Source: an uncultured Alphaproteobacteria bacterium
GTDB lineage: Bacteria > Pseudomonadota > Alphaproteobacteria > ATCC43930 > CGMCC-115725
DNA length: 64,000 nucleotides
Direction: 5' to 3'
Assembly (NCBI GenBank): GCA_963804725.1
Contig: CAWDRN010000016.1
Location: 108,844 to 172,843, forward strand
Shown here: positions 1-64,000 of the stretch, piece by piece
How positions within the stretch are numbered: position 1 is the first letter of the stretch
Layout: every line of letters begins with the position of its first letter
The notes under the pieces: model-generated
Databases searched by the model: none
The model's input: the letters and a program-made list of their open reading frames with translations, nothing else
Told to the model about the DNA's origin: nothing
Position numbers and translations under genes: made by a program

Positions 1-447
1 GAGGGAATTACAGCCGTAGTCGCGCAACAATTCGAATTGGCGGCACGGATAGGGCACCATGGCCTGATGCCTATCATCGAGCCGGAGGTTCTGGTGACGA
101 GTCCTGACAAGAAAGGTGCCGAAGCTATTTTATTTGCGGAGCTCAAACGTAACCTCGATGCGCTACCCATCGATCAAAAGGTTATACTAAAGCTCACGAT
201 ACCCGAAGTGCCGGATCACTATTTGGAGCTGATCAAGCATCCGCATGTTGCAAGGGTCGTTGCACTGTCCGGTGGTTACACGCGAGCCGAAGCCTGCAAG
301 CGACTTGCCGTCAATCACGGCTTGATCGCCAGCTTCTCGCGGGCGTTGGTTGAGGGCCTCACCCACTCGATGAGCGATGCGGAGTTCAATGCGGCGGTTG
401 CCAAATCAATCGAGCAGATCTATCGCGCTTCGACGGTGAAGGTTTAA
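1..447 (+). CDS. fba: class I fructose-bisphosphate aldolase, C-terminal part (5' end lies outside the window)
   Basis: The frame is open from base 1, so the ATG at 37 is internal. Motifs PIIEPEV, LKLTIPEVP, ALSGGYTR and LIASFSRAL are typical of bacterial class I (Fda-type) aldolases. Confidence 0.85.
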   Translation, partial: EGITAVVAQQFELAARIGHHGLMPIIEPEVLVTSPDKKGAEAILFAELKRNLDALPIDQKVILKLTIPEVPDHYLELIKHPHVARVVALSGGYTRAEACKRLAVNHGLIASFSRALVEGLTHSMSDAEFNAAVAKSIEQIYRASTVKV

Positions 448-459
448 TAACCCGATCAG

Positions 460-2083
<1,624 letters not shown>

Positions 2084-2489
2084 ATCCGAAGCCTCCTCCT
2101 GTCTATATGCCGTGTGAAGCGTGCTCTGCGTTAAAGGTATCTTAGCCAGCTTTGTCCAACGGTGGCCGGGAGCTGCGTTACGCTGGTATTGGCGCTCGAC
2201 AACCTACACGAAAACGCCGGTTCGTCAGCTCGACGTGCACCGCCTCATATCTCGCGGCGCTCCCCGACCAGCCGCCCCTTGGGTTCCGCGCCGTAGGATG
2301 CTTTGCTGCAAGCACATCCGCGCGAGCAAAGCATCATGGAGACGCTCGCAACTTGGACGCACGTCAATCGCTCTCCGTCTGTGCGCGCTTGGCAGGCGTG
2401 TCAACGCTACACCAGGGCCTCCAAGGCCTAGCGAAGTTGCTTATCTCGTCGGTGCCCAAAGAACTCACCCTTCCCGTATCCGGTCTTGA

Positions 2490-3566
2490 CTATGCCAGAG
2501 CCATGCTCTTGGTTTCGATCGAGTGCAGCAAATCCTTCCACGAATCGACGAAGGATTTAGCCCCTTCAACCTGCAATTGCGCAGCCAGCGCGGCGACATC
2601 GATGCCAGCACGGATGAAGGCAACCAGGACCTGCTCGGAGTCGCCACCGTCCCGCGATATCACGTGATCTGCAGCGCCGTGTTCCGCGAACGCGAGCAGC
2701 GTCTCCTCTGGCATCGTGTTTATTGTGTTTGGCGCACCCAAAGCGCCAACGTAAAGCACATCGGGTGCCTTAGGATCTTTTGTGCTTGTGCTGGCGAAGA
2801 GCAGCCTTTGCGGCCGCGCCCCCCACCCCTCAAGACGCTGCCAACGATCGGAGTCCAACAGGTCGCGATACGCCTTGTAGCTTTGCTGCGACACCGCGAT
2901 CCCAAGCCGATCCCGAAGATCACTGGGAACCTTGTCCTGTACGGCTTTGTCCCAGCGACTAACGAATATTGAAGCGACAGAACGCACATCGGGACTCAAT
3001 CCGGCTGCAACACGCCGTTCGAGCCCACGCATATAGGCGTCGGCGGCGCGCACATAGTCGTCGCGCGAGAACAGCAGGGTAACATTGATCGGTACCCCAG
3101 AAGCGATCGCCTCCTCGATGGCGGGCAGCCCCTCCAAGGTTCCGGGAATTTTGATAAACAAGTTCGGGCGCTTGGCGCTAGCATGCAATGCGCGCGCCTC
3201 AGCCACGGTCTTGGCAGTATCATGCGCAAGGAGCGGCGAGACCTCGAGCGAAACCCAGCCATCAACGCCCGCGGTTCGCTGGTGGATCGGAGCGAACATG
3301 TCAGCCGCCTTCGTCAGGTCCTGGATCGCCAGCTCAAAAAACAGTGCTTCACCTTTTTTGCCGGCGCGTACCTGGCGCCTGATTTCATCGTCGTACGAGT
3401 TGCTGTGGGCAATGGCGCGATCAAAAATTGTTGGGTTCGACGTGAGGCCAGTCACCGACAATTCGTCGATGTATCGCCGAAGAGTGCCGTTGACCAACAA
3501 GTCGCGGTTGATGTTGTCGAGCCACAAACTTTGGCCCAGACGATGTAGCTGCTCCGTCGCCTTCAT
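2490..3566 (-). CDS. tal: transaldolase
   Basis: LWLDNINRDLL, LTSNPTIF and FIKIPGT motifs. The likely start is MKATEQL at 3566 within the longer ORF 2490..3626. Confidence 0.85.
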   Translation of the reverse strand: MKATEQLHRLGQSLWLDNINRDLLVNGTLRRYIDELSVTGLTSNPTIFDRAIAHSNSYDDEIRRQVRAGKKGEALFFELAIQDLTKAADMFAPIHQRTAGVDGWVSLEVSPLLAHDTAKTVAEARALHASAKRPNLFIKIPGTLEGLPAIEEAIASGVPINVTLLFSRDDYVRAADAYMRGLERRVAAGLSPDVRSVASIFVSRWDKAVQDKVPSDLRDRLGIAVSQQSYKAYRDLLDSDRWQRLEGWGARPQRLLFASTSTKDPKAPDVLYVGALGAPNTINTMPEETLLAFAEHGAADHVISRDGGDSEQVLVAFIRAGIDVAALAAQLQVEGAKSFVDSWKDLLHSIETKSMALA

Positions 3567-3579
3567 TTCCAATCTCCCA

Positions 3580-4248
3580 TCACTGTCTCGCGTTGTCGGA
3601 GAACTCGTGCGCGACAAGATCCGCAATGTGGTTCAACTGAATTTCGCCGTGCGGATACTTGGCCAGGGCTTCGGGATCCGTCGCATAGTGTCCTTGGCGC
3701 GCAAATACCGTGGTAACTTGTGATCCCCAGAACCTCTTTATCGCATCTAGAATGCGCAGCTTATCATCGATCATCACGTAGTGCTTAGCAGGGTAGCGCC
3801 GCACGACATCGTCCAGCGCTTCCTCCTTGTGAACGTAAATCAGCACATGTCCTTCAAAAACGCGCCACAAACCTGATCGTTCAACCTTACGCGGCTGAAA
3901 CACCGCATCGCCATCTGACAGAATAACCACCGGACCCCATTGTCGAACGTGTCTTACCGCATCGAGCGCACCGGGATAGAGCCGTTCCGCGAAGGGATAA
4001 TCGACCAGCCAGTTCGATGTGCTGAGCACTCTTGGGTCGCACATGGCTTCGAGGCGGTAACGTTCGAGTGCCCCGATATAGTCGGCATAACCCAGTTCGT
4101 TGCGAAGTGTCTCAAAAATTTCCCAATAGCGATTGCGTGCGGCGGCGCCGTGTTCCGCGCTAAGATACTTGTCCAGATCAGCTTGCACGCGATCGTTGTC
4201 GAGTAGTGTGTTGTCGACATCAAATAGAAAAGCGATCTCGTGCGTCAT
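3580..4248 (-). CDS. HAD-superfamily hydrolase
   Basis: FLFDVDNTLLDND motif I, plus SDGD and IDDK motifs. The start MTHEIAF at 4248 overlaps the zwf stop. Confidence 0.7.
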   Translation of the reverse strand: MTHEIAFLFDVDNTLLDNDRVQADLDKYLSAEHGAAARNRYWEIFETLRNELGYADYIGALERYRLEAMCDPRVLSTSNWLVDYPFAERLYPGALDAVRHVRQWGPVVILSDGDAVFQPRKVERSGLWRVFEGHVLIYVHKEEALDDVVRRYPAKHYVMIDDKLRILDAIKRFWGSQVTTVFARQGHYATDPEALAKYPHGEIQLNHIADLVAHEFSDNARQ

Positions 4249-5645
4249 GAAGAAGCTCCAGTGACTGCGCTCGGGTTTCGCCATGGGCCATCGCCATCAA
4301 TCAGCGCTTCTGACTCGCCTGGACCCCACGTTCCTGGCGCATACGGATAGACAGGCGTGACGTTGCCGAGAATCGGTTCGACGATGCGCCATTGCGCATC
4401 CACGATATCGTCGCGACCGAACAATTCGCTAACCCCGCGCATCGCATCGCCAAGCAACCGCTCATAGGGTGGCCGCAGGTTTGGCGCATGCTCGGTCAGG
4501 ATCATCTCGACGTCCTCTCCCACCATGCGCTCGCCGGGAAGCTTCACGCGCACCCCCATGGCGATGCTGACATCGGGGCTAATGCGCATACGCATATGTC
4601 CCGAGCTCGACGGCACCAGCTCGTCGAACGTCTCACGCGGCGGTCGTTTGAAATGCACCATGACTTCCGTCGCCGTCACGGGGAGCATCTTGCCGGCGCG
4701 GATGTATATCGGCACGTGGGCCCAGCGCCAGGAGTTGATGTATAACTTCAATGCAACGAAGGTCTCCACGTTCGACCCCGCACGCACACCGGGCACCGAC
4801 TGGTATCCGGTGTACTGCCCGCGGACCACATCGGAGACGTCCAGTGGCCGCATCGCTTTCAGCAACGCCGCTTTCTGGTCCCGTACTGCTTCGGTTTCCT
4901 CACCAGTCGGCGGATCCATCGTCAGTTGCGCCAGGACCTGCAGCATGTGATTTTGCACCACGTCGCGAATGGCGCCCGTTTCATCATAAAAATGTCCGCG
5001 ATCCTGAACGCCGAAATCCTCGGCCATTGTGATCTGGATGCTGCTGATATATTCGCGATTCCACAGTGGCTCGAACATCGAATTCGCGAAACGCGTGTAG
5101 ATGAGGTTCTGGACCGGCTCCTTGCCGAGGTAATGATCGATACGGAAGATGTTCTCTTCGGGGAAATACTGTGACAGCAGACGGCTGAGTGCGCGTGCCG
5201 TACCGCGGTCGTGCCCAAACGGCTTCTCGATCACTAGACGTGCGCCAGCTGCGGAGCCCGAATTCGCCAAACCTTTCGCTACCGTCGCAAACAAGCTCGG
5301 AGGGACCGCGAGATAATGTAGCGGTCGCTGTGCCGTACCAAGCTTTGTGTGCAGTTCGACGAACGTGTTCTCGTCGCTGTAATCCCCATCCACGTAGCGC
5401 AGCAGATCCAACATCCGTTGCAGCACCTCGGGCTTGGTGTCCTTGCCGCCGTGCTGCTGCACACTATCCACTGCGCGTGCCTTCAATTGGTCCAGGTTCC
5501 ATCCCGCTTTGGCGACACCGATGATCGGGACGTTGAGCCCTTCGTCACGTACTAATCCCAGTAATGCCGGAAAGATCTGTTTGTGAGCCAGATCGCCTGT
5601 CGCACCGAAAAAGACGATCGCATCGGATGGACTTGTTACGGTCAT
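4245..5645 (-). CDS. zwf: glucose-6-phosphate 1-dehydrogenase
   Basis: FFGATGDLAHKQIFPAL, RIDHYLGKE and the overall length match Zwf. Confidence 0.9.
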   Translation of the reverse strand: MTVTSPSDAIVFFGATGDLAHKQIFPALLGLVRDEGLNVPIIGVAKAGWNLDQLKARAVDSVQQHGGKDTKPEVLQRMLDLLRYVDGDYSDENTFVELHTKLGTAQRPLHYLAVPPSLFATVAKGLANSGSAAGARLVIEKPFGHDRGTARALSRLLSQYFPEENIFRIDHYLGKEPVQNLIYTRFANSMFEPLWNREYISSIQITMAEDFGVQDRGHFYDETGAIRDVVQNHMLQVLAQLTMDPPTGEETEAVRDQKAALLKAMRPLDVSDVVRGQYTGYQSVPGVRAGSNVETFVALKLYINSWRWAHVPIYIRAGKMLPVTATEVMVHFKRPPRETFDELVPSSSGHMRMRISPDVSIAMGVRVKLPGERMVGEDVEMILTEHAPNLRPPYERLLGDAMRGVSELFGRDDIVDAQWRIVEPILGNVTPVYPYAPGTWGPGESEALIDGDGPWRNPSAVTGASS

Positions 5646-5831
5646 GGTGTCCTGCAGGTTGTTATCGGGACGGCCTTCGAATGCGAAGCGGATTGGCGGC
5701 CGGGATGCGGTTGGTAATCGGCGTTGCCGCGTGACTCGATCCTAGAGTAGAGCACCGCGCTCGTGACTGGCACTTCCACGCCTTTGCGGTTTTCTCGTGA
5801 AGAAGACACGGTGGATTTGCCTCCTTGGTAG

Positions 5832-7922
5832 TCAGTGGTGCCGAGAGCCGATGGCGGTTTTGGCCGCGGCGGTAACGCTATCGACAGTGAAGCCAAAATG
5901 TTCAGCGACGACTTTCATCGGGGCCGACATGCCGAACGTGTTCATTCCCAGAACCTCCCCAGCAGAACCGGCGTAACGCGCCCAACCTAGTGGCGAGCCC
6001 TCCTCGACAGCCACGCGTGCCGTTACTGAAGGGGGCAACACGCTGGCGCGGTACCCTGGATCTTGCTCTTCGAAAAGTTCCCATGAAGGCATGCTGACCA
6101 CCCGGGCCATGATGCCGTCAACCCCAAGCTTCTCGCGTGCCCCCAGGCACAGCGCTACTTCACTACCGCTGGCGATGAGGATTACGTCCGGCGTCCCCTT
6201 CGTGTCCGCGAGAATGTAAGCGCCCTTGGCAAGCCCGGAGGCTGCCGCCAAGTTGCTACGATCCAAGATTGGCAGCGCCTGCCGTGAGCAGATCAGTGCG
6301 ACCGGCCGGCTCGTCAACTTCAGCGCGCAGCGATACGCCTCGGACATTTCGTTGGCATCGGCAGGGCGGATCACCACCATGCCCGGAATGGCACGCAGCG
6401 AAACAAGTTGCTCGACCGGTTCATGTGTCGGTCCATCTTCGCCAACACTTATCGAATCATGAGTCCAAATGTGGATCACGGGCAGATCCATCAACGAGGC
6501 AAGCCGGATGGCGCCGCGCGCATAGTCGGTGAAGATGAGAAAACCCGAGCCGAACGCTCTGAGGCCACACAATGTCATGCCATTTACCGCCGCGCACATG
6601 GCGTGTTCGCGAACGCCGTAGTGCATGTTGCGGCCGTGATAGTCACCGATGGGTCCCATGGCCTGAAAATCGCCGGCCGTTGCGAAGGTTAGCCGTGTCT
6701 TAGTGCTGGGGGCGAGGTCCGCTGCCCCGCCGACGATCCAAGGGATGCGTTGTGCGACCGCATTCAGGACTCTGGCAGATGCATCTCGTGTGGAGATTCC
6801 ACCGGCATTTTGCGGAAATGCCGGTAACACCGCTTCCCAGCCCTCCGGCAATTCACGCTTGCCCATGCAGGTAACCTGCTCGGCTAGGTCCGGATATTCG
6901 GCGCGGTAACGCTGAAACATCAACTGCCACGCGGCAGATAAGGCCGCGCCACGTTTGCCCAGGTGTGCTGCGAAATGGTCGCGCACGCCGTCCGGTATGA
7001 CGAAACTCTGCAAGGGATCGAAGCCAAAGAATTGCTTGACGAGGCGCACCTCCTCTTCGCCGAGCGGCTCGCCGTGCGCTTCGGGCGAATCATGCTTGTG
7101 CGGCGAGCCGTAACCGATATGGCTTTGCACAATGATGAGGGTGGGCCGATCGGACGTGCGCAAAAAGCTCTGGTATGCCCGCTCGAGCCGCGGCGTGTCG
7201 TTGGCATCAACCACCTGCAGGACGTTCCAGCCATATGCCAGGAAACGTCCGGCCACGTCCTCGGTGAAAGCTATGTCAGTGTGGCCTTCAATGGTGACGC
7301 GGTTGCAGTCGTAGATCCAGCACAGGTTGGACAACCGAAGATGTGCTGCTGTTGAAGCGGCCTCACTAGAGATACCCTCCATCATATCGCCGTCACCGCA
7401 GAGGGCATAGACGTTGAAGTCAAATAGGTCGAAACTTGGCCGATTATAGGTGGCACCAAGCCACCGGGCGGCGATCGCCATACCAACACTGGTCGCGACA
7501 CCTTGGCCGAGCGGGCCCGTGGTTGTCTCAACACCAGTAGTCCAACCGTACTCCGGATGGCCCGGACAACGGCTCCCCGCCTGCCGGAAGGTCTTGATGT
7601 CATCGAGCGTCACGGCTGCGCGGTCCGCACTCTCATAGCTTCTACTGCTCGCCTTCACCCCGGCAAGGTGGATCAGGCTGTAGAGCAGCATGGAAGCATG
7701 GCCGCTCGACAACACGAAGCGGTCGCGATTGATCCAGTCAGGGTTTTGGGGATCAAAGCGCAGGATGCGCTGCCACAACGTGTATGCTGTCGGCGCCGCG
7801 TCCAATGGCGTACCTGGATGGCCGGACTTTGCCTTTTGCACGGCGTCCACAACCAGCATTCGAATGGTGTCGATCGCTAGCTGATCCATCCCAGCCTGGT
7901 TCTTGACTTCGTTGCCTGCCAT
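5832..7922 (-). CDS. tkt: transketolase
   Basis: 696-aa ORF with GHPG, GDGDMMEGIS and THDSISVGEDGPTHEPVEQL motifs. Confidence 0.9.
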   Translation of the reverse strand: MAGNEVKNQAGMDQLAIDTIRMLVVDAVQKAKSGHPGTPLDAAPTAYTLWQRILRFDPQNPDWINRDRFVLSSGHASMLLYSLIHLAGVKASSRSYESADRAAVTLDDIKTFRQAGSRCPGHPEYGWTTGVETTTGPLGQGVATSVGMAIAARWLGATYNRPSFDLFDFNVYALCGDGDMMEGISSEAASTAAHLRLSNLCWIYDCNRVTIEGHTDIAFTEDVAGRFLAYGWNVLQVVDANDTPRLERAYQSFLRTSDRPTLIIVQSHIGYGSPHKHDSPEAHGEPLGEEEVRLVKQFFGFDPLQSFVIPDGVRDHFAAHLGKRGAALSAAWQLMFQRYRAEYPDLAEQVTCMGKRELPEGWEAVLPAFPQNAGGISTRDASARVLNAVAQRIPWIVGGAADLAPSTKTRLTFATAGDFQAMGPIGDYHGRNMHYGVREHAMCAAVNGMTLCGLRAFGSGFLIFTDYARGAIRLASLMDLPVIHIWTHDSISVGEDGPTHEPVEQLVSLRAIPGMVVIRPADANEMSEAYRCALKLTSRPVALICSRQALPILDRSNLAAASGLAKGAYILADTKGTPDVILIASGSEVALCLGAREKLGVDGIMARVVSMPSWELFEEQDPGYRASVLPPSVTARVAVEEGSPLGWARYAGSAGEVLGMNTFGMSAPMKVVAEHFGFTVDSVTAAAKTAIGSRHH

Positions 7923-7924
7923 GG

Positions 7925-10289
7925 TCAGAGCTCCCCGTTCGCTGTGATCGCAACTACCCGGTCATGCTCAATCCACTTGTCCGATGCCTTCTCCATGATT
8001 GAGAAAATGACCTGCTGCCCGGCTTTGAGCTGCTCGGTCGCGATATCTGCCACATGCAGCCCGAGCGGCCCCTCGACCGTCGCGTTGTCATGCACGGCTT
8101 GCCAACCATCAACTCCCCAGTGCACCAGACTTGGTTGCTCAAAGATCAAGCGCAATCCCTGTCCCTCGGTCATCCAGCCGATCTGCATGCGCCTGCTCCA
8201 GTGCGCGCGCGGTGAGCGAGGCTTGACGCCGCCGTAGCGCAGCCACACGGCTTCTGGCCGATCGAACGGTCGGCCAAGACGCTGGCTGACAATAAGCTTC
8301 ATGAACTCGGCGTGCGCCCAGACGAGTGGCATCGCGGAACCAGATGGGCGGCCGGGGGAAAGTCCGTTGGCGGGAACGGGCTCTGCATCCCATACCTGCT
8401 CCGGAATAAGGCCGGAAGGACTGCTCATACGCATCATCGCACCGAGCAGGTTGCGGACCTCGGGCTCGCGCCCTGCGACAAGCTCGTAGTGGCCGCGTTC
8501 GCCTGTTAGCAGTGGCCAAGCACGACCTTGACCAGTGCCGTTGTAAGGACCTCCATCTGCCTGTTCGCCGTAGCCATCATCGTTGTAGCGATACCAGCTC
8601 GGCCCGGATGGCGTCTCCACTCGGAGCATTCCGTCAACGAGCGCTAGCGTTGCGGTTACCACTGGGTCATCGGGCCGCCGCAATCCATATCGTACTAGCT
8701 GGAGAAAATCAGTGCTGATCAGCGTGTCGGCCGGAACCAGGTGTTCGCCAACATGGTTCCGCACAGGAACTGACGTTTGGATGGCGCTCGGATCAGCGAG
8801 TATCTCCGAGGGCGCGGCACGAACATAGTAGTGGCCGACATCATATCGTGACATCAGTGCCGGATTGGCCCCGGTACACCAAGCCTCGATACGAGAATTC
8901 CAATCATCAGCGAGCAGGAGAATATCACGCATTTCATCACCGCCAAGAAGATCGGCACCGCACACAAGAGCGGCGATGGTGGCTGCGAGGGTGAACGTGT
9001 TGATCCCCGCCATCTCTTCCCAGCGGTCCTGATCTGTTGACGGACCATGAAGTGCGATAAATAAAAGCGCCCTGCGTATCATGTCTGTGACAGCAATGTC
9101 GCCCAAAGCGTCCGCCTGAGCCAGACCACAGGCAAGCAGAACAGGAAACGCGACCTCGTCGAGCTGAATACCCTGCCAGTGCGGTCGACCTCCGAGCCAC
9201 TGGTTCTGTGACCAGCGCCCGTCGGACAACTGGGTCGCGACAAGGTAACCGAGTATATTGCGAGCGTCGTCTGCCGCGCCCAGGGCAAGCAGTGCTCCAG
9301 CACTCTCGACAAGATCACGCGGCCAAACTAAGTGGTATCCGCCTCGATCGTTTGTGCTGTTGCCCCACGGGATGCTGAGGCTCGCGACCATCGCGCCCCG
9401 GAACGTCTTATCCTGGTGCGTGCGAAGTACCATGGCAGAAACATGGAGCGCGTCCCGAAACTGACCAGGATACTGTTTTGTTTCGACATTGTTGGTATGC
9501 CAAACTTCCCAGCTCTTGACATGACGATGCCAAACGGAGGCAAAAGGCTGCAGAAGAGCGGAAATCGCGAGGGTAGCCGCGGAACTCCTTGTCTCCCGCT
9601 AAACCAAGGGCAAATACAGCCTTACGGCAGCCGACCTCACCAAGCAGTGCAACATTACCAGGGCCCGCGTGAGTGTACGTCCAGGTCATTGTCCCATCGA
9701 TCGCGAAGTCCTGCCATCCGTCGCTAACGCCGACAAATCCGGCACTGGCGCGACTCCACGCATCGCGGTGTGAGTCCGCATTCGCCGCCGCGAGTGCGAG
9801 CGCGAACGGCTCTCTCTCGGCACACAGCACCTTGCGATCACGATTTACAAAAACCTCCGCAGTATTGTCGTCGCCCGCGCCGAGATGTGGTGCAAGCAGG
9901 ACGTAGAGCGCGAGGTCCGGATCGCCAGTCAGCGACGCCTCAATCAAAAGCACATCACGATCAAGATCCGGCGCTACCCTCAGCGCAAGCTCATAACGTG
10001 AATGGCGGTGCAAGATTTGCACAGCAGGGATGCCGGCACCGGCAGTCGTGAGGGTGTAGTTCGCCTCGCGCTTGACCTCGATCCAGAAACCACGACCGTC
10101 GGCCACGATAAATCCAAGATCACGGATCTGTGGGTGGTCGATGTGGGGCCAATACACCTCATTGACAATACCATGCCCCATGGTGAACCACAGCCGAGAC
10201 GCGCCGAGCGCGGTCCCAACCATGTCCTTGGCGCTGCTGGTCCACGTTGGTCGTATGCCTGGACTTCCGGGTGCATGCATAGCGGGCAA
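7925..10289 (-). pseudogene. GH15 glucoamylase / glucan 1,4-alpha-glucosidase with one frame break (or an assembly indel)
   Basis: The N-terminal beta-sandwich part is in ORF 9408..10289 and the catalytic (alpha/alpha)6 part (YHLVWPRDL) is in ORF 7925..9433. Manual translation joins them at about 9585-9590 (..AGDK / SSAATLAISALLQPFASVWHRH..). The span is 2365 nt, one more than a multiple of 3. Confidence 0.8.
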
Positions 10290-10911
10290 TACCTCCGTTC
10301 CGCTCTAAATTCTCGGCGCTGCTGAACGGAAACATCCGGGTGACCCACTTTGCAGTTCCATTCTGACCCCCTCACTCACCAGAGAAAGTTCGTTCTCGAC
10401 GATTTCACGCACCATCAGGTGCCCCGAGGAACTATGAATTCGCCGCCTTCTTGACCGCCGGTGACCGCTACCTCGCAAGCACACTCCGCGAATATGCAAC
10501 CCCATCTACGTACCGATGATACAGCCAATCGGTCAGACTCCTACAAGGGCGCGAGACGGGCGCCTCCATCCTCGCCGACACCGCCAGGCATCGATCGGCG
10601 TTCCCATCATCGCTCTGCGTCAAAAGCATGCCGATGCGCGCCATCATAGTAGCAAAGACTCGCCTCTGCGGGCATAGTACTAAAGCGTGAGAATGGAACG
10701 GCTTTTCACCGCGGCCGTATGTCTTGAGCGGTCCGCCAGTCCGGTCTCCCGGACGACTGGCGTCTATCGGCCGATTTTCGAGAGCCGCAAAGACCAGACT
10801 GATGGCCCTTAGTGGCAAAAATGTTTCAGCGCCACGACAAGTGTGCGGGCGGCAAACGGCTCACGTGCCGACGTGGGAGCCGCTGTTCGGCGCACATCTG
10901 TCTAGGAGGGA

Positions 10912-11202
10912 TCATGGCCGAAAGGCGCCGCGCCATCGGCTAGGGAGCAGCCCCAGCCAGGGCACCAGGTGGAAAGCGCTCATCAGCAAGTACATCGGCA
11001 TCATTCCGGTCAGCAGTGATCCGTCCGGGGTGGCCGTACAGATCATATCAGGCATGCTGCCACGATGTACGGCTGTGAGTAGTGCCATGATGGCAAAGGT
11101 CGGCGTCGCCGCGAGGGATAGCCAACGGGCGGCGCACGCTCTAGTCCGTTTCGGGCCTCGCGCGACGTCCGTAGCAACTGAGTCGATCATGCCGGCGATC
11201 AT
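10912..11202 (-). CDS. small hypothetical membrane protein
   Basis: 96-aa ORF with two hydrophobic segments and a GGAG about 11 nt upstream of the ATG. I recognised no family. Confidence 0.3.
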   Translation of the reverse strand: MIAGMIDSVATDVARGPKRTRACAARWLSLAATPTFAIMALLTAVHRGSMPDMICTATPDGSLLTGMMPMYLLMSAFHLVPWLGLLPSRWRGAFRP

Positions 11203-11290
11203 CTCGGTGCATCTCCACTGTCTGCTCGGTACCGATCGAGCCGGCGCACCGAATTCATCCGCAATGGCCGTCGCGGTGGGCGCGCCGAAC

Positions 11291-12022
11291 TCAGCCCATG
11301 CCGGTTCCCAGCTCGTCAGAGTGCCCGGCCTTCAGGCGAGACCATTGGGCTGTGGGGCGTCCATCGCTGCGGATAGCTTCCTTGCCTTTGAGGCGTTGTG
11401 GCCAGCCGGTCGGCGAATCCTCCCACGCCTCCTGTCGCCCGTAGACGGTCAAGTCGAGCAGCCGGTAACTGTTGTCCATCGCCTCGACGCCGCGCCTTGT
11501 GGTCCAGTAAGTCTCAAAGACACTGGATCCTCGTCGCAGGTAGCAGACGATGTGCATCAGGCCCACCCGGCGTCCGACCAAGAGCGTGTCGAGCGAGTGC
11601 AGGGCTGAGTACCACGGCATGTCCCAGCCCATGAAATCGCGGTACCGCGCGCTCTCGTGGTATGGACCCTGGCAAAACACGGCGTATGTGACGTCGCGGG
11701 AATGTATATAGGACAGCTCTCGGACCTGCGATGTGACCCAAGTGCACCCCTCGCACTGCTCCGGCGCGGGGTGACCGGCGTGCCACATGAAGTAATAGGC
11801 GATGAGCATCCGGCGTCCGTCAAAAACATCCAACAGTGTTACCGTCCCATGTTTGCCGATGAGCGGAGTTGCACCATCCACCTCGACCATCGGGAGCCGT
11901 CGCCGGGCAGCCGCGATGGCGTCGCCTTCCTTTGTGTGGGCCTTCTCTCGAACTCGCAACGTGTCCAGCGCTGCCTGGAAGGTGCGGCGATCGACTATTT
12001 TGGGTGCTCCAGGTTCATCTCT
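11291..12022 (-). CDS. DUF899 thioredoxin-like protein
   Basis: RRRLPMVEV, LLDVFDGRRMLIAYYFMW, CEGC and GWDMPWYS motifs typical of DUF899. Start MRDEPG. Confidence 0.75.
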   Translation of the reverse strand, partial: RDEPGAPKIVDRRTFQAALDTLRVREKAHTKEGDAIAAARRRLPMVEVDGATPLIGKHGTVTLLDVFDGRRMLIAYYFMWHAGHPAPEQCEGCTWVTSQVRELSYIHSRDVTYAVFCQGPYHESARYRDFMGWDMPWYSALHSLDTLLVGRRVGLMHIVCYLRRGSSVFETYWTTRRGVEAMDNSYRLLDLTVYGRQEAWEDSPTGWPQRLKGKEAIRSDGRPTAQWSRLKAGHSDELGTGMG

Positions 12023-12051
12023 CATGATGTCTTCCACCGTTCTTTCGCTTG

Positions 12052-12858
12052 CTACACACGCTTTGGCTCCTCGGCATCGCGCTTTCTGAAAGCCGCCTCG
12101 CCGGCGTCAGACACCTTGACCCACTTCGGGTCGGGAGAGGATTCGGCGGCGTAGTTGTCGTGCCAATTCCACCACTTGTACGGCGGGGTCTGGGGGTAAC
12201 CCACCGGCAAGTCTTCCCAAACCTCTTGACGACCGAGCGGGCTGATATCGAGGTAGCTCCAGATGGTCCCCATCGCCTCGTCGCCGCGATTATTGATAAA
12301 GTAGGTGCGGAATACGCGCTTGCCGTCGCGGAGGAACACGTTATGGCCGTGCCACTCATCCACGCCGAAGTCCGCGTCGAAGCCGTCGGTGATTGTGTAC
12401 CAGGGTATATCCCAGCCCATCCGCGCTTTCAGGCGTGCGATGTCCGCCATTGGCGCTCGCGAGACGTATGCGAGGGTGGTGTCGCGAGCGTTCAGATGGG
12501 CGAGGTGGGAGACCTGATCGGCACCCAGCGAGCAGCCGCGGCACGCGTGGTCGGGCCAGCCAAACACCCCGGGCTCGAAGAACGCGCGATAGACGATCAA
12601 CTGGCGGCGACCCTCGAACAGGTCGAGCAGGCTAACCCTGCCGCGGGGCCCCTCGAATTCGTACGCTTTCTCAACGGCCATCCACGGCATCCGCCGGCGT
12701 TCGGCGGCCAGGGCGTCGCGGGCCCTTGTCACGGCCTTTTCCTTCACGAGCAACTGCTGGCGCGCGGCCTCCCAGGCCTGCGGCGACACGATCGGAGGTG
12801 TGTTTGTTCCGGGAAGTCCCTTGTCCTGCTGCAAGTCTTTCGCTTTGTTCTCGTCCAC
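12052..12858 (-). CDS. DUF899 thioredoxin-like protein (tandem paralogue)
   Basis: RRRMPWMAVEK, LLDLFEGRRQLIVYRAFF, CRGC and GWDIPWYT motifs. Confidence 0.75.
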   Translation of the reverse strand: MDENKAKDLQQDKGLPGTNTPPIVSPQAWEAARQQLLVKEKAVTRARDALAAERRRMPWMAVEKAYEFEGPRGRVSLLDLFEGRRQLIVYRAFFEPGVFGWPDHACRGCSLGADQVSHLAHLNARDTTLAYVSRAPMADIARLKARMGWDIPWYTITDGFDADFGVDEWHGHNVFLRDGKRVFRTYFINNRGDEAMGTIWSYLDISPLGRQEVWEDLPVGYPQTPPYKWWNWHDNYAAESSPDPKWVKVSDAGEAAFRKRDAEEPKRV

Positions 12859-13107
12859 GGGTCTCTCCTGTTACGTTGCTCTACCTTGGTCTGGTGTCGT
12901 CCATGACCCCAGTATTGGCGGCGGTATCGAACGTTGGAAGTAACAAGTGTGGCGGGATTCTCCGATCCGGACAGCTCCTGACGCCCCGAAAGGCCCGAAC
13001 TCGGTTGCTCGCTTGCTTTAATAGCGCTACCGATTAAATCGTATGCGATCTATTGGCGCAATGTCAATCGCTTGCGATTTGATCGTTGTCGATCTATCTC
13101 TCTAACG

Positions 13108-13575
13108 ATGAAAAACCGCCGACGCGATCCTCCGACCACCATCCCGTTGGAACTACGGGGATTTTTGTGCTTTGCCATCTATTCGGCGACTCACGCGTTC
13201 AATCGCGTATACCAACCCCTGCTCGGGGATCTCGGGCTGACCTACCCCCAATTTATTGCCTTGATTCTTTTGTGGGAGGAGGACGATCAAACGGTTGGGG
13301 AGCTTGGCCAAAAGCTCTTTCTGCAATCGAATACCCTAACGCCCATGCTGAAGCGGCTCGAAACGCTTGGTTATGTGACGCGACGGCGGGATTCCGAGGA
13401 CGAACGTCAAGTCCGCATCAACCTGACTGAAGAAGGGCAAAAGCTTCAGTTGCGCACATCGGAAATTGTGAGACGTGTCCGTGACGCTACCGGTTTGCAG
13501 AACAAGCAAATCGAACGACTATCAGATGAGATCGGCGCCCTGCGGAAAGCACTTGAAGGCCATATTCCGTCCTGA
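13108..13575 (+). CDS. ohrR: MarR-family regulator, OhrR type
   Basis: LCFAIYSA, LTYPQFIALILLWEEDDQTVGELG, LKRLE and DERQV motifs. It lies immediately upstream of ohr. Start MKNRRR. Confidence 0.8.
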   Translation: MKNRRRDPPTTIPLELRGFLCFAIYSATHAFNRVYQPLLGDLGLTYPQFIALILLWEEDDQTVGELGQKLFLQSNTLTPMLKRLETLGYVTRRRDSEDERQVRINLTEEGQKLQLRTSEIVRRVRDATGLQNKQIERLSDEIGALRKALEGHIPS

Positions 13576-13806
13576 AGAGGAGCCGTCGCCAAGGCAGAGC
13601 GAGCGCGATTCCGGGCGAGCCCCAGACGAGTTGTTAGCGGTTGCCGCTTAGAAGGATATGATCGGCCGCGGCAAGCGGGCGCTCTTTGAGTTGCCGAAGC
13701 ATTCCGTTCGGAAATTTCGGAAATTATTGAGGGCTTACGCCTTGGACTGGACTTCCTGATAGCTCACTTATTCAACGCCAGCGTAACGCTGCAAGGAGAT
13801 GCACCC

Positions 13807-14244
13807 ATGGACAAGATCAAGCCGCTCTTCACCGCTAGCGCAACTGCGATCGGAGGCCGAAACGGCCACACCGAGTCAAGCGATGGCCTCATTAAGGCGG
13901 ACCTTTCCGTGCCAAAGGAAATGGGCGGCCCCGGCAAGCCCGGTACCGCGACCCCTGAGCATCTGTTCGCTGCCGGCTACGCGGCCTGCTTCGGCGGCGC
14001 GCTCGACTATGTGGCCAAGCAGAAGAAGAAGGACGCAGCCAAGGCCAGGGTCACCTGCGCGGTGGCCATCGGCCCCCGAGAAGGCGGTGGTTTCGGTATC
14101 GCCGTCAAGATGCATGTCGAGGACAAGTCGCTCGCGCAACCGGAACTCAGCGATTTTGTAAAGGAAGCGCACGAGAAGATTTGCCCCTATTCGCACGCCA
14201 CGCGGGGCAACGTGGACGTAACCTTCGAAGTGGTCGGCAGTTAG
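13807..14244 (+). CDS. ohr: organic hydroperoxide resistance protein (OsmC/Ohr family)
   Basis: TPEHLFAAGYAACF and ICPYSHATRGN motifs; 145 aa. Confidence 0.85.
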   Translation: MDKIKPLFTASATAIGGRNGHTESSDGLIKADLSVPKEMGGPGKPGTATPEHLFAAGYAACFGGALDYVAKQKKKDAAKARVTCAVAIGPREGGGFGIAVKMHVEDKSLAQPELSDFVKEAHEKICPYSHATRGNVDVTFEVVGS

Positions 14245-14553
14245 ATCGCGCCGCAGACGCGACGCCTCTCAAAGGGAGAAAGGCCGCTGCAGAGCAGTTC
14301 TTGTTCCAGTCCTAAAAATGCTGCCGATCGAGGGTGGTAGATTGCCAAGGTCAGGGCGGCATTTCCTCCTTGGGCCGCGCTCCGACAGCCGGTTCACTGG
14401 TACCGTGCGCTATCGTCCTGGTCGGGCGGCTCCAAACGCGCGTGACGTGATACGCAAATCGGATGTCCGCTTCCCTCGACGAAGCGTCAACATTAACCAA
14501 GGCCAGACACGCGGTCGAACTGCGGCGATCCATGTGTCGATGCGCGCGTCATC

Positions 14554-14640
14554 TGCGGATTCCGGCGATGTCGCCCGGTCATTCCGAGATCATGTCGCTC
14601 CCTGTTCCGACATGATGTCGCCTGGTTGAGCGGCGTCCTG
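14554..14640. repeat. IS21 terminal inverted repeat with three subterminal repeats (istB-proximal end)
   Basis: gattccggcgatgtcgcccgg, attccgagatcatgtcgctcc and gttccgacatgatgtcgcctgg are reverse complements of the repeats at 20896-21015. Confidence 0.8.
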
Positions 14641-14824
14641 CTGGCGGAGTGGTTTTGGCAACTATCGAGTTGACGGTCAATCCCCTGAGATTGTTGACCG
14701 GTGGGGGTCTGTGGACCCCGGTGTCCGACACGCAGGGTCCGCGACCGATGCCACACCGGTTGAGGCTGAACGAGACATGATCTAAACCGAACAACGCCGA
14801 ACAACTACGAAGGCGTTGGCATCT

Positions 14825-15139
14825 ATGACGGGTCGAACCCGACGAAAGAAGAAGCGCCGCGCGTTACCGGCGAAGGTTCCCGACATTCTAGACGTGACGA
14901 TGGCGGCACAATTTCTGACGGTCTCGCCGGATACGGTGTACAGCCTGTTTCAAAGCGGGGAGTTACCCGGTCGCAAAGTTGGCCGCAAATGGGTGACTAC
15001 GAAGGCGGCGGTGTTGCGCTGGATTGAAAGCTCAAGCGCGGATGACACCCTCGCCCGCGCGGTCAAGCGCGGCGATCGTGATGCCCTGGCCAAAGCCATC
15101 AATCGCGGCAAAGCGAGAATACGGGGCGGCTCGTCGTGA
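14825..15139 (+). CDS. excisionase/MerR-type HTH protein, a passenger ORF inside the IS21 element
   Basis: AAQFLTVSPDTVYSLFQSGELPGRKVGRKWV matches the excisionase-family HTH pattern. It lies between the istB stop and the IS end, antisense to istAB. Confidence 0.55.
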   Translation: MTGRTRRKKKRRALPAKVPDILDVTMAAQFLTVSPDTVYSLFQSGELPGRKVGRKWVTTKAAVLRWIESSSADDTLARAVKRGDRDALAKAINRGKARIRGGSS

Positions 15140-15205
15140 ACGTCGCCTATCCGGCGAGGATCGCGGACGCGCGCACGTCCGCGGAGCAGAGATCCGCGTT
15201 GGCGG

Positions 15206-15952
15206 TCAATCCTTTGAGATTTTTTTTGGCCGGGTCCGGCGCATGCTGTCGCCGGTAAGATCGATGCGATAGGCGTTGTGGACGAGGCGATCGAGGATGG
15301 CATCGGCGTAGGTTGGGTTACCGATGACATCATGCCATTTGTCGACCGGGATCTGGCTGGTGAGGATGGTTGAGCGGCGGGCGTATCGCTCTTCGAGGAT
15401 CTCGTAGAGATCGCGGCGTGCGTCGGCATCGAGTGGATCGAGACCCCAGTCATCAAGAATCAGCAACTCGACGGCGGTTAGGCTGCGCATGATGCGGGCA
15501 TAGCGGCCGTCGCCGCGCGCCAGCGCGAGATCGGCGAACAGCTTTGGCACGCGCTGGTAAAGGACGGAATGGTTGTCGCGGCAGGCCTTATGGCCGAGGG
15601 CACAGGCAAGCCAACTTTTGCCGATGCCGGTTGGACCGCACAGGATCAAATTGTGGTGCGTGACGATCCAATCGCTGTCGGCGAGCTTATGAAACAGCCC
15701 GCGATCGAGGCCCCGCGGGGACCGGTAATCGACATCCTCGATGACGGCGTGATGGCGCAATCGGGCATAGCGCAGCCTGGCGGCGAGGCGCTTGTCGCGG
15801 CGATGCGTGGTCTCGCGATCGACGAGCATGCCGAGCCAGTCGGCGTGGGTCAGGGTGGTGGCGTCGCCGGAGGCTTCGAGTTCGGCGAAGGCTTGAGCCA
15901 TGCCGGAAAGCCCGAGCTGGGCGAGCTGATCGAGTATCGGATGGGTCAGCAC
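15206..15952 (-). CDS. istB: IS21-family helper ATPase IstB
   Basis: Walker A GPTGIGKS, LLILDDWG and the typical 248-aa length. Confidence 0.9.
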   Translation of the reverse strand: MLTHPILDQLAQLGLSGMAQAFAELEASGDATTLTHADWLGMLVDRETTHRRDKRLAARLRYARLRHHAVIEDVDYRSPRGLDRGLFHKLADSDWIVTHHNLILCGPTGIGKSWLACALGHKACRDNHSVLYQRVPKLFADLALARGDGRYARIMRSLTAVELLILDDWGLDPLDADARRDLYEILEERYARRSTILTSQIPVDKWHDVIGNPTYADAILDRLVHNAYRIDLTGDSMRRTRPKKISKD

Positions 15953-15971
15953 TTTCTTTCTCCTCAGTCAG

Positions 15972-16751
15972 TTAGTGGTAATAGCGGGGCCCGCGGATAT
16001 TGCGGTGGAGGACGGTGACGGCATCGGTTGGCTTCGGTTGCGCGGCGTGGCGATCGAGTTTGTTGTCGAGGATCGAGCGCACCGAGCCGTAGTTGAGCGT
16101 GCCGATCTCGATGGCGCGCTCGGCCGCGGCTTCGAGGCGGGCTGTGCCGAACGGTCGGACGAGGCGAATGATTCCGAGGCAGGAGCGAAAGCCCTGTTCG
16201 GGGTGTGGCCGGTGCTCGAGGATCAGCGCGCATAAGGCAGCGGTGGCGGGCCCGATCGCGGCGGCCTCGCGGCGAATGCGCTCAACCGTCCAGTCGGCAT
16301 AGCGGCGATGGCTCGACGGCATGTGGTCGGGTACCGTGGTGTGGTGGTGATTGCCGCTGGAGCGCAGATGCGTGGCGATCCGCTCGCCCTTCAGGAAGAT
16401 CTCGCCGGTGCGCGGTGTCAGGCGCACCGCGACTTCGCGGCGGGCATAGCGATAAGGCACGCTATAGAAGTGCGCCTCGACCGCGACGTGGTAATCGATG
16501 CCGACGCGGCGCAGCCGCCATTCGGCGAAGACGTAAGGCTCGCTGGGCAACGCCTTGAGGTGTGGCCGATCGAGTTCCTCGAGCAGCGCACGGCGGGTGA
16601 CGCCGAGCCGGCGGATCGGCCGCTCCTCGTTGAGCTGGCGCAGGAACTCGCCAATCGCCGCGTTGAGTTCCGCGAGGCTGTAGAAGCGGCGATGGCGCAG
16701 CCGGCCCAAAAGCCAACGTTCTACGACTAAAACCGCTAATTCTACCTTCGC
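15972..16751 (-). pseudogene. istA: IS21 transposase IstA, C-terminal half (gene split by the nested insertion)
   Basis: ..KAKVELAVLVVERWLL.. continues the N-terminal half, which ends ..PRRPRDK at 20061. Joining 16751 to 20061 restores GAC AAG GCG AAG (DKAK) in frame, giving about 516 aa in total. Confidence 0.85.
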
Positions 16752-16753
16752 TT

Positions 16754-17059
16754 TGGAGGCGGCCGTCAATTGCGGGTTGTGCGGGCACGACCAGTCGGAC
16801 GGTCCGGATCACGCATCCATTCCATCCGCTGGTAGGGTGTGAGTTTGTTCTGGTCTGTCGGCGCCTGGATTGGGGTGAAGACCGCGTCGTGTACCTCTCC
16901 GCCGAGGGCACGCTACGCTCGATTGCCGCCGGTCTGACGGACGTTGAGCCACCTGACGAATTCCAGCGCATAGCGGCTGGCCGTGCGGCGTTCCGCACGG
17001 CCGATCTCCACGAGCTCCACGCCATACTGGCACGGCTGGACGTTGCGGACGGTATGTAA
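16754..17059 (+). CDS. small conserved-looking ORF without a start codon in the integrated state
   Basis: Manual translation gives ..VRITHPFHPLVGCEFVLVCRRLDWGEDRVVYLSAEGTLRSIAAGLTDVEPPDEFQRIAAGRAAFRTADLHELHAILARLDVADGM*. There is no ATG/GTG/TTG upstream of the conserved-looking N-terminus, and the frame is open to the element's left end. Confidence 0.45.
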   Translation, partial: WRRPSIAGCAGTTSRTVRITHPFHPLVGCEFVLVCRRLDWGEDRVVYLSAEGTLRSIAAGLTDVEPPDEFQRIAAGRAAFRTADLHELHAILARLDVADGM

Positions 17060-17225
17060 AGATAAATCCGCCGCTGATGTCAATACAACTATGCCGCACC
17101 ATCGGACGGAACCGAGAGGAATACCTGATATTTCCGCTGTTAATTCTACATCATGTGACGGAGCACCCTTGACATGCCATATGTAGAGGCGTATTTACAT
17201 TTACAAACAGGGACGAGGATCGGAT

Positions 17226-17702
17226 ATGCGTTTGCCGCAGCGGCAAGATCCAAAGCGCCAGGCATTGGCGCGAGATGGCGTCCTCAACCCACATCCCGCG
17301 GCCGTGCGCGATCCGCTGTTCAGCGGCAACCCATTCTTCGATCCCAGGGACCTGGTTCAGGTGCGCTACGAGATGGTGCGACGTCACGATGCCGACGGCA
17401 TGCCTGTCAGCGACGCGGCGGCATCATTCGGGGTCTCCCGGCCAACCTTCTACAAGGCGCAAAGCTCACTCGCGGCATCGGGTCTGGCCGGGCTTGTGCC
17501 CCAACACCGCGGACCAAAACAAGGTCACAAACTCTCTGCCAACGTGATCGACTTCGTCGTCGCTCTCAAAGCCAGACAGCCCGACCTGACGACGCCACAG
17601 TGTCTCACCGCGGTCGAGGCAGAGTTCGGTGTCAAAGTCCACCGACGCAGTCTGGAGCGGGCCTTGGCTCGCAAAAAAAAATCGCGCCCGCCGACCCCGT
17701 GA
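17226..17702 (+). CDS. helix-turn-helix protein (first gene of the recombinase operon)
   Basis: VSDAAASFGVSRPTFYKAQ HTH motif. The stop overlaps the next ATG (ATGA-type coupling). Confidence 0.6.
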   Translation: MRLPQRQDPKRQALARDGVLNPHPAAVRDPLFSGNPFFDPRDLVQVRYEMVRRHDADGMPVSDAAASFGVSRPTFYKAQSSLAASGLAGLVPQHRGPKQGHKLSANVIDFVVALKARQPDLTTPQCLTAVEAEFGVKVHRRSLERALARKKKSRPPTP

Positions 17703-17977
17703 TGGTACCGACGCGCACCGCACAGGACTACGAGATACTCCGCGCATCCGTGCTGAGTTCGGCGCCGCCCCGCGGTTCGGGAATCGGGACCGTCTGTCAT
17801 CAAGGTCTGGCGAACTGGCTCAAACAGCCGGTGTCGGAACCGGTCGCGCCGACGTGCGCATACCCGCACAACGTATCGCCTGCGGCCGGAGCTGGATCGA
17901 CTGGGAGCAGCACCGAACTGACTCGTGTCATTGCCGATATCGTGGTTGCACTTGCGCTGGAGCCAGAACATGTCTGA
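17702..17977 (+). CDS. small hypothetical protein, translationally coupled
   Basis: The ATG at 17702 overlaps the upstream stop, and its own stop overlaps the recombinase ATG at 17970. Confidence 0.45.
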   Translation: MVPTRTAQDYEILRASVLSSAPPRGSGIGTVCHQGLANWLKQPVSEPVAPTCAYPHNVSPAAGAGSTGSSTELTRVIADIVVALALEPEHV

Positions 17978-20051
17978 ACTCGTCAAGGTTACCGCCGAGC
18001 ATCTCAAGCGTGACGCCTATCTCTACATTCGGCAGTCGACCTTGCGCCAAGTGGCAGAGCATGGGGAGAGCACGCAGCGTCAGTACGCGCTGCGCGATCG
18101 GGCTCTTGTCGGCGGCTGGCCTATCGAGCGTATCCATGTCATCGACTGCGATCTCGGCAAGTCAGGCGCCAACGCAACCACGCGTGACGGGTTTCAGCGG
18201 CTGGTCAGCGAAGTCGCCCTTGGCAAAGCCGGTATCGTCATGGGGCTTGAAGTCTCTCGCCTTGCCCGTAACTCGGTCGATTGGCATCGGCTCATCGAGT
18301 TGTGTGCGCTGACATCCACGCTCATACTCGATGAAGAAGCAATTTACGATCCGGCGAGCTTTAACGATAGGCTGCTTTTGGGCCTAAAAGGCACGATGTC
18401 CGAAGCAGAGTTGCACATCCTCAAGGCGCGGATGCGTGGCGGCCAACTCAATAAGGCACGCCGAGGAGAACTCGAGATGCAACCGCCCGTTGGTCTCATC
18501 TATCGCAGCGATGGCGTCATAGATCTCGATCCTGATGCTGAAGTCCAAAGCGCGGTACGTCTTGTGTTCGATACCTTTGAGCGGACTGGAAGCGCTATGC
18601 AAACAGTGCGCTTCTTCCGGGACAAACGCATTCCATTCCCGACGCGGCTTCATGGTGGCCCCAGAAAAGGCGAGCTGATATGGGCGCCACCCCGGCATAG
18701 CCGCATACTGCGCATTCTGCATAACCCACGCTATGCGGGTGCCTTTGTCTATGGCCGGACCCGTACGCGTCACCTGCCGGCGGGTGGCTCCACCTCGGTT
18801 AGGGTGCCACGGGAAGACTGGCAGTTCTTCATGCCAGGACAGCATCGCGGATACATCGATTGGGATCGCTTCGAGAGCAATCAGCGGCGTTTGGCCGACA
18901 ATGCCCGAGCTTTTGGCGGCGAACGACGCTCAGGGCCAGCCCGAGAGGGCACCGCGTTGCTGCAAGGACGGGTTCTGTGTGGTCGGTGCGGTGAACGGAT
19001 GGGCATCCACTACCAACAGGAGCACGGTCAGAGCGTCCCAGTCTATGTCTGTCAAGAATCCCTGGTGCGTCGCGGTGGCAAGATCTGTCAATCGATCGCC
19101 GGGAAAGCCGTCGATGTGGCGGTCGGCGCGCTGCTCATCGAACTCATGACGCCGATGACGCTGGAAGTCACGCTCGCCGTGCAGCGAGAGCTGGAGGCGC
19201 GCGCCGCCGAGGTCGATGCCTTGCGCCAGCAGCATCTCGAGCGGACGCGCTACGAGGCAGAACTTGCCCGCCAGCGTTACATGCTCGTCGATCCGGGAAA
19301 CCGCCTCGTTGCCGACGCGCTTGAGGCGGAGTGGAACGACAAGCTACGTGTGCACACTGACGCAGTGGCTGAGTACGACAGATTCAACAATCAGCAAGCT
19401 TCCTCGCTCGATGCTGAAGCGCGCCGATGCATTCTGGAGCTCGCCGAACAGTTCCCAAAAATCTGGCATGATCCGCGTGTCGACATGCGCGAGCGCAAGC
19501 GCATCCTGCGTCTGTTGGTTGAAGATGTCACCTTGATCAAGGCAGAAGCGATCACAGCCCATGTCCGTTTGTCGGGTGGTGCTATCCGAACTCTGACGCT
19601 TGAGCGGCCCCGGCCTATCGCCCAAATCCGCAAGTTCAAGCCTGAACTGGTGGCAGAGGTCGACCAACTCCTTGATGATCACTGCGACCGGGAGATCGCT
19701 GAGATCCTGAACCAACGTGGGCGGTGTACCTGGGAGGGGAAGCCCTTCAACCTGAAAAAGATCGCGTTCATCCGGATGGCGTATCAGCTTGCTAGTCGTT
19801 ACACGCGGTTGCGCCGCCGTGGTTTGCTCACCACTCACGAGGTAGCTGAGCGCTTCGGCGTCGGTCGTACCGCAGTTCATCAATGGGGACGCGAGGGCCT
19901 CATCCAAAAATGCTATGCTGACAGCTTGCACCGCGGTCTCTGGAAGTTGCCGCCAGGTCAGACGATTCTCAAAGGCCGTGGCGGGCGGGCAGCGCGCCCA
20001 GCCCGATTGGCGCCCATTACCGTATCAAACCTCGAACAAGGTGCAGTATGA
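17970..20051 (+). CDS. large serine recombinase (resolvase domain, recombinase domain and zinc ribbon)
   Basis: AYLYIRQSTLRQ (catalytic Ser), GLEVSRLARN, LKGTMSEAELHILKARM and CGRCGERM...YVCQ...GKICQ zinc-ribbon cysteines; about 693 aa. Confidence 0.85.
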   Translation: MSELVKVTAEHLKRDAYLYIRQSTLRQVAEHGESTQRQYALRDRALVGGWPIERIHVIDCDLGKSGANATTRDGFQRLVSEVALGKAGIVMGLEVSRLARNSVDWHRLIELCALTSTLILDEEAIYDPASFNDRLLLGLKGTMSEAELHILKARMRGGQLNKARRGELEMQPPVGLIYRSDGVIDLDPDAEVQSAVRLVFDTFERTGSAMQTVRFFRDKRIPFPTRLHGGPRKGELIWAPPRHSRILRILHNPRYAGAFVYGRTRTRHLPAGGSTSVRVPREDWQFFMPGQHRGYIDWDRFESNQRRLADNARAFGGERRSGPAREGTALLQGRVLCGRCGERMGIHYQQEHGQSVPVYVCQESLVRRGGKICQSIAGKAVDVAVGALLIELMTPMTLEVTLAVQRELEARAAEVDALRQQHLERTRYEAELARQRYMLVDPGNRLVADALEAEWNDKLRVHTDAVAEYDRFNNQQASSLDAEARRCILELAEQFPKIWHDPRVDMRERKRILRLLVEDVTLIKAEAITAHVRLSGGAIRTLTLERPRPIAQIRKFKPELVAEVDQLLDDHCDREIAEILNQRGRCTWEGKPFNLKKIAFIRMAYQLASRYTRLRRRGLLTTHEVAERFGVGRTAVHQWGREGLIQKCYADSLHRGLWKLPPGQTILKGRGGRAARPARLAPITVSNLEQGAV

Positions 20052-20060
20052 AGCCATCGT

Positions 20061-20831
20061 CTTGTCCCGTGGGCGTCGTGGCCGCGCCGGGAGGATCGCA
20101 GCGATGCCGTAATGGGCCGCCATCTCGGCATAAGTGCGATTGACTTGCGGCTCGTAGAGGCACGCTTTGATCACGGCCACTTTGGTATTGTCGGGCACGA
20201 GCAGGTTTGGCACCCCACCGATCGCTTCCAGAGCACCGATATGAGCGGCGATCCAATCGCCGAGCTTCTGTGTCCAGGTCGCGTGGGCGTAGGTGAAGTT
20301 GGAGGCGCCCAACACCGCGACAAAAATTTGCGCTGGGCGAAACTCGCCCGTGAGCCGATCGATGATCACCGGGACCGTGTCGCCGGCGTAATCGACAAAC
20401 AGCTTGTCGCCGCCGGCGTGGCTTTGCCGCATCGTGACCGAAATCCGCGAGGCCCAACCACGGTACAGCTCACAAAACCGCGAATAGCGATACCCGTCCG
20501 GATGCCGCTCGATGTACTCGTCCCACAAGATCTGCAGCGTCACGTGCTTGCGCTTCAGTTCGTGATGAACCGCCGCCCAATCGGGCTCCGCGCGGCGGCG
20601 GTGGCCTTGCTTGGTGCCGACCGCCGTGAAGAGCTGCGCCTCCAGGGCGGCATCGGTTATCTCCGCCGCTAACGGCCAGCTCAGGCCGGCGGCGGCGAGC
20701 CGCTTCAACGTCAGCCGAACGGTCGATGGCGCAACCCCGACCCGGCGGGCGATCTCGTTGCCGGATACCCCGGCGGCCTTTAGCCGAAGCACATCGCGCA
20801 CTTGGCGCATTGCGATCCTCTCTGCTGGCAT
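20061..20831 (-). pseudogene. istA: IS21 transposase IstA, N-terminal half
   Basis: HTH (NEIARRVGVAPSTV) and the start of the DDE core (LFVDYAGD, ASNFTYAHATW). The frame runs into the inserted element after ..PRRPRDK. Confidence 0.85.
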
Positions 20832-20895
20832 CGTTCCCTCCCGCGGCAGAAAACCGCGGAAGGAAACCTCAACGCGCCAGCAGAGGCGCCATCTA

Positions 20896-21015
20896 CCCGG
20901 GCGACATCATCCCGGGAACAGCGGGCGACATCATCTCGGAACGCCGAGCGAGATCAAATCGGAATGGCGGGCGACATCATCTCGGAATGCCGGGCGACTT
21001 GTCCCGGAATCATCA
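20896..21015. repeat. IS21 terminal inverted repeat with subterminal repeats (istA-proximal end)
   Basis: Four copies of a (C/G)GGGCGAC(A/T)T(C/G)(A/T)TC(C/T)CGGAA-like motif. Confidence 0.8.
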
Positions 21016-21519
21016 CGTCATCGGCCGAATGCGTGATGAAGCCGGTTCCCGCAAGCCGTCCCAGGCTCGTGCAAAAGCAGGTGAGACGGAGGTCAAAAGT
21101 GGGACATGAGCGTCAATCGCCGCCATGAATACCCGCCAAAGCCCCCTTGCCTGCCGCTTCAAGTCTGCCGAATTTACTGAGCACTACCATGTCGCATGCG
21201 GCGGAGATGTCCCGGCGCACCACCTTAGCAGTGGTGGCCGCGCCATCTTGGTCGAGATGGCGTGCCGTTGAACCAGGGCCCAAATCCTCGAAAATCGAAA
21301 ATCGCTCTCCGCTCGCATGCAGCATATGTACCCGGCGCTGCATCTCCGATCGGCAAGGCCGTGGCCTTCGGCGACGACGCCGGCAACCCTCGACGGCGGA
21401 GACCAACGACCGACCAGCGCACTAAACCGATCCTGAACCAGCGCGCCGGGTGCGCCCTGGATCACAGCGACCCCTTGATGGAAGCATCCATTACCCTCTC
21501 TCAATCGTACAACGGTCAT
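21016..21519 (-). pseudogene. DUF2478-like nucleoside-triphosphatase remnant, split by the IS21 insertion and with at least two frame breaks
   Basis: Pieces AVIQGAPGA..VAGVV, ERFSIFEDLGPGS..CDMVVLSKFGRLEAAGKG and AAIDAHVPLLTSV..AWDG lie in three frames. After removing the IS and one copy of the duplication, the frame continues into 14493..14553. Confidence 0.55.
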
Positions 21520-22161
21520 AACCCCTCACCCTGCCGCTTGGCCTGCCGGCAGAGGCAAGGGCGTGCTCGTAAACCGCAATGAGCTGCGGCCAGCGATCGG
21601 GAAGAAGTTGAGTGGGTCCAAAGCATGACGCCACTGTTGTCGAGCCAGAAGATCCAAAGTCCAAGCTTTTCGCTGAAGGCGGGACGCTCGGCATGGATGT
21701 AGCGCAGCAGAAATAAAAAAGGACGATCGCCAGCAGCCGAAGGCGTCGAACAGCGAGGTATGCACCTGGTTGAACGTCAGGAAGGTACCGTGCTCGTAGC
21801 AGTGCACCAGCGGCGCTGCGAGATCCAGACTGATGGGGCTCGGCCTTGTCATCGCAACTACAAACCCGGACTCTCGGCAGATCAAGCCGCCCGGGCTCGG
21901 CTAAGCCACGGCAAATACAACTAGGCACCGGTCTCCCTATAGGCGAGCGCTCGGCAATCAATCGAAGAACACCGGGACCGGCATCGAGACGCCGAAACAC
22001 CAGCTTCAACAAACGCCCGTCCGAGATCACTTCGGTGTGGTCGAGAGAAAGCGATTCTCATGAGAGTGTCTCGGTGCTATTGGATTGCGAGCGATGCATA
22101 AAGCGTTTGATCGTAAACTGCGAGCATTCCCTGAACAGATCGCTGTAGCTGCGTGCTTGGG

Positions 22162-22625
22162 TCATTTCGGGAATTTCTTGGGCGCCAAAACAACCGAGCC
22201 GGTCTCGAGGAGTGATTTGAGATTTGACAGAATCTGAGGCCAGCCGCCCGAGACGGCGTCGATAAACTTGGAGCCTTCAAGCTCTATGCTGTGGGTTACG
22301 GTTAGTTTCACCGCCTCACCGGCGGGCTCGAGCTCCAGGGTGCACAGAGACCAGCCCTCTGCCTTGAGTTCGGGCCTGAACTCGTTGCGCCAGCGAATGC
22401 CGAGACGGTGGAGGGCTCGAAGGCGACGATCTCGCCGGCATCGCCCACTCTGCCGTCGGGAAACATGAGCTTCCACGTTCCACCAATTTTCCAATCGGCA
22501 TCCGGGTAGGCCCCGAGCCAATACTGCCGCGCGAATTCCTGACTCGTCAGCGCGGACCACAAACGCTCCGGCGTTGTGCGGATGTAAGTGACGTAGATGA
22601 AGCTACTCTTGCCTGCGTTAGTCAT
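22162..22625 (-). pseudogene. SRPBCC / AHSA1-like protein with one frame break (or an assembly indel)
   Basis: N-terminal part (IYVTYIRTTPERLWSALT..GEIVAFEP) in ORF 22308..22625. C-terminal part (RLGIRWRNEF..GGWPQILSNLKSLLE) in ORF 22162..22560. The span is 464 nt, and one C appears to be missing from a C-run near 22405. Confidence 0.7.
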
Positions 22626-22941
22626 CGCTTTCTCCTTCCAGCTTCTTCTTCAGCGCGGACAGTGCGCTTAAGTGTCGGCGCTCAAATTTCCTGATCCAAC
22701 GTTCGGCGATCGCGTTGATCGGCACGGGATTGATAAAGTGCAGCTTTTCCCTGCCCTGCCGCTCCCAGGAGACGAGATTCGCCTCCTCCAGAACGGCGAG
22801 ATGCTTGGCGACTGCTTGGCGCGTCATCTCCAACCCCTCACAAAGCTCCCCCAGCGACTGACCATTCTTCCGGTGCAGTCGGTCGAGCAGCAGCCGGCGG
22901 CTTGCGTCAGCCAAAGCGTGAAATACAGCGTCGTCGTTCAT
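22618..22941 (-). CDS. ArsR/SmtB-family transcriptional regulator
   Basis: FHALADASRRLLLDRL, LGELCEGLEMTRQAVAKHLAVLEEANLV. Start MNDDAV. Its stop overlaps the SRPBCC start. Confidence 0.8.
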   Translation of the reverse strand: MNDDAVFHALADASRRLLLDRLHRKNGQSLGELCEGLEMTRQAVAKHLAVLEEANLVSWERQGREKLHFINPVPINAIAERWIRKFERRHLSALSALKKKLEGESDD

Positions 22942-22949
22942 GCAGGAAT

Positions 22950-22995
22950 ATGCAACCGTTCGGTTGCATGTAACTAGGCAACCTATAGGTTGCCT
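22950..22995. promoter_or_regulatory. two palindromic operator-like sites upstream of the ArsR gene
   Basis: ATGCAACCG-tt-CGGTTGCAT (22950-22969) and the perfect 20-bp palindrome AGGCAACCTATAGGTTGCCT (22976-22995). They share a GCAACC/GGTTGC core. Confidence 0.5.
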
Positions 22996-23004
22996 GTCAA
23001 GGAA

Positions 23005-23035
23005 AAAACGCCGCCCCCCAGGGGGCATAGCCGTA
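23005..23035 (-). terminator. possible intrinsic terminator (minus strand)
   Basis: The minus strand reads GCCCCctggGGGGC followed by ggcgTTTTTT. The stem is short, so this is tentative. Confidence 0.35.
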
Positions 23036-23071
23036 ACGCCTCCCTAGGTTGTATACCTGCTGCGGGTGGCA

Positions 23072-24068
23072 CACGATGCGAGCGTCGCTACCAGCCGCTA
23101 GCTTATACAGTGACCTTACACGGCTGGATCACCCGAAGGTGTGTCATTTACACAGATGTAAATACAAACTGTGCAATTGACACAGCTGGCAAACACAAAC
23201 CATTTAACGTCAAGCTTCGGCCCAACGCCCCGGTAGGCGTGTGCCAAACGCTGGCGTTCCTCGCACGGGTTGCTGGATCGCGCTTGACGCCGATATCAAA
23301 GGAATCGGACGCTAAGCGCGATCGGCGCGGCCACAATGGCACGAGAGGTGAGTTTGAAGCGTAGCCGGACTGCGGATCGACGGATACGCTGAGCAGATGA
23401 CCCCCCATGAATTGCGCTCTCGGATCGCGCGGTCTGGTGTATCGGGCAAACGCCTGGCGCAGTTGCTTGGTGTACCGCAGCAGAATGTTTCCGGCTAGTG
23501 CACCGGTGTACGGCCTATCCCTGAACATCACGTACCGAAGATCAGACGGATAACCGATAGTCCGCCGCCGCGTACGGAACCGGCCTGGCGCCCGCCGGCG
23601 GATATGCCGCTGTCGCGATCGAAGGGATGGCGCAGCAAAGTTTCCCGGCAACGTCGAGCCCGAGCTGAGCGGCCAGAGGCAACGCATGCGCTGCTGCCGT
23701 CACGGCGATCGGTGCGGCCGTCGCAGCCGGCGCCATCGCCTCGTACCACGGTAGATCGGCCGGCGCCTGCGGCCCCTGTGATGCAAACGCTTGATTTCTC
23801 TGTTTTGCATAACCTGTTGAAAGTGGCCACGCCGATCGACGTAAACCGGGTCTACAGTGCGGGAACCGTGCCGGCGATGGCAACGTCAGTCACTGGTGTT
23901 CCCCTAGGCCGGCGGCCGGCGCTGGCGCCCCAACCGGCCGCGGCACGGACAATAATGGCGGGGCCACGCCACGCCGATTTCGTCGCGCAATAGAACGCGC
24001 GCGTCCGGCCCCTCGATCCGGGCGCCATCATCGTGATGAGGCTGCGCTAAAAAATGCATTCGTGGCGC
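23072..24068 (+). repeat. about 1-kb repeat, copy A (inverted relative to copy B at 39025..40020)
   Basis: Alignable by eye end to end with the reverse complement of 39025..40020, with many substitutions and a few 3-nt indels. Shared ends are CACGATGCGAGCG.. and ..ATGCATTCGTG. Confidence 0.85.
23397..24050 (+). pseudogene. Cro/YdaS-like HTH protein with in-frame TAG codons (copy A)
   Basis: MTPHELRSRIARSGVSGKRLAQLLGVPQQNVSG-TAG-CTGVRPIPEH.. The TAG at 23496-23498 sits where HTH proteins of this type have Trp. A second TAG at 23991-23993 is absent from copy B. 654 nt. Confidence 0.55.
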
Positions 24069-24205
24069 CGGCGAGGGAAGTGGACGTTCCGCAGATGGCC
24101 TGGGTTGGCCGATACCGGAACAGCCGCTCTGGAGCACGCAACGGCAATAAGCAGACGTTCGTTCATGGACATTGTCGCCGGCAGGAAGCGACCCATCCAA
24201 GTCAT

Positions 24206-24410
24206 TGGGCCTCCAGTCTGCCGATCCTGAAAGCCGACCTTCGGCAAGGCCAACCAGCGGCGGCCATGCGCCCATGCCGGCCGCTCCAGACCGCTTGGCC
24301 GTCGCTCGAATGCAGACGTTCGGCCAAGTGCGGCGGTAGCTGCTCAGATATCAGCGGCGCGTGGCAACCGGCTGTAGTTGCTGCCGGCACTTACCGCCGG
24401 TTGGCGGTGG
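24206..24410 (-). promoter_or_regulatory. structured leader R1, cobalamin-riboswitch-like
   Basis: Homologous to 27590..27845. The closing helix is CCAACCGGCGG (24394-24404) with CCGCCGCTGG (24254-24263). A GCCGCTG element and a B12-box-like TCAGGATCGGCAGAC overlap the GGAGG of the downstream ATG at 24205. Confidence 0.4.
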
Positions 24411-24600
24411 AGGCTGTGTGAAGACGCGGTTGCTGCCGGTGCTGCGCCAGAATATGTCAAGAGCGGCCAGGTCGGCACGCGGAACGCTTCGAGGCGGGCG
24501 GTCCTGGAGCCACATAGTTGCTCATTGCCGTGACGGCTCGACGTGTTCACACAATCTCGGTCGAGTTCGGACCTTGATCCGGAATGGGCGGCTCACCCGC

Positions 24601-26694
24601 TCACGGCGCCCGTACCGGACCGATCTGTGGTGTCTGCACCGGCTTTGCCATGCCGTAGAAGATCACGACACCCTGGCCGCCGCAGCGCGTCGAGAGCGCC
24701 TCCTGGGGCTTGCCGATACAACTAGCGATATCCTGCCAGTTGTTCATCACCCAGACACTGCCGGCCGGATCAATCGCGATGTCGGTCTGCATCTGCAGGC
24801 CGCCTCCGACATAGCCGCCGGGTGGTGAAATTTGGTCGCCGGTCATCATGCCAGGTGGACAGGTCTCGGTGCGAACGCCGCACAGCTCCACAATTGGGCT
24901 GTCGGGCATGGCGAAGTTCGAGATCCAGGCGTTGTCGTTGCCGTCCAAAACCACCGCCCACGGCCCGGGTAGGCCACCGCCCATGAAGGGCGAGCCGGGA
25001 TAGGGCGTGCCGTCCGGCCGCAGCAGCGTGACGCTGCCGCTGTCGTAGGTTCCGCCTTGCTGCGTGGACATGGTCGTTGTCATGAAGTCCATGCCGGGCA
25101 CGACACCCCCGAATTTCGCACGGGCATCCATGTCCGCCAGATGGAGCTTGCCCATCAGCCCGTTGCCGAACCGGGTGGTGATCCAGACATTCCCTTGGCT
25201 GTCGACGTTCAGTCCAGCGGGGCTTGCCCCCGAATAAAAGTTCTCGGCCTTGCTGGGATCGGTGGTCGGGAATCGCGTCACGTGCTCGGCGAACGCGTTG
25301 CTCACCCAAATTCGGTTCTGCTGATCGATCGCGAGATGGAACGGTCCCAGAAACGACTCACAGGGCTCCTCGGTCGCGCCCTCGCAAACGATCCGGCCCT
25401 TCGTCAGGTCACCTTTCGGGAAGTAGATCAGCTGGCTCTTCGAGGCGCCGAGGGCCCACACGTCGCCGCTGGGCGTGACGATGATGCCCTGCATGAGCCC
25501 GAGGCGGCCGCCGAACGTGATGCCCTCAGGAGGCGTGAGCGGCTTGCCATTCTTGTCGAACACCGCGATCGAATGGCCGCCATACGTGGTGAACCAGGCG
25601 TTGTCGTGGCCGTCAACGGCAGCGCCGAACGTGCCCCCCTCCATTCCGCCGCCGGTAAAACCGGTGGTGATGGGCGAGAGCGGTTTGCCGTTAGGGGCGA
25701 ACTCGGTGGCATTGCCTTGCCACAGCGCGTCCTGCCCCTGCCAGCCGATCGTGAAATTGTCGCCAAACCAGAGGTTGCCTTCGCTGTCAAACATGGCCTT
25801 GCCACCCGCGCGATACCCACCCCCGTCGAACTTCAGCGGCACGACCCAGGCGCTCGGCGACCAGATCAGGTATGGCATGAACGGAACCGGGCGCATGTTC
25901 GGAGGCTTCGGCTGGCCGTCCATCTTGATAGGTGGAACCGGATAGAACTGATCGAGCAGGGCAAACAACCGTCCGGGTTGGTACCAGGGATAGCGTGCGA
26001 TCAACTCGGCCGCCGTCAGCGTGTCAGTCGGCGCGCTGCCTTTGGGCGGCGCGGCGGCCGCGAACAGCCTGCCGCACGCGTCCTCCACCACGCGCGTGGT
26101 GCAGCCGGCCAGTGCGTCCGCCAGCGTGGCGAAGTTGGCCATCGTCGGCGTCTGGCCGCCGTTGAGCGGCCCCTGAATGGCCTCGCCCCACCCGCCAGTC
26201 GTGATATCGACAAAATTGGGCACATTGCCGGCGGCGATGTGGAGGCCGAGCTCGTGACCCTGTATGGACGGGCCGTCGAGGAACTGTATCGTCGTCACGA
26301 CGGAGGCTATGGTGGTGAATTCGTTGACGACGACATGCGACAGCGGATTGCCGCCGAGCACCGACAGTAGGGCGATCGCAGGGTTGTTGCCGCCCTGCTT
26401 GCTGGCGGCGGGAGTCCCGCCTGTTGCGACAAGGTAGAGGATCGAACCAGCGGGAGTTTGGTCCGCGGACACGACGAAACTTCCGTCGGCACCGGTCGTC
26501 GACTGCGCCAGGCGTGCCGGTGCGTTCGAGCTCGCGGCCCACAGGCTCACTGTCGATCCGGCAACGGCCTTGCCGCCCGCCTGGACCTGTCCTTCGACCC
26601 GTACGGCAGCTTCAGCCGGGCTGGACGCCCAGCCGAGTAATCCTGCCACTATCAGCAGCACGAATATTCCGCTCGCGCGTCCGCAGATGCGCAT
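24601..26694 (-). CDS. secreted repeat protein (carboxypeptidase-regulatory-like N-domain plus NHL/beta-propeller-like repeats)
   Basis: Signal peptide MRICGRASGIFVLLIVAGLLGWASSPAEA, a strong GGAGGAG before the ATG at 26694, and repeated G-x-hydrophobic-W-hydrophobic-x-N/D blocks. Confidence 0.6.
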   Translation of the reverse strand: MRICGRASGIFVLLIVAGLLGWASSPAEAAVRVEGQVQAGGKAVAGSTVSLWAASSNAPARLAQSTTGADGSFVVSADQTPAGSILYLVATGGTPAASKQGGNNPAIALLSVLGGNPLSHVVVNEFTTIASVVTTIQFLDGPSIQGHELGLHIAAGNVPNFVDITTGGWGEAIQGPLNGGQTPTMANFATLADALAGCTTRVVEDACGRLFAAAAPPKGSAPTDTLTAAELIARYPWYQPGRLFALLDQFYPVPPIKMDGQPKPPNMRPVPFMPYLIWSPSAWVVPLKFDGGGYRAGGKAMFDSEGNLWFGDNFTIGWQGQDALWQGNATEFAPNGKPLSPITTGFTGGGMEGGTFGAAVDGHDNAWFTTYGGHSIAVFDKNGKPLTPPEGITFGGRLGLMQGIIVTPSGDVWALGASKSQLIYFPKGDLTKGRIVCEGATEEPCESFLGPFHLAIDQQNRIWVSNAFAEHVTRFPTTDPSKAENFYSGASPAGLNVDSQGNVWITTRFGNGLMGKLHLADMDARAKFGGVVPGMDFMTTTMSTQQGGTYDSGSVTLLRPDGTPYPGSPFMGGGLPGPWAVVLDGNDNAWISNFAMPDSPIVELCGVRTETCPPGMMTGDQISPPGGYVGGGLQMQTDIAIDPAGSVWVMNNWQDIASCIGKPQEALSTRCGGQGVVIFYGMAKPVQTPQIGPVRAP

Positions 26695-26940
26695 GTATCT
26701 CCTCCCTGGCAACGGCAAAGGTGTGGCTGGCCCAAAGACGCACGGATGCTTGACACGAGCGGTCTGCATCACTTGCTCCTAAATGTTTAGAAAAAGGCGT
26801 TCCGTCGAAGGGAGGGTGAGAACTACCGCATCGCCGGCTTTCGTGGCGTGCAGCCGGTGCAGCAAGTGCGGCGCCACCTTCATGTCACTTCGCGGGTTAA
26901 GGGGTGATGATTACCCCCAGACGCCGACTCGGGTAAACAT

Positions 26941-27345
26941 TCAACGGTAACCAACATCAAAGGCTTCGGCATCGAAGGCTCGTTTCTCCAATGATGCGTC
27001 TACCTGGTCCTCGCTGGCGATTTGCCGAGTTAGTACGTTTGAGCGATATGTGGCATAGGCCTGCTGGCTGCCAAAATACACGCACCCGCAGATGGTCGGA
27101 TCACCATAGACATAGACGGTTCTGTCGTCTCTGAAATGACGCACGAATTTGTGTGGCGGCAGGCTCTTCAACGCAGCAAGACGTCGAGGAGTGTTCGCAG
27201 GCTGGGCGACAAATCCTGCCTCAACAAGCATATCTTCTTTGCTTTGCACGTTCTGGGCGTTTTGTGTGTTTGGGACGCTCGACTGACATGCCGAAAGCAT
27301 GAGGCAGAGGGCAACCGCTACACCAATCATCGGACGATTGATCAT
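26941..27345 (-). CDS. lipoprotein of unknown function
   Basis: Lipobox LMLSAC after MINRPMIGVAVALC, and a purine-rich RBS. Confidence 0.6.
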   Translation of the reverse strand: MINRPMIGVAVALCLMLSACQSSVPNTQNAQNVQSKEDMLVEAGFVAQPANTPRRLAALKSLPPHKFVRHFRDDRTVYVYGDPTICGCVYFGSQQAYATYRSNVLTRQIASEDQVDASLEKRAFDAEAFDVGYR

Positions 27346-27517
27346 TTCCGTTCTCCCCTCTCTATCGCGAGACCATTGGCTTGTAAGCGCGCAGGGATCC
27401 GCAGACCCAACATCGTTCGGTCTGATCCTCGCAGCTGGCGCCTTCGGACCAGGCACAAAAACGCAGCGTGGCAATCAATCTAGCTACATTGTTGCCATCA
27501 TTATTCGTGCCGCAATA

Positions 27518-27548
27518 CCGCCGAACCCCCGGTGGCGGCGTTTTTTTT
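27518..27548 (+). terminator. intrinsic terminator-like hairpin with a T8 run and no plus-strand gene upstream
   Basis: CCGCC-gaacccccggt-GGCGG-cg-TTTTTTTT. Confidence 0.45.
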
Positions 27549-27589
27549 GTGGTGTCAATGCGGAACGAACCCAAGTAAGGAACTCAACG

Positions 27590-27845
27590 CCACTTTGTTA
27601 GTCCAATGGCAAGCGTCGTCGGAACGACAGCCGCCGCCCATGATGCGGCTGTCCGGTTTTCGGCATCTCGACTGCAAAGCGGACGGTCGCAAATCCACCC
27701 GCTGCGGACTTCTGAGCAGAGACTGACACGCTTGGGTGAACGTCCGCATTCGAGTGACGGCGAGGCGGCCTGGAACGACCACCATGGGCGCCGAGCGGCC
27801 GGTACCGCCGATGCTTTCGGCCGGTCTTATAGTACCTTGCACTGC
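27590..27845 (+). promoter_or_regulatory. structured leader R2, cobalamin-riboswitch-like and apparently complete
   Basis: Closing helix GCGTCGTCGG (27613-27622) with CCGCCGATGC (27805-27814), 9 of 10 pairs. Perfect 9-bp hairpin GACAGCCGC/GCGGCTGTC (27626-27653). GGTCGCAAATCC core and B12-box-like ATAGTACCTTGC. It points into the 3' end of the polymerase gene. Confidence 0.4.
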
Positions 27846-27866
27846 CTTCACGGTTACAGCCGCCCG

Positions 27867-30126
27867 CTACTCACGGGGTAGCAATGGCATAAAATCCGGC
27901 TGCGCCTCGAGCAGCAGGTTTTCGTCGATCGTTTCGAACTCGCTGCCGTCTCCGGCGATTTCGATAAGTCTGTCGAAATCAGCCGGTTTGTAGCCTTCGC
28001 TCTCTGCGAATGGCGAAGGAAGCAAAATAGGGTAAGTCACCAGGCAGCCGTCGTCATCGAGCCGGACGCGCATGGCGTCGCGTTTGCTCCGCCATTCGAA
28101 GCTCATCTGGCGCGTCTCGACTCTCCATCTTCCGGCTAGCGAAGGCTTGCCCCGGGCGAGTGCGAGCCGGCATCCGTAAAACACCCGGATCTTGACCGGG
28201 ACCGAGGGGATGAGCTGCCGGTCACGAAGCATATTTGCGATGGCGCTGGGCTGACGCAGCTTTGCGGTCCACTCAGCAAACATCCTTTGAAACTCAGGCA
28301 CGGCATCGCCGATGAACGAGCGCGGCGCGCCGCGCGATTTGAGCGATGCCTGTATCGGATGGCGACCAGTAAACGCCGGGCTGCGCTATGAAGAGATCGG
28401 GCCAGACTTTTTCTTCCCATTGTCCCAGGCCTTCGCCGATATCGAGCGACAACGGCCGGGTGCTGAATACCGCGTCGGTCGCCAGCATAACTATGGCTTC
28501 GGGATCCTGCCCGACGGCTTCGATGAGTCGCGCTCTGGTCATCGCAGTGACGAGCCCGGCCGCGACCACATCGTGATAGGGGCCGCGTCCGGTACGCTGC
28601 GCCATCTTGCCGTACAGCGAAGCCAATCCGAGCTTTAGCGGATAGCCGCGGGTTGCGGAACCGATCCGGCTGCGCTCGTCGTACAGCGCTGGCACCCAGT
28701 CAAACATCCGGCAATTACACTCGCACCGGGCGATCCACAAATCGCGGACCGCGATCATGTTGGTGCCGAGCCAGCGTCGGGCCGCTGCAATTTCGCATGA
28801 CCAGTACCAGCCGGTTCCTTGCACCGGCCAAAACAGGCCGCCATTATGCCGGAACGGCAGGCCGCACCATGGTCCGGCGGGGTGCGTGAAGGCGATTTTT
28901 GCGAGATAAAGCCCGCTCTCGGGCAAACGGCTGGCGCGCGGCCGGTGAAGCCATCGAGTATGCAGCGGGCACGGCAGCTCGGGCATTCCGGCGGGATAGG
29001 CGCTGTTTATGTCATATTGGTAAACCAGCCTGGCGAACGGACCGCCGATCGGTCCGATGCGCGACACTTCGGTACGGCCACCATAATAGGCGAAGTTGGC
29101 GGCGGCCTCGAATTCAGGATCGCGTTCCGGCCGGCGAACCCTTGCCGGGCTCCGGTTTTTGCCGGGCTGGCGTCCGGCAAGAGCCGCTGTCTCCTTCGCG
29201 GTGAGAGGACGCTTCGGTATACCGTGGTGATCCAGCAACGCTGCCGCGAGCCATCCTGCGCCGCTCCATTGCTTCGGCGAGATGCCTGCCGTGGTACAGA
29301 CCGTGCGGAATTCCGTCATCAGCATAGCCGCACAGCGGCATTCCAGCTTGCAGTATTCGATGATTTCCGGAGTCAGCTCGGAGAATTCGTCGCGATGCTC
29401 TTTGTTTCTGGTGATGAAGGCGCGTTCCTCTTCGCTGCCGATGTTCCATTTCTTGACCGCTTCCGTAAACGAGCACTGGAAAAAACCGAATGCCTCGTAA
29501 ACGGTTCGGGTTGAGCCTTTGATGATGCCCGGTCTCGGCTGGCTGCGATCGACGCGGGCGACCCGGAAATACTGGCCTTGCTGATAGATGAGCGCGTAGT
29601 CGCCCCAATAGGTATAGCACGGGCCGTTTTTGCCTTGCGGCGGGTCGAGTATCCGCTTCAAGGTCGGGATCTTGCTGATCCCGCGTAAGATCTGATTTGC
29701 GTCGTAGCCGAAGTAAAAGCCGATGAGTATCGGTTCGGCGGGAAGCGACAACAGGAATTCGAGACAATCGCGAACGGACAAGGGCTTGCCGTCGCAGTGC
29801 TTAACGTGTTCCTCGCCTGCGGTCGGTCCTGAAGCAGCCATCAACAAATAGGGTTGGCGTCCCAGGTGATCGGTTCCGGCGCCTTCGCCGTCGATCGCCA
29901 TAAACGGGCGAAGCTTCGTTCGGGCATGGTTGCGTTTGCGTTCCTTGGCAGCCTCGCGCTGCTCTGGGGTCTGCCGTTTACGCGCTTCCTGCTGGCGGAT
30001 ACGCGCTCGCTCACGCACACGCTGCCGCCGGAGTTCCAGAAGACACTGGTAATCTGCGCCGCGCGCCCGGATCATTTCGTCAATACGCGCTCTGATGACA
30101 CGATCGATCATCGCCGACACTTCCAT
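27867..30126 (-). pseudogene. family-B DNA polymerase (protein-primed / primer-independent-like) with one frame break (or an assembly indel)
   Basis: ExoI FMAIDGEG, ExoII FYFGYDANQIL, ExoIII EYCKLECRC, motif A YDINSAYPAG, motif B KLGLASLYGK, motif C LATDAVF, then LKSRGAP after a frame switch near 28340-28375. ORFs 28294..30126 and 27867..28301 join. The span is 2260 nt, one more than a multiple of 3. Confidence 0.75.
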
Positions 30127-30224
30127 CCCTGAGGGCTTATGGCTGCGGCTTCCGGCATCTGATACTCCTTACGCTCTCGCTCGCCGCCGGCTGCCGGCCC
30201 GCGTGCTGTAATAAAGTCTCCAGA

Positions 30225-30569
30225 TCATGCTGCGGTTCTTGCCGGTAAATGGGTCAGGCAGATCTGACGGAACGCTACCGGATAATCCAGAAGCACCTTC
30301 AGCAACTGGTCTTGCCGGCCGAGCGAAAGACTATTGAAGGCATCGCGATCGCGTTCGTTAAGCTTGAACCGGTAGTCCTGCCGTGCCCTGATTGCCGTGA
30401 GCCCGCGTTCTGCTTCCGTGGCCCGCCGGTTCGCACGCCGGCGTACTTCCGGCTTCTTCGTCCGGCCCGCCGTCGCCCGCGCCAGCACGGCCCGGCGCGC
30501 CAGCTCGGCTCTGTGCAATTGCGCATAGCGCTCGCTGCCAGGTCGAAAGGGGAACCGTTTCCGCGCCAT
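30225..30569 (-). CDS. small basic hypothetical protein immediately upstream of the polymerase
   Basis: 114-aa Arg/Lys-rich ORF in operon position between the SSB-like gene and PolB. I recognised no family. Confidence 0.4.
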   Translation of the reverse strand: MARKRFPFRPGSERYAQLHRAELARRAVLARATAGRTKKPEVRRRANRRATEAERGLTAIRARQDYRFKLNERDRDAFNSLSLGRQDQLLKVLLDYPVAFRQICLTHLPARTAA

Positions 30570-30720
30570 TGCCGGCTACTCGGCTCGATTGCTCCGGCCG
30601 GATTGCTTGTGTCTTTGGGGGGAGTCGGCTAGAAGAATCATGACTTTTCTCCAAAGTCACTTGCACTCGCATCTCCCCCGGCCCGTCGGCGGTGCCGGGG
30701 GAGACTTTCATACCTCTCGC

Positions 30721-31195
30721 TCAGAACAGAATTTCGTCGCTGTCGAGATCGTCTTTCGGCGACGAGCGATCGGTCCGACCGTTCGATCGGCCGCCTTGTT
30801 CGGGCGCTGCTCCGACGCGGCGAGGCGATGCCTGCGCGGGCCCGCCGGCGGCGGCCGCGCGCATCGCGACCGCGCCCGGCATGACGCGGATGCCGCGCAC
30901 TTGCTCGCCACGAAAATTGACCCACACAGAATGAATGCGGATGGGCCGCCCGATCCAGGCATCCGTGTCGTCACCGAAGGCCTTGCGCAAGGCGTCGCGA
31001 TTGCCCTTGTTCAGGGGCAGCCTACGCTGCCGCGACCTCGCCGTTGCTGTCGCAAAGCTCGAGGACGAGCTTTTTTGCCGGATCGTCGCGGCCGATGGTT
31101 TCCGCCGAGACCGTGCTGATGACCCAGCTCTCGGGCTGATCGCCGAAATCGGCGGCGGTGAAGTAGGGCGAATTGTCGAAGTCACTTGCACGCAT
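30721..31195 (-). pseudogene. SSB-like small DNA-binding protein with an acidic C-terminal tail and one frame break (or an assembly indel)
   Basis: GGAG-ATG start at 31195 (MRASDFDNSPYF..KKLVLELCDSNGE). After a shift near 31022-31035 it reads ..LPLNKGNRDALRKAFGDDTDAWIGRPIRIHSVWVNFRGEQVRGIRVMP.. and ends DDLDSDEILF, which resembles the SSB tail DFDDDIPF. 475 nt. Confidence 0.5.
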
Positions 31196-31242
31196 CGACT
31201 TGCTCCTTTTGGTTGATGCTCCAAAAAATCCAAAGTCTTCTC

Positions 31243-31512
31243 TCAAGCGGCATCTTTCGGGCGCCGCCTGACAATGCAGCGCGAGCCGGCAGGCTCGGGA
31301 TCGGACAGGCGCAGTGCCGCCGGCGTCGCCTCAGCAAGCCTTCGGCCCACGGTTTCGACAATGTAAGTGCGCAGCAAGAAGCCGGCATATTCGCTTCGCG
31401 CCGCAATCGGCAGCTTGCCTTCACCGATCCAGATTGAAATACGAGCAACCGTAACGGCGAGGCGCTGTGCCGCCTCTTCGAGAGTCAGAAAACGCGGAAA
31501 ATCTTCGGTCAT
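31243..31512 (-). CDS. excisionase/MerR-type HTH protein
   Basis: FLTLEEAAQRLAVTVARISIWIGEGKLP. AGGAG lies about 12 nt upstream of the ATG at 31512. An alternative ATG at 31584 has no RBS. Confidence 0.55.
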   Translation of the reverse strand: MTEDFPRFLTLEEAAQRLAVTVARISIWIGEGKLPIAARSEYAGFLLRTYIVETVGRRLAEATPAALRLSDPEPAGSRCIVRRRPKDAA

Positions 31513-31660
31513 CGCGGGTGGGGTCTCCTCGACCCGCGAACGTATGCGAGTTTTTACCCTGCGTGGTGCATCGGTGGTGGTCATTTGGTAATTGACCGGT
31601 TGCGGGCGGCGGGGCAGGCTTCCATCGACAAAAAAGAGGCAGTGTTTTGGAGAGATCGTC

Positions 31661-32629
31661 GTGCGCCGGCCTAAGAAACCCAAACGGCTGAGCGAGGCCG
31701 CGCTCCTTGCTTTAACCGGGATTTCACACCGCAACCTAACGCGTCGGCGTCAGCAACGCTTGGTCAAGGCAGTGGAACCCCGCCGCGGTCGCGGACATGG
31801 TGGCGGGCGTGGCACCACACCGCTCGAATATTCGAGCGCGGAAGTGCCGAAAATCGAAGACCTGAAAAGATGGCGCCGAAAATTCAAGAACTCCATCGAG
31901 TGGCGATGGCGTCTGTCACGCGACGGTCACGACGTTGGGATCGCGCCCGATCTTGCCGAAACGCTAAAAGAAACGCTGAATTGGCTAAGAGAGGCATTGA
32001 AGAGGGAGGCGTTGAAGATCGAAACGCCCGCCGACGTCGATGCGATAACCGCGTGCCTTTGGAAGCCGGCGGATATGCCGCGCGGCAATCCGCTACGAAA
32101 AATCTTCAAGGGTCTTAATCCGAAAGAGGCGCGCGACCTGTTGACGATGCTCTTTTGCGTTGTTCTCGGCATCCGGCTGCCGCTGTTCGACGAGCCGAAC
32201 CCCTACCCATTTCAGGTTTTCAAGCGTGTCTTCGGACTGCCGAAAGAATGGCAAATGCCGCCGGGTCTCTTCGACGTTTTCCCTAACATGCACGACCAAA
32301 TTGTCACCGGGCTCTCCAAGGTCACCGCCGAAGAGTTGAAAAGCGCATGGAGAGTGTGCCGGTTTTTAGATCGCGTCCTCAGTGAGCCGGAGATTCCGAA
32401 GCGCGATGTCAAAGTCATCACCAGATCCGGCATTCCTTCACAGCCGATCAAGCTAGCCAGTTTGATGTGGTCGTCGCCGGTCACGCGCGCCGCGACCGTC
32501 GGCCTCATTATCTTCTGGCTGCGTGGGATCAAGTCTGCGCTTGGCAAAAACGACGCGGCTGTCCTCGACCGGTCTGTCGCTCCCATCTTCAAGTATGCCA
32601 CCTCTGGCGCAAGCACGACGGAATGCTAA
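31661..32629 (+). CDS. hypothetical protein with an N-terminal HTH-like segment, upstream of the Cas1 gene
   Basis: GGAGAG lies 6 nt before the GTG at 31661. RLSEAALLALTGISHRNLTRRRQ. No recognisable family. The stop overlaps or abuts the Cas1 start. Confidence 0.5.
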   Translation: MRRPKKPKRLSEAALLALTGISHRNLTRRRQQRLVKAVEPRRGRGHGGGRGTTPLEYSSAEVPKIEDLKRWRRKFKNSIEWRWRLSRDGHDVGIAPDLAETLKETLNWLREALKREALKIETPADVDAITACLWKPADMPRGNPLRKIFKGLNPKEARDLLTMLFCVVLGIRLPLFDEPNPYPFQVFKRVFGLPKEWQMPPGLFDVFPNMHDQIVTGLSKVTAEELKSAWRVCRFLDRVLSEPEIPKRDVKVITRSGIPSQPIKLASLMWSSPVTRAATVGLIIFWLRGIKSALGKNDAAVLDRSVAPIFKYATSGASTTEC

Positions 32630-32637
32630 GGCGCGCC

Positions 32638-34107
32638 ATGCACGCCGACAACACGATCTACACCCGCATCAAGAACGGCATCGTCGTCGTCAGCGGCACT
32701 GGTCCGGCGATCCATATCGACGGCAAACGCCTCGTCATCCGCGACGGGCCGCTCGAAACACCACCCTTGCGCCTAACGCGCGCGGAAGCCCATCGCCGGC
32801 TGCGGCATATCATCGTCGTCGGCGATTACGGCGGATACGTCAGCTTCGACGCGCTGCGCTGGCTGCGCGACGCCGGCGTAGGATTCTCACAGCTTGATTG
32901 GAACGGCACCGTCATCGCTACAAGCCCGAGCCCTGATTTGCCGGCACTGCGCAGGGCGCAGGTGCTGGCCTGCAGCGGTGCCATTCCGGGAGCCGTCAGC
33001 GCCATCACGCGCGAAATTTTGCGCGTCAAGCTTACCGGGCAAGCCCGAGTGGCGAAGATGCTCAGCTCGGTCGAAGGTATCACTCCAAAGCAATCACTCG
33101 CTGCGAGCGCTGCCATCGCCGAGCTCGCTGCGGAAGTAGCACGCGAAACGGACATCTCTCGGATGCTGATGTTCGAAGCTCATGCTGCGGGGTTTTACTG
33201 GCAGATCTGGGAAGATGTCCCCATCAGGTTCGCGCGGCGCAACCCGAAGCGTCTTGGGCCGGGCGGACGCTGGCAGCCGGGCCGGCCCGATCCATGGCTG
33301 GTATTCGGTCCAAGGGCGTCACTCCTGACCGGGCAACCCTACCGGGCGACAACGCCGGGAAATGCTGTCTTGAACTGGCTATATGCGATCTGTCAAACCG
33401 AACTGACGATTGCCCTTCTTACCGCCGGCATCGATCCTGGTATCGGGCTCTTTCATGTTGATATGCCAAACCGGCCGTCACTGGCTCTCGATGGTATCGA
33501 AGCGCTGCGGCCCTATGTCGATCTTTGGCTGTTCGGCTATCTCGTCAATTCGGTCTTTGCCAACCGCGACTTTACCGAGTTGCGCGATGGCGAGGTCCGG
33601 CTGACGCACCCGCTCAATGCACACCTTGCCCATACCGCGGCGCTGTGGCGTCAAGTGTGCGAGCCTGTCGCGGACTGGCTCAAAGAGAGCTTTATAGGCG
33701 CGGCAGAGACATCGCTTGCCTATACTCGGCGATCACTCAACCAGAGCAGCCTCTCTGGCGCTGGAGCAGTACTTCGCGAGGGGCGCAGCATAGTGTCGGC
33801 CGCCCAACCGCGGCACCGCGCAAGGGGGCAAGGCGTTGCCTCGCCCGAACGGTCGCGGCAACAGGGGCGTCCGGCGGTCTCGCCGCTAGCGCGGGTGCTG
33901 CCGACCCTGGCTTCTTCTTCGCGGCCGGCGCCGGGTTCGTGGGGGCCGAACCATTGGTTCGGCCGGCTCACGGATGAACCGGTTCCACGTATATGCCGTG
34001 AGTGCGGGCGCGCGATGCTGCGAATCCACCGCGTATTTTGCAGCCTTAAATGTGCTGTGTATAACTATCGAGCGCAGAACCGTTCCTCATCGGGCCAGGC
34101 CGAATAA
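32638..34107 (+). CDS. cas1: Cas1-family integrase (casposase-like, stand-alone)
   Basis: N-domain IIVVGDYGGYVSFDALRWLRDAGVGFSQLDWNG. Helical domain FEAHAAGFYW (Glu), PGNAVLNWLYAICQTEL (Asn), GIDPGIGLFHVDMPNRPSLALDGIEALRPYVD (His, Asp, Glu). This aligns with E. coli Cas1 E141/H208/D218/D221. The C-terminus has CRECG...FCSLKC cysteines. An alternative ATG is at 32623. Confidence 0.8.
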   Translation: MHADNTIYTRIKNGIVVVSGTGPAIHIDGKRLVIRDGPLETPPLRLTRAEAHRRLRHIIVVGDYGGYVSFDALRWLRDAGVGFSQLDWNGTVIATSPSPDLPALRRAQVLACSGAIPGAVSAITREILRVKLTGQARVAKMLSSVEGITPKQSLAASAAIAELAAEVARETDISRMLMFEAHAAGFYWQIWEDVPIRFARRNPKRLGPGGRWQPGRPDPWLVFGPRASLLTGQPYRATTPGNAVLNWLYAICQTELTIALLTAGIDPGIGLFHVDMPNRPSLALDGIEALRPYVDLWLFGYLVNSVFANRDFTELRDGEVRLTHPLNAHLAHTAALWRQVCEPVADWLKESFIGAAETSLAYTRRSLNQSSLSGAGAVLREGRSIVSAAQPRHRARGQGVASPERSRQQGRPAVSPLARVLPTLASSSRPAPGSWGPNHWFGRLTDEPVPRICRECGRAMLRIHRVFCSLKCAVYNYRAQNRSSSGQAE

Positions 34108-34124
34108 TGCGGCCTATCGAATGA

Positions 34125-34214
34125 CCGGTTTGGGTGGTTTTGCGACGGTCCGCTGCCACGCTGCTGGCGAGAAAAGCCGACGTTCCGCCGATGGCTAGGA
34201 TTGGCCGAAAGCGG
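34125..34214 (-). promoter_or_regulatory. R3, a 5' fragment of the same structured leader family, cut off next to the Cas1 stop
   Basis: The minus strand reads CCGCTTTCGGCCAATCC..ATCGGCGGAACG..GCGGACCGTCGCAAAACCACCC. The last segment matches R2 GCGGACGGTCGCAAATCCACCC at 20 of 22 positions. The 3' half is absent. Confidence 0.35.
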
Positions 34215-34485
34215 CTGGACAGCTTCGTGGAATGGCCTATCGAAAAGAAGAAGCCAACGCCGACCGGCCGCTGGTCCGCCTGCATCAGCTTACGCGTTAC
34301 GTTGTCGATGGCGGCGATGTGATCGGTATCAACGGCGCGGCGCAAGCCGAACGTCCACGCCAGCAAGGCTGTGCCCAGCAAGACGGGAAAGTCGCGAAAG
34401 CTGGGAAGCGCCCAAACCCAGGCTACGACATTGAGGGCGTCACCGTCGAGTGAGGCAGCCGAGCCATATGGCGACTGCGAAGCTT
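34215..34485 (-). pseudogene. NiCoT (HoxN/NixA-type nickel/cobalt transporter) N-terminal remnant
   Basis: ..FRDFPVLLGTALLAWTFGLRRAVDTDHIAAIDNVTRKLMQADQRPVGVGFFFSIGHST, then homology stops. There is no in-frame start codon upstream. Confidence 0.6.
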
Positions 34486-34534
34486 AGCAAAAACGTCGCG
34501 GTAAGAAACAGACGCCTTACGATGCGCTCCCCAA

Positions 34535-35116
34535 CTAGGGAAGACAGGCACCGGCCAACTTTGCCCCGGATTCCGAGGACGGCAAGTATTTGAGGAACTT
34601 ACCCGTTCCGTCCATCACATAGATCAGGGACGAATGATCTATGAAATAGGTGCCGTCTGGCCCGTCGCGCCGTTGGTAATAGACGTCGAACTCCTTGGCG
34701 ACCTTCGCGGTGGCCGCCACGTCGCCCACCAAACCTTGGATGCGCGGGTCGAATGCCTTGACGTAGTTCGCCATCACTTTCGGCGTGTCGCGCGCCGGAT
34801 CGATGGAGATGAACAGCGGCACGACATTTTTCGCCGCTGGGCCAAGCTTTGCCATTGCTTGAGAGATGTTGTTGAGAGCGGTCGGGCATGCGTCCGGGCA
34901 ATAGGTGTAGCCGAAATAAATCAACATCGTCTTGCCGCGGTAAGTCTGATCGGTCACCGTCTCGCCAGTGTTGGCATCGGTCAACTTGAATGGCCCGCCA
35001 ATGTTGGGGGACGCGGCGGAGGGCAGCACCAGCCACACGACCGCAACTGTCGCGGCAATCGCCGCCAGCATGGCAATGGGTACCAGCAGAATGCTGTCCC
35101 GGAACTTTTCGGACAT
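34535..35116 (-). CDS. SCO1/SenC-family copper chaperone
   Basis: N-terminal membrane anchor, YFGYTYCPDACP (CxxxC) and FIDHSS motifs. Confidence 0.85.
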   Translation of the reverse strand: MSEKFRDSILLVPIAMLAAIAATVAVVWLVLPSAASPNIGGPFKLTDANTGETVTDQTYRGKTMLIYFGYTYCPDACPTALNNISQAMAKLGPAAKNVVPLFISIDPARDTPKVMANYVKAFDPRIQGLVGDVAATAKVAKEFDVYYQRRDGPDGTYFIDHSSLIYVMDGTGKFLKYLPSSESGAKLAGACLP

Positions 35117-35528
35117 GGCGGCACACTACACCGCACCAGTGGCCCCGCCAATCGACACGCTTGCGAGGATTTGGTCAGCAAACAGCGAATTTAGGTATGC
35201 TGACCGGTTCCGCCGCGCTTTTTCTGCTTACTAGGCCTGGCCCGAAGCAGCCCCTGCAGCTTCGGCGGTGACGTGGCCGTTAAATCTAGTTAAGCGGCGT
35301 CTTGGTCTGCGACAAATTGTCTATATTTTGGGTTGTTGCGAGCGCGCGCCATTTTGGGCAATGCTGCGAGCGACTGGAGGAAAACCATTGACCAACGCCG
35401 GGAGCGGTCATGGTCATCATTTGGGGGGGACGCGCGTCATACCGTGCGCAGCTGTCGATACTATTCGTTCGTTACTTCGAATTAGGAGATCCTCGAAAAG
35501 CTGGTTCACGGCGTGCGCGGCACTGGCG

Positions 35529-35837
35529 ATGTTCGCGATCGTCGTGCAGACGATGTTGCCGTTCGTGCTCGCGGCCGACATCGCCGCCTCGGCGAACGCG
35601 ACGCCGATCTGCCATGCTACGACGAGCGACGAACAAAATAACCATCAACCCGGCCCGGCTAAATCCTGTCCGATCTGCGCGGCGCTCGCGGCAACAATCG
35701 CCGCACCCGCGCCGACGGCGCCATCGATCCCGCTGCCGCACATTGTCGTCGCCCGACTGACCGTCGCGCTCCACGAGAAAGCGGCGGATATTTCCCTGCC
35801 GCGTTCCTACCGCTCTCGCGCACCCCCCCTCGCGTAA
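35529..35837 (+). CDS. DUF2946-like small protein with Cys/His motifs
   Basis: Hydrophobic N-terminus then ICHA...CPICAALA. This type of protein often accompanies copper genes. The start is uncertain (ATG at 35529; the ORF is open further upstream). Confidence 0.5.
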   Translation: MFAIVVQTMLPFVLAADIAASANATPICHATTSDEQNNHQPGPAKSCPICAALAATIAAPAPTAPSIPLPHIVVARLTVALHEKAADISLPRSYRSRAPPLA

Positions 35838-35903
35838 TACCAGGACAATTGAGTTTTCGCTGGCTCGCTTGCGGGCCGCTATTCAATTTCATGGGAGTTG
35901 CGC

Positions 35904-36842
35904 ATGTCCCGACTTTCCGCACGGGCCGCGTTGGTCGGCCTGATGATCGCCGCCGTTCCCACAGCGCATGCCTTGGCGCATGCCGTGTGTGGCAACCGCG
36001 TGTTTCCGCCGACCCTGATCATGGACGATCCCGGCATGAACGACGAAGCGTCGTTGCCGACGATTCAATACGCGCCAATCCCGGCCTCGGCCGGAACGCC
36101 TTCCGGCTCGAGCACGAGCTGGGGTTTTGAATGGGATAAAACCATCTTCTCTGCCGGCAACGGCAACAATGTCTTCTACAATGTGTTCGGCTTTGCCATC
36201 AATGGCGATTACATCACCCGGCGCGGCGCCGGCGAGGATCTGAACGGCTGGGATAATTTCACGCTAACCCTCAAGGATCAGTTCTATTGCCTTCCAGAGC
36301 ACGAATTCATGATGTCGGCGGGCGTCATTCGTGACTTGGGCGCGACCGGCTCTGGACAATTGTTGCGGGCGAGCATCATTCCGTACACGAGCAGCACCGC
36401 ACCGACCTGGTATTTCGGCAAGGGCTTCGGCGATCTGCCGATCGGTCCGCTGCGCGCCTTCGCGGTCACGGGCGAGCTGGGTTACGCCATTTCGGATGCG
36501 CCCAGCGTGTTGCCCGGCGAATGGGAATACTCGTGGTCGATCCAATATTCGATGCCCTACCTCACACAGCACGTAGAGGCGGTGCCAATCCCGGAATTCT
36601 TCAATCACCTGATCGCGCTGGTCGAGTTCTCCTACGCGGCGCCGACCGACCAACCCACCACCGGCGTCATCGCGCCCGGCATTTTCTATGAGGCCGAGGC
36701 GTGGCAGGTCGGCGTCGAGGCGGTCATTCCCGCCAACGCGGCGACGCGGGCATCGCAGGGCACCGGCTTCATCGTCCAGTTCCATGTTTTCCTGGACGAC
36801 CTCATGCCCAATTCGCTCGGCAAGCCTTTGTTCAGCTTCTAG
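35904..36842 (+). CDS. putative outer-membrane beta-barrel protein
   Basis: Signal peptide MSRLSARAALVGLMIAAVPTAHA, alternating amphipathic strands and a C-terminal ..KPLFSF. Confidence 0.5.
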   Translation: MSRLSARAALVGLMIAAVPTAHALAHAVCGNRVFPPTLIMDDPGMNDEASLPTIQYAPIPASAGTPSGSSTSWGFEWDKTIFSAGNGNNVFYNVFGFAINGDYITRRGAGEDLNGWDNFTLTLKDQFYCLPEHEFMMSAGVIRDLGATGSGQLLRASIIPYTSSTAPTWYFGKGFGDLPIGPLRAFAVTGELGYAISDAPSVLPGEWEYSWSIQYSMPYLTQHVEAVPIPEFFNHLIALVEFSYAAPTDQPTTGVIAPGIFYEAEAWQVGVEAVIPANAATRASQGTGFIVQFHVFLDDLMPNSLGKPLFSF

Positions 36843-36851
36843 GGGGCGGTC

Positions 36852-37202
36852 ATGCGAAAGCTGGTCCTGGCCTGTGCCGCGCTGGCGATTGCCGGCCCGG
36901 CGTGGGCGCACGCCTTTCTCGACCATTCGAGCCCGGCGGTGGGCGCCACCGTGCCGGCGCCGAAGGAGGTCTCGATCTGGTTCACCGAAGAGGTCGAACC
37001 AGCCTTCAGCCGCATCGAGGTCACCGACGGCGCCGGCAATCGGGTCGATGACGGCGGCACGCATATCGATGCCGCCGATCACGAGCTGTTGCACGTCGCG
37101 GTGAAGCCGCTATCGCCGGGAGCCTACAAGGTGACGTGGCACGTCGTGTCAGTGGATACGCACCATACCCAGGGCGATTTCACCTTCACCGTCGCGCCGT
37201 GA
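36852..37202 (+). CDS. copC: copper resistance protein CopC
   Basis: Signal peptide then HAFLDHSSP..; YKVTWHVVSVDTHHTQGDFTF. Confidence 0.85.
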   Translation: MRKLVLACAALAIAGPAWAHAFLDHSSPAVGATVPAPKEVSIWFTEEVEPAFSRIEVTDGAGNRVDDGGTHIDAADHELLHVAVKPLSPGAYKVTWHVVSVDTHHTQGDFTFTVAP

Positions 37203-38011
37203 ACCTGACGCTGGTCGCCATCCGCGCGGTCTACTTCTTCGCCGCCCTGCAATTGTTCGGTTGGCTCATCTTCGATTTGTTCATCGGACAAGCGGGGTGG
37301 GGACGGCGGGCGGCGCCACTGGCGGCCGTCGCCCTTGTGGCGATGACCGCGTGGCTGGCAATCGAGACGACGCTATTGAGCGGCGAGCCGCTTTCCGGCG
37401 AGACACTCGACATCGTGTTGCGTGAGACGCAGTTCGGCATGCTGTGGATTTGGCGCGCGGTGCTCCTCGTCGCTCTGTTAGCGTTGACCTTATGGCGGAT
37501 TCGGCCAGCGACGTTCGTTGCGGCGATCGGCGCCGCTTCGGTTCTAATCCTCACCGCGGCCGCCGGGCATGGCGGCGCCGACCGCAGCAGCATCCATTTG
37601 ACGGTAGACGCGATTCATCTGCTGGCCGTCGGCTCCTGGCTCGGCGGCCTCGTGCCGTTCGCCGCCGCGATGCGCCGGGCCGACGCCGGCGCAATCGCCT
37701 GGCGTTTCTCGACGTTGGGCGTGATCAGCGTTTGCGTCATCTTGGCAACGGGCGCGATCAACGCCTGGTTCATGGTCGGCAATATCCCGGCGCTGATCGG
37801 CACGCCGTACGGCCGACTGTTAATCGTCAAGATCGCATTGTTCTGCATCATGGTGTCTATCGCGGCGATCAATCGCTTTCGCCTGACGCCGCGCGGCGCT
37901 GTCGCGACGCTGTGCCGCAACGCGCAGATCGAGACGGCGCTCGGCGTCGCAATTGTGATGATCGTCGCCGCACTCGGCACCATGCCGCCCGCATATGGGG
38001 TACAGAATTGA
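37199..38011 (+). CDS. copD: copper resistance protein CopD (membrane)
   Basis: The GTG at 37199 overlaps the copC stop (GTGA). Multiple transmembrane segments, with HLLAVGSWLGGL and RFSTLG motifs. Confidence 0.8.
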   Translation: MNLTLVAIRAVYFFAALQLFGWLIFDLFIGQAGWGRRAAPLAAVALVAMTAWLAIETTLLSGEPLSGETLDIVLRETQFGMLWIWRAVLLVALLALTLWRIRPATFVAAIGAASVLILTAAAGHGGADRSSIHLTVDAIHLLAVGSWLGGLVPFAAAMRRADAGAIAWRFSTLGVISVCVILATGAINAWFMVGNIPALIGTPYGRLLIVKIALFCIMVSIAAINRFRLTPRGAVATLCRNAQIETALGVAIVMIVAALGTMPPAYGVQN

Positions 38012-38217
38012 CCCCGTATCACAGCCATCCGCGTCCGCAGGCGCGGTAATTGGCGCAGCCGGCACAAACGAGCCCGGCTACGCGCCCAGCGCAGGCGACA
38101 GCACTTCTTACGGCGCCAATTTCACAAGGCCGCAGCCTTCCACCCCGCGCTTCGCGGCCGCTTTGGAAACGAAATACCCAGCCGAGATACCGGCGCAACC
38201 GTAACGAGGAGACCATC

Positions 38218-38658
38218 ATGGTGAAGATCTTTTCGCCGACCGCGGCATTTGTAATCTGCCTCGCTTCCGCCGCGTTGGCACAAAGCGGACCGATCAGCGT
38301 CTCCGATGTCTGGGCCCGCGCCTCCAACGTCTCGACGGGCGCCGTTTATATGACCATCGCCAATTCGGGCGGCACGGACGATCGGTTGGTCGCCGCCCAA
38401 TCGCCGGTCGCGAAAACCGTGCAGCTCCATATTGAGACCAACGATAACGGCATCGTGAAAATGCGTCCCTTGAAGTCGATCGACGTCAAGGCAAACAGCA
38501 AGGCGACCTTGGCGCCAGGTGGCATGCATTTCATGTTGATCGGCCTTGTGCATCACTTGAAGGACGGCCAGAGTTTTCCACTGACGCTGACCTTCGAAAA
38601 CGTCGGCGAAATCCACGTGACCGTCACGGTGAAAAAGGCCGGCTCGATGGGCGGATGA
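38218..38658 (+). CDS. periplasmic copper chaperone PCu(A)C (DUF461)
   Basis: GAGGAG RBS, signal peptide, and the motifs VWARAS, GAVYMTIAN and GGMHFMLIGL. Confidence 0.8.
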   Translation: MVKIFSPTAAFVICLASAALAQSGPISVSDVWARASNVSTGAVYMTIANSGGTDDRLVAAQSPVAKTVQLHIETNDNGIVKMRPLKSIDVKANSKATLAPGGMHFMLIGLVHHLKDGQSFPLTLTFENVGEIHVTVTVKKAGSMGG

Positions 38659-39024
38659 AGATGTGACAACATCCCAATCGGTTCGCAGCCCCGAAAATCT
38701 CATATCGTCGTGTGGTAATCGATCGCAACCGAATACCGGTGGCGGCCTCACTGCAGGTGTCGACTTTGCACTGCTGTACGCGGAGAGAGCGTTGCTCTTG
38801 CCAAGACAAGACGTTGTCCGTTGTGGCGCACAAAAGACGAATCTTACGACTGATCCTACGGCCGCGTTGAAGCTGCAGTGTCAGTTGCCGGAGCGGCCGG
38901 TATGGGTCGAAACCGGTAATTGGATATGGCCGTTGATATAAGCACTTGTAGTGGTAGCAGCCCGGCCTTCGGCCGCCGCAGGACCTGCGACCCGGCCCAG
39001 CGGTAACAGTAGGCCCGACCCCGC

Positions 39025-40020
39025 GTCACGAATGCATCGCTTTAACGCAACCACATCAGCATGATCGCGCCGGGATCGAGCGGCCGGACGCGGGCGTTCT
39101 CCTGCACGACGAAATCGGCGTGGGGTGGTCCTGTCATCGCCGTGTATGGCGGTGCCACGGCCGGTTGCGGCGCGCGCGCCGGCCGCTGGCCCAGGGAAGC
39201 ACCAGTCACTGGCCTTGCCATCGCCGGCACGGTTCCCGCGCTATAGACCCGGTTGGCGTCGATCGGCGTGACCGCTTTCAACAGGTTATTCAGCACAGAG
39301 AGATCAAGCGTTTGCATCACAGCCGCGGGCCGAGCGACCAAAGTACGACCCGGCAGCGCCGGATGTGGCGGCCGTGCCGATCGCCGTGACGGCAGCGACG
39401 CATGCGTTGCCTCCGGCCGCTCCGCTCGGACAGCCCGGCGTTGCCGGGAAACTTTGCTGCGCCATCCCTTCGAACGCGACAGCGGCATATCCGCCGGCGG
39501 GCGCCAGGCCGGTTCCGTACGCGGCGGCGGACTATCGGTTATCCGTCTGATCTTCGGTACGTGATGTTCAGGGATAGGCCGTACACCGGTGCACTAGCCG
39601 GAAACATTCTGCTGCGGTACACCAAGCAACTGCGCCAGGCGTTTGCCCGATACACCAGACCGCGCGATCCGAGAGCGCAATTCATGGGGGGTCATCTGCT
39701 CAGCGTATCCGTCGATCCGCAGTCCGGCTACGCTTCAGACTCACCTCTCGTGCCATTGTGGCCGCGCCGATCGCGCTTAGCGTCCGATTCCTTTGATATC
39801 GGCGTCAAGCGCGATCCAGCAACCCGTGCGAGGAACGCCAGCGTTTGGCACACGCCTACCGGGGCGTTGGGCTGAAGCTTGACGTTAAATGGTTTGTGTT
39901 TGCCAGCTGTGTCAATTGCACAGTTTGTATTTACATCTGTGTAAATGACACACCTTCGGGTGATCCAGCCGTGTAAGGTCACTGTGTAAGCTAGCGGCTG
40001 GTAGCGACGCTCGCATCGTG
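39025..40020 (-). repeat. about 1-kb repeat, copy B (inverted relative to copy A)
   Basis: Reverse complement aligns with 23072..24068. The outer end abuts a truncated IS630 transposase gene. Confidence 0.85.
39042..39695 (-). pseudogene. Cro/YdaS-like HTH protein with an in-frame TAG (copy B)
   Basis: Same 654-nt frame as copy A. The TAG at 39594-39596 is codon 34, the same position as in copy A. The C-terminus ..HADFVVQENARVRPLDPGAIMLMWLR is intact here. Confidence 0.55.
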
Positions 40021-40226
40021 CCGGCGCCAAGCTCTTCTTCCTGCCGAAATACTCTCCCGACCTCAACCCAATCGAGCAGGTCTTTGCCAAGCTCAAGCAC
40101 CTGCTTCGCAAGGCCGCCGCGCGAAGCTTCGACACCGTTACCACCGCAATCGGCACGATCCTCGACAGCTTCACCCCTCAGGAATGTCGAAACTACTTCA
40201 CAAACTCAGGATATCAACAGACCTAA
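40021..40226 (+). pseudogene. IS630-family transposase, C-terminal fragment only
   Basis: Manual translation gives AKLFFLPKYSPDLNPIEQVFAKLKHLLRKAAARSFDTVTTAIGTILDSFTPQECRNYFTNSGYQQT*. It is truncated at its 5' side exactly at the repeat B boundary. Confidence 0.75.
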
Positions 40227-40363
40227 ACCCATCACGCTCTAGGACCGCGGATCAACGGTTACGCTGAGCAGATGACGCCATCTAGCCGACGCTCACCCCC
40301 GCCATCGCTCCGCAGATGCGAATACGAAGGTGCCGGCGAGATCAAGCACGAGCAGAAGTAAAC

Positions 40364-40713
40364 CTAAAAACCCGTCGGACCTACCGAGCCGATCCAGTGC
40401 TTGACCTTAGCCGGGTCCCTTTCGTCCATATAAAAGAAATGCGTCATTGTAGGTCTCACGGGCTTGATGCTCGGCTCATTGAATTTCATGTCAACCTTGC
40501 CATGAAACACCTTTAGCAAGGGGCTGTCCCAATACTCCACGACATCGTGATGCGCCGTAAAGCCCTTGTCGATGAACTGACGCAGATTTTCTCGGATCGC
40601 CTCGCGTCCGTGCCAGTCGGCGACACCTAGGTTGCAAACTGCATTCTCTGCGAAGCAGTCGAAGCCCTTGCCGAAGGTCTTGTCGCGGTTTTCGTGAAGG
40701 TGATCTTGTCCAT
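40364..40713 (-). pseudogene. SnoaL/NTF2-like protein with one frame break (or an assembly indel)
   Basis: AGGAGG-ATG start at 40713 (MDKITF). The body, in another frame, reads ..DKTFGKGFDCFAENAVCNLGVADWHGREAIRENLRQFIDKGFTAHHDVVEYWDS.. The break coincides with an A4 run near 40690. 350 nt. Confidence 0.6.
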
Positions 40714-40854
40714 TCTATCCTCCTGGATTGCGACGTTGCCGTGGGGTCATCGTGGCGGATGCCTTGCTGACAATATTTTAGGAGCGTGGCCGTTGGCGGG
40801 TGCGCCAATACGCCCTCGGTTCTCGCCAAACGGCCTTGCGCTGGCGAGACGAGG

Positions 40855-41577
40855 TCACTTCGCGTTCGCGACCGGAATGACGATGCCGAGTTTGGCCGCC
40901 ACACGTCGTGCCGTCTCTTCCCGCCGGGCCGTGATGGCCCGCACGGATTGCCGCGCATCTTCCAGTATCGCGGCTGGCGCCGTCTCGGGCGTGCCGCTGT
41001 CGAAGGGTGGCTCCGGCGCATACACCATCTGAAGTTGGATGGCCTGTGCTGCCTTGTCGCCGCGCAACTCGGCCGCGAGGCGCAACGCACCGTCGATGCC
41101 GGCCGTGACGCCTGCGGCGAAGACCCAGGCGCCATCGACAACCACCCGCTCGTTGACGGGGATCGCACCAAAGAACGGCAGCAGGTGAAACGAAGCCCAG
41201 TGCGTCGTCGCTCGGCGCCCCTTGAGCAGGCCTGCCGCGCCACAGAGTAGGGCGCCAGTGCACACGGAGAAAATGCTGCACGCGCCTGCCGCCTGCTGCC
41301 GCATCCAGTCCAATACTTCAGTGTCTTCCATCAAAGCTTCCTGGCCGAAGCCGCCCGGCACATGAAGTACGTCCAGCGGCGGCGCATCGGCGAGGGTCGC
41401 GTCAGGCGTAAGCCACAATCCTCTCAGATCGCGAACGGGCGCTGTGCTCTTACCGTAGATGCGATAGGTCGCATTCGGGATGCGCGACATCACCTCGAAC
41501 GGTCCTCTCAAGTCGATCTGATCGATCCCCTCGAACAAAAGGGAGCCGATGTGCAAGTGAATGTCATGCGGGATCAT
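40855..41577 (-). CDS. DJ-1/PfpI-family protein
   Basis: LLFEGIDQIDLRGPFEV, HVPGG, SVCTGALLCGAAGLL (nucleophile elbow Cys) and ATTHW motifs. Confidence 0.8.
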   Translation of the reverse strand: MIPHDIHLHIGSLLFEGIDQIDLRGPFEVMSRIPNATYRIYGKSTAPVRDLRGLWLTPDATLADAPPLDVLHVPGGFGQEALMEDTEVLDWMRQQAAGACSIFSVCTGALLCGAAGLLKGRRATTHWASFHLLPFFGAIPVNERVVVDGAWVFAAGVTAGIDGALRLAAELRGDKAAQAIQLQMVYAPEPPFDSGTPETAPAAILEDARQSVRAITARREETARRVAAKLGIVIPVANAK

Positions 41578-41641
41578 GTACATCTCCATGTCTAAGGTCA
41601 GCGATAGACAAGCCAAGCCTACCAGGGCATGGTTTGGCAGA

Positions 41642-42636
41642 ATGCCAAACTCCCCTCGCTCCTCGCCAAACGCGGTCCGCGTCATCGACGTACTCACTTA
41701 CCCGGCGGTGCAGTTGCTCGATGTCACGGGGCCGATCCAGGTGTTCGCTTCCGCCAACGATCTCGTTGCCGGCAGGGGAGGAGCGCGGCCCTACTTGCTC
41801 AGGGTCGTGTCGCAATGCGGCGAAGGCGTTACAGCCTCGGCCGGCGTGGCGCTTGCAGCAGGTCCGCTCACAAAACTCGGTGAGGCGCTGGATACCTTAC
41901 TCGTCGCCGGTGGTGAGGGGGCCGAGGCGGCGGCCGAGAACTCGGTCCTGATCGACTGGGTACGGGAGCGAGCGAGGGAGGCGCGTCGCGTCGCCTCCGT
42001 CTGCACCGGGGCCTTCCTGCTCGCTGCGGCGGGGGTGCTGGACGGGCGCCGCGCAGCGACCCATTGGATGTACTGCGCCAAGCTTGCCCAGCGCTTTCCT
42101 GCCGTGCGTGTCGAGCCAGATCCGATATTCGTATGTGACGGTCCGGTCTGGACCTCGGCCGGGGTGACGGCCGGGATCGATCTAGCGTTGGCGCTCGTGG
42201 AAGAGGACCTCGGCCGCTCCGTGGCGCTCGCCGTCGTGGCCCGCTACCTGGTTGTCTTCCTCAAGCGTCCCGGTGGACAGGCACAGTTCAGCGCGGTCCT
42301 GGCCTTGCAAGCAGCAGACGACAAGTTCGGCGCGCTTAATAACTGATCAATGGGCATCTCACGAGCGATCTTTCGCTTTCGGTTCTGGCCGATCAGGCCG
42401 GGATGAGCGAGCGCAGTTTCAGCAGGCACTACGCGGAGGCGACTGGGCAAACGCCTGCTCGTGCCATTGAGCGGTTGAGGGTGGAAGCGGCGCGTCGTCT
42501 GCTTTCGGACACAGGCCTGCCGGTTAAACGGATCGCGCAGCGTTGTGGCTTCGGCTCGGAAGAAACAATGCGCCGTAGTTTTCTCCGCCTGCTCGCCGCT
42601 ACCCCACAGGATTACCGCGCTAGATTTAGCATTTGA
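41642..42636 (+). pseudogene. GlxA-type AraC-family regulator (DJ-1-like domain plus HTH) with one frame break (or an assembly indel)
   Basis: The N-domain ORF ends ..DKFGALNN*. The AraC HTH (LADQAGMSERSFSRHY..GFGSEETMRRSF) is in the next frame. The AACTGATC at about 42343 would read through as AAC TGG ATC if one G were restored. Confidence 0.75.
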
Positions 42637-42689
42637 ATATCGACTAAATGTCGCCTGCTCGGCATCGGCCGGCGGATAGACGACTTGCG

Positions 42690-43317
42690 CAATGATCAGC
42701 CGCTTCACCGCCTTGCCCTCTCTGCGGGTTTTCTGGCCGCGCCGTTCCCATCTTGGGTTATGACAGCGCCAGAGCGGCCGAGGTCCGGGCAGGTTACATA
42801 GTGTAGATTGCGTGTAGGGAATAGGCAACAGGCCAAGCACGTCGCGCGGAGCGTTCTCGCCGTGGCCGAGCTGTCCCGCGTGCTGGCTGGACTGAAGTGC
42901 TTGTGGCCTGCGCCCGGTATCGGCGGCCGCAGCATCGCCGGCAGCGAAAACCTCGGGCACGGCATGAACTCTGAGGGCAGTATCGACGAGGACCCGGGCG
43001 AGCGCATCCCCACTGGTCGTCACCACCACGGCGTCGGCAACGAGGACGCTGTCGTCAGCGAAGCTTACACGGTCTGCCATCGAGGTTCGCACGGCTGCGC
43101 CGAGACGAATCGATCCCACGCGATCGCGCTGCAGTTTAGAAAGATGGGAACACGGCGGAAGCTGCGACGCGAGGCCGAACGCCCGGCGATTTGGGGGCGC
43201 GGCGACATTCGAGCACGTCACGCGGAAAGCCCCGCCATCATCACAATCTCGCCATGAGAATTCCGTAATCGGGCCCCTTATGACCGTTACCCCGACATAG
43301 GATTTTTCCGAGGCCAA
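42690..43317 (-). pseudogene. FAD/NAD(P)-dependent oxidoreductase (NDH-2-like) remnant
   Basis: ..LRVHAVPEVFAAGDAA.. and ..QSSQHAGQLG.. segments. The N-terminal dinucleotide-binding part is missing and several frames are involved. Confidence 0.4.
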
Positions 43318-43343
43318 ACAGCGACGAGGGAGAGGAGTTATCG

Positions 43344-44468
43344 GTGCGTCATCATGGCCAGGTCAAAATTGAACCGGAGCCTACCGCGTCACCGCCGGAG
43401 CCTACTCGCCCGGAAATCATACTGCCGACCGAATTCCGAAATGTCGTCCTGACGGGAAATCCTAGCGCTTCTAATTCTCTACACACTCTATTTTGCCCGC
43501 GCCGTATTCGTACCATTGTTGATTGCCTTGTTGCTTCGACTGTTTCTTCAGCTGCCGCTCAATTTCCTAACGCGGCTTGGCATACCACGCTTGATTGCCG
43601 TGCTATCGTCATGGCCGGTCTGCTCGGCGGCCTCGCTCTTTTGGGTACAGCGATCGGCGAACCGGCCTCAGACTGGATCGCATAGGCGCCGTGGGGCTTC
43701 GGCGAGATACAGAACCAACTCGAATTCGTAAAGCGGCCGCTGCAAGTCCTCGAGAACACCGCGCACCAGATCGAACACCTCGTGGTGGCGCCGTCCCCCT
43801 CAACGCTGACAGTGACCCTCGCAGGACCTGGGATCGGGGGTATGCTCGCATCCAGCACGCAATCGCTCGTAATAAGGGGCGTCGGCACCTTAATCCTTCT
43901 CCTGTTTTTCCTCCTGGCGTCAGGTGACACCTTTAAACGACGACTTGTAGAGACCATGCCGCGCCTCAGCGAAAAGAAACGTGCAGTGGAGATTATTAAC
44001 GAAATTGAGGACACGATATCCGGCTATCTGGTTCGGATCACGATCATCAACGCCGGACTGGCAGTATTGACCGGCCTTGGGTTTTATTTTTGCAGTGTGC
44101 CCGTCCCGGCTCTATGGGGGGTAATCGGGTTCTGCTTCAACTTCGTGCCATTCGTTGGACCCCTCTGCGCAGGAGCGATCTTCTTTATGGTCGGATTGTT
44201 CTCCTTCGACGGGTGGCGCATGGTGTTGCCGGTCGGCATTTACGCGTTCTTGGTGCTCATCGAAGGCCAGGTGGTCCCACCGACAGTAATGGCGCGGCGG
44301 CTCAGCCTCAATCCGGTGGCCGTTGTAGTGTCGCTCGTTTTCTGGTTTTGGATGTGGGGTAAGCCAGGTGTGCTATTGGCGGTGCCGATGCTCGCTGCAT
44401 TCAAAGTGGTATGCGATCATGTCGGGCCGCTCAACGCCGTAGGCCACCTGATCGAACGTTCACCCTGA
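43344..44468 (+). pseudogene. AI-2E (PerM/YhhT) family transporter with a frame-shifted N-terminal half
   Basis: The C-terminal 228 aa are intact (FNFVPFVGP, LIEGQVVPP, FWFWMWG). N-terminal transmembrane segments are spread over ORFs 43344.., 43516.. and 43782... Confidence 0.7.
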
Positions 44469-44523
44469 AGCGGCGCGCCAATGATTTGGGATGCTGACGC
44501 CAAGATATCTGAATATTCGTTTG

Positions 44524-44846
44524 TCAACGATCGGCGGCATTGCGCCTGCGCGTAGCTGCAGCCTTTTTTGCCGAGGCGGATCGCGCTTTGGCAGAACCTG
44601 AAGCTGAGGCTTTACCGCCCGGCAATCCACCCTTTCGCGACGAAGCGTGGCTTACGCGATGACCGCGGCCAGAGCCGCTCCTTTTGCCGCCGCCGCTATC
44701 TTTGTTGACCGTTGCCCAGGCACGGCGTTCCGCCGCTCTTTCACGGAAAGGCCGCGTGCTTCATGGCCTTCCGCGATGTGGTCAGCTTTCTGCTCCTGCT
44801 TATCCGTGTATTTCGATTTCGAACCACTCCACTGAACCGGGGTTCC
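44524..44846 (-). pseudogene. small basic stress/'plasmid stabilization'-like protein, frame-shifted, 5' end unresolved
   Basis: Manual translation gives ..SKSKYTDKQEQKADHIAEGHEARGLSVKE.. then, in another frame, ..AWATVNKDSGGGKRSGSGRG..KKAAATRRRNAADR*. The family name is from memory. Confidence 0.35.
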
Positions 44847-45046
44847 TACTGTTGCGCCTCCTGCTGAGAGAGACTCGGCGATGCGCCGAGCATTGCTGGG
44901 TCGCGGGTTCGACAGTGTCGCGATTGGGTGATCAGCAACCAGGGTTCCGTTGCGGCGGGTACTCGATCAATTCGGCACATCCAATTGCTTCAACCAAAAT
45001 TTCCCGTGGAACTCCTATGACCTTCGTCGGGTTGTGGCGATAGAAA

Positions 45047-45748
45047 ATGCCGACGCATTTACAATGGACCGATGTCGCGGTTCGCCTGGCTCTGACTGTG
45101 CTGGCCGGGCTGGCCATTGGCTATGACCGCAGCGAGCAAGGCAAGGCGGCGGGCATGCGGACCACCCTGCTGGTTTGTCTCGCCGCGTCGGTCGCTATGA
45201 TACAGGTGAATTTGCTGCTCCCGACCGCAGGTCGCCCGCCGGATTCGTTCGTCATGAACGATCTTATGCGCTTGCCGCTTGGCATTCTCACCGGGATCGG
45301 TTTTATTGGCGGCGGCGCGATTTTGCGTCGCGATAATATCGTTACCGGCGTCACAACCGCCGCGACCTTATGGGTTATCACGGTCATCGGTCTGTGCCTG
45401 GGCGGCGGGCAACTGGGATTGGGTATTGCCGCCACAATTCTGGCCTTGGTCGCGTTGACCGCGCTCAAATGGGCGGAGCACCGGTTGCGGCGCGAGCAAC
45501 ACGCCACTCTGGCGATTGATCTGTCGGCCGAAGGCCCCGGTGAGCAGGACATTCGACACCGCCTCACGACAGCGGGACTGACGATCATGGCCGCTCACGT
45601 CATTCTGGCGTCCAACGGCAAATCGCGCCGGCTTGTTTTCGAACTCGGCGACTTCAGGCGAGCGATGGACACCAACGTCCCACCTCCGGTTACCGCGCTT
45701 GCCGGCGAAAGTGGTGTGCTCGCGGTCGATTGGCACATGCGCAGCTGA
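45047..45748 (+). CDS. MgtC/SapB-family membrane protein
   Basis: RLALTVLAGLAIGYDRS, GMRTTLLVCL and AATLWVITVIGLCLG motifs. Confidence 0.85.
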   Translation: MPTHLQWTDVAVRLALTVLAGLAIGYDRSEQGKAAGMRTTLLVCLAASVAMIQVNLLLPTAGRPPDSFVMNDLMRLPLGILTGIGFIGGGAILRRDNIVTGVTTAATLWVITVIGLCLGGGQLGLGIAATILALVALTALKWAEHRLRREQHATLAIDLSAEGPGEQDIRHRLTTAGLTIMAAHVILASNGKSRRLVFELGDFRRAMDTNVPPPVTALAGESGVLAVDWHMRS

Positions 45749-46308
45749 CGATCAGGCAGCGGGTTTCCTCGCGTTGGGGGTCGCCGCGACGATTTCCCGT
45801 AAAGCCGGGGCAACTCGTCCTTTGCCCGCTCCAGCACGCGCTTGTGGGAGTTCTGAAAGATTGCCCCCGGCGCGGTTGAGGTAGAATTTCATCATCGACA
45901 GGCGGCGCGGTGCGGGGTCCGATTTGCGCCGCATCCTGTGAAGAGCCACGCCGCCCCCATTTCCGCTCGCGCGACGTCAACGCGTCAACGTCCCACCATC
46001 GAGATCAAGCAAGTCGCTCTCGCGCGTTACCCGGGCAGACTATTTCTTTTTGCCTGCCAAATAGGACCGCGTTCCTATGTGGATGACCCACTGAGGTAAA
46101 AGCTAAGTAGGGCGCAAGCTCATCAATCCCGGGGCGTCACAACGGGTTCGGGTAAGGTCCGGAGGGCCGGCACCGGCGTTCTTCAAAAAGTCGCGCGCTT
46201 CCCGACATTGCCGGTGTGACCGTGATGTTCCCGATTGACCGTGATCACGCCGCGAAAGCGGCGGGTACGCACACTACGCCAAGAGCCATGAGCTCTGGAC
46301 CCAGGCCC

Positions 46309-46725
46309 CTATTGGACAGCGCCGACTTGTTCGTCTGCTTGGCGGTCCTCCAAGCGGATGACTACTTCGTGCGCCGAGACGCCAGAGCCGGCCGGTTTCT
46401 CCATGCCCGCGCGCGTGATGATGCCCGGGTTGACGCCGGCCTTCGCCAGCGATTGCTCGATGGCATCGGCCCGTTTATCGGCAATGTGCTCACGCGCGGT
46501 CGACAAGCCGTCATTGACGCCGATCAATTCGATTCGCACTGGACGGTGTGCGCGTACCGCAGCGATGACGCGATCGACGAGCGCGTTGGCGTTACCGGTT
46601 ATCGCTGCATCACCGTCCCGGAAATAGACGACGAACCGCTGGTCCGATTGCGCGCGCGCAACCAACGGCGGCGCTAGGCCATACAGTGCGGTCAACGACA
46701 TCAGAACCAGAATCATGCGACCCAT
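46309..46725 (-). CDS. OmpA-like domain protein (secreted)
   Basis: Signal peptide, then FVVYFRDGDAAI..IELIGVND..ADKRADAIEQSLAKAGV, which fits the OmpA_C-like pattern. Confidence 0.6.
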   Translation of the reverse strand: MGRMILVLMSLTALYGLAPPLVARAQSDQRFVVYFRDGDAAITGNANALVDRVIAAVRAHRPVRIELIGVNDGLSTAREHIADKRADAIEQSLAKAGVNPGIITRAGMEKPAGSGVSAHEVVIRLEDRQADEQVGAVQ

Positions 46726-47684
46726 AATTGCCTCCTACGAGTCAACTTTACCCGGGTAGTCGTGATGACTTACCCGAACCGTCGGCGCAACTCGCCAGCC
46801 CGTTCGAGCGCACCTCCAAACCTTCGGTCAGGTTCATGATCGCGCTCCTCGCACGCCCATCGGTCTGTGTGGGGAGCAACACCCGGCAACGCGAAAGGTC
46901 GCGCCGTACACTTCGATTTCGACATTGCTCGCAACGTCGCGGTGTAGTAGCTGCATCACGGTATCTCCATCGTTGTCCCTAAGAACGAACGGAAGACATA
47001 TTCCACGAAGCAGGCCCCCGGCTGCCTTCCTACAAAGGCGTCCGACTATGGAATAACATGTGCATTTGCCCGTCTATCCGGGCGCGACCCCGCCCTGCAA
47101 GGCACGCATGACTGCGATCTTCCATGCAGCGACGAACAGCTTCTCGGAGCACTGCCACCTTCGGACAATGTTCGTCGCGCAGAGCAGACGTAAACCCAGT
47201 TTGCAACCAAATCGAATGATGTCGACATACACAGAATCATCGAGGCATTCGATCGGTGGCTTCGCGGCGATTCGAATACTGCTGTTCGAGGGTCAATCTT
47301 CCAATCTGGTGAGCCTAAGGGTGACCCGACAGCTTCAGACTCTGGCGGGACCGGATTGCCGGAAAAGACACAAACCAACGGAAGGATAATTCGTCGCCTT
47401 GTTGCCGCTCCCTGTCGACATAAAGCCGTGTCCCCGCGATGTTGAGCGGGGTACAGGCCCTGACTCAATTGCGCCTCGCCGTCCTCAACGGGTCCCATTG
47501 CTCTTGGATGTGAAACCGTACGTGGCGCTCACTGTAAGCGACCACCACGGCGACCCGATCCGCCAGCGCTTCCGGCGGGCTGCGGACGATGAGATCGCTT
47601 TGGCTCCAAACGCGGCCGCTGCCCCGACGTTGCCGCCTCCAGGCAAATAGCCATCTCGGATGCGTCCACCCCAGCGTCGGCTCT

Positions 47685-48222
47685 CTAATGCGTCGCGGGA
47701 TATGTCAAAGCCCCTGAAGCGGGCGAGCGTGCCGCCTCGGTCATATGAGCTAGCTGGATGTTTCCCGGACCAATGAGATGAAAGACCTGTTCGCCAGCTG
47801 CCAACAGATAGTCAGCGACAACACGCCGATGACATCGCCACCACAGAACTTCTGCGCACATGATCGCGCAACGCTGATTGCCACCGAGCTCGCATAGGCC
47901 GCGCGAATCCATCACGAAAACTATCGCCCATCGCATAATCGGCGAAATTGTGAAAGCTATCGTTGTGCCAAAACGCATTAAGGCTTGGCGGCACACTTTG
48001 GCTCCTGCCGCGCAGGCCACCGAGTGCCGCGATGTGCGCATATCCGATTTGGAAGGAGGTCAATGATTCCGGCAGCGTATCGCTGTTGAACTGGGGGTTT
48101 CTCCGCGACCGTGGCACCGTCCGAACATCGGCTACAAACGTGACCCTTACGCTTCTCAGCAGAGTGACAAAGCCTTCGATTGACCGGGTTGAATGACCAA
48201 CAGTGTAGAAAGGTTCGCTCAT
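47685..48222 (-). pseudogene. DUF488 protein with one frame break (or an assembly indel)
   Basis: FYTVGHSTRSIEGFVTLL..VADVRTVPRSRRNPQF in one frame and ..LCELGGNQRCAIMCAEVLWWRCHRRVVADYL in another. There is an extra C near 47898. 538 nt. Confidence 0.7.
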
Positions 48223-48305
48223 GTGCCGATTACATTGCTTAGCATCCAACAGCTTCTGATGGCTTCCGCTCTCCACGAACAATGTCGCTGTGGTTCGCAA
48301 AGCCG

Positions 48306-48521
48306 TCAGCGATGAAGCCGCCGCAATGCACGACCCTTGTGCATGGCGATATGGTTGGTCTTGTCGCTTTTGATCTCATACTGCGGATCGCGCTCGCTCG
48401 CATGATGTATGTAACCCTAGTAGTTCACATCGCTCTTGTGCACCCGCACGATCCAACCGGTGACCAGTCCAGCTTCGGAATCCCAACTGACATGATCGCC
48501 GACCTTGAATATCTGTGCCAT
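48306..48521 (-). pseudogene. DUF2945 (Tudor-like) protein with an in-frame TAG
   Basis: MAQIFKVGDHVSWDSEAGLVTGWIVRVHKSDVNY-TAG-GYIHHASERDPQYEIKSDKTNHIAMHKG.. The TAG is at 48417-48419. Confidence 0.65.
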
Positions 48522-48789
48522 GGCAATTCCCGAGATCCAATCGACCGCTTAGTGCGGTCGATGCTGTGCCGTTATTAGGGTTGATGCCTCGGTACAATAG
48601 GTGTGGCCGACGAGGTTTTTCCATCGATTCCGGGCCTTCGGAGATGAAGAACTGGATCCCGCTTCACGATGATGAACCACGGAATGAAGGTGAATCCGGT
48701 CGAGAACGAGCATCCTATCGCTCGAGTTTGGTACCGGCAGCGCCATGGCCTTCGTCCACTAGCAACAGCCCTACATTCTGCACGAGGAC

Positions 48790-49440
48790 ATTTTTTGGCG
48801 AAGACGATTTATCGCAGTGACCAAATTGGCAGCCCACTGAGGCCGCCCCCGACTGTTGGACGCCGCGACGCGTGGACGCCGCGACGCGTTTAAGGCTGGA
48901 AAAACCAGCAAGGAGGCGTTGCAGCACGAAGAGGACATAGCCACGATCGAAGTCCTAGCCTACCAAAAGCGGGCCGGAGTGCCTATCTTCACCGACGGCG
49001 AGATCAGGCGAGACGCGCGGCAGACCGTGTTCAGCCAGCCCGTCGAGGGTTTCGTCGATCACTATCCGATCGCCGAACAAAAATGGCCGGACGGCACACC
49101 CTCCAAGATCAAGATGCACACTAACGCCGTTCGTTCCAAGTTGCGGTCGGTCGGCCGGATCGCCCAAAAGGACACCATCTTCCTCAAGCAGAACGCGCCG
49201 GGTCCATTGACGAGCGGCTCGTCGATGCGCTTCACGTCGACCGGTTCGTGCTCGAATACGATACCGATGTGGGCCGGTTCGAACCGTTGAGGTTCTTGCC
49301 GGTCAATCAATCAGCTTGCCCTTACATCACAATGCGGCTTTCAAGGGTCGGCACTGCGTGACGGTGCTCATCTCGATTTCGATACTCAATGGCGTAAACT
49401 CGAAGTCATCACCGCAACCGCCTGCGAAGGCTGGGGCTGA
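48790..49440 (+). pseudogene. cobalamin-independent methionine synthase (MetE-like, short form) remnant
   Basis: ..IGSPLRPPP..RDAFKAGKTSKEAL..PIFTDGEIRR.., then an internal deletion, then ..DRFVLEYDTDVGRFEPLRFLP.. and ..QCGF..WRKLEVITATACEGWG* in other frames. A 16-bp tandem duplication at 48858-48889 breaks the frame. Confidence 0.65.
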
Positions 49441-49735
49441 ACAGCCGAGGAGGCGGCCTCACGGTCAGGCGACATCCGGACGACGCGGATGTGTCGGCGA
49501 CACCGTGAGCATAAACGTTGATCCTGCTCGGCAACCCTGAAAAAAGCCGCGCCCCGGTCGGACCATACCGATGCCGAATGCGAATCGGCAGAACAATCCT
49601 ATGTCACGAATGAACTGGCCGAACAAAAGGGCTGGCTGGCGCCCGAGCTACTCCCATTAAGGGTGCGATTGTCCAGCCGAATCAAAAACTTGGTGTTCAT
49701 CGACGGGAACCAACTAGGGGCATAGCATCGAAGCT

Positions 49736-50410
49736 ATGAAAAACCGCGAGATACACGCATGGCTCTGGCTCGTCGCATCGTTCGTTTTCATCGCGCTCGC
49801 CGTCTTCCTCTCGGCGGGGACCGTCAACTTTTGGCAGGCGTGGGCGTATCTCGCGGTAGGCGCAATATCCAGCGTTGCACTAACGTTTCGCATCGTAAAA
49901 GACCCGATACTGCTCGAAAACAGGACGAAGGCAGGGCCTTTAGCGGAAGAGCGACCCATCCAAAAGGTAATCGTGCTAGTTGTGGGGGTTACGACCATCG
50001 CAACGTTTATTGTGCCAGGCGTCGACCAACGTTTCGGCTGGTCGAGCGTGCCGCCCTGGCTCGCCATAACGGGCGATCTTCTGATATTGCTGAGCACGTG
50101 GGCGATCTATCGAGTATTCAAAGAAAACTCTTTCGGTTTCGCCACGGTCAAAATCGGCAAGGATCAAAAGGTCATCTCTACAGGTCCCTACGCGATCGTA
50201 CGCAACCCGATGTATTCGGGCGCGGGGGTGTATTTCATCGGCACGTCTTTAGCGCTCGGCTCGTATTGGGGGCTCATCCCTGCTATTCTCACCACTCTTG
50301 GACTCGTCTGGCGTCTGTTCGACGAAGAAAAATATCTTGCCGAGAATTTACCTGGCTATCAGCAATATTGCGCCAAAGTCCGCTGGCATCTCTTACCCGG
50401 AGTCTTCTAA
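49736..50410 (+). CDS. isoprenylcysteine carboxyl methyltransferase (ICMT)-family membrane protein
   Basis: VISTGPYAIVRNPMYSG..FDEEKYLAENLPGYQQY. Confidence 0.75.
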   Translation: MKNREIHAWLWLVASFVFIALAVFLSAGTVNFWQAWAYLAVGAISSVALTFRIVKDPILLENRTKAGPLAEERPIQKVIVLVVGVTTIATFIVPGVDQRFGWSSVPPWLAITGDLLILLSTWAIYRVFKENSFGFATVKIGKDQKVISTGPYAIVRNPMYSGAGVYFIGTSLALGSYWGLIPAILTTLGLVWRLFDEEKYLAENLPGYQQYCAKVRWHLLPGVF

Positions 50411-50906
50411 TAGCGCAGCATCTATGAGCGCCATCGCCTAAAAACGATTGGCCGTCAGACGCTCCGCCATCCTGTACTCCTCCACAGTACTCACCATCGC
50501 ATGCACTCGATTGCTCTCCTCGAATGCCACTAGTTGATTTTTCCTCAAAACTGGAGACCTTGTCGGTCGAACCGTAACATGCGCAAGGCATTTTGATTTT
50601 AGGGAGGAACTTTTCGCCCAGGATTTTCTCGCTTTCAGTGACGATTGTCGGCGATTGAGTAATTTCTCGAATCAAGCTTTGGAATAAGCCTACCGATATC
50701 GTCGAAAATGCCGGCAGCGAGCGCCCTACCTTTAGTCCGTGAGAGGCCAGATGTGGCCGAAAGCGCGCACAATGGCCGCTTTGAATTGCAAAATCACAAA
50801 GAGAGACGTAAGGACCTAGCTCGCGTCTGCGGACATGGCGAGGACATGGAGGTGCTTCGGGGTAGATCGCGCGGCACGCTAGCGGGGTCAAGGCGAAAAG
50901 GGAGCG

Positions 50907-52097
50907 ATGAGAATGCCACGTAGTATTCCGGTCTACGACGGCGACATGTTCGGCCGCGAGGCTATCCTGAATGCGCGCGCCGTCGACGATCTGATCCGAG
51001 AGACGGCACCGGTGGTGTGGCTGGCGCGTGAGAACATTGCCATCATCGGCCGCTATAGCCGTGTCGTCGCCGGCCTTACCGACTGGCAGTCCTTCTCCAG
51101 CCGCTCGCGGCCCTGGGACGACCCGAATTCGGCACGGCGAGGCATTCTCCTTACCGACGATCCACCACGTCACACCGAACTGCGCAAAGTGATGGCAAAG
51201 GTGCTGGCGCCGTCACGGCTCAAGGAATGGTCCGCCGACTTCGCCCGCGTCGCCGAGGAGCAGGTCAGCCAACTCATGGCGCGCGCCGGCGAGGTGGTCG
51301 ATGCCAACGTCGACATCACGCGGCCTTACGTCCACCAGGTGCTGCCTGACCTGCTCGGCATGCCGCAGGAGGGCCGCGAGCACATAACCGCATTCGGCAA
51401 TATAGGCTGGGCGATGCTCGGGCCGAGGAACGATGTGTTTCGCGAGGCGTTGCAGGGCTCCGACCCCGTGGTGCAATGGGCCGACTGGTCCTGCACGCGC
51501 GAGAACATGACGAAGGACGGGCTCGGCGAGGCAACCTACCGCCTTGCCGACGCTGGCGAGATCACCCAGGACGAGGCGAAGCTCCTAGTAAGGGCAATTC
51601 TCTCTGCGGGCTCCGACACCACTGTCGTCGCCGGCGCCACCGCAATCCGTGCCTTTTGCGAATTTCCGGATCAGTGGGACGCCCTGCGCGCCAACCCGGC
51701 GCTGCTGCGCAACGCCTTCGATGAAAGTTTACGCTGGGATTCGCCGTCGCGCATGGCCGGGCGTATCGCGGCAAAGGATGTCGAAATCGAAGGCTACACC
51801 CTGCCCCCCGGGACCCGCACAGGCTTGCTTTTTGCTGCGGCCAATCGCGACCCGCGGAAATGGTACGAGCCCGACCGCTTCGACATCACACGTGATTTGC
51901 AGGGCCATGTCGGCTGGGGCTATGGCCTACATTCCTGCGTCGGCAAGGTCATGGCGCAGTTGGAGATGGACGCGCTCTTCGGTGCACTCTTAAAGCATAT
52001 CGCCCGTTTCGAAGCTGCGGGCGAGCCGGACTGGTGGATGACGACTATCGGCCACGGCCCCTACAAACTGCCAGTGCGTCTCGCCGCTGCGCAATAG
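50907..52097 (+). CDS. cytochrome P450
   Basis: AGSDTT (I-helix), ESLRW (ExxR) and the heme loop WGYGLHSCVGKVMA. Confidence 0.85.
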   Translation: MRMPRSIPVYDGDMFGREAILNARAVDDLIRETAPVVWLARENIAIIGRYSRVVAGLTDWQSFSSRSRPWDDPNSARRGILLTDDPPRHTELRKVMAKVLAPSRLKEWSADFARVAEEQVSQLMARAGEVVDANVDITRPYVHQVLPDLLGMPQEGREHITAFGNIGWAMLGPRNDVFREALQGSDPVVQWADWSCTRENMTKDGLGEATYRLADAGEITQDEAKLLVRAILSAGSDTTVVAGATAIRAFCEFPDQWDALRANPALLRNAFDESLRWDSPSRMAGRIAAKDVEIEGYTLPPGTRTGLLFAAANRDPRKWYEPDRFDITRDLQGHVGWGYGLHSCVGKVMAQLEMDALFGALLKHIARFEAAGEPDWWMTTIGHGPYKLPVRLAAAQ

Positions 52098-52190
52098 CGA
52101 TGAGATTGACACAAGTGGCAGGGCCGGAGATATCGAAGCCTGCGTTGCGGTGATGAGCGAGCGAAGGCGCCGGTATCAAAACTACGAACG

Positions 52191-52829
52191 TTAGCTTTGC
52201 AAGAAAGGGGCTGAGGCCCGCGCTCGGGCGAGCCAGACGGTGCGGCCACCCCCGGTTTGCCAGTCCTCGATTGCGTGAGCGATAACCTCAAAGCCAATGC
52301 TGCCGAGCAGCGCTCTGTATTCATCGGGGCTTAGGCTGGCGTGGTAAAGAGGGTCGCCCCGATACGTCCCGACGCTTTCACCATAAGCGGGTCCGCTGTT
52401 GAACATCAGCACGGCCGATTGCGTGGCATGCCGGGCGAAGACTTTGAACATCTGACGTTGGTCATCGGGCCTGAGGTGAAAAAAGCTATCCCAGGCAAGT
52501 ATGCCGTCAAACCGACGGGAAAGCTGTAGCAACCGCATATCCCCTACCAACCATTCATGACTGGGGAGACGTTGGCGACACAACGAGATAAACGTTGGCG
52601 AGGAATCAATACCCGTCACGTGAAGCCCGCGTTTGGCCATGTGTCCTGCGACTGGAGAACCTGACCCACAGCCCAGATCGAGAACGGTCGCTCCTCCAGG
52701 TAGCACGGCAACAAAGCGGTCATGCCACGGCTTGTCATTCCATGGATCAAAACAGCGATTGCGGTCTGCATCCCAATCGTGGGCGTGGCGCTCGTAGTGG
52801 TCGATGATACGATCGGCCATTTCTTTCAT
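52191..52829 (-). CDS. class I SAM-dependent methyltransferase
   Basis: VLDLGCGSGSP motif I, and ILAWDSFFHL. Confidence 0.8.
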   Translation of the reverse strand: MKEMADRIIDHYERHAHDWDADRNRCFDPWNDKPWHDRFVAVLPGGATVLDLGCGSGSPVAGHMAKRGLHVTGIDSSPTFISLCRQRLPSHEWLVGDMRLLQLSRRFDGILAWDSFFHLRPDDQRQMFKVFARHATQSAVLMFNSGPAYGESVGTYRGDPLYHASLSPDEYRALLGSIGFEVIAHAIEDWQTGGGRTVWLARARASAPFLQS

Positions 52830-53278
52830 CCTTGAGCATTATCCGAGCGTAGATCGGCGCGCAACGTGCGTGGATCGCTCGAGGAATAGTGCAGCAAGAT
52901 TAGAGGGCTTGAAGCAACCGGATTTTTCCCCAGTGTAAGTCGGTTGTACAATGTCCGCGCAATGGGGCTACCTTGCCTCAATACTGGGGATCTGCGTGCA
53001 TTCGCTCTTTGCTTCGCCAAAAGCCGGAAGCGATTTCCGTGTACCGCGCATAGGGCGAATGCCCGTTGACTACTTCGACTCTGCCAGCGTTACGAACCAT
53101 TGCAGCTCCAATGTCTGCCAATCGCCACGTCGTTCACCGCCAACAGCCACACCCATAACCGCCGGTCGTAAACCGCTTAGCGTTCGGAATTTCGACGTTG
53201 CCATCCCAATTATGAAACGTTGACGTTTCATTACGAAACGTCTACGTTCTGTATATTGCCGCCATGTGGAGGGAGGCG

Positions 53279-54517
53279 ATGCTTCATCGGACCATATCGC
53301 CTGTTTTACCTGCAAGACCTGAGAGCCTGTTTCGTCACCCGCCCTTCCGGTTGTATTTCTGGGCGCGCGGCTTTTCGGAATTCTCTCACCAAATCACTGC
53401 CGTCGCCGTCGGTTGGCAGGTCTATGCACTGACTGGCAGCGCTTTTGACCTCGGGTTGGTAGGTTTGGTGGAGTTTGGCCCAACCGCGGCCCTTGTGTTC
53501 ATTGCGGGTCACGCCGCGGACCGGTATGAGCGCCAGCGCATGGTGCAGAGTTGTCAATTCGTCGCGGGGCTGACCGCGACATTTCTGGCTTGGGGCAGCT
53601 TCGCCGGTTGGCTGACCGCGCCCGAGATTTTCGCAGCGGTCGCGATACTTGGCGCAGTGACGGCTTTTGAAAGCCCAGCGGCGGCAGCCATGCTGCCGGG
53701 TGTAGTGCCGGATGGAATGGTGCAGAAAGGCACTGCACTCGCGACTGGCGCGTTTCAGGTGGCGACGATCAGCGGTCCGGCGCTGGGTGGGCTCGTCTAT
53801 GGGATCGCGCCCGGTGCACCCTACGCGGTGATAGCAGTCTTCTGGGTGCTGGCAGCGACTTTGAACGGTGCGGTCAGCCTCAGTCGCCCGGTGTACGCCG
53901 AGGAAGCGCCGACACTTGGCGCGCTCTTCGCCGGCGTCCGGTTCGTGCGCGAGAGCCCGTCGATCCTCGCAACGATCTCGCTCGATTTGTTCGCCGTTTT
54001 GCTCGGCGGGGCAACCGCTCTGCTGCCAATCTACGCCCGAGACATTCTGCATCTCGGCGCCTCTGGGCTCGGCGTGTTGCGCGCGGCACCGGCCCTGGGC
54101 GCACTGTTGATGACGACCGTCCTGGCAGGCTATCCGATCGAGCGCCGCGCGGGTGTGCGGTTGTTCCAGGCAGTGGTTGTTTTCGGCCTCGCGACCATCG
54201 TGTTTGCGGTCTCCCGCTCGCTGTGGCTCTCGGCTCTGGCGCTTGCCGTACTCGGAGCTGCCGATGCGCTGAGCATGGTGATCCGAATCGCACTCGTGCA
54301 ACTCGCCACGCCAGACGCGATGCGTGGACGTGTGGGGGCTGTCAATTTCCTCTTCGTCAACGCTTCCTACCAGCTCGGCGGCTTCGAGAGTGGCATCACC
54401 GCCGCCTTGTTCGGCGTCGTGCCCGCGGCGGCGCTGGGCGGCATCGGAACCATCGCCGTGGCGCTCCTCTGGATGAAGATGTTTCCGGTGTTGCGGAAAA
54501 TGGACCGGTTGGAATAG
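53279..54517 (+). CDS. MFS transporter
   Basis: About 12 predicted transmembrane segments and a GHAADRYERQRM loop motif. Start MLHRT. Confidence 0.8.
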   Translation: MLHRTISPVLPARPESLFRHPPFRLYFWARGFSEFSHQITAVAVGWQVYALTGSAFDLGLVGLVEFGPTAALVFIAGHAADRYERQRMVQSCQFVAGLTATFLAWGSFAGWLTAPEIFAAVAILGAVTAFESPAAAAMLPGVVPDGMVQKGTALATGAFQVATISGPALGGLVYGIAPGAPYAVIAVFWVLAATLNGAVSLSRPVYAEEAPTLGALFAGVRFVRESPSILATISLDLFAVLLGGATALLPIYARDILHLGASGLGVLRAAPALGALLMTTVLAGYPIERRAGVRLFQAVVVFGLATIVFAVSRSLWLSALALAVLGAADALSMVIRIALVQLATPDAMRGRVGAVNFLFVNASYQLGGFESGITAALFGVVPAAALGGIGTIAVALLWMKMFPVLRKMDRLE

Positions 54518-54526
54518 GCGCAGGCA

Positions 54527-55129
54527 ATGTCAACTTCGCGCAGGCGATCAGGCGAGCGAGAGGTCGATCCGCGCATCGAGCGGTCTCGGCACCTGATCCT
54601 CGGCGCCGCGCTTGAGGAGCTGGGCGAAGTCGGCTACGGCGGATTTACGATCGAATCCGTCGCCGCCCGCGCTGGCGTCGGAAAATCGACGATCTATCGG
54701 CACTGGTCGGACAAGCTCGCGCTAATCGCGGATGCATTCCAGACTCTTCACGAAGACGCTCTGCCTGACATCGAAACCGGTTCGGCCCGTGATAAAGCGG
54801 TACGTGTCTTGCGGCATGTTGCTGAGGTCGTCGCCAGTTCGACGCTTTCTTCCTGTATTCCGGCCCTCATCGACGCGGCCGAGCGCGATGAGAGCCTGCG
54901 CAAGTTCTATATTCGATTCCAAAAAGAGGCGCGCCAACCGCTGATCAAGGTTATTGCCGATGGTGTCGCGGACGGCAGTTTTCCTTCGCGAACCGACCCG
55001 GAGCTTGCAGCATTCGCGTTGCTTGGCGCGATCTTTTTCTGTCGACTGATGACGAGCAGACGGTTTGATCCGAAGAATGCAGAAGCACTGATAAATGCGG
55101 TTCTCGGAAGTGCAAATGGGATAAGGTAA
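54527..55129 (+). CDS. TetR/AcrR-family transcriptional regulator
   Basis: GYGGFTIESVAARAGVGKSTIYRHW. Confidence 0.85.
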   Translation: MSTSRRRSGEREVDPRIERSRHLILGAALEELGEVGYGGFTIESVAARAGVGKSTIYRHWSDKLALIADAFQTLHEDALPDIETGSARDKAVRVLRHVAEVVASSTLSSCIPALIDAAERDESLRKFYIRFQKEARQPLIKVIADGVADGSFPSRTDPELAAFALLGAIFFCRLMTSRRFDPKNAEALINAVLGSANGIR

Positions 55130-55639
55130 CGGGCTGCCATAGGGAAGTATCGTTGAACGGCAACGTCCCGAGCACCCCAATCCACTCCCCTTCTACTGTG
55201 TCGGATCGTGCTGATTTGTATCTAACGTTAGATCGTTGGTGACGATCACGTTGATTTAGATCGCGCCACGGCGTTGTCTGTCGAGGCAATCACCCTGATT
55301 ATTTGAGCCGCTTCGTTCGCAAATACGGACGACACGGATATGGGGAGTGTAATGGCGGATAAGCCTGTCGAATGGGCCCGCAAATGTCGGCGCCCATTGC
55401 CGCCCCACCCGCATGAACGAGATCGGCCGTTGCCTTGGCACAAACCTAAAGCAAGCGAAGACGATGCGCGCGCCAGCGGCAGTGAGGGCGATCCTCAGCA
55501 ACCCGAGCTATCGCGATAGCCGACGAAGACATCGAGTTCCTACGATCCGACACGACGCGCGGACTTCGCCTCCAACGCCAGCCAGTGCGGATTTCATCGT
55601 CATCGAATTCGACTTACGGCGACCGTCTGCATCGGCCCC

Positions 55640-56353
55640 TGGTGGCATCGGTTGATGAACTATACGCAGCGGTGGCAACACGTTCGCCCGTGGCGGTAAC
55701 GTGATCGTCCCAACCTTCGCGCTCGAGCGTGCACAGGAGATTTTGTATTTCCTGCATCAGGCATCGAAGTCAAGCAAGGTGCCGACGTCGGCGCAGGTTT
55801 TTCTCGATCCCGCGATGGCGATTTCGGCCACCGAAATATTTAGGCGTATCCCGGATGCCTCGAGCCCACAGTCGCGGCGCTATTCCGACGCGGCGGCGAC
55901 CGCTTCCACCTGCTTACCCTCCACCTAACCCGGGAGACTACGGACTCGATGACGACAAACCGCGTCCTGGAGGCGCTGTCATCTTGGCCGGCGCCGGCAT
56001 GTGTACCGGCGGCTGCATCCGCAACCATTTCCGTCACAATCTTGGGCGAAGCGAATGCTCGGTGGTTTTCGTCGGCTTCGCCGCCATCGGCACGCCCGCG
56101 CGGGGATTGTCGACGGAGCGCATTCAGTCACGCTGTTCGGCGAGGACATTCCGATCCGAGCCCGGATTTACACGATTAACGGCTTCTCCGCCCACGCCGA
56201 TCAACGCGGGCTCATCAATTGGCACCCCGCATCAGTGGCAACAAGACAACGTTCGTCGTCCACGGCGAGGTCGCCGCGATGGCGAACCTCGCTGAGAAGC
56301 TCACGGTGCCTCGTGTCGAAAGGCCCACCCTGCGCCAGGCGTACAATCTCTAA
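55640..56353 (+). pseudogene. MBL-fold / beta-CASP RNA-metabolising hydrolase, C-terminal remnant in several frames
   Basis: GGNVIVPTFALERAQEILYFL, FLDPAMAISATEIF, AGAGMCTGG, FVGFAAIGTPARG, INGFSAHADQRGLI and ..VERPTLRQAYNL* are spread over three frames. The N-terminal MBL domain is absent. Confidence 0.6.
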
Positions 56354-56630
56354 ATTGGGTCACGCGGCATCAGCGGGATTGGCCAAGCAAACAACAATAT
56401 CCGCAATCTGCCACGCGAGAGCGCGGTATCCGACTGACAGACAACTCGGCGTCCGCAACCGGGCGTCGATAAGACGAAGTTCCGATTCCGCGGCGATGTT
56501 GTATCGACAGCTTGCGGCACGCCGAATTCGTTCCGATTGTGTTTTCGCTATTCCTATCGGAACGGCTTTGTTGCGGTTCAGGGGTTAGTTGTGATGGAGT
56601 CCTAGGTTTAGTAGATATAGAAGTCTAAAT

Positions 56631-57125
56631 ATGACAGACAACACCCCCATCACGACGTTCCCGTTCAAACGAATTCTGGCGGCGACCGATGGCTCCGACG
56701 GCGCGACAACGGCGTTGCGGTCGGCGATCGAACTAGCAGTGCGTATGCCGGCGGAGCTCGTCGTCGTGAACGTTTTCGAACCGGAGGAAATGTCTGCGAT
56801 CCACGACCCGGGACCGCAAGAGTTTGCTCGCGTCGAGCATCTCCGCGGCGACCACGCCGAAGCGAAAGAGATCATATCGGAAGGCATCTTGGGAGAAGCG
56901 AAGAGGATTGTGACTGAGCATGAGGGTCTGACAGCGTCCTTCGTCTTTCTTGTGGGCGATCCGGCCACAGAAATCCTGCGTCATGCCGACAAGGTTGCCG
57001 CCGACCTGATCGTGATGGGAAGCCGCGGCCGTGGCCGTTTTGTCGGACTATTGCTCGGCAGCGTCTCTCAAAAGGTCACCGGTACCGCCCGACAGTTCGT
57101 GATGATTGCGCCGGCACGCAAATGA
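56631..57125 (+). CDS. universal stress protein (UspA family)
   Basis: ILAATDGSD, and VMGSRGRGRFVGLLLGSVSQKV. Confidence 0.85.
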   Translation: MTDNTPITTFPFKRILAATDGSDGATTALRSAIELAVRMPAELVVVNVFEPEEMSAIHDPGPQEFARVEHLRGDHAEAKEIISEGILGEAKRIVTEHEGLTASFVFLVGDPATEILRHADKVAADLIVMGSRGRGRFVGLLLGSVSQKVTGTARQFVMIAPARK

Positions 57126-57197
57126 TGGCGGTACCGATACCCGCTCTTGTCGAGTACCCTGGCCTCGTCGTGCGATGGACATCGTCGCCCTCGGCCA

Positions 57198-57899
57198 TCA
57201 CCAAATACCCGGCACGAGCCGATAACGCGTGCTGCGTGCAAAATCGGCATAGCCGGACAGTTCGGCCTGGAGCAGGCCATCCTCCAGCCCCGTCCGAACG
57301 ACCAGCAGCGCGATCGCCAACGCAGCGGGCAGCAATGCCCACCAGGAGGCGAGCGCGAGCGGAATGGCGACGAACAGTGTTACCGCAGCAGCGTAGCCGG
57401 GATGGCGGACGAATTTGTACGGCCCGGAAGTAATTACCCGCTGCGCGCGCTCTTTCTGGATGCGGACGCCTGGCTCGAAGAACGGATTGACGGCCTGAGC
57501 CCAGGTCGCGACCGCGATGCCGCCGACAAGCAGGAGATAGCCAACTAAGACCACCCAGAGCGGCACAGCAGACCATCCCATCCGGCCTGCGTCGAACGTC
57601 GCGATTGGGATTTCAACGACCGTGACCGGGAGCATGACTGCGAGCAAGATAAGGTCCCATTTCTTGGTACCCGGCTGGAACCGGCTGCGAGCGCGGAAGA
57701 TCATTGGATTCAGGCGTGCAATGAGCAGTGCAGAAAGTCCGAAGGCGGCAACAAGGACCGCTACGAAAATCCAGCCGGAACCCCAGCCGATCGTCCCTGC
57801 CGGGAGGAAAACCAGCGCAACGAGCGCGAGTGGCGAGCCGATAGCGTAAAGGATCGCCGAGGTGCGCGACATCGGTCTTGGATCGACAACGGAGTTCAT
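57198..57899 (-). CDS. ICMT/phospholipid-methyltransferase-family membrane protein
   Basis: VITSGPYKFVRHPGY..EDGLLQAELSGYADF. Start MNSVVDP. Confidence 0.7.
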   Translation of the reverse strand: MNSVVDPRPMSRTSAILYAIGSPLALVALVFLPAGTIGWGSGWIFVAVLVAAFGLSALLIARLNPMIFRARSRFQPGTKKWDLILLAVMLPVTVVEIPIATFDAGRMGWSAVPLWVVLVGYLLLVGGIAVATWAQAVNPFFEPGVRIQKERAQRVITSGPYKFVRHPGYAAAVTLFVAIPLALASWWALLPAALAIALLVVRTGLEDGLLQAELSGYADFARSTRYRLVPGIW

Positions 57900-58080
57900 A
57901 TTTTCTTCCAACCTCCTACAAGCTGTCGCGACAATCTCGTCCGACTGGTGCACAAGGCTTTTCTTGATTGCCGCGTTTACAGCCTGCGCAACGGCAAGTC
58001 CGGTCCGCCGCGGGATGGGCAAGTCGAGATCCCTGCAACAGCAGCGAATCATGCGGGTGTGCGATCAGCCACCGGCCTAG

Positions 58081-59628
58081 GAGTGTGTCTGAGTAAGGGT
58101 GGGGAGGTTAGCACTGAGTTGCGAGGATCGGAGGAATTTTGGTGGCGGTCCGCGGTCGCGATTTGCACGCGCAAGATTGAGTCGCGAAAGCGGCGCTCCG
58201 GATTCGATTGTTGCTGGCGTGTACGCTCGCCGCAGCCCATCAGGCTGCGGCGGCGAGCTTGAGGAGGTTGTGAACGGTGCAGAGCAAGGCCCATTCGGCC
58301 TTGACCTTGTCGATGCCGCGCAGGAGGAACTGGCGGAAGCCTCGGGCATGCTTGATCTGACCGAACACGGGCTCGACGACCTGCTTGCGCAAGCGATAAC
58401 GGCTGCGGCGGCCGGCGCGCTTCAGTTTCGTGGCCATGCGGGCAACGCGGCTGCCCGCCCGGGGCGTGCGCTGCGCGACCGCGGCGGCGGTGCCATGGTG
58501 CTGGCGTCCGGTGGCGATGTAGGCGTTGATACGGCGCTTGGCGAGGGTGCGGAGATTGGCCTCGGAGCAGTAGCCGGCATCGGCAGAGATCTCGTCGGGG
58601 TTGCGGTGGAGATTGGTCCTGATCGCGGCGACGAGCGGGGCCAGCTGCGCCTGGTCGGTGGTGGCGTTGCTTAAGTCGTGCGCGACGATCACCTGCGCTT
58701 CGGCGTCGACCGCGGCCTGGGCGTTGTAGCCCTGGATGAAGCCGTCGTTGGTCTTCATGATCCGGCTCTCGGGATCGGTGAAGTTGCGCTGCGCCTTGTC
58801 CGCGGGCGGCGCCGGTTCGGCCGGAGGGTGTGCCGGCCCGCTGGGGCCAGAACCGTCGCCCTTTTCGCTCGCCTGCGCCGCCGCGGCCGCGCGCGCCTCG
58901 GCCTCGAGCGCTGCCTTCGCCGTGCGGATTTTCTCCAGCCGCCGCTGCTTGTTCGCCATCCACTCCGGCATCTCGTCGCCGCGCCGCTCGACGCCGTGCA
59001 CGCGGTCCTCGGCCGCGTCGGTCTCTGCCGCCGCGGCCAGCCAGCGCTCAACTTCCGCCGCCAGCGCTGGCGCCGCCTGCTTCATCCGCCCGTAGCTCAT
59101 CGCCTTGTGCTTGGAGGCGTTCGCCTTGATCTTGGTACCGTCCAAGGCGACGTGACCGAGCTTCACCAGACCCGCCGCCCGGCACAGCTTCAACACCTGT
59201 TGGAACAATCCCGAGAGTGCCGCCAGGTGCCGCTTGCGGAAGTCGCTGATGGTGCGGAAGTCGGGCCGCTGCATCCCCGTCACCGCGGCAAAATCGAGCC
59301 GCTCCTCGCACGCCTTGGCGATCCGCCGCGACGAGTAGATGCCTTGGCTGTAGCCATAGAGCAGCAGCGCCACCATCATGCCCGGATGGTAGGGCGGGTA
59401 GCCCCGCTCCTCCTCATACGTGTCCATGATCGCCGACAGATCGAGCCCGTCGCGCACGGTCTCGCGCACGAAGTGCGCAAGATGGCCGGCGGGCACCAAA
59501 TCCTGAATCGAGGGCGGCAGCAGCCAAACTTGGTCAACGTCCCACGCACGAAAGGTCTTGCTCATGCCGCATAGCGAATCACGTCACCGCATTGCCGTCG
59601 AGCAAAATCCGATTACCCGGACACACTC
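58081..59628 (-). mobile_element. IS1182/IS5-like insertion sequence
   Basis: Inverted ends GAGTGTGTCTGAGTAA.. and ..TTACCCGGACACACTC, flanked by CTAG at 58077-58080 and 59629-59632. Confidence 0.85.
58240..59565 (-). CDS. IS1182-family DDE transposase
   Basis: 441-aa ORF with MSKTFRAWDVDQVWLLPPS.., GYSSRRIAKACEERLDF and ..ADAGYCSEAN... The family name is from memory of similar annotations. Confidence 0.9.
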   Translation of the reverse strand: MSKTFRAWDVDQVWLLPPSIQDLVPAGHLAHFVRETVRDGLDLSAIMDTYEEERGYPPYHPGMMVALLLYGYSQGIYSSRRIAKACEERLDFAAVTGMQRPDFRTISDFRKRHLAALSGLFQQVLKLCRAAGLVKLGHVALDGTKIKANASKHKAMSYGRMKQAAPALAAEVERWLAAAAETDAAEDRVHGVERRGDEMPEWMANKQRRLEKIRTAKAALEAEARAAAAAQASEKGDGSGPSGPAHPPAEPAPPADKAQRNFTDPESRIMKTNDGFIQGYNAQAAVDAEAQVIVAHDLSNATTDQAQLAPLVAAIRTNLHRNPDEISADAGYCSEANLRTLAKRRINAYIATGRQHHGTAAAVAQRTPRAGSRVARMATKLKRAGRRSRYRLRKQVVEPVFGQIKHARGFRQFLLRGIDKVKAEWALLCTVHNLLKLAAAA

Positions 59629-60567
59629 CTAGAGGCTCGATTGTGCAGGCATCACCCGATACCGGCGCCGCCGGACTCCGCCATCGGCGAAGCGTCGGCG
59701 AAAGTGATCGATCGTGAAATCCCGAAAATGGCGAGCTGCGGCGGACACGTATGTATCGTGGCGCCAAACCACACTGAGCGTGCGCTGGCATTCGGGGGCT
59801 TTCAGGCGGAGCCAAGCTACCGGCGGATGCGTGGTGAGCCGGCGCGCGACGGCCGGAAGCAGGCCAATGCCCACCCCTGCGCTGATCAAGCCGCGAATGG
59901 CCGCAAGTTCGTCACCCTCGCAGGCGATCGTGAGTGTCATCCCAGCGCGTGCGAGCATGTCGTCGATGAGCGTTCGCTGCCAATAACCGGGCCGGGGCGT
60001 AACGAACGGTTCGCCGCCGAGGTCTTCGATAGCGACCTCTTTGTGACGAGCAAGCCGGTGCGCCGGCGGGACGGCAACAAAGACTTCCTCGCGGAGCAGC
60101 TCCGTCGTGCGAAGCCATGGTCCTTCCAAGGGTTGCGACGCAAGACAGAGGTCGATCTCGCCGGCTCGGAGTTGCTCGGCCATAACCGGCGTCGAACACT
60201 GATTGAGTCGGAGGCTGATCTTAGGATGCTCTTCCAGAAACTCGGCGGCTAGGCCGGTCAGAATGCGCAGCGTCTCGGCGGCGACGCCAACGTTGCCACG
60301 AGCGAGCCCAGCGGCATCCTTGAGTTCTTGGCTGGCCTGATGGAGCTCCCCCAGGGCACGAGTTACCCGGATCAGGAACGCGGCGCCAAAGCGATTGAGC
60401 TCTACTCGCCGGCCGCGGCGATCGAAAAGGGGAACGCCCAGTTCGGCCTCGAGCCGGGCGATCACTCGGCTAAGGGCGGGCTGGGCCACACGGAGTTCCC
60501 GGGCCGCACGGCTGACATGCTGGTGGCGAGCCACAGTCTGAAAGTAACGGAGCTGAAGCAGATCCAT
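59629..60567 (-). CDS. LysR-family transcriptional regulator
   Basis: MDLLQLRYFQTVARHQHVSRAARELRVAQPALSRVIARLE. It is divergent from the MFS gene. Confidence 0.85.
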   Translation of the reverse strand: MDLLQLRYFQTVARHQHVSRAARELRVAQPALSRVIARLEAELGVPLFDRRGRRVELNRFGAAFLIRVTRALGELHQASQELKDAAGLARGNVGVAAETLRILTGLAAEFLEEHPKISLRLNQCSTPVMAEQLRAGEIDLCLASQPLEGPWLRTTELLREEVFVAVPPAHRLARHKEVAIEDLGGEPFVTPRPGYWQRTLIDDMLARAGMTLTIACEGDELAAIRGLISAGVGIGLLPAVARRLTTHPPVAWLRLKAPECQRTLSVVWRHDTYVSAAARHFRDFTIDHFRRRFADGGVRRRRYRVMPAQSSL

Positions 60568-60654
60568 CGACGTTCCTCTCATGGCTCCATCGATATGAAC
60601 AGATGCCCTAATTGGTCTTGGACAGCATAAGCAAGCCCTGCATAGCCTGGCATC

Positions 60655-62058
60655 GTGGAAATAAGAAATCCGCGTGGGAGCCGACGGAGCTCCCCGTCCC
60701 TGCTTATCGGCACGCTCGCGTTTCTGGCGGCAGCGTCCACGGCAGTCGCGAGCCTCGGCACGCCTTTGCTCCCGATGGTCGAGCAGATCTATCGCGTGCC
60801 TCTATCGGCATCGCAATGGGCACTCACCGTCACGCTTTTGGTCGGCGCCGTTTCTACTCCCGTGATGGGACGTCTTGGAGACGGGAGGCGGCGCCGCCTG
60901 ACAATCCTCGTGACCGTGGCGGTGATGATGGCCGGCTGTATACTTTCCGCGCTGCCGACCGGCTTCGCTGGTTTCCTGATTGGGCGAGCCTTTCAGGGGG
61001 TTGGGCTCGGGCTTGTTCCGCTGGCCACTGCGGTTGCCAGAGACGCTGTGGGCGGAGAGCGCTCGAGGTCGACGATTGCATTGATCGGAATCACGACCGC
61101 CGCGGGCGTCGGCGTGGGCTACCCCCTCGTTGGGTTGCTCGCGCAATATGCCGGGCTTTCGGCACCGTTCTGGCTCGTCGCAGCGCTTAGCGCCTTTACG
61201 CTCGTCGCAGCCGTGAGGATTCTGCCAGAAAGCCCAGACCGGCCCGCCGGGGTTGACGCGTCGGGTGCCGCCTTGCTTGCTCTGGGCATCGCGGGGCTTC
61301 TCCTCGTCCTCGCCCAAGGTCAGACCTGGGGCTGGGGATCAGGAAAAACTGTTGCCATCGCGACGGGCTCGGCGGTTTTGCTGGCGGCCTGGACGGGTTG
61401 GGAGTTGCGGACCAGTTCTCCGCTAATCGACCTTCGCTTGGCGCGGCGAGGGCCGGTCCTGGCCGCCAACGTGACCGCGTTTTTCGTCTCCATCGGGTTT
61501 TATCCGCTGCTGTCTCTCGTGGTCCGCTTCGTCCAGACGCCGGCAGCGGTCGGCTACGGGTTCGGCGCTCCAGTGGTCGTTGCGGGCCTGATGCTGACGC
61601 CGTTTTCTCTTGCCAGCTTCGCAGCGAGCAAGATCGCCGCGCCGGCGGCGCGGCGCACTTCGATGGAGTGGGTAGTCGCCGCCAGTTGCATCTTGTTGAT
61701 AGCTTCCGCGTTGTGGTTCCTCTTCGCGCGCGACAGCTACTGGGACATCGTCGCTTCCATGGCGCTCAATGGATTGGGCGTCGGATGCGTATTCGCCGTG
61801 AATCCACTGCAGATTGCCGATGGCGTTCCGGCGCACGAAACCGGTAGCGCTATGAGCTTCTATCAGCTAGTCCGCACCGTCGCCTACTCATTCGGAAGCG
61901 CGCTAAGCGCCACCGTACTGGTGCTCTATATTCCACCCGCCGGCTGGTTCCCGACGACGACCGGTTATAGTGCTGGGGCAGCCGTGTGCACCGGTCTGCT
62001 CGTTATCGCGCTCGTCGTCAGCGCGACATTCGCCGTACGGCATAGCCGGACCGCTTGA
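60655..62058 (+). CDS. MFS transporter (14-TMS drug:H+ antiporter-like)
   Basis: 467 aa, GRLGDGRRRR motif, and many transmembrane segments. Confidence 0.8.
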   Translation: MEIRNPRGSRRSSPSLLIGTLAFLAAASTAVASLGTPLLPMVEQIYRVPLSASQWALTVTLLVGAVSTPVMGRLGDGRRRRLTILVTVAVMMAGCILSALPTGFAGFLIGRAFQGVGLGLVPLATAVARDAVGGERSRSTIALIGITTAAGVGVGYPLVGLLAQYAGLSAPFWLVAALSAFTLVAAVRILPESPDRPAGVDASGAALLALGIAGLLLVLAQGQTWGWGSGKTVAIATGSAVLLAAWTGWELRTSSPLIDLRLARRGPVLAANVTAFFVSIGFYPLLSLVVRFVQTPAAVGYGFGAPVVVAGLMLTPFSLASFAASKIAAPAARRTSMEWVVAASCILLIASALWFLFARDSYWDIVASMALNGLGVGCVFAVNPLQIADGVPAHETGSAMSFYQLVRTVAYSFGSALSATVLVLYIPPAGWFPTTTGYSAGAAVCTGLLVIALVVSATFAVRHSRTA

Positions 62059-62591
62059 TGTCACGAAGGCGACCGACGCTATTGTTGGACTACGACGGGA
62101 CATTGCTCCCGAGTGCCGATAACGCGACCATGGAGCCGAAGGAACAGCGGTCCTGCCAAAAGAGGGAGCGCGTAGCGGCGGTAACAGCAGCAGATGGACG
62201 GCCACCGGCTCTTTGGTTGTCACGGTTTCCGCCATTCTTTCTCGCAGCGGCGCTGTGGGCGCCGTTGACCTGGCCATATGGATCATCCTCTTTGTAGCAG
62301 GTAAAGGGCTGCCTAGTCGCTTCGACCCTCTGACTTGGCACATTCATGCGATGCTATCGGCTTCGTCCTCGCTGCAGCGGCGAGGTTCCTGCTGACTGCG
62401 GTCTCTAAACTGCGACCATCGACGGATAAAAGAATGTCACCACGCGCCGTCACAGCGCCGTTTCTGCCGTCGCTGGATGAAAGTGCGCCTGGCCAGGATC
62501 ACGGGCACCATGGGTGGCAGGTCTTGGACTACCAACTTTTCGAGTTCTTGGTTTCAGGCGATATTCAAGCCCCCGGATGGGAGGAACCCCA

Positions 62592-63494
62592 ATGCCGCGA
62601 AAAGAGATTATCGAACACTTTGAAAAATACGTTCACCCTTTTCGGGTCGCGAAGGGCAAAGGCTTTCAATTGAAAGAATTCGATCCGGCAGACACCTGCG
62701 GCCTAAAAATGGATAAGGGGGAGGCAGCAGGCCTCTTGCGAGATGGCTCCGACTGGCTCGCGATGGAGCAAGACATGCTCTACGCACAGGATCGTTGGTC
62801 GCTGCTCCTTATTTTTCAGGCAATGGACGCGGCGGGTAAAGATGGAACAATCAAGCACGTCATGTCGGGCGTGAATCCTCAGGGCTGCCAAGTCTATTCG
62901 TTCAAGCAGCCTTCCCTGGAAGAGCTGGCTCACGATTTCTTGTGGCGCTATGCCAATCGGGTGCCCGAACGAGGCCAGATTGGAATCTTCAATCGGTCCT
63001 ATTACGAAGAGGTCCGTGTTGTCCGCGTACACAAGGAATTGTTGGAACTCCAGAAGCTGCCCGCAGATCTCGTGACCAAACGCATCTGGGACGAGCGGCT
63101 GGCGGATATAGCGCATTTCGAGGAGTACCTGACACGTCAGGGAGTGGTGGTTATCAAGTTCTTCCTGAACCTTTCCCGCAAGGAACAAAGGAAGCGCTTC
63201 ATGGAACGCCTGGACAGGCCCGACAAGCATTGGAAGTTCTCCCCTTCGGACGTGCGCGAGCGCAGGTACTGGGACGATTACATGTATGCGTTCGAGGAGG
63301 CGATCAAGGCCACCGCCGCGCCTCACGCGCCTTGGTTCATAGTGCCCGCGGACAACAAGTGGTTCACCAGGCTAGTGGTTGCCGGCGCGATCGTCGAAGC
63401 GGTGGAGAATCTTGACCTCCACTATCCCAGCGTCAACGCCGAGACGAAGAAGGAACTGGCGGCTGCCCGTGCCGAACTTGCCGCCGAGACCTGA
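62592..63494 (+). CDS. ppk2: polyphosphate kinase 2 family protein
   Basis: LLIFQAMDAAGKDGTIKHV (Walker A-like), FNRSYYEEV, and WFIVPADNKW. GGGAGG precedes the ATG at 62592. Confidence 0.85.
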   Translation: MPRKEIIEHFEKYVHPFRVAKGKGFQLKEFDPADTCGLKMDKGEAAGLLRDGSDWLAMEQDMLYAQDRWSLLLIFQAMDAAGKDGTIKHVMSGVNPQGCQVYSFKQPSLEELAHDFLWRYANRVPERGQIGIFNRSYYEEVRVVRVHKELLELQKLPADLVTKRIWDERLADIAHFEEYLTRQGVVVIKFFLNLSRKEQRKRFMERLDRPDKHWKFSPSDVRERRYWDDYMYAFEEAIKATAAPHAPWFIVPADNKWFTRLVVAGAIVEAVENLDLHYPSVNAETKKELAAARAELAAET

Positions 63495-63931
63495 CCGCCG
63501 TTTTTTTCGGAGAAGGACAGTTCTGCCACGCGTTCGAGCAGGACTACGGTTGTGCTAAATCCCAAATAGGGGACAAGCACTACAGGGGAAACGCCCATGT
63601 CGACGACGATTACGAATTCTAGGCGGCGTAGGCTGTTCTTCTCGGCACGGCGACCGACGGCCTCAAAGGGCTAGCCGCCTGCTCACTTCGCACATTCTCG
63701 GCAAGGCGGCGGCGACGCTTGTCCGGCGCCTTCCGGGGCGCCGTCGTCACCCTCCTCGTGCAATCGTTGAGTGCCACAACCATGACCTTGCCGTTGCGGC
63801 CGCCACACGGGCCGCCAATCCTCAAAGTTTCCTCCGAACAACAGGCGGAACAGGCCGCCGAATTATGACATCGGGTGATGCATAGGTCTTGTGTTCCAAA
63901 TGTGCCGCTCGGCGCAGCGAAAGAGGACGTG

Positions 63932-64000
63932 ATGGACGTAACTGCTCTCACCCTGACCGAGGCAGCAAGCGCGATCCGCGACGGCGACGTCACGGCGGAG
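63932..64000 (+). CDS. amidase-family protein, N-terminal 23 codons only (runs off the window)
   Basis: MDVTALTLTEAASAIRDGDVTAE resembles amidase N-termini. AAGAGG RBS. Confidence 0.4.
   Translation, partial: MDVTALTLTEAASAIRDGDVTAE

Follow-up and report, generated by a model that had tools for sequence, protein, structure and literature searches.

A ~3.3-kb insert at 16753..20063 of the DNA stretch analysed here (the window; 64,000 nt) is likely one copy of a widespread integrative element family moved by a large serine recombinase (LSR). The insert is compact, bears a recombinase gene and interrupts a minus-strand istA gene. Relatives were examined at ~45 genome or plasmid loci and on 78 metagenome contigs; they share one orientation, and homologous codons of rve-type DDE transposase genes predominate as targets, mostly in IS21 istA (..PRDK^AKVE.., caret at the junction) and in a few cases in ISNCY or IS3 genes. 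We conclude that the family probably lives as a parasite of other mobile elements, the insertion sequences (ISs). No description of the targeting of transposase catalytic-motif codons was found in the searchable literature.

The interrupted istA gene

The N-terminal part of istA (20064..20831, minus strand) encodes the HTH together with the greater part of the rve catalytic core, and is cut immediately before the catalytic-Glu motif; the C-terminal part (15972..16752, minus strand) begins (K)AKVE and carries Mu-transpos_C_2. In translation, the piece 20831..20061 (minus) ends in ..PRRPRDK and the piece from 16751 starts with AKVELAV. Deletion of 3309 bp (16755..20061 plus one TT) rejoins the halves in frame into a full-length IS21 IstA of 516 aa, which scores 276.6 bits against the NCBIfam IS21 transposase model (cut-off 160), the alignment spanning profile positions 4-293 of 294. 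The fused istA DNA aligns gaplessly, as a single piece, to intact plasmid istA genes. An initial annotation, made without database searches, had proposed an LSR element nested in IS21 istA whose removal (16752..20060) fuses the gene perfectly in frame; the domains and the reconstituted IstA bear this out, with the boundary refined to 16755..20061 plus TT.

The gene entered belongs to an element that meets the criteria of the IS21 family: istA (HTH and rve DDE) is followed by istB, encoding the AAA+ helper ATPase (15206..15952, minus strand; IstB_IS21, 238 bits), and GGCGACATCAT repeats occur at both ends. The cluster upstream of istA (20898..21007) contains several CGGGCGACATCATCyCGG copies, and its counterpart at the far end (14561..14622), ATGATGTCGCC, runs in inverse orientation to three GGCGACATCAT copies. 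These terminal repeats were placed, although the exact IS ends were not fixed. As the initial annotation also held, the insertion likely inactivates the IS copy it entered, istA being split in two; this is inferred from sequence alone.

Junctions and att sites

The boundary was fixed by cross-locus comparison as left flank to 16752, TT, 16755..20061, TT, and right flank from 20064, which is the sole frame-preserving reading with a shared dinucleotide. The left TT (16753..16754, plus strand; attL) recurs in all loci whose left junction could be read; in the sense of istA it supplies the two A residues (AA) within the Lys codon of D-K-A-K-V-E. The right TT lies at 20062..20063 (plus strand; attR). 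Junction consensus sequences were derived from 39 attL and 30 attR, with both junctions available at 23 loci, 22 of them usable as targets (L090, a tandem pair, was left out). TT is present at both junctions in 27/27 cleanly read loci, and no other dinucleotide is shared by every locus; element length across these loci is 3260-3332 bp. Neither terminal inverted repeats nor a duplication beyond the 2-bp TT were found for the element of the window or at the loci compared. The dinucleotide criterion of LSRs is thus fulfilled by a shared 2-bp TT, the lack of further duplication and a constant orientation, the cleavage positions themselves being inferred. The TT core and the missing target duplication had been noted in the initial annotation, which also called for an alignment of junctions from other copies; both observations held, and that alignment showed no DDE-type signatures.

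Predicted recombinase-binding arms flank the TT on the element side. The left-end P' arm, GGAGGCGGCCGTCAATTG (16755..16772, plus strand), follows a family consensus CTCGnAAGTCAnCAACTG, and the right-end P arm, ACAAGGTGCAGTATGAAGCCATCGTC (20036..20061, plus strand), an attR/attP consensus ACAAGGTGCAnTATGAAGCCTACGCC. The outer ACTGC of the left arm mirrors GCAGT of the right arm, at att positions 15-19; on the two sides of TT the conserved arms reach for ~26 nt and ~19 nt, with weak symmetry at inner positions. LSR attP sites typically span ~40-50 bp and are imperfectly dyad-symmetric about their midpoint.

Genes and signals of the element

The element carries genes for DUF5372, an HTH protein, a small ORF (orf3) and a 693-aa LSR. 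The LSR (17970..20051, plus strand) has its nucleophile, Ser23, in YIRQSTLRQ, fulfilling the R-x-S-T/S-x-x-Q motif criterion. All three of its domains score above cut-off and stand in the expected LSR order: the catalytic Resolvase domain PF00239 (68 bits, cut-off 23.3, residues 16-167), then Recombinase PF07508 (57.3 bits) and Zn_ribbon_recom PF13408 (32 bits), with an HTH_17-like stretch at the C-terminus. The protein matches PHROG 95 integrase (E 1e-51) and is weakly similar to the SPbeta SprA structure (E 3e-7); its best NCBIfam match, XisF, lies far below cut-off (91 bits vs 375).

Upstream, the 158-aa HTH protein (17226..17702, plus strand; Pfam HTH_28, HTH_23, HTH_29 and HTH_32) is present in all clade-A loci and resembles the DNA-binding N-terminus of IS481/IS630 transposases but lacks a catalytic domain; NCBIfam matches to the N-terminal stretches of IS481 and IS630 remain below cut-off. 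The fast-evolving orf3 (91 aa; 17702..17977, plus strand) has just 12 homologues and no Pfam, PHROG or NCBIfam match; its position is kept, for example in NGR234 and B. barranii. It is translationally coupled at both sides, through TGATG at the HTH stop (17700-04) and an 8-nt overlap with the recombinase gene (17970-77). The last base of the LSR stop is 20051, which leaves 10 nt to the right TT. The compactness, the coupling of three genes and the four-ORF set proposed initially are all confirmed, the fourth ORF being the DUF5372 gene (PF17342).

A sigma-70-type promoter for the HTH-orf3-recombinase operon lies at 17169..17197 (plus strand; TTGACA, 17 nt, TATTTA). It is conserved as TTGACA-17-TAT(A/T)TT upstream of the HTH gene in an alignment of 52 loci; a strict consensus scan missed the window promoter because its -10 hexamer ends in A. 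Two direct copies of another motif, ATAAATCCGCCGC and AACTATGCCGC (17062..17097, plus strand), are kept across clades in an alignment of 52 intergenic regions, and an inverted GCGGCATA-like copy sits in the promoter spacer. Judging from the sequence alone, these repeats could be an operator or accessory site.

A DUF5372 gene probably split by integration

The DUF5372 (Y4bD/Y4pK family) coding region occupies 16754..17059 (plus strand; PF17342, 52.6 bits), with translation open from the junction. Its conserved domain starts at ..RITHPFHP, about 16805, and no ATG, GTG or TTG precedes it in the integrated gene; the first start candidate in this state, GTG 16889, corresponds to profile position 28 of 78. 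A ribosome-binding site and start codon are instead found at the opposite end of the element: a Shine-Dalgarno-like AAGGTG (20038-43) and an ATG (20048-50), together 20038..20050 on the plus strand. This ATG overlaps the LSR stop (ATGA) and is read as the DUF5372 start across the circle joint. The start and the remainder of the gene are therefore parted by integration, and the gene is whole only across the joint, an arrangement that the initial annotation had missed.

Several regularities accompany this layout. In 27/27 clean clade-A loci an ATG or GTG lies at -14 relative to TT and shares the frame of THPFHP, and the frame is kept despite an N-terminal length range of 27-34 aa, indels between the joint start and THPFHP always being multiples of three. 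The Shine-Dalgarno sequence varies between AAGGTG, AGGAGG and AGGAGA and is SD-like throughout, and the start motif is retained where the LSR ORF ends earlier (L003, L016, L019 and L024). The same split layout recurs in two distant DUF5372+recombinase clades (12/12 and 5/5 loci; recombinases ~36% identical), which target the IS66 transposase and the IstB Walker-A motif; this use of other IS genes by sister clades had likewise escaped the initial annotation. Minimal sister elements consist of DUF5372 and recombinase only and are multicopy at 99.9-100% identity. The predicted joint is contiguous in Bradyrhizobium sp. INPA01-394B (L090, head-to-tail), where a 106-aa ORF is called across it. A scan of metagenome contigs for the circular form did not find the joint, and 0/78 right ends run into a left end.

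The role of DUF5372 is inferred, not observed. The family numbers 208 homologues in the search made; many alphaproteobacterial DUF5372 genes have plausible internal starts (MSTAG.., VGTT.., M/VRITHPFHP), so in some lineages the protein is perhaps also made from integrated copies. Conservation of the right-end motif could also partly reflect recombinase binding and not translation signals. The AF2 model predicts a small beta-barrel with helices (pLDDT 79), for which no informative structural match was obtained (best Foldseek E 0.02, to SH3/KOW/Tudor-like barrels). Our guess, held with low confidence, is that DUF5372 might be a circle-specific accessory or directionality factor.

Target choice across relatives

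The initial annotation had asked whether IS21 istA is a preferred site. It is, strongly, as part of a more general target that it had missed, the codons of the rve DDE catalytic motif. At ~30 genome loci the same four genes lie between istA residues 256-516 (left) and 1-242 (right), in host IstA proteins 26-62% identical to that of the window; the elements themselves are 52-76% identical. Reconstituted targets are IS21-type in 19/22 loci, and in L091 and L092 besides; ISNCY targets were reconstituted in L014 and in the NGR234 locus L089 (496 bits, cut-off 250, in L089) and an IS3 target in L011. An unbiased sample was given by the 78 metagenome contigs, retrieved by the right-end motif alone: of the 76 whose flank could be read, ~57 end in IstA-type ..HYG....PARP..P.D(K) and a further ~10 in other rve motifs.

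Near-identical elements are found in unrelated host ISs, which demonstrates independent insertions. Element pairs are 100% (NGR234 pa/pb), 97.6% (Ralstonia/Cupriavidus), 93.2% and 85.5% (IS3 vs IS21 host) identical, and the 1.4-kb flanks of these four pairs show no nucleotide similarity. Intact istA genes with the empty site TCGACCTTGGCC-TT-GTCGCGCGG are common. The window itself holds a single copy; such identical copies as were found elsewhere share its flanks, so recent activity of this copy is unproven. The family spans Alpha-, Beta- and Gammaproteobacteria and other phyla, has entered many unrelated ISs and reaches multiple copies in single genomes.

Proposed mechanism and alternatives

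The anatomy, the junctions, the target motif, the independent insertions, the empty sites and one natural head-to-tail joint were identified from sequence; the circular intermediate and cleavage at TT are inferred and were not observed. We propose that joining of the element ends in a circle would form attP (..ACAAGGTGCAnTATGAAGCCTACGCC-TT-CTCGnAAGTCAnCAACTG..), and that the LSR would recombine this site with an attB-like stretch of rve-type DDE transposase genes. The stretch would be the codons of the catalytic-glutamate motif, 5'-GAC AA^G GCn AAG GTn GAR, or D-K-(A/G)-K-V-E in IS21 IstA. Strand exchange would occur at the TT/AA dinucleotide, which is non-palindromic and would therefore fix the orientation, the genes of the element running antisense to that of the transposase. 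Such exchange would leave only TT duplicated, and excision would restore the transposase gene exactly, in frame. The conserved promoter would drive HTH, orf3 and LSR as a translationally coupled operon, extended by DUF5372 only across the circle joint, the ribosome-binding site and start lying in the terminal 25 nt on the right. ISs, the proposed niche, are multicopy, plasmid-borne and harmless to interrupt.

A single ancestral insertion into IS21, subsequently inherited or spread with IS21 or by homologous recombination between IS21 copies, with an LSR that no longer or never targets istA, would also produce a constant position and orientation, and it agrees with the single window copy and the lack of any other flank for this exact element. 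We consider it largely refuted and very improbable: near-identical elements sit in host ISs without detectable nucleotide similarity, different IS families are hit (ISNCY vs IS21-like at 100% in NGR234, IS3 vs IS21 at 85.5%), intact istA genes with the empty-site sequence are common, and host IstA identity falls to 26% against 52-76% for the elements. Movement by a DDE-type or other non-serine mechanism, with the recombinase as a mere resolvase or passenger, could draw on the likeness of the HTH protein to the DNA-binding region of IS481/IS630 transposases. It is all but ruled out, since the insert encodes no DDE catalytic domain, shows no terminal inverted repeats beyond the weak att-arm dyad and no duplication beyond TT, and the minimal sister elements are multicopy with DUF5372 and recombinase only. 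A domesticated, non-selfish switch that toggles IS21 transposition by excision, like the XisF/SpoIVCA developmental elements, would fit the exact restoration of istA and the best, if sub-threshold, match of the LSR to XisF (91 bits vs 375). The taxonomic spread, the many unrelated ISs and the multiple copies form the pattern of a selfish mobile element and leave this reading very little room.

For the split gene, the joint frame could be incidental, the right-end ..AAGGTGCAnTATGA.. being merely the LSR C-terminus and binding site, and DUF5372 an ordinary accessory or regulatory protein made from internal starts. Many alphaproteobacterial homologues are annotated with an internal ATG or GTG a few codons before RITHPFHP, and the motif falls within the expected attP arm. 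We regard this as unlikely: a canonical in-frame start within the element is lacking in the window copy and in most copies from beta- and gammaproteobacteria, the motif survives an earlier LSR stop at four loci, AAGGTG is exchanged for differing yet SD-like sequences, indels come in threes, and two distant clades with other end sequences share the arrangement.

Returning to the split-gene reading, a bolder version is conceivable. Straddling attP, DUF5372 would be made only from the circle, coupled to LSR translation, and could represent a new directionality control for serine recombinases that acts only after excision. If so, the protein would either lock the circle into re-integration or silence the operon, opposite in logic to the recombination directionality factors of phages. 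The DUF5372+LSR superfamily might have radiated as 'IS hunters', with recognition in every clade evolved towards DNA that encodes one invariant mobile-element protein motif: the DDE catalytic-Glu motif (IS21, ISNCY, IS3), RKNxLFAGSDxGG of IS66, or the IstB Walker A.

Relation to known systems

The initial annotation had suggested, unverified, a likeness to y4bA-D/y4pH-K of Sinorhizobium fredii NGR234. This held, and the two belong to the same element family, which is defined by this gene order with a DUF5372 protein and an LSR of ~690 aa. On pNGR234a, 33989-37258 carries DUF5372, HTH, 'transposase' and recombinase genes in the window's order (tblastn against the window proteins, 46%, 45% and 54% identity; recombinase about 53%). 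The left end (TT, then CTTTCAAGTCCAGGACTG) and the right end (..ACAAGGTGCATCGTGATGTCCGCTCC, then TT) match those of the window, and one source names a DUF5372 homologue 'Y4bD/Y4pK family protein'. The NGR234 element is 3320 bp long and, unlike the window's in its IS21 type, the copies checked lie in an ISNCY transposase gene and an IS21-like gene. The y4bA-D/y4pH-K sets probably correspond to NGRIS-4, a repeated element described by Perret et al. (1997, J Bacteriol 179:7488), who reportedly noted that all its copies lie inside other ISs, an insertion preference. To our knowledge, that report contains neither the recombinase mechanism, nor the catalytic-motif target, nor the split DUF5372 gene.

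The clostridial Tn4451 (TnpX) and Tn5397 (TndX) use an LSR as transposase, excise as circles and have a 2-bp crossover dinucleotide at both ends; the Tn4451 circle joint assembles a promoter for tnpX. Our element resembles them in its LSR, in an end dinucleotide without larger duplication and, if the inferred circle exists, in expression altered by the joint, which here would restore an ORF and in Tn4451 a promoter. They carry resistance cargo and have a GA core and a loose target preference, whereas the window element has no cargo, a TT core and a target that encodes a transposase protein motif. With Bxb1, phiC31, A118, SPbeta SprA and CcrAB it shares the Resolvase/Recombinase/zinc ribbon architecture, attP x attB recombination with a central dinucleotide and small accessory proteins. 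Unlike these phage and SCCmec-type systems, with which sequence similarity is weak, which use a single host gene, its target is a degenerate site family within mobile-element genes, and integration disrupts its candidate accessory gene, which inverts the usual logic of a directionality factor. IS607 elements are also compact, with a serine recombinase as transposase and no target duplication, but their TnpA has the HTH N-terminal to the catalytic domain, ~200 aa and minimal target specificity; membership of that family is ruled out by the N-terminal catalytic domain and 693-aa size of the window LSR. A DDE-type insertion sequence is excluded by the missing DDE domain, the absence of terminal inverted repeats and the sharing of only a 2-bp TT.

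Residence almost exclusively inside transposase genes would add a second trophic level to the world of bacterial mobile elements. The target consists of the few nucleotides that transposases cannot change, offering a site in nearly every genome or plasmid reached at no host cost. Each IS copy entered loses its catalytic glutamate, and the elements may damp IS expansion. The family provides natural LSRs with a defined but degenerate target and, by inference, an accessory gene whose expression tracks the topological state of the element; both are directly testable by standard attP/attB assays. The elements also confound IS annotation, calls of 'DUF5372', 'hypothetical' and truncated istA being common in RefSeq records.

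An IS21 transposase gene interrupted by a serine-recombinase element

The IS21-type istA gene of the window lies on the minus strand in two pieces, the first (20831..20061) ending in ..PARPRRPRDK and the second beginning at 16751 with AKVELAV..., followed by istB (15952..15206, minus strand). With the insert (16755..20061) taken out and one TT kept, the rebuilt IstA is 516 aa long and scores 276.6 bits against nearly the whole NCBIfam IS21 transposase profile (cut-off 160). The fused istA DNA gives a single gapless alignment to intact istA on 215 plasmid records, and the empty site is seen in the intact istA of Bradyrhizobium ottawaense pBoOO86 (TCGACCTTGGCC-TT-GTCGCGCGG). We therefore conclude that the insertion is real and not a chance coincidence of frames. 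The initial annotation had proposed a nested large serine recombinase (LSR) element with a TT core; this finding and its interpretation are supported overall and can be extended. After excision, the repaired istA would read ..TTCGCT-TT-GTCCCG..

No further copy of the IS21 or of the element was found elsewhere in the window. The interrupted istA runs on for 11 codons into the right end of the element (20025-20063, minus strand; ..PRDK-TMASYCTLFEV, then stop), and the integrated state could therefore yield a truncated IstA with the HTH and both Asp kept and the catalytic Glu absent. The host IS21-like element appears to reach terminal repeats at ~14561-14622; if so, it holds a further 107-aa HTH_17 (excisionase/MerR-like) ORF past istB, encoded on the other strand (14816-15139, plus).

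The genes of the element are all on the plus strand. The DUF5372 frame has no stop between the junction and 17059, and no start codon near the junction; it is followed by an HTH protein (158 aa, 17226..17702), a small ORF, orf3 (91 aa, 17702..17977), and the LSR (693 aa, 17970..20051). In the LSR a Resolvase domain is followed by Recombinase and then Zn_ribbon_recom domains, and the serine motif is YIRQS23TLRQ. As previously described, genes overlap at TGATG (17700-04) and at ATGtcTGA (17970-77). DUF5372 and orf3 had no match in PHROGs and NCBIfam, and a structure model of DUF5372 (pLDDT 79) showed a small beta-barrel followed by helices, with weak SH3/KOW/Tudor-like matches.

A strict promoter scan of the insert returned no site; the operon promoter upstream of the HTH gene (17169-17197, consensus TTGACA-17-TAT(A/T)TT), conserved across clades, emerged only from a multi-locus alignment of 52 loci. 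Two copies of the motif TAAAnTAyGCCGC follow the DUF5372 stop (17062-17097), and a third, inverted, spans the promoter spacer and -10 region (17186-17197). Because all copies are kept across clades in the same alignment, the set looks like operator sites bound by the HTH protein or by some other factor that the element encodes.

The element family inserts into codons of a transposase catalytic motif

Searching plasmids for near-identical copies of the 3.3-kb element returned nothing, and the closest relatives are at most ~76% identical at the protein level. Recombinase relatives were found on 648 plasmid records, and 80 loci were fetched from species-representative genomes. In several draft genomes the element is a stand-alone contig of ~3.3 kb (3309, 3326, 3328 and 3329 nt), the hallmark of a repeat present in several copies and collapsed into one. 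We compared window proteins with the fetched loci by tblastn and read the pattern wherever recombinase identity reached 52% or more and the flank was long enough. These relatives share the gene set of the window element and are bordered on the left by istA residues 256-516 (minus strand) and istB, and on the right by istA residues 1-242, with host IstA proteins merely 26-62% identical to that of the window. Their hosts are Bradyrhizobium, Paraburkholderia, Ralstonia, Cupriavidus, Zoogloea, Competibacteraceae, Gallionella and several gammaproteobacterial metagenome-assembled genomes.

Junction consensus sequences were derived from 39 left (attL) and 30 right (attR) junctions anchored on conserved end motifs, giving ..TCGACCTTsGCC-TT-CTCGnAAGTCAnCAACTG.. 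with the flank first at attL, and ..ACAAGGTGCAnTATGAAGCCTACGCC-TT-GTCnCGCGG.. with the flank last at attR. TT is present at both junctions in 27/27 cleanly readable loci, and element length ranges from 3260 to 3332 bp. The bases beside TT differ 5' in the window (t vs c) and 3' in one relative, L037 (c vs a), which leaves TT as the sole dinucleotide common to attP (the joined element ends) and attB (the empty target) in all cases.

Twenty-three loci yielded both junctions; L090, from Bradyrhizobium, is a tandem pair, so that 22 usable targets remain. In 19 of the 22, the rebuilt target encodes IS21 IstA ..PRDK/AKVE.. (slash, insertion point) or the variants DKPKVE, KKGIVE, RKGTVE and EKGRVE; L011 is inserted in an IS3-type sequence (GNPYDN/AQAES) and L014 in an ISNCY-type one (SQAN/GRVERAN). 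The crossover falls at the AA of a Lys or Asn codon, three residues ahead of Val-Glu. These translations thus identify the target as the DNA that encodes the catalytic-glutamate motif in DDE transposases with an rve fold. This was confirmed in a flank-unbiased sample of 78 metagenome contigs retrieved by the right-end motif alone: of 76 with a readable flank, ~57 end in IstA-type ..HYG....PARP..P.D(K) or subfamily variants and ~10 more in other rve motifs.

Independent insertion rather than co-inheritance

The shared position could reflect a single ancestral insertion followed by co-divergence with the host gene, or the element could be a passenger module of IS21. To weigh these readings we compared pairs of elements of high identity whose 1.4-kb flanks lack nucleotide similarity. 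The elements on plasmids pNGR234a and pNGR234b of Sinorhizobium fredii NGR234 are 100% identical over 3318 nt in unrelated flanks, lying once in an ISNCY transposase gene (rebuilt ORF 475 aa, 496 bits vs a cut-off of 250) and once in an IS21-like gene. Flanks are likewise unrelated between a Ralstonia pickettii plasmid and Cupriavidus pinatubonensis (element 97.6% identical), between two Paraburkholderia species (93.2%) and between an IS3 and an IS21 host (85.5%). Together with the empty sites, these pairs rule out both explanations. A DDE mechanism for movement of the element was also rejected; at the element ends, a repeat search turned up no noteworthy terminal repeats, whether inverted or direct. 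For the exact window copy no second insertion site was found, an exact-protein look-up giving same-flank contigs alone; sequencing runs that contain the locus include SRR29081469 and SRR28415745.

The likeness to NGR234 gene sets had been pointed out in the initial annotation and is correct: pNGR234a 33989-37258 is annotated as DUF5372, HTH, 'transposase' and recombinase and has the same ends as the window element. This is probably NGRIS-4, all copies of which were reportedly seen to have transposed into other ISs (Perret et al., J Bacteriol 1997, 179:7488). We found no description of the mechanism or target motif of this family in the searchable full-text literature. We conclude that the window copy adds a member to a family that many annotated genomes already contain but in which it has gone unrecognised.

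Integration splits the DUF5372 gene

Reading the DUF5372 frame of the window inward from the junction, the first ATG, GTG or TTG is GTG 16889, which lies 27 residues inside the conserved domain. The right end carries an ATG (20048-50) that is preceded by AAGGTG and overlaps the recombinase stop (ATGA); joining the right end to the left through TT places this ATG in frame with DUF5372 (product MKPSSWRRPSIAGCAGTTSRTVRITHPFHP...). In an excised circle this joint (20061 to 16755) would read ..CCATCGTC-TT-GGAGGCGG.. The frame of the joint is kept in 27/27 loci with both ends clean, the start codon (ATG or GTG) lying at -14 relative to TT. Between these loci the N-terminal peptide ranges in length from 27 to 34 residues, and every indel is thus a multiple of three. 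The Shine-Dalgarno-like motif varies (AAGGTG, AGGAGG, AGGAGA), and it persists with the start where the recombinase ORF stops earlier (L003, L016, L019 and L024). An internal canonical start is absent from most beta- and gammaproteobacterial copies; as a caveat to the split-gene reading, plausible internal starts exist in many alphaproteobacterial homologues.

A natural head-to-tail pair in Bradyrhizobium sp. INPA01-394B holds the exact predicted joint, with a 106-aa ORF called across it. At this locus (JAANIH010000064; L090 2723-6840), two different window-type (clade A) elements lie in one istA, the second truncated after the HTH gene, forming a contiguous attP-like joint. The arrangement points to a circle integrated into an attL or to recombination between elements.

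Recombinase type, junction structure, target motif, orientation bias, independent insertions, empty sites and the natural joint are shown by these data. By inference from established LSR behaviour, the element would pass through a circular intermediate, be cut at TT with a 2-bp stagger, integrate by attP x attB recombination and excise exactly. The circle joint had no match in a scan of metagenome contigs, and 0/78 independently retrieved right ends continue into a left end. Given the conserved promoter upstream of the HTH gene, the four genes would form one coupled transcription unit in the circle, with DUF5372 last; in the integrated state DUF5372 has no start and lies upstream of that promoter. 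As a hypothesis from this gene wiring, DUF5372 may be a circle-specific accessory or directionality factor. Homing into transposase catalytic-motif codons, with an accessory gene rebuilt at attP, is a variation on the known LSR transposon or integrative element.

Sister clades use other mobile-element motifs

Recombinases of two sister clades are ~36% identical to that of the window, in elements of 2.58-2.59 kb with DUF5372 and recombinase alone. The rhizobial clade of 2.59-kb elements (L048-L064, e.g. L051 3524-6113; stand-alone contigs of 2578 and 2590 nt in L049 and L052) lies in IS66 transposase genes at RP.ALGRKNALFAGS/D.GGE.WA, within the conserved motif RKNALFAGS/D.GGE.WA; one rebuilt host matches DDE_Tnp_IS66 over its full length (351 bits). 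Its joint ORF (MSRQRPSRGHNAGFLTFE..YPFHP) is in frame in 12/12 loci, with the DUF5372 start codon at the right end. The 2.58-kb Vicinamibacterales elements (L066-L079, MAG CBDHGC01; L066 3515-6095) occur in at least 9 copies in one genome, 99.2-100% identical. At least 5 copies interrupt Walker-A codons (LLIGPPGTGKSH; GPPGxGKT/S), including those of IstB in IS21-like elements (one rebuilt host is a full-length IstB, 201 bits), and 5/5 loci keep the joint ORF in frame. The core of this clade appears to be GG/CC, within Pro-Pro codons. With clade A, three clades thus use three different invariant mobile-element-gene motifs and one split-gene architecture.

A further clade from Rhizobium spp. (L038, L039, L041, L062, L063) has a recombinase 46% identical to that of the window and DUF5372-like, HTH and recombinase genes. 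Its end sequences differ from those of the window element, there are no istA flanks, and a second recombinase, 39% identical, lies ~2 kb upstream.

A neighbouring polymerase and Cas1 pair

Elsewhere in the window, a 610-aa ORF (28294-30126, minus strand) matches protein-primed family-B DNA polymerases (DNA_pol_B_2, E 1.8e-8). A 546-aa ORF ~2.3 kb from it (32467-34107, plus strand) matches Cas1 (E 4e-28), and we take the two, on the gene pair alone, to be a casposon-like signature.

Follow-up and report, generated by a model that had tools for sequence, protein, structure and literature searches.

The core module lies at 27867–34107 of the window (the whole 64-kb stretch of DNA that was analysed) and consists of two divergently oriented groups of genes. 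All six open reading frames named in the first-pass annotation are present, at or very near the positions assigned to them there:

27867–30126, minus strand: family-B DNA polymerase (PolB), phi29/Toil class, with its reading frame broken around 28325–28345 (Pfam DNA_pol_B_2 and sequence motifs)
30169–30569, minus strand: small basic protein encoded next to PolB on its upstream side, a candidate terminal protein by gene order, with a frameshift near 30265
30721–31195, minus strand: SSB-like small protein, by gene position and the acidic C-terminal tip DDLDSDEILF, with a frameshift near 31025
31243–31512, minus strand: small HTH protein, excisionase/MerR-like (sub-threshold HTH_17, Rv2175c_wHTH and excisionase matches)
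31661–32629, plus strand: winged-HTH protein of the MerR type whose C-terminal domain is helical, immediately upstream of Cas1 (structure model)
32638–34107, plus strand: casposase homologous to Cas1 and ending in a zinc ribbon (Cas1 matches in Pfam, NCBIfam and PADLOC)

The open reading frame at 32638–34107 was earlier taken to be a Cas1 homologue, and this is confirmed by matches to Pfam Cas_Cas1 (E-value = 2.8e-28) and TIGR00287 cas1 (72.5 bits, cut-off 71.7). The predicted catalytic residues E180, H273, D285 and E288 are invariant across the family. The Cys-rich, zinc-ribbon-like tail is real, with C453, C456, C468 and C472 also invariant, however it is not an unusual feature; a “Cas1-Zf” architecture is already listed for the family 3 casposons AceAut-C1 and NitAL212-C1 (Krupovic et al. 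2014). The top PDB match is the M. mazei casposase 6opm (E-value = 3.9e-21), and the best CRISPR Cas1 match has an E-value of 2.6e-15. When the Cas1 profile is run on the Krupovic 2014 reference set, scores are 92–229 bits for family 3, 77–93 for family 2, 42 for family 1 and at most 41 for CRISPR Cas1. A neighbor-joining tree with casposon references shows the window Cas1 as sister to AceAut-C1 (84%) and inside family 3 (97%), and it groups with the Cas1 proteins of S. albulus and S. spinosa with 100% bootstrap. By sequence, the window Cas1 is a casposase nested within family 3. The 64 kb of the window display no tRNA, no Rfam family and, as noted at first pass, no CRISPR-like tandem array.

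PolB was likewise assigned correctly. Positions 28294–30126 (minus strand) match Pfam DNA_pol_B_2 with an E-value of 1.8e-8 (34.2 bits, cut-off 25.8). Homologues with an intact frame have a chain length of 747 aa. The sequence displays the motifs ExoI (DGEG), ExoII (YD), A (YDxxSAYP), B (KLxLNSLYGK) and C (ATDA), and a KSRG motif that is read in the shifted frame. Motif C is without its first Asp, and KSRG, which is nearly invariant in the family, replaces KxY. The closest annotated relatives are Toil-like tectivirus polymerases, which are approximately 30% identical (E-value = 1e-55). The family profile gives 273 bits with Toil, 26 with PRD1, 22 with the piPolB of pSE-12228-03 and 5 with phi29. 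In structure comparisons of the AlphaFold model (pLDDT 83), phi29 DNA polymerase is the top match (E-value = 8e-17) and archaeal PolBs score less well (1e-10). Thus the window polymerase is a phi29-fold PolB with Toil-like tectivirus polymerases as its nearest annotated relatives. The resemblance of KSRG to the KTRG motif of pipolin polymerases, pointed out earlier, holds. Identity with piPolB was considered and rejected, as the profile favours Toil over piPolB and the Toil polymerase itself has KTRG, together with ETDG at motif C. A tblastn search of the polymerase against 72,556 plasmids gave no match.

The small basic open reading frame is 114 aa as called in the window. Its true C-terminus (...VPSDLPDPF...WRLYYSTRAG...) is found in another frame beyond the break at ~30265, and therefore the gene spans approximately 30169–30569. 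In 13 other loci the protein is likewise encoded upstream of PolB, with a chain length of ~137–177 aa (most 137–145) and a C-terminal YY(S/A)TRAG. It matches no family, and comparison with known terminal proteins (245–266 aa) gave no significant similarity; its gene position suggests that it may be a terminal protein. For the SSB-like gene, the label is based on position and the acidic tip and has no support from profiles; there is no Pfam match, and the sole PHROG match is weak and to a family of unknown function. Intact homologues of 129–144 aa are present in two loci (L026:589–1023 and L023:1408–1797), and a canonical SSB (PF00436) beside PolB replaces this gene in other family members. The order of the genes (HTH, SSB, x, small protein, PolB) is matched in Bam35 by HTH, SSB, ORF3, TP and DNAP, and in phi29 the SSB and TP genes are likewise upstream of DNAP.

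The small HTH open reading frame is present as claimed and is conserved in several loci, although profile support for its HTH is limited to the sub-threshold HTH_17 and excisionase matches. The larger winged-HTH protein has 116 homologues, none with a Pfam domain. In its model (pLDDT 83) matches to solved or viral structures, of the TnrA/GlnR/MerR/excisionase type, are confined to the N-terminal ~85 residues; the helical C-terminal domain matched nothing in PDB or BFVD.

The module recurs at seven loci in alphaproteobacterial metagenome-assembled genomes (MAGs) and on 56 soil metagenome contigs, with unrelated flanks. The first-pass annotation had read the host context as Rhizobiales-like; the relatives are labelled Alphaproteobacteria or Rhizomicrobium. 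None was found in IMG/VR (2.9 million viral contigs). Two MAG copies, L003 (15.1 kb) and L004 (13.2 kb), are complete elements with terminal inverted repeats (TIRs) and target-site duplications (TSDs), the features that were to be sought in related genomes; the TIRs start with CCCCC(A/T)GGGAGCACG. In L003 the TIRs are perfect over 189 bp and the 14-bp TSD (AGGTTCTTCGGGGC) is likewise perfect; the insertion splits an open reading frame. L004 has TIRs with the terminal motif of the L003 type and a 14-bp TSD (GGTCTCATAGCTGA). L001, L005 and L063 also have this motif on the downstream side of the Cas1 match, oriented as a right end, at ~3–3.5 kb from Cas1 in the first two. L003 and L004 carry a radical SAM enzyme, a methyltransferase, a GmrSD-type nuclease or an SSB; flanks and cargo vary from genome to genome. 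Many MAG copies are frameshifted or truncated, a pattern that could stem from decay or from errors in long-read assembly.

In the window, the element probably spans 23015 to ~40020 (~17 kb), with inverted arms of ~1 kb, a copper-homeostasis cargo and a right tip that has been lost. The features outside the core genes are:

23015–23051, plus strand: probable left terminus (CCCCCAGGGGGCATAGCC...), aligned from position 1 with the L003 TIR and carrying the terminal 13-mer
23072–24051: left arm of a long inverted repeat, a candidate TIR of 980 nt that pairs with 39041–40020
24067–24433: relic sequences just inside the left arm; 24067–24124 resembles 34163–34223, and 24258–24433 is an inverted degenerate copy of 27609–27801, which adjoins PolB
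24601–27474, minus strand: probable left-side cargo, a 723-aa protein (weak Reg_prop propeller match) and a 177-aa protein
27678–27700, plus strand: left copy of a 23-bp inverted repeat, 21 of 23 bases complementary to 34132–34154
27701–27801: conserved ~90-nt non-coding block downstream of PolB, common to window positions 24258–24400 and L007 positions 11399–11470
34132–34154, plus strand: right-hand partner of 27678–27700 in the 23-bp inverted repeat, located 25 nt past the stop codon of Cas1
34230–34381, minus strand: truncated NicO nickel-transporter gene (Pfam NicO, E-value = 1e-19, within the first 52 of 287 profile positions, 2–52)
34535–38658: probable right-side cargo, SCO1/SenC, a 314-aa protein of unknown function, CopC, CopD and PCuAC (Pfam)
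39041–40020: right arm of the long inverted repeat, without its terminal ~57 nt, pairing with the left arm

The 13-mer CCCCCAGGG[AG]GCA, with one mismatch allowed and both strands searched, occurs once in the window, within 23015–23051; 0.15–0.5 chance occurrences are expected in the window. It has the orientation expected of the PolB-side end and is 57 nt outside the long inverted arm. The outer 588 nt of the arms are 99% complementary and the inner parts 81%–85%, with an overall match of 91%. The close relative L009 has the innermost 79 nt of the left arm as well, oriented like a right arm and ~0.9 kb past Cas1. The right arm abuts the remnant of the C-terminal region of an IS630-type transposase (40021–40225, ...FLPKYSPDLNPIEQ...) and a 38-nt repeat (40242–40279). 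The outer limits of the element are drawn from a long inverted repeat, part of which coincides with IS630-like sequence, and from a 13-nt motif. The window has no right-end copy of the terminal motif, and its copy of the element has neither an intact right end nor a TSD.

Both segments of probable cargo are assigned to the element by position, the left one between the arms and the right one between Cas1 and the right arm. The 177-aa protein has no family match, and the NicO gene has no continuation in any frame. The ~90-nt block has no Rfam match, and its L007 copy is located just after Cas1. The 23-bp inverted repeat brackets the core module exactly, with a score reached in 2 of 300 dinucleotide shuffles (p ~0.007). 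Among the other loci only L037 has anything comparable, a related right end, and the 17-kb model does not account for the repeat.

The window copy is very probably inactive: three genes (those for PolB, the small basic protein and the SSB-like protein) contain frameshifts, and the right terminus is missing. Decay had been proposed from frame breaks in PolB and the SSB-like gene. Both breaks were found, but the extent was understated, given the third frameshift and the lost terminus. Cas1 and the MerR-like open reading frame are still intact while the other genes decay.

Taken together, 27867–34107 is judged, with a probability of roughly 0.85, to be the conserved core of a self-synthesizing DNA transposon of the casposon type, from a lineage in which a family-3-type casposase is paired with a tectivirus-like (Toil-like) PolB of the phi29 fold. 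The two complete MAG copies, with TIRs and perfect 14-bp target-site duplications, point to a mobile casposon lineage, and because these complete copies are homologous to the window module, the casposon reading of the latter is strengthened. The first-pass proposal of a casposon-like element, with a stand-alone Cas1 beside PolB in a proteobacterium, is in this way upheld. The 6.2-kb divergent module holds as the conserved core and not as the whole element, as members are 13–15 kb and the window copy is probably ~17 kb.

By analogy with studied casposons and protein-primed replicons, the Cas1 homologue would recognise the TIRs and integrate the element by a staggered cut, giving the 14-bp target-site duplication. 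The divergent operon of HTH, SSB-like protein, small basic protein and PolB would replicate the excised or looped-out element. The polymerase would most likely start at the TIR ends, where the small basic protein would serve as terminal protein, and SSB would cover the displaced strands. The MerR-type protein and the small HTH protein may be DNA-binding regulators or factors that attach to the element ends. Catalysis, the mode of priming, the identity of the terminal protein and the HTH roles are all predictions of this scheme.

Protein priming is not assured, because the deviations at motif C and KSRG are features linked to primer-independent synthesis in piPolB. In piPolB the first Asp of motif C is lost (TTDG), KTRG is found in place of KxY, and the KTRG residues are needed for primer synthesis (Redrejo-Rodriguez et al. 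2017). The same casposon could thus have a polymerase that starts de novo at the ends, with a small basic protein that is not a terminal protein. The ETDG and KTRG of the Toil polymerase, and the short length of the small basic protein both as called and in most intact relatives, are in keeping with this. However the profile score for piPolB is far below that for Toil, the plasmid search is empty, the nearest polymerase relatives are tectiviral and the gene order fits protein-primed replicons, so that primer independence is considered unlikely. Tectiviruses are linear, TIR-bearing, protein-primed replicons.

The relationship to tectiviruses raises a second explanation, in which an integrated Toil-like tectivirus gained a casposase, as in Streptomyces noursei and S. 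albulus, lost its capsid genes and left the module as its remnant. The polymerase similarity and the Cas1 clade with S. albulus and S. spinosa would agree with this, and the related Streptomyces elements have been re-interpreted as Toil-like proviruses. It is nevertheless improbable. The TIR- and TSD-bounded L003 and L004 carry the cargo described above, no capsid or packaging ATPase match is seen among the L003 open reading frames scanned (part of L003; for L004, the SSB gene only), the conserved 312–345-aa open reading frame is modelled as all-helical and not as a jelly roll, and the IMG/VR viral contigs hold no relative. A domesticated, immobile host system, e.g. for defence or repair in defence islands, with incidental inverted repeats, could be suggested by the GmrSD and Mrr neighbours at the P0002 locus, the GmrSD/HEC-05-like gene in L003, the methyltransferase and ResIII nuclease that adjoin the more distant Cas1 P0383 and the intact Cas1 and MerR-like frames of the window, but is very improbable in view of perfect TSDs around TIRs in two genomes, one insertion that splits an open reading frame, differing flanks and cargo, decay of many copies that ill suits a selected host function, PADLOC models that match no core protein except Cas1, and the location of the L003 defence gene inside the TIRs, which therefore makes it cargo.

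The casposon lineage of the window shares its casposase clade with the family 3 casposons AceAut-C1, NitAL212-C1 and HenMar-C1 (Krupovic et al. 2014, 2016). Both have Cas1 with a C4 zinc finger, HTH genes including a MerR-like one, TIRs of tens to hundreds of bp, TSDs of 14–15 bp (as in NitAL212-C1 and AceAut-C1), variable cargo, and bacterial hosts including Alphaproteobacteria, with no tRNA adjacent to the element. Bacterial casposons in the literature are intergenic, whereas L003 is inside an open reading frame. The polymerase class also differs. In the 2014 supplementary tables the PolB of the three family 3 elements, sometimes HTH-fused, has DNA polymerase delta (3iay) as top HHpred match, and an HNH nuclease gene is also present in the element, adjoining PolB in at least two of them. 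An RNA-primed-type PolB with HNH, as listed for family 3, was rejected for the window, where PolB is of the DNA_pol_B_2, Toil-like class and the core proteins scanned show no HNH match. The small basic protein that immediately precedes PolB and the SSB or SSB-like gene further distinguish the window lineage.

Pipolins, self-replicating elements of bacteria, have a PolB of the DNA_pol_B_2 class with comparable changes at motif C and KxY (Redrejo-Rodriguez et al. 2017), and often carry defence cargo. Unlike the window lineage, with Cas1, TIRs and TSD, they have tyrosine recombinases, tRNA-gene integration and direct repeats, and their piPolB is barely recognised by the window-lineage profile. 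Family 1 casposons of Thaumarchaeota have a PolB of the protein-primed class, and their polB is preceded by a conserved small gene for which a terminal-protein role has been proposed. Their hosts however are archaeal, they insert into the aEF-2 gene, and their casposase, described in a 2021 abstract as without an HTH domain, is distant from the window Cas1 (42 bits).

The closest precedent is found in the Cas1-encoding Toil-like proviruses of Streptomyces, in which, as here, a family-3 casposase related to the window Cas1 is paired with a polymerase from the Toil-like tectiviral group. These elements are regarded as viruses of Actinobacteria and a double jelly-roll capsid protein is reported, whereas the window lineage shows no capsid or packaging ATPase match in the open reading frames scanned, has relatives labelled Alphaproteobacteria and has a PolB only ~30% identical to the Toil-like polymerases. 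The combination singled out at first pass was not met with in the literature searched, in agreement with the impression there that it is undescribed. The lineage, which is common in soil Alphaproteobacteria, is apparently new to description.

The six open reading frames named by the first-pass annotation are all present in the window, at the following positions.

27867-30126, minus strand, family-B DNA polymerase (PolB)
30169-30569, minus strand, small basic protein
30721-31195, minus strand, SSB-like protein
31243-31512, minus strand, small HTH protein
31661-32629, plus strand, MerR-like protein of 322 aa
32638-34107, plus strand, Cas1 homologue

The plus-strand sequence at 32638-34107 passes the Pfam Cas_Cas1 and NCBI cas1 equivalog thresholds and is also matched by PADLOC; its assignment to the Cas1 family is thereby upheld. 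Positions 28294-30126 of the minus strand pass the DNA_pol_B_2 threshold of Pfam. The small HTH protein displays HTH_17 and excisionase matches, all of them sub-threshold, and no family was matched by the small basic, SSB-like and 322-aa sequences in profile searches. The six core proteins scanned show no HNH match, and the Pfam and NCBIfam profiles give no tyrosine or serine recombinase match among the core module proteins. No tRNA, Rfam family or CRISPR-like tandem array was found in the 64-kb window, nor is a tRNA present in the 17 loci examined.

Decay of the module had been proposed on the basis of frame breaks in PolB and the SSB-like gene, and both breaks are real. The PolB frame shifts between ...YWSPSD and ...SLKSRGAPRSFIG, near 28325-28345, and that of the SSB-like gene near 31025. 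A third break, in the small basic ORF, had been overlooked. Here ...LLDYP is followed in another frame by SVPSDLPDPF...WRLYYSTRAG, the same continuation that the intact homologues show. None of the three sites is at a long homopolymer. Frameshifts can be introduced by long-read MAG assemblies, and with this caveat the copy in the window is very likely dead, because it has three frameshifts and its right tip is missing. It is a decaying relic.

The window Cas1 has at least 244 close homologues. The putative catalytic residues E180, H273, D285 and E288 (window numbering) are invariant across 22 aligned homologues, as is a CxxC...CxxxC zinc ribbon. Most relatives have an extension of about 100 aa after the zinc ribbon, which the window Cas1 lacks. 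The zinc-ribbon tail is real, however it is not the unusual feature it was first taken for, as AceAut-C1 and NitAL212-C1 are listed as "Cas1-Zf" or "Zf-Cas1" (Krupovic et al. 2014). The solved structure that best matches the Cas1 family profile is the Methanosarcina mazei casposase 6opm (E-value = 3.9e-21), ahead of CRISPR Cas1 proteins. The profile was also scored on the reference Cas1 set from the supplementary alignment of Krupovic et al. (2014).

Scores of the Cas1 family profile on reference Cas1 sequences
AceAut-C1 (family 3): 229 bits
S. spinosa (family 3): 154 bits
S. albulus (family 3): 133 bits
NitAL212 (family 3): 130 bits
H. marina (family 3): 92 bits
Family 2: 77-93 bits
Family 1: 42 bits
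CRISPR Cas1: 41 bits or less

In a neighbour-joining tree of 30 sequences that includes casposon and CRISPR Cas1 proteins, the window Cas1 family is monophyletic (100% bootstrap), with AceAut-C1 as its sister (84%). Cas1 of S. albulus and of S. spinosa groups with it (100%), and a family-3 clade containing the window Cas1 family and all five family-3 references has 97% bootstrap. Because of the profile scores, the tree and the best structural match to 6opm, the window Cas1 is predicted from its sequence to be a family-3-type casposase that groups with casposases and not with CRISPR Cas1. As far as the window shows, it also stands outside a CRISPR adaptation module. There is no array in the window, and in the loci examined Cas1 is flanked by the MerR-like ORF and by cargo genes. 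The pairing of Cas1 with PolB is repeated in many loci. With a wider Cas1-Zf profile, 862 cluster representatives (50% identity) are recovered at E-values of 1e-30 or better. P0383, a more distant Cas1-Zf relative that scores 365 bits with the profile, is encoded in L070 and L071. A 218-aa ORF lies before its gene, and genes for an N6/N4 methyltransferase and a ResIII-type nuclease come after it; there is no PolB within the few kb available around it.

Intact PolB homologues have a chain length of about 747 aa. Their alignment displays ExoI (DGEG), ExoII (YD), motif A (YDxxSAYP) and motif B (KLxLNSLYGK). Motif C is ATDA, where the first Asp is lost, and K-S-R-G is found in place of the usual PolB KxY. 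In tblastn searches of 50,697 phage records, polymerases of Toil-like tectiviruses, whose hosts are Rhodococcus, Streptomyces and Microbacterium, show about 30% identity over 70% of the PolB length (E-values down to 1e-55), and those of His2, ABV and PRD1 score far below them. No PolB relative was found by tblastn in 72,556 plasmids. The PolB family profile gives 273 bits with Toil gp07, 26 with PRD1, 22 with the piPolB (the primer-independent PolB of pipolins) of pSE-12228-03 and 5 with phi29. The profile has no match among PDB sequences, and matches came from the fold search alone. The AlphaFold model (pLDDT 83, pTM 0.79) has phi29 DNA polymerase as its best fold match (E-value = 8e-17, TM 0.58-0.63 on target); archaeal and eukaryotic PolBs reach 1e-10. 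The assignment to PolB is secure, with the DNA_pol_B_2 match, all Exo and Pol motifs and a phi29-like model. The polymerase is of the phi29/Toil class and is neither of the family-3 type nor a piPolB, where the PolBs of family 2 and 3 casposons are compared by description only.

The resemblance of KSRG to the KTRG of piPolBs, pointed out in the first-pass annotation, is genuine. However it is common to tectiviral polymerases and does not confer pipolin identity; Toil PolB carries ETDG and KTRG, which are described as hallmarks of piPolBs. For Toil gp07 (L065:2950-4821, KY817360.1) the annotated start seems to be too far downstream, and an ExoI motif, FLAVDGEG, is found in frame upstream of it, overlapping gp08.

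The minus-strand genes are arranged as HTH, SSB-like, small basic protein and PolB. This is similar to the order in Bam35, i.e. HTH, SSB, ORF3, terminal protein and DNAP, and in phi29, too, the genes for SSB and TP precede that for DNAP. The small basic protein is conserved in 13 other loci, in each case next to PolB on its upstream side and, from its gene position, may act as a terminal-protein primer. It has no meaningful similarity to Toil gp08 or gp09 or to the terminal proteins of Bam35, PRD1 and phi29. Terminal proteins are notoriously variable. Intact homologues of the SSB-like protein are 129-144 aa in length with an acidic C-terminal tip. In some family members the gene is swapped for another ORF, and a canonical SSB gene (PF00436) is found downstream of PolB in two loci, L002 and L004.

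For the 322-aa ORF that immediately precedes Cas1, 116 homologues were found, none of which displays a Pfam domain. Its model (pLDDT 83) is all-helical, and the possibility that it represents a divergent capsid protein was rejected for that reason. The first 85 residues or so are the one part that matches known folds, which are winged HTH folds of the MerR/TnrA/GlnR/excisionase type. HenMar-C1 and NitAL212-C1 likewise carry a MerR-like HTH gene, which adjoins Cas1 in table order (Krupovic et al. 2014). One homologue of the 322-aa protein, P0315, has a label that assigns it to a MAG of Bryobacteraceae (Acidobacteriota), which may mean either that the hosts are not limited to Alphaproteobacteria or that the sequence was binned wrongly.

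The recurring module consists of PolB and a small protein on the minus strand, variable genes, and the MerR-like ORF and Cas1 on the plus strand. It is found in seven GTDB species-genome loci (six MAGs labelled Alphaproteobacteria and one labelled "uncultured proteobacterium") and in 56 metagenome contigs, whose soil origin is taken from their identifiers. One PolB homologue is labelled Rhizomicrobium sp. DNA searches found no relatives of the module in plasmids. The lineage is one of soil Alphaproteobacteria. Many copies show truncation, frameshift or IS interruption.

A search of related genomes for intact copies, suggested at first pass, yielded two complete elements, whose termini begin CCCCC(A/T)GGGAGCACG. 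The first, L003 (GTDB MAG contig CAVYXK010000001.1), is a complete casposon of 15,065 bp at positions 1512-16576. It has perfect 189-bp terminal inverted repeats (TIRs) at 1512-1700 and 16388-16576, starting CCCCCAGGGAGCACG, which are directly flanked by a perfect 14-bp direct repeat, AGGTTCTTCGGGGC, as target-site duplication (TSD). The insertion splits an ORF, and the core genes are all intact. The cargo consists of a radical SAM enzyme, a methyltransferase and a GmrSD/DUF262-type nuclease, the last appearing as two split ORFs. The second, L004 (GTDB MAG contig CAWJFM010000023.1), is about 13.2 kb in length (1713-14925). Its inverted repeats start CCCCCTGGGAGCACG at 1713 and 14925, its terminal motif is CCCCCTGGGAGCACGTCCGTCCG, and its TSD is the 14-bp direct repeat GGTCTCATAGCTGA. 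PolB is directly followed by the canonical SSB gene on its downstream side, and positions 3719-4294 hold a serine-recombinase-like ORF. In the casposon literature NitAL212-C1 and AceAut-C1 have TSDs of 14-15 bp.

The terminal motif is also found downstream of the Cas1 match, in right-end orientation, in L001, L005 and L063, at about 3-3.5 kb from Cas1 in the first two; L006, L007 and L011 have weaker matches. Cargo is not the same from copy to copy. The contig encoding P0002 carries GmrSD and Mrr, and the more distant relative has a methyltransferase and a ResIII nuclease. In L001 the full Cas1 gene is preceded by an additional N-terminal Cas1 fragment, the core is interrupted by an IS (DDE_3) and by a methyltransferase, and two direct copies of the TIR-end sequence are found downstream of Cas1; the features of note in this locus are at 7858-8114, 6099-7053, 12755-12970 and 14529-14741. 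The doubled TIR end suggests repeated insertion or a solo TIR. L052 (Ga0137420_1444902, positions 1-6568) displays two tail-to-tail copies of a distant Cas1-PolB module. A reading as two tail-to-tail elements was set aside, as the contig shows 90.7% identity to its reverse complement over its full length. An artefact of the assembly or of the read is the probable cause; a hairpin or an inverted dimer formed during replication is also conceivable.

The 6.2 kb first taken as the whole element is the core only, and the outer arms and terminal motif extend further. The features that bear on the extent are as follows.

23015, expected strand, family terminal motif (one occurrence in the window), 57 nt outside the left arm
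23072-24051 and 39041-40020, long inverted arms of about 980 nt
27678-27700 and 34132-34154, 23-bp inverted repeat (21/23) tightly bracketing the core
34230-34381, minus strand, NicO nickel-transporter gene truncated after about 52 residues
39688-40279, remnant of an IS630-type element

The outer 588 nt of the arms are 99% complementary and the inner parts 81-85%. The distances from arm to PolB and from arm to Cas1 are 3.8 and 4.9 kb, which is close to the 3.4 and 5.0 kb of L003, and the inner arm end recurs in matching orientation downstream of Cas1 in a close relative, L009. The right arm is without its last 57 nt and abuts the C-terminal remnant of the IS630-type transposase. Because of the arms, the arm distances, the L009 match and the terminal motif at 23015, we infer that the element extends from 23015 to about 40020 with its right tip lost, a result weaker than that for the family. 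On this reading the left cargo would be two proteins, one a propeller protein and the other a small one that matched no family, and the right cargo would be the truncated NicO, SCO1, CopC, CopD and PCuAC. No TSD was found around the long arms or around the 23-bp repeat. An IS-like 38-nt repeat lies inside part of the 99%-identical arm stretch, and relic copies of the PolB-side end are found just inside the left arm; these indicate rearrangements.

The score of the 23-bp repeat was reached by 2 of 300 shuffles, which makes a chance origin unlikely. A fuzzy search did not find it in other loci, except for a related right end in L037, and local end-to-end alignments in six other loci gave background scores. 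It was dropped as an element boundary or family TIR after these searches and in view of the long TIRs and TSDs of L003 and L004. Insertion of the element into the NicO gene is likewise unsupported, as there is no NicO continuation on the other side; the remainder of NicO was not found near the element.

Several further repeats are seen in the region. The C-terminal 70 aa or so of the IS630-type transposase (...FLPKYSPDLNPIEQ...) are at 40021-40225, bracketed by the 38-nt inverted repeat at 39688-39725 and 40242-40279, and the left part of the remnant is inside the 99%-identical portion of both arms. About 90 nt of conserved non-coding sequence (…TCCAGGCCGCCTCGCCGTC.CTCGAATGCGGACGTTC…CTGCTCAGA…) form a block that is found at 27701-27801, at 24258-24400 and at L007:11399-11470. 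It follows the PolB stop codon in the window and the Cas1 stop codon in L007; it has no Rfam match, and promoter and terminator scans gave nothing informative. Direct non-coding copies of about 57 nt, about 79% identical, are at 24067-24124, just inside the left long arm, and at 34163-34223, just outside the right 23-bp repeat. Beside an rve-integrase/HTH transposase ORF there are a 23-nt tandem repeat of 4.4 copies and matching inverted repeats about 6.3 kb apart (14567-14642, 20897-21001 and 20025-20831); they probably represent an IS or MITE that has no relation to the casposon.

The probability that the window region is a casposon, with integration and replication as proposed here, is put at about 0.85. 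The Cas1-Zf casposase would integrate TIR-bounded DNA by a 14-bp staggered cut and the HTH proteins would bind DNA. Replication would start at the ends of the element and be carried out by the phi29-class polymerase, with the small basic protein as the probable primer and the SSB in a supporting role. Within the casposon frame, a primer-independent start, to which the ATDA and KSRG motifs point, is the less likely alternative but a serious one. It is slightly more doubtful that the lineage and the Toil-like polymerases, which share an xTDx motif C and K(S/T)RG, are the missing link from protein-primed PolBs to piPolBs. A capsid-less remnant of a Toil-like provirus would fit the data poorly and is very improbable: the 322-aa ORF is all-helical, there are no relatives of the module in 2.9 million IMG/VR contigs, and the double jelly-roll capsid and packaging ATPase of tectivirus-like proviruses are absent from the ORFs scanned (the TIR-bounded L003 and the window core). 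A domesticated host module, also a poor fit, is the least credible reading.

The lineage brings together a family-3 casposase and a replication module of tectivirus type, which comprises PolB, a putative terminal protein and SSB. This bears on the exchange of replication genes among casposons, tectiviruses and pipolins and on the priming mode associated with the K(S/T)RG motif. If the casposon PolB self-primes at the CCCCC... termini, no casposon and no Cas1-integrated element before these would have done without both terminal protein and primase, and K(S/T)RG would mark a far wider primer-independent clade that includes phage polymerases. At least two copies, L003 and L004, look recently transposed, and such copies offer bacterial material for testing casposition and casposon replication. 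The defence or metal-homeostasis cargo suggests that the elements may act as gene vehicles.

About 54 casposons in four families and a proposed fifth, mostly archaeal, are described in the casposon literature, and one group mentions an unpublished survey. The present elements point to a sizeable bacterial lineage that is apparently absent from the literature searched, where no description was found of casposons with this gene set or from this alphaproteobacterial lineage. CRISPR-Cas adaptation modules have Cas1 and Cas2 beside an array, whereas the window has no array. Pipolins carry a piPolB with an SxTTDG motif C and KH-X8-KTRG, whereas the window PolB has ATDA, KSRG and no evident KH. Pipolins also have a tyrosine or serine recombinase, usually a tRNA site, and direct repeats, unlike the inverted-repeat ends of the window element. 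Of the traits of the casposon superfamily, the window has a Cas1 integrase with catalytic E, H and D/E and no CRISPR array, and an own family-B polymerase (frameshifted in this copy). TIRs with TSDs are seen in the relatives L003 and L004, whereas the window shows inverted arms of about 980 nt, a left terminal motif and an internal 23-bp inverted repeat, with no TSD and no right tip. The casposase clade is that of family 3. However the tables of Krupovic et al. (2014) give family-3 casposons a PolB whose top HHpred match is DNA polymerase delta (3iay), often HTH-fused, and an HNH gene, and family-3 PolBs are called RNA-primed (Krupovic et al. 2016). By comparison of descriptions, family 3 has an RNA-primed-type PolB related to that of family 2 together with HNH, whereas the window has a Toil/phi29-class PolB and no HNH match in the six core proteins. 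In the literature searched, a family-3 Cas1 together with a Toil-like polymerase has one precedent, the Streptomyces noursei/albulus elements, which were later recognised as Toil-like proviruses with a capsid gene. The present lineage qualifies as a casposon on each criterion that could be tested and belongs to family 3 by its casposase, with a different PolB class, no HNH among the core proteins and a tectivirus-like replication module.

Follow-up and report, generated by a model that had tools for sequence, protein, structure and literature searches.

A frame-broken family B DNA polymerase gene of a tectivirus-like clade in a probable alphaproteobacterial casposon remnant

To what kind of mobile element does a broken DNA polymerase gene belong when its motifs recall primer-independent enzymes and a cas1 gene lies close by? 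The question arises in a 64,000-nt stretch of contig CAWDRN010000016.1 (positions 108,844 to 172,843 of the forward strand; assembly GCA_963804725.1) from an uncultured Alphaproteobacteria bacterium, which we call the window. Casposons are transposons that integrate via a Cas1-type casposase and copy themselves with their own polymerase. We consider it very probable that the gene encodes the replicative family B polymerase (PolB) of a casposon, that this PolB falls in a tectivirus-like clade, and that the window copy was recently inactivated. The gene lies within a 6.5 kb casposon remnant, 2.3 kb from the Cas1 gene, and the remnant has a 23-nt inverted repeat at its edges.

The polymerase is encoded on the minus strand in two pieces. 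The 5' part (28294..30126), a 610-aa entry in the ORF list, runs from a basic extension through the exonuclease domain to motifs A, B and C, and its last 18 residues are an out-of-frame tail. The 3' part (27867..28347) lies in the +1 frame and comprises a KSRG element, the thumb or C-terminal domain and a conserved acidic tail (ENLLLEAQPDFMPLLPRE, 27870-27923), followed by the stop codon at 27867-27869. When one G is removed from the GG at 28348-28349, a 752-aa PolB results, and intact homologues of 745-775 aa (60-77% identity) cover 99-100% of it. Because the homologues begin at the residue matching M6, the true start is likely M6, at 30111. The window PolB matches Pfam family PF03175 (DNA_pol_B_2) with 33.4 bits, above the cut-off of 25.8, and PHROG 11768 (DNA polymerase) at 8e-39; most of its homologues have a precomputed PF03175 match. 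No NCBIfam model matched it, a PDB sequence search with the single protein returned nothing useful, and tblastn against the PLSDB plasmids gave no match. At the sequence level, the gene is confirmed as a family B DNA polymerase and not a chance pattern.

The first-pass annotation had credited the gene with all exonuclease and polymerase motifs, and we found every one in its place on the minus strand: ExoI DGE (29884-29892), ExoII FGYDANQIL (29686-29712), ExoIII YCKLE (29341-29355), motif A DINSAYP (28993-29013), motif B KLGLASLYGK (28606-28635) and motif C LATDA (28471-28485). KSRG follows in the +1 frame of the same strand (28329-28340), with 153 residues after it. Residues D79/E81, Y141/D142, Y258/E262, D372, K498/Y505/G506 and D551 are invariant in the family alignment, and K596, S597, R598 and G599 (KSRG) are invariant among 22 aligned sequences. 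Two deviations are family-wide: ExoIII reads YxxxE, not YxxxD, and the first Asp of motif C is missing, as had been noted for this copy. Motifs A and B are 126 residues apart, which fits a TPR1 insertion. Motifs B and C are separated by 53 residues, compared with 75-96 in the other PolBs compared, which suggests a much reduced TPR2 hairpin in the family.

The N-terminal extension described earlier, of about 75 basic residues, is likewise present. It is rich in Arg, Lys and Glu, spans residues 1-74 (29905..30126, minus strand) and includes a QTPEQRE motif. Arg and Lys make up 31% of it, compared with 12% of the remaining protein, and its pI is 11.6. The family consensus has between zero and three QTPEQ-like repeats. 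Three helices are predicted in the extension, and AlphaFold2 models helices over residues 2-70 at a pLDDT of 50-71.

Is the frame break real? The GG at the site (28348..28349, coding strand, minus) has one base more than intact homologues, three codons upstream of KSRG. A single break had been placed between 28340 and 28375; we find one break only, bounded by codons D591 and S594 (about 28341-28352), and any single-base deletion within these limits restores the frame. An identical break is present in the Logan contig L001, assembled independently from run ERR11523669. Outside the break, L001 differs from the window by four SNPs and one indel, and both SNPs within polB are synonymous. The break, found again in an independent assembly that disagrees with the window at five further positions, is probably real. 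The window PolB deviates at only 3 of 183 highly conserved positions, always conservatively, and judged by these columns the frame break is the sole lesion in the gene.

That the rest of the gene is so well preserved could also mean that sequencing or assembly introduced the break, and that the organism has a working, unbroken gene. The related loci come from long-read MAGs, where indels occur, and an indel of the window at 31029 is absent from the independent assembly, so the contig does carry indel differences; an error could moreover be common to both assemblies if they were built from the same reads. However, the site is a GG dinucleotide and not a homopolymer, the other chromosomal copies are plainly decayed, with deletions and multiple breaks, and the window element has neither canonical termini nor a target site duplication (TSD). 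The earlier suspicion of an assembly error is weakened by L001, and we regard an artefact as possible but unlikely. The recurrence of the break in two sequence variants, with a fully conserved downstream frame, would also suit a programmed +1 ribosomal frameshift controlling synthesis of the full-length polymerase, yet more than 100 homologues cross the site in one frame, other decayed copies are broken at other places, and GAT ACA GGC ATC has no slippery or stop-codon context. With no slippery site and no conserved break position in homologues, we rejected programmed frameshifting, whose probability we put close to nil.

We then turn to the genes around polB. Directly upstream lies a basic, conserved 114-aa ORF (30225..30569, minus strand), a candidate accessory or terminal protein; it has homologues upstream of polB in related loci L002-L005 and no Pfam, NCBIfam or PHROG match. 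A conserved 157-aa gene follows (30722..31195, minus strand); an extra C at 31029 breaks its frame in the window, L001 has it intact, and it weakly matches PHROGs without assigned function. Next is an excisionase/MerR-like helix-turn-helix (HTH) protein (31243..31734, minus strand), which weakly matches HTH_17, Rv2175c_wHTH and excisionase models, has a homologue in L002 and likely starts near 31584. On the plus strand, a conserved gene of about 345 aa (31592..32629), with a 58% identical homologue at the same position in L002, lies directly upstream of the gene for the casposase, a Cas1 homologue (32623..34107; 494 aa from M53 of the ORF). This Cas1 matches PF01867 at 4e-28 and also TIGR00287, retains its catalytic residues (E, H, D, E) and ends in a CxxC...CxxxC zinc ribbon. 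Pfam scans of neighbouring ORFs revealed no other cas gene, no repeat array was found in 26700-35300, and the window has no tRNA gene. Pfam, NCBIfam and PHROGs detected no HNH endonuclease in the element, and no fold could be assigned to its small ORFs. When these ORFs and the N-terminal extension were compared by BLASTP with the terminal proteins of phi29, PRD1 and Bam35 and with tectivirus neighbour genes, nothing significant emerged.

The arms of the 23-nt repeat lie at 27678..27700 (left) and 34132..34154 (right, 25 nt past the cas1 stop codon). They are complementary at 21 of 23 positions, and no better local inverted repeat joins the two flanks. The repeat was not found in related loci with up to six mismatches allowed. 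Several signs of a remnant can be seen at the window copy: its inverted repeat is just 23 nt long, no TSD adjoins it (the best candidate matches at 12 of 14 positions, which is chance level), the canonical terminal motif of intact relatives has one chance-level match in the window, at 52693, a second frameshift lies at 31029, and a nicO gene is truncated at the right edge. Where the element begins and ends is uncertain, because no TSD flanks the 23-nt repeat, which is also unlike the motif at the termini of intact relatives.

Related loci reveal what a complete element looks like. Cas1 adjoins this polymerase in 12 of 13 of them, among these six of seven genome loci, the contig of P0002 and all four further contigs, and two, L002 and L003, are intact casposons of 13-15 kb. 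L002 has 189-nt terminal inverted repeats (TIRs) that are 100% identical and a 14-bp TSD (GCCCCGAAGAACCT), while L003 has 79-nt TIRs (90% identical) and a TSD of 13-14 bp. The two have a common terminal motif, and their TIRs start CCCCCWGGGAGCACGTC. The 15 kb element of L002 carries GmrSD-like, methyltransferase and radical SAM genes as cargo. Like family 3 casposons, these elements insert between genes and have TIRs and a TSD of roughly 14 bp. A TSD is thus found in the relatives and absent from the window, so the family displays this casposon feature and the window copy does not. No plasmid-borne casposon was found by tblastn of Cas1 against plasmids, which returned distant CRISPR Cas1s only. 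We read the window copy as what remains of a recently inactivated element, and that element as a new casposon variant.

Where does this variant belong among known casposons? The best BLASTP matches of Cas1 are all casposon family 3, with 37.5% identity and an E-value of 8e-50 to AceAut-C1, which likewise has a C-terminal Cas1 zinc finger. In a neighbour-joining tree, bootstraps are 96.5% and 92%, the former for the new Cas1 sequences together with family 3, and in this analysis the window Cas1 nests in family 3, sister to AceAut-C1. The bacterial casposons of family 3 are AceAut-C1, HenMar-C1, NitAL212-C1 and StrAlb-C1 (Krupovic 2014, 2016); family 3 hosts were not found in the supplements of Kazlauskas 2020. 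HenMar-C1 has the matching divergent gene order, with polB, small ORFs and an HTH gene on one strand and a gene of about 350 aa plus cas1 on the other, and a 366-aa gene takes the place of the window's ~345-aa gene upstream of cas1. The polymerases differ: HenMar-C1 PolB has 1002 aa and the motifs DTET, FCDTDG and KRY, and no kinship with the window PolB is detectable (BLASTP E 0.001 over 59 aa; hhalign probability 5%). The S. noursei element also has a PolB of the HenMar type, unlike that of the window, so the contrast with family 3 polymerases rests on two known casposons, HenMar-C1 and S. noursei. We had assumed from Yutin 2018 that known family 3 PolBs are Toil-like; these two loci rule this out. 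The thaumarchaeal casposons of family 1 likewise combine a casposase with a PF03175-type PolB, but their Cas1 is only distantly related (E 1e-9) and their hosts are archaea.

The closest annotated relatives of the window PolB are found in viruses, namely the tectiviruses Toil, P19, WheeHeim, Forthebois and Badulia. PolBs of actinobacterial tectiviruses (Epsilontectivirus Toil, Deltatectivirus WheeHeim/Forthebois and the Microbacterium phage Badulia group) are 26-30% identical to it, at E-values of 1e-33 to 1e-50, and have in common with it PF03175, an [AE]TD[AG] motif C, K[TCS]RG, a YxxxE ExoIII and the short B-C spacing. Structure agrees. The AlphaFold2 model (pLDDT 75.7) has its best BFVD matches in the WheeHeim and Toil PolBs (E 4e-34 and 2e-32, TM 0.70-0.78), and its third-best structural match is the PolB of His1 virus (E 5e-23), which has been placed as sister to family 1 casposon PolBs (PMC4046053). 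Its best PDB match is phi29 DNA polymerase (E 1e-13, TM to target 0.53-0.57), which appears to share its division into exonuclease, palm, TPR1-sized insertion, fingers and thumb but differs in its YCDTDS and KxY motifs and in a B-C spacing of 75 residues, not 53. In hhalign, the family profile matches tectivirus PolBs at 3.7e-72, piPolBs (primer-independent PolBs) at 3.7e-16 and the phi29/PRD1/Bam35 set at 1.1e-12. These comparisons put the window PolB and the PolBs of actinobacterial tectiviruses in one clade of the protein-primed/primer-independent PolB supergroup, with the window PolB apparently about as distant from piPolBs as from classical protein-primed polymerases. The clade has at least 2,169 clusters (50% identity, E ≤ 1e-30), with ATD[AG] as motif C and K[TS]RG.

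With nearest annotated and structural relatives of this kind, the gene could be the polymerase of a degraded Toil-like tectivirus prophage and not of a transposon. There is a precedent, in that 'casposons' of Streptomyces were re-read as Toil-like proviruses (Yutin 2018, PMC5894146). The S. noursei PolB, though, is of the HenMar type and not the window type. Tectivirus PolB genes sit in linear virus genomes of 15-18 kb with capsid and packaging genes and no Cas1; Pfam, which divergent capsids can escape, found neither a double jelly-roll capsid protein nor an FtsK/HerA packaging ATPase when ORFs of the window's element and of L002 were scanned, and the cargo of L002 is that given above. The tectivirus hosts are Actinobacteria, in contrast to Alphaproteobacteria here, and tectivirus PolBs have neither the QTPEQRE extension nor an LLEAxPDF tail. 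TSDs of 13-14 bp and linkage to Cas1 are casposon hallmarks, and we hold a tectivirus prophage to be highly improbable. The first-pass annotation had treated a phage-type protein-primed PolB as something unrelated to Cas1 elements; here a phage-like PolB sits inside them.

The KSRG element had been taken as a hint that the enzyme belongs to the piPolB clade. KSRG does correspond to the piPolB KTRG, with which hhalign puts it in register, and the exact letters KTRG occur in most of the distant clade members (76 of 148 representatives). Like the piPolBs of Redrejo-Rodriguez 2017, the window PolB has lost the first motif C Asp, a piPolB hallmark (PMC5695915; compare their SxTTDG), has K[TS]RG in place of KxY and can be aligned C-terminal of this motif. 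The hhalign score against piPolBs (FAM-PIP, 140) is even slightly above that against protein-primed enzymes (FAM-PP, 106). All this would fit the primer-independent PolB of a pipolin, but membership fails on several counts. The tectivirus PolBs are far closer, as the E-values above demonstrate, and the family forms a profile cluster of its own. The KH of the piPolB signature KH-X8-KTRG, which includes the invariant Lys required for priming, is absent from the family, whose consensus before the motif is VYWSPSxLxxSVKSRG, and motif C has Ala (LATDA) where piPolBs have Thr. The protein has about 750 aa, compared with 1007-1146 aa for the piPolBs we fetched, and it matches PF03175, whereas the S. 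epidermidis piPolB matches no Pfam family. Pipolins have a tyrosine recombinase, direct repeats and often a tRNA gene; between the inverted repeats here there is neither a tyrosine recombinase nor a direct-repeat att structure, and the element family has Cas1, TIRs and 14-bp TSDs instead. Plasmids hold piPolBs, yet the tblastn search of plasmids came back empty. A pipolin is therefore very unlikely.

Taking the gene as a casposon polymerase, we can propose how the element would work and how this copy died. In intact relatives, Cas1 would insert the 13-15 kb element between long TIRs with a 13-14-bp target duplication, and the polymerase would then copy the inserted element. Our preferred reading is that replication would start at the ends, from the inverted repeats. 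Protein priming, possibly through the basic N-terminal extension or the small upstream ORF, could as readily prove right as wrong; de novo, piPolB-like priming is possible but doubtful, and priming by a host primase appears less likely still. In the window, the extra base would leave a 610-aa product without the primer-terminus-binding strand or any of the thumb or C-terminal domain, and such a product should be unable to sustain synthesis. What is left of the element is a 6.5 kb core of polB, three small genes, the ~345-aa gene and cas1.

The window copy itself is only a dead remnant, and it leads to what is apparently a large, undescribed casposon lineage. It has been proposed that the CRISPR adaptation machinery descends from casposons. 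Casposon families have been defined by matched Cas1 and PolB types, and in the accessible literature bacterial casposons have family 2/3 polymerases only and protein-primed-type PolBs occur in thaumarchaeal family 1 only. Here a family 3 casposase is combined with a tectivirus-like PolB, in many alphaproteobacterial genomes and with fresh insertions, which suggests that the casposon polymerase module was swapped with viruses at least once beyond current descriptions. More speculatively, and with the balance against it, these elements could be a fifth casposon kind, widespread in soil Alphaproteobacteria, pairing a family 3 casposase with a PolB taken from or donated to tectivirus-like elements, and their clade could be a second, much larger primer-independent branch. 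If so, these transposons, and perhaps Toil-like tectiviruses, would initiate their replication de novo, at the inverted repeats and with no need of a terminal protein. The piPolB hallmarks, K[TS]RG and loss of the first motif C Asp, are shared by a far larger clade, with cultured tectiviruses among its members. Either the hallmarks do not set primer independence, or primer-independent PolBs may be much commoner than thought.

The family B DNA polymerase (PolB) gene of the window lies on the minus strand at 27867-30126. Its ORF (28294..30126) encodes 610 aa, after which the +1 frame is open to a stop codon at 27867-27869. At the break, frame A ends in VYWSPSDTGIAQIARRAALVHRRCRA followed by a stop, and frame C reads ASLKSRGAPRSFIGDAVPEF. 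Deleting one G from the GG at 28348-28349 restores a 752-aa PolB, in agreement with the first-pass annotation, which had described a single break removable in this way. The exonuclease and polymerase motifs it listed were all found in place, with a Glu at the usual Asp position of ExoIII (YCKLE), and the basic N-terminal extension was borne out (residues 1-74 are 31% Arg+Lys, pI 11.6). The product matches PF03175 above the Pfam threshold (33.4 bits versus 25.8) and the DNA polymerase family PHROG 11768 (8e-39). A protein search returned 390 relatives, including dozens of intact homologues of 745-775 aa with 60-77% identity over 99-100% of the repaired protein. Across a 22-sequence alignment, K596, S597, R598 and G599 are invariant, as are D79/E81, Y141/D142, Y258/E262, D372, K498 and D551. 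Because intact full-length homologues exist and KSRG is invariant, the window gene is frameshifted relative to its family. The same alignment shows a conserved acidic and hydrophobic C-terminal tail, LLEA(M/Q)PDFxPxLPxE (27870-27923, minus strand). It is predicted by AlphaFold2 to be disordered and may be a site where a partner protein docks.

The break sits in a short variable loop directly before KSRG. The first-pass annotation had raised an assembly error. However, a Logan contig from sequencing run ERR11523669 (L001) encodes an identical 605-aa truncated product, while differing from the window at five other positions over 3.58 kb. These are four substitutions, two of them in polB and both synonymous, and one indel, none at the break. 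The indel is a second frameshift: the conserved 157-aa casposon gene (30722-31195, minus strand) is intact in L001 and split in the window by an extra C at 31029 (ORFs 31022..31246 and 30721..31233). Since the two assemblies disagree elsewhere, they are independent enough, yet both carry the polB break. A systematic error common to both is a less likely account. The site is a GG dinucleotide and not a homopolymer. A programmed frameshift is unlikely because PolB homologues read straight across the site, other decayed polB copies are broken at other places, and there is no slippery context. From these comparisons, we consider it quite likely that the break is a real, recent mutation. Apart from it, the window PolB agrees with the consensus at all but 3 of the 183 columns with ≥95% conservation; the three substitutions are conservative, and their number is within the range of intact homologues. 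The 610-aa product lacks the KSRG strand and the C-terminal domain and would be inactive, and the window copy is probably a dead gene.

The polymerase gene belongs to a casposon remnant. ORF 32467..34107 encodes a Cas1 homologue (PF01867, 4e-28; TIGR00287), with a likely start at 32623 giving 494 aa. Its catalytic E, H, D and E are conserved and a CxxC...CxxxC zinc ribbon lies at its C-terminus. Four conserved genes separate polB from cas1: a basic 114-aa ORF, the 157-aa gene, a weak HTH protein and a gene of ~345 aa directly upstream of cas1. A 23-nt inverted repeat (21/23 complementary) encloses exactly the polB-to-cas1 module, its left arm 167 nt past the polB stop and its right arm 25 nt past the cas1 stop. 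The element is reduced to a 6.5-kb core with two frameshifted genes, and neither the canonical terminal motif of intact relatives nor a target-site duplication was found for it. The N-terminal part of a nicO gene for a nickel transporter (NicO/HoxN; 34155-34460, minus strand; PF03824, 8.5e-20, profile positions 2-52 of 287) stops exactly at the right inverted repeat; the remainder of the gene is missing from the other side of the element.

The left flank (15206-23028) is rich in mobile-element genes, namely IS21 istB (15206..15952), a Mu-transposase-C/istA fragment (15972..16769), a 708-aa large serine recombinase (17925..20051) and an rve-integrase fragment (20025..20831), and also holds an ArsR regulator (22618..23028). 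Between a lipoprotein gene and the left inverted repeat is a strong terminator-like hairpin, CCGCCGAACCCCCGGTGGCGG, followed by T8 (27517-27547, plus strand), with no plus-strand gene upstream. To the right lies a copper-handling cluster (34535-38658) with SCO1/SenC (34535..35116), CopD (37136..38011) and PCuAC (38050..38658).

We placed the window Cas1 using the alignment in the supplement of Krupovic et al. 2014. Its best BLASTP match was the family 3 casposon AceAut-C1 (37.5% identity, 8e-50), whose Cas1 likewise bears a zinc finger at its C-terminus. Identities to other family 3 members were 34% (Saccharopolyspora), 30% (StrAlb-C1), 28% (NitAL212-C1) and 26% (HenMar-C1), and matches to families 2 and 1 reached 1e-19 to 1e-21 and 1e-9, respectively. 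The new Cas1s group together in a neighbour-joining tree (100% bootstrap), and their clade lies inside family 3 (96.5%), sister to AceAut-C1 (92%).

When one genome per species was scanned, a related PolB turned up at seven loci, each in a MAG of an uncultured alphaproteobacterium or proteobacterium, and Cas1 adjoins PolB at six of them. Cas1 also lies within 5 kb of PolB on the contig of one intact homologue (P0002) and on four more contigs, so that 12 of 13 loci show the linkage. At two loci the casposon is intact and recently inserted. The L002 element (809-15873; 15,065 bp) has 189-nt perfect terminal inverted repeats (TIRs) and a 14-bp flanking direct repeat, GCCCCGAAGAACCT. The L003 element (3232-16444) has 79-nt TIRs of 90% identity and a 13-14-bp flanking duplication, (G)TCAGCTATGAGAC. 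Both share the terminal sequence CCCCCWGGGAGCACGTC. Among the cargo genes of L002 are a GmrSD-like restriction gene, present as two ORFs, and genes for a SAM methyltransferase and a radical SAM protein; neither capsid nor packaging genes were detected in it by Pfam. At other loci, PolB and Cas1 are each in several pieces (L004, L005) or split in two (L006), PolB has an internal deletion (L007), or only its C-terminal fragment is kept (L008). The state of the window copy is in line with this series of decaying chromosomal casposons. Layout varies within the family (L023 10347-10724; L025 10276-11940; L006 12690-13666): one of these three relatives has an SSB gene (PF00436) directly 3' of polB, and the two others have a same-strand rather than divergent cas1 downstream of it.

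What kind of polymerase do these elements carry? In the phage collection, the only annotated relatives were the actinobacterial tectiviruses Toil, P19, WheeHeim, Forthebois and RickRoss and those of the Badulia group (26-30% identity, E 1e-33 to 1e-50). The AlphaFold2 model (pLDDT 75.7, pTM 0.71) best matched WheeHeim (E 4e-34) and Toil (2e-32) in BFVD, with TM 0.70-0.78, followed by His1 virus, ABV2, a tectivirus and GA-1; in the PDB, phi29 DNA polymerase came first (E 1e-13) ahead of archaeal PolBs (1e-8).

KSRG had been read as a hint of primer-independent PolBs (piPolBs). This reading holds for the motif but not for clade membership. By hhalign, KSRG is in register with piPolB KTRG and the alignment runs on through the C-terminal domain. 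Motif C and the KxY position read YCDTDS and KxY in phi29, PRD1 and Bam35; xTTDG and KH-x9-KTRG in piPolBs (S. epidermidis pSE-12228-03, Pseudosulfitobacter); VETDG and KTRG in Toil; FETDA and KCRG in Badulia; VATDG and KSRG in WheeHeim; and LATDA and KSRG in the window family. The family profile, run in a full HMMER scan, gave 6,953 clusters (50% identity) at E ≤ 1e-3 and 2,169 at E ≤ 1e-30. In a set of 148 distant clade representatives, 62 carry ATDG and 59 ATDA as motif C, 76 have KTRG and 26 KSRG at the KxY position, and 138 have YxxxE as ExoIII. In hhalign profile comparisons, the window family aligned with tectivirus PolBs at E 3.7e-72, with piPolBs at 3.7e-16 and with phi29/PRD1/Bam35 at 1.1e-12; tectivirus PolBs matched the latter two groups at 1.8e-14 and 4.3e-16, and those two matched each other at 6e-14. 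By these profiles, the window clade is roughly equidistant from piPolBs and phi29/PRD1/Bam35. The family also lacks the piPolB KH motif, whose lysine is required for priming (PMC5695915), and we therefore rejected the window PolB as a piPolB family member. The piPolB-like motifs also occur in polymerases of viruses with linear genomes and inverted terminal repeats, for which protein-primed replication is usually assumed (PMC6950372). The Pseudosulfitobacter piPolB served as a reference sequence only; on its plasmid (L013 1818-7362), this alphaproteobacterial gene lies beside a site-specific integrase and is interrupted by an IS66 element.

Two known family 3 elements encode different polymerases. 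The 1002-aa HenMar-C1 PolB has the motifs DTET, DFLSMYP, FCDTDG and KRY, matches only PF00136, below threshold, and shows no detectable relation to the window PolB (BLASTP E 0.001 over 59 aa; hhalign probability 5%). In the S. noursei element, a StrAlb-C1 relative, the PolB N-terminus (268 residues inside L021 1-805) is of HenMar type, and tblastn of the window, Toil or WheeHeim PolB against the locus of this element gave no match. Polymerases of Streptomyces Cas1-encoding 'Toil-like' proviruses have been described as embedded among Toil-like viruses (Yutin 2018, PMC5894146), with which the visible S. noursei N-terminus contrasts. HenMar-C1 has the same gene order as the window element: one strand carries polB, the small ORFs and the HTH gene, the other a ~350-aa gene and cas1. 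Because a family 3 Cas1 and this order accompany an unrelated PolB, the window lineage looks like a family 3 backbone whose polymerase gene was replaced.

The polymerase would replicate the casposon after Cas1-mediated excision or integration, and we favour initiation at the ends, from the long perfect TIRs. Priming by protein is an even prospect. Candidate terminal proteins are the basic helical N-terminal extension, which is conserved and in whose QTPEQRE motif the Thr is nearly invariant, and the basic 114-aa product encoded upstream of polB; BLASTP against those of phi29, PRD1 and Bam35 found no homology for either. De novo priming, as in piPolBs, is possible but doubtful, and priming by host primase is less likely again. 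Motifs B and C are 53 residues apart, versus 75-96 in classical pPolBs, and this short spacing suggests a reduced TPR2 subdomain.

Our literature search found no paper on bacterial casposons with a PF03175-type PolB. The combination of a family 3 casposase with a tectivirus-like PolB bearing piPolB-like active-site changes is apparently an undescribed casposon variant. The value of the window copy is as a pointer to this variant, which is widespread in alphaproteobacterial MAGs and whose intact, recently mobile members offer material for experiments.

Follow-up and report, generated by a model that had tools for sequence, protein, structure and literature searches.

The Cas1 homologue described here, a protein of 489 amino acids encoded in a 64-kb window (the whole stretch of 64,000 nucleotides that was analysed, from an uncultured alphaproteobacterium), is very probably the integrase of a bacterial casposon resembling those of family 3. 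It represents a new lineage within a rare type of mobile element that is itself already known. Casposons are self-synthesising DNA transposons that employ a Cas1 homologue in place of a DDE or tyrosine recombinase. The CRISPR adaptation machinery is proposed to descend from them, and few bacterial ones have been described; to our knowledge, the only casposases characterised biochemically are archaeal enzymes of families 1 and 2. Judged by its sequence, the window gene encodes an apparently intact Cas1-type integrase (casposase). The decisive context for the casposon reading is a divergently oriented family B DNA polymerase gene, 2.5 kb upstream of cas1, together with a conserved casposon-like module. 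The features of the locus are listed in Table 1.

Table 1. Features of the Cas1-PolB unit, in window coordinates, and of the encoded Cas1 protein
Feature	Positions	Strand	Remarks
Candidate left terminal inverted repeat	27678..27700		AGCGGACGGTCGCAAATCCACCC
Conserved sub-terminal block	27695..27791		invariant palindrome TCGAATGC..ACGTTCG
Family B DNA polymerase, C-terminal part	27867..28301	-	about 144 aa, in the other reading frame
Family B DNA polymerase, N-terminal part	28294..30126	-	610 aa; exonuclease motifs, polymerase motifs A-C; Pfam DNA_pol_B_2 1.8e-8
Basic ORF	30225..30569	-	114 aa, directly upstream of the polymerase
Conserved ORF	30721..31233	-	170 aa as listed
Small HTH protein	31243..31734	-	weak HTH_17 / excisionase-like
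ORF upstream of cas1	31592..32629	+	up to 345 aa; stops 8 nt before the Cas1 start codon
Cas1 homologue, probable casposase	32638..34107	+	489 aa; Pfam, PDB sequence and fold matches
N-terminal beta domain			residues ~1-100
Catalytic helical domain			residues ~118-350
Variable linker			residues ~355-447
Putative zinc-finger module			residues ~448-476
Catalytic-codon span	33175..33501	+	codon positions checked
E180	33175-33177	+	in FEAHAAGFYW
H273	33454-33456	+	in GLFH
D285 and E288	33490-33492 and 33499-33501	+	in SLALDGIE
CxxC-x11-FCSxxC motif	33994..34053	+	C453, C456, C468, C472; putative treble-clef zinc finger
Candidate right terminal inverted repeat	34132..34154		25 nt past the Cas1 stop codon

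The start codon assumed in the initial annotation, the ATG at 32638, yields the N-terminus MHADNTIY and agrees with the relatives, all of which conserve MHADDTNYT at this place; the mechanically called ORF begins at a GTG at 32467 and is an upstream extension. Alignment to the Pfam Cas_Cas1 profile, which the same annotation had suggested as a check, gives an E-value of 2.8e-28 (99 bits, cut-off 22). The Glu/His/Asp-Glu constellation that had been proposed by eye, which corresponds to E141, H208, D218 and D221 in E. coli numbering, is present and in register. E180, H273, D285 and E288 show no variation across 22 aligned relatives, and in a joint alignment their columns are the catalytic columns of 14 reference Cas1 proteins and casposases, including six casposases and seven CRISPR Cas1 proteins, one of the latter a type I-E reference with the E. 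coli-like motif AFVYDIAD. The two-residue insertion noted before the acidic pair is real, the spacing from His to Asp being 12 in the window protein versus 10 in type I-E. Likewise, the match noted for the N-domain finds its counterpart in a casposase, as VSFDALRWL...LDWNG pairs with LTLEAIRWL...LDWNG of the Methanosarcina mazei enzyme. E. coli Cas1 itself fell below the reporting level of the PDB sequence search (E 0.01). The best PDB sequence match is the M. mazei casposase 6OPM (7e-15), which is also the best fold match of the predicted model (6OPM_B, 9.9e-14). Given the intact tetrad and this agreement of sequence and predicted fold, the domain appears to be of the active type rather than degenerate, as had been argued. 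The window Cas1 shares with the M. mazei family 2 enzyme the two-domain Cas1 architecture and the active-site motifs, whereas identity is about 20%, TM-scores are a modest 0.35-0.47 and the model has a mean pLDDT of 67. The M. mazei casposase ends in a helix-turn-helix (HTH) that is essential for activity (PMC6977970); in the window protein its place is taken by a long, seemingly disordered linker and the putative zinc finger.

The C-terminal tail had been described as low-complexity and rich in cysteines, with a zinc ribbon as the structure to look for. The first part of this description stood. The linker (residues ~355-447) is rich in S, A, R, G and P, is poorly conserved with many indels and is modelled at pLDDT <50, so that it is probably disordered, and the four cysteines are invariant or nearly so in 42 sequences. 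As to the fold, the hints, all sub-threshold, are of a treble clef rather than a ribbon. In the AF2 model the motif forms a knuckle hairpin followed by a helix (pLDDT 78-85). The sub-threshold Pfam matches are PLATZ, DUF2116 ('probable treble clef'), zf-FCS and YacG, and the top superposition is YacG 4TMA_K with a non-significant TM-score of 0.52; the module has no profile match at a curated threshold and no significant Foldseek E-value. In common with the treble clefs of YacG, FCS (MYM), TRASH and DUF2116, the tail places its CxxC knuckle in a hairpin and its FCSxxC at the start of a helix. The model thus hints, and no more than hints, at a treble-clef finger like those of YacG, FCS and TRASH and not at a classical zinc ribbon. 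The cysteines would be expected to bind metal, and the tail may serve in DNA recognition. A similar motif is found in 86 of the 102 full-length cluster representatives of the wider clade. In 13 of the 22 aligned relatives the finger is followed by about 100 extra residues with a PHPRH-containing, HTH-like segment; the earlier remark that an HTH is the more usual C-terminal ending of casposases holds for this family, although the window Cas1 and its closest relatives lack it. A zinc-binding domain fused to Cas1 is known from AceAut-C1 of Candidatus Acetothermum autotrophicum and from NitAL212-C1, according to the 2014 casposon paper (PMC4046053). In AceAut-C1 the zinc-binding domain and an HTH are both C-terminal, which is the architecture of most relatives of the window Cas1, whereas in the window protein, as in its nearest relatives, the finger stands without an HTH; this likeness is one of architecture, the published alignment being limited to the Cas1 core. 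The casposases of StrAlb and HenMar, in contrast, are given in the same paper as having no extra domains.

Comparison with described casposases places the window protein next to family 3. BLASTP against the sequences of the Krupovic 2014 supplement (PMC4046053) returned four top matches, all of family 3, namely those of Saccharopolyspora spinosa (34% identity, 3e-38), NitAL212 (7e-32), Streptomyces albulus (9e-31) and H. marina (3e-24), as against 4e-21 for family 2, 1e-8 for family 1 and 2e-8 or weaker for CRISPR Cas1. In a neighbour-joining tree with 14 references the window Cas1 falls inside the casposases. Its family groups with the actinobacterial pair of family 3 casposases at 98% bootstrap; the node uniting it with all four family 3 references has 62% and the one holding all casposases 57%. 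With StrAlb-C1 of Streptomyces albulus and the S. spinosa casposase (Krupovic et al. 2014, 2016) it has in common the intact tetrad, a bacterial host and the relation to a Toil-like polymerase. Yet the described family 3 members are only 26-34% identical to it (30-34% over about 320 residues for the actinobacterial reference matches), and the hosts differ, the window lineage being alphaproteobacterial and known mostly from soil metagenomes. Furthermore, the family 3 element measures about 16 kb, whereas the window core measures 6.5 kb and yielded neither a capsid gene nor an HNH nuclease. An HNH endonuclease is present in most described casposons of families 2 and 3, including three of the four original family 3 members; no ORF of the 6.5-kb unit matches an HNH family in Pfam or PHROGs.

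The polymerase gene is interrupted by a frameshift near 28343-28357 (tblastn changes frame at 28354/28343), at a site with no homopolymer. The two parts form a single ORF of 747-788 amino acids in the related loci L002, L006, L012, L027, L069, L071 and P0002, and a full-length homologue matches phrog_11768 'DNA polymerase' at 8e-36. The nearest phage relatives are the polymerases of the actinobacterial tectiviruses Toil, WheeHeim and Microbacterium phages, with E-values down to 2e-43. These are protein-primed family B enzymes, and identity to them is 26-28% over 65-78% of the protein; the host phylum differs and no other tectiviral genes were detected in the window element. By its Pfam family (DNA_pol_B_2, 'organellar and viral') and its Toil-like affinity the enzyme differs from the RNA-primed-type PolB, nested among family 2 polymerases, that belongs to the 2014/2016 definition of casposon family 3. 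An affinity to the piPolB of pipolins was considered and set aside, as tblastn gave no match in 72,556 plasmids, plasmid pipolins presumably included, and the polymerase has no PDB sequence match. A Toil-like polymerase has also been reported for the Streptomyces members of family 3 (PMC5894146).

Four further ORFs complete the unit. The 114-aa ORF is kept upstream of PolB in L001, L002, L005, L006 and L010 and has no family match in Pfam or PHROGs; its position makes it a candidate terminal protein. The 170-aa ORF has no family match, and the DNA at 30631-31186 is homologous to positions 6203-6717 of L012, where genes are called. The HTH ORF, whose start is likely an internal Met near 31584, has weak matches to Pfam HTH_17 and Rv2175c_wHTH and to phrog_66 'excisionase and transcriptional regulator' (5.5e-4), and HTH_17 ORFs occupy the corresponding position in L001 and L071. 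The ORF preceding cas1 overlaps the HTH ORF of the opposite strand, so that its true start is uncertain. It has a 58% identical homologue at the same position in L006, ORFs likewise precede cas1 in L012, L071 and P0002, and searches of Pfam, NCBIfam, PHROGs, PADLOC and PDB sequences gave no match.

The arrangement of PolB, the 114-aa ORF, the HTH protein, the upstream ORF and Cas1 recurs in 18 loci of alphaproteobacteria and soil metagenomes, of which at least 15 are distinct and which differ in their flanking genes. The window Cas1 has at least 245 close homologues, the nearest at 75% identity, within a wider clade of 414 clusters at 50% identity (E <=1e-30); its relatives all come from metagenome-assembled genomes labelled alphaproteobacterial or 'proteobacterium'. 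L010 and L034 carry decayed and internally deleted copies of the module, as expected for a mobile element. The neighbours of the relatives include defence genes (McrBC, MT-A70, a retron-like RT with PRTase-CE, GmrSD, Mrr and RES).

As to the ends of the element, the two candidate terminal repeats are short and lie where termini would be expected. They are complementary at 21 of 23 positions, and none of 300 shuffles of the two 500-nt flanks reached 23 (maximum 18). The left repeat lies 167 nt past the last ORF on the polymerase side. The pair would bound an element of 6.5 kb, and homology to close relatives covers 27806-34109 and ends with cas1, at about 34100-34109. No convincing equivalent was found in L001, L002, L005, L006, L010, L012, L020, L022, L027 or L069-L072; a 30-nt repeat of L027 was dismissed as a terminus, for it falls within the Cas1 coding region. 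The sub-terminal block is 77% identical to the reverse complement of 24268-24364 in the window and 80% identical to that of L010 11399-11470, downstream of the L010 cas1 gene. It is present at the left end and absent from the right end, and given this absence and its recurrence at 24268-24364 the element lacks clean-cut ends. Conserved structure or coding in the 97-nt block was considered and set aside: RNAalifold gave a single compensatory pair, and by hand count the periodicity of the mismatches is non-significant. At 27677/34155 there is no direct repeat and thus no target-site duplication; HenMar-C1, a described casposon, is listed with a direct repeat of 1 nt. A NicO transporter gene breaks off after residue 52, some 70 nt outside the right repeat, and a six-frame motif scan, a weak negative, did not find its remainder. 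The original junctions may therefore have been lost. The surrounding 25 kb are a mosaic of IS21, IS630, Mu-like and serine-recombinase genes. An inverted repeat of about 1 kb (23072-24071 / 39020-40020) was not adopted as the giant termini of a 17-kb casposon, as its right arm leads directly into the C-terminal end of an IS630-type transposase, no duplication is common to the two flanks and homology to relatives is limited to the span given above.

Is this copy still an element in its own right? With its polymerase frameshift, the lack of a target duplication and the rearranged flanks, the window copy is possibly decayed and may no longer be autonomous. We give slightly less than an even chance to the stronger statement that the Cas1 ORF is open but the element immobile and decaying, the gene having no current function in this genome. 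The frameshift and the missing duplication speak for such a relic, as do the right end devoid of the sub-terminal block, the disrupted NicO gene that has lost its remainder, the mosaic of insertion sequences around it and the clearly decayed copies elsewhere. Weighing on the other side, Cas1 is full-length with all conserved residues intact and is 75% identical to its nearest relative, and a single frameshift in a metagenome-assembled genome could be an assembly error. Such a relic would be a matter of the copy's condition and is compatible with its identity as a casposase. The remaining alternatives concern that identity. Some signals do point to a CRISPR-associated Cas1 whose array and partners are elsewhere or lost: databases name the relatives 'CRISPR-associated endonuclease Cas1', the NCBIfam model of that name (TIGR00287) scores 72.5 bits, just over its cut-off of 71.7, and PADLOC Cas1 models match. 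Subtype-specific models, however, stay far under their cut-offs (62 versus 385 for I-C), CRISPR references rank far below casposases in the BLASTP comparison above, and the gene is consistently linked to PolB. In the window, scans for tandem repeats and for direct repeats at short spacing revealed no CRISPR array, no other cas gene was found in it, and the precomputed Pfam lists of neighbours hold no Cas2 or Cas4 near cas1 in the related loci. We hence regard a CRISPR origin as scarcely credible and the database label as misleading for these genes. No tRNA genes were found, nor any Rfam match in the part of the window from 20 to 42 kb.

A casposase could also serve a virus. The Streptomyces albulus/noursei elements, initially classed as family 3 casposons, later proved to carry a gene for a divergent double jelly-roll capsid protein and were reinterpreted as Toil-like proviruses (Yutin et al. 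2018, PMC5894146). Given that the nearest phage polymerases are tectiviral, that the window casposase clusters with those of S. albulus and S. spinosa and that divergent capsid proteins escape Pfam, the gene might belong, as integrase, to a tectivirus-like provirus and not to a transposon without a capsid. Against this, all ORFs of the 6.5-kb unit are accounted for, leaving no room for a module of capsid and ATPase; Pfam and PHROGs revealed no double jelly-roll capsid or packaging ATPase in the unit or among the neighbours of its relatives, a search to be read with the reservation that divergent capsids need structure-based detection. Moreover, IMG/VR contains no relative of the window Cas1, and the tail-like genes beside L002 are of the siphovirus/GTA type, not tectiviral. 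A provirus is accordingly improbable in our estimate. Still a little less probable is a domesticated Cas1-PolB module that serves the host in genomic islands, for example in defence or DNA repair. Its relatives do lie among defence genes, and terminal repeats were not found in most of them, but the contexts are varied, degraded copies exist and no core protein except Cas1 matches a PADLOC defence model. Defence cargo is, besides, common on mobile elements such as pipolins, which like the window element are integrative, carry their own family B polymerase and have variable defence cargo (PMC11551731); they use tyrosine recombinases and piPolB, whereas the window element has a Cas1 integrase.

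By analogy with the enzymes of M. mazei and A. boonei, the casposon that we favour could work as follows. Oligomers of the casposase would attach to the terminal inverted repeats at their 3' ends, and the metal centre of E180, H273, D285 and E288 would join these ends to staggered positions in the target, repair of the gaps giving rise to a target duplication. The element would be copied by its own family B polymerase of the Toil-tectivirus type. Copying would probably be protein-primed, the candidates for the terminal protein being the 114-aa basic ORF and the basic N-terminus of PolB; both this priming and actual mobility of the element are inferred. The putative zinc finger on its flexible linker, followed in most relatives by the HTH, might provide sequence-specific recognition of the target or of the ends.

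These features together outline a clade of soil alphaproteobacterial casposons with a family-3-type casposase bearing a treble-clef finger (with or without an HTH), a Toil-type polymerase, a core of about 6.5 kb and defence cargo; we found no description of such a large clade in the searchable literature. We put this forward tentatively, as somewhat more likely to need revision than to hold. If the clade is real, the pair of casposase and polymerase would have been exchanged together, across phyla, between tectiviruses and transposons without a capsid, and the finger would be the ancestral DNA-targeting module of bacterial casposases. The family is abundant and could provide a compact bacterial casposon core for experiments. 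Proteins with zinc finger and HTH, set beside those with zinc finger only, offer a natural comparison that bears on target choice by casposases and, by extension, by Cas1-Cas2. The locus would also provide a second link of casposons to replication modules of the tectivirus type. Both of its hallmark genes have their nearest counterparts in the actinobacterial, Cas1-encoding tectivirus-like proviruses.

The Cas1 homologue of the window retains a complete catalytic centre. The open reading frame as listed runs from GTG 32467 to 34107 and contains the ATG at 32638 from which the gene had initially been read. Translation from this ATG (MHADNTIY...) agrees with the N-terminus conserved in every relative, and therefore we take 32638-34107 (489 aa) as the gene. 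Comparison with profiles confirms the assignment to Cas1: the Pfam Cas_Cas1 match has an E value of 2.8e-28 (99 bits against a cut-off of 22) and NCBIfam TIGR00287 scores slightly above its cut-off, with all subtype-specific NCBIfam Cas1 models far below theirs. Across the 22 aligned family members, comprising the window protein and its close relatives, no variation occurs at E180 (FEAHAAGFYW), H273 (GLFH), D285 or E288 (SLALDGIE). Upon re-alignment of the family together with the aligned set of Krupovic et al. 2014 (supplement, PMC4046053), these four residues share columns with the catalytic residues of six casposases and seven CRISPR Cas1 proteins, one of which is a type I-E protein with an E. 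coli-like AFVYDIAD motif; in the same re-alignment Ser occupies the first catalytic column of the inactive 'Cas1-solo group 1' reference. The H-to-D distance is 12 residues as against 10 in type I-E, indicating that the two-residue insertion and the three-residue spacing of the acidic pair were correctly recognized by eye. With the E/H/D-E positions in register in both alignments and their codon coordinates checked, the finding of the initial annotation is correct and its interpretation as an active-type integrase is supported.

Among the 2014 references, BLASTP places the protein nearest to family 3 casposases, those of Saccharopolyspora spinosa (34% identity over 329 residues, 3e-38), Nitrosomonas AL212 (28%, 7e-32), Streptomyces albulus (30%, 9e-31) and Henriciella marina (26%, 3e-24), followed by A. 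boonei of family 2 (21%, 4e-21) and N. koreensis of family 1 (21%, 1e-8); CRISPR Cas1 proteins match no better than 2e-8. Scoring with a profile of the family alters this order only in that S. albulus and Nitrosomonas AL212 change places. In a small neighbour-joining tree, not equal to a full maximum-likelihood analysis (BLOSUM62 distances, 295 columns, 200 bootstraps), the family itself is recovered at 100%, the family with the two actinobacterial family 3 casposases at 98%, with all four family 3 references at 62%, and all casposases as one group at 57%. A PDB search by sequence alone also has a casposase as its top match, 6OPM of Methanosarcina mazei family 2 (7e-15). Built from the 22-sequence alignment, the AlphaFold2 model reaches a mean pLDDT of 67, a moderate value, with most of the core at 70-90; its best fold match is again 6OPM (chain B, 9.9e-14).

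Given this casposase-clade Cas1 with an intact tetrad, a linked family B polymerase (PolB) and no CRISPR, the best-supported reading of the element is a casposon. The 64-kb window holds no CRISPR-like array and no tRNA gene, and PADLOC models match none of the core proteins except Cas1. The Cas1 homologue would use its E/H/D/E centre to join the element's 3' ends to a target, and the element would be copied by its own polymerase. The polymerase is one open reading frame of 747-788 aa in the related loci L002, L006, L012, L027, L069 and L071 and in the locus of the protein relative P0002. In the window a single frame change, placed by tblastn at 28343-28357, divides it; the site is not a homopolymer, and the frameshift could reflect either a genuine mutation or an error of assembly. 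A full-length homologue matches PHROG phrog_11768 'DNA polymerase' (8e-36) and, among 50,697 phage records, only actinobacterial tectiviruses (Toil, P19, WheeHeim, Forthebois, RickRoss and six Microbacterium phages; 26-28% identity, E to 2e-43). Neither the plasmid collection nor PDB sequences yielded a match to the polymerase. The polymerases of Cas1-encoding Streptomyces elements share the tectivirus affinity (Yutin et al. 2018, PMC5894146).

Genes of the element and of the surrounding region
Feature	Position	Strand	Remark
Large serine recombinase	17925-20051		between CCGGGCGACATCATCTCGGAACG repeats
IS21-like gene	20025-20831		between CCGGGCGACATCATCTCGGAACG repeats
Mu-transposase-like gene	15972-16769		between CCGGGCGACATCATCTCGGAACG repeats
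Polymerase C-terminal part (144-aa ORF)	27867-28301	-	other frame; single ORF in relatives
Family B polymerase gene (610-aa ORF)	28294-30126	-	Pfam DNA_pol_B_2, 1.8e-8
Conserved ORF (114 aa), no assigned function	30225-30569	-	upstream of polB
Conserved ORF, no assigned function	30721-31233	-	upstream of Cas1
Small ORF, weak HTH	31243-31734	-	upstream of Cas1
ORF up to 345 aa	31592-32629	+	upstream of Cas1; ends 8 nt before Cas1 start
SCO1/SenC	34535-35116	-	copper-handling cluster
DUF2946; 314-aa ORF without assignment	within 34535-38658		copper-handling cluster
CopC	36852-37202		copper-handling cluster
CopD	37136-38011		copper-handling cluster
PCuAC	38050-38658		copper-handling cluster

The C-terminal tail of the Cas1 protein begins with a segment (residues ~355-447) rich in S, A, R, G and P, which is little conserved, carries many indels in the 22-member alignment and has pLDDT below 50 in the AlphaFold2 model; we read it as a probably flexible linker. 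It is followed by C453-x2-C456-x11-C468-x3-C472, with F467 and G457 conserved too, and these positions are invariant or almost so in 42 sequences. Modelled alone with the 42-sequence alignment, the last 55 residues form a short hairpin bearing the CxxC and then a helix starting from FCSxxC, with pLDDT 78-85 across the motif. As modelled, this arrangement fits a treble-clef finger and not a three-stranded zinc ribbon. The Cys-rich tail is real, its cysteines being conserved, and its predicted fold is tentatively a treble clef, with every profile and fold match below significance. Sub-threshold profile matches recur (the C-terminal part of PLATZ, DUF2116 'probable treble clef', zf-FCS and YacG). 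Foldseek returned no significant match for the tail model; the top superposition is YacG in its gyrase complex (4TMA_K, TM 0.52, rmsd 2.3 A over 37 columns), and MYND and TRASH/MYM domains are also among these non-significant superpositions. Because the motif is conserved, the model has a hairpin and a helix, and such profile matches repeat, zinc binding by the tail is predicted as likely.

The C-terminal HTH mentioned for casposases in the initial annotation has a probable counterpart in the family: 13 of the 22 aligned relatives run about 100 residues further, with a conserved PHPRH-containing segment that weakly matches HTH_31 and HTH_3. In the window protein and those closest to it (P0002, P0003, P0005 and P0012) the chain ends shortly past the finger. 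In the M. mazei casposase deletion of the C-terminal HTH abolishes integration, and the authors suggest that it reads sequence beside the target (PMC6977970). Family 1 casposases are described as having no HTH yet being sequence-specific (PMC8464041). The tethered finger, joined by an HTH in most relatives, is likely to represent a DNA-targeting module, as predicted by analogy. For the wider clade, an exhaustive HMMER search over 1.84 billion cluster representatives recovers 3525 proteins with E values of 0.001 or below, of which 414 have 1e-30 or below. Among the best 150 matches 102 are at least 430 aa long; a four-cysteine motif lies directly past the Cas1 domain in 86 of these 102 and at the N-terminus in none.

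A 23-nt inverted repeat (27678-27700 / 34132-34154, 21 of 23 positions matched) lies 167 nt past the last polymerase-side open reading frame and 25 nt past the Cas1 stop; shuffling the two 500-nt flanks 300 times gave no repeat longer than 18 nt when up to two mismatches were allowed, as against 23 observed. These candidate repeats would delimit an element of 6477 bp. No direct repeat was found to flank them, hence no target duplication, and the relatives searched reveal no conservation of the 23-nt repeat. Right inside the left repeat lies a block of 80-97 nt (27695-27791) with the invariant palindrome TCGAATGC..ACGTTCG, which recurs inverted at 24268-24364, 3.3 kb left of the element, and downstream of Cas1 in L010, a distantly related decayed element (11399-11470); the three copies are 77-80% conserved. 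The right end of the window element lacks the block, which may represent a sub-terminal binding site or else the end of a second element. At the right, a gene fragment (34046-34381, minus strand; Pfam E 1e-19) encodes 52 N-terminal residues of a NicO/HoxN-type nickel transporter; the break in this gene lies about 70 nt beyond the inverted repeat, and the window was not found to contain the rest. A 52-nt direct repeat (79%) has one copy just outside the right inverted repeat (34163-34214) and the other near the inner end of one arm of a 1-kb repeat (24067-24118).

The divergent polymerase/Cas1 arrangement, with the 114-aa open reading frame upstream of polB, recurs in 18 loci, of which at least 15 are distinct; the divergent arrangement is present too in L069-L072 and the P0002 contig. 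All genome matches are alphaproteobacterial or 'proteobacterium' MAGs, and the metagenome matches carry JGI-style contig names, from which we read a soil origin by name alone. IMG/VR holds no relative of the window Cas1, and Cas2, Cas4, capsid protein and packaging ATPase are absent from the precomputed Pfam lists of the relatives' loci. L010 (5926-11470) has several frameshifts, in both polymerase and Cas1, and in L034 (1515-3426) an internal deletion leaves the C-terminal end of the polymerase about 760 nt from a 5'-truncated Cas1; thus the family leaves decayed copies. As compared with family 3 as first defined, the window element differs in the type of its polymerase, and no HNH was detected in it. 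Four casposon families are covered by the literature searched, along with a family 5 proposed from hot springs (PMC9755687) and a wider survey that is unpublished (PMC9966878); we did not find this clade described there. The element is a new and abundant variant of an already known kind of element. It would be of use, at a moderate level of interest, to those who study casposons or how CRISPR adaptation arose, and for correcting annotations.

The genes flanking the element vary between loci, with defence-type genes frequent: SSB, RES and a resolvase in L002 (3700-6035); McrBC, an MT-A70 methylase and a retron-like RT with PRTase-CE in L071 (1-16400); a protein kinase, a UvrD-like helicase, GmrSD and Mrr at the P0002 locus. 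In these three the defence-type genes adjoin the element core and are candidate cargo by position only. In L002, one MAG, the element also adjoins tail genes of siphovirus or GTA type (Phage-tail_3, Phage_BR0599, DUF2460; 11858-21644), which more likely belong to a neighbouring prophage or gene transfer agent cluster than to the element.

The region around the window element is a mosaic of mobile-element genes, including a large serine recombinase, IS21-like and Mu-like genes and an IS630 fragment, and we read the locus as an insertion since rearranged, possibly beside the remnant of a second element. An inverted repeat of about 1 kb (23072-24071 / 39020-40020; 91% overall, 99% in the outer 588 nt) spans 15 kb including the Cas1 element and, to its right, a copper-handling cluster. 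This repeat contains no convincing open reading frame and no Rfam match, and its right arm is directly followed, from 40021 onward, by the C-terminus of an IS630-type transposase (LPKYSPDLNPIEQVFAKLK). The interval from the inverted block at 24268-24364 to the element's left end has minus-strand genes (24601-27474) for a secreted protein of 723 aa that resembles beta-propellers (weak Reg_prop and SGL matches) and for a 177-aa putative lipoprotein, which may be cargo of a neighbouring element. Further left, a 23-nt tandem repeat of 4.4 copies, CCGGGCGACATCATCTCGGAACG, has inverted copies 6.3 kb away (14567-14622 / 20897-20998), and this pair may mark the ends of another mobile element.
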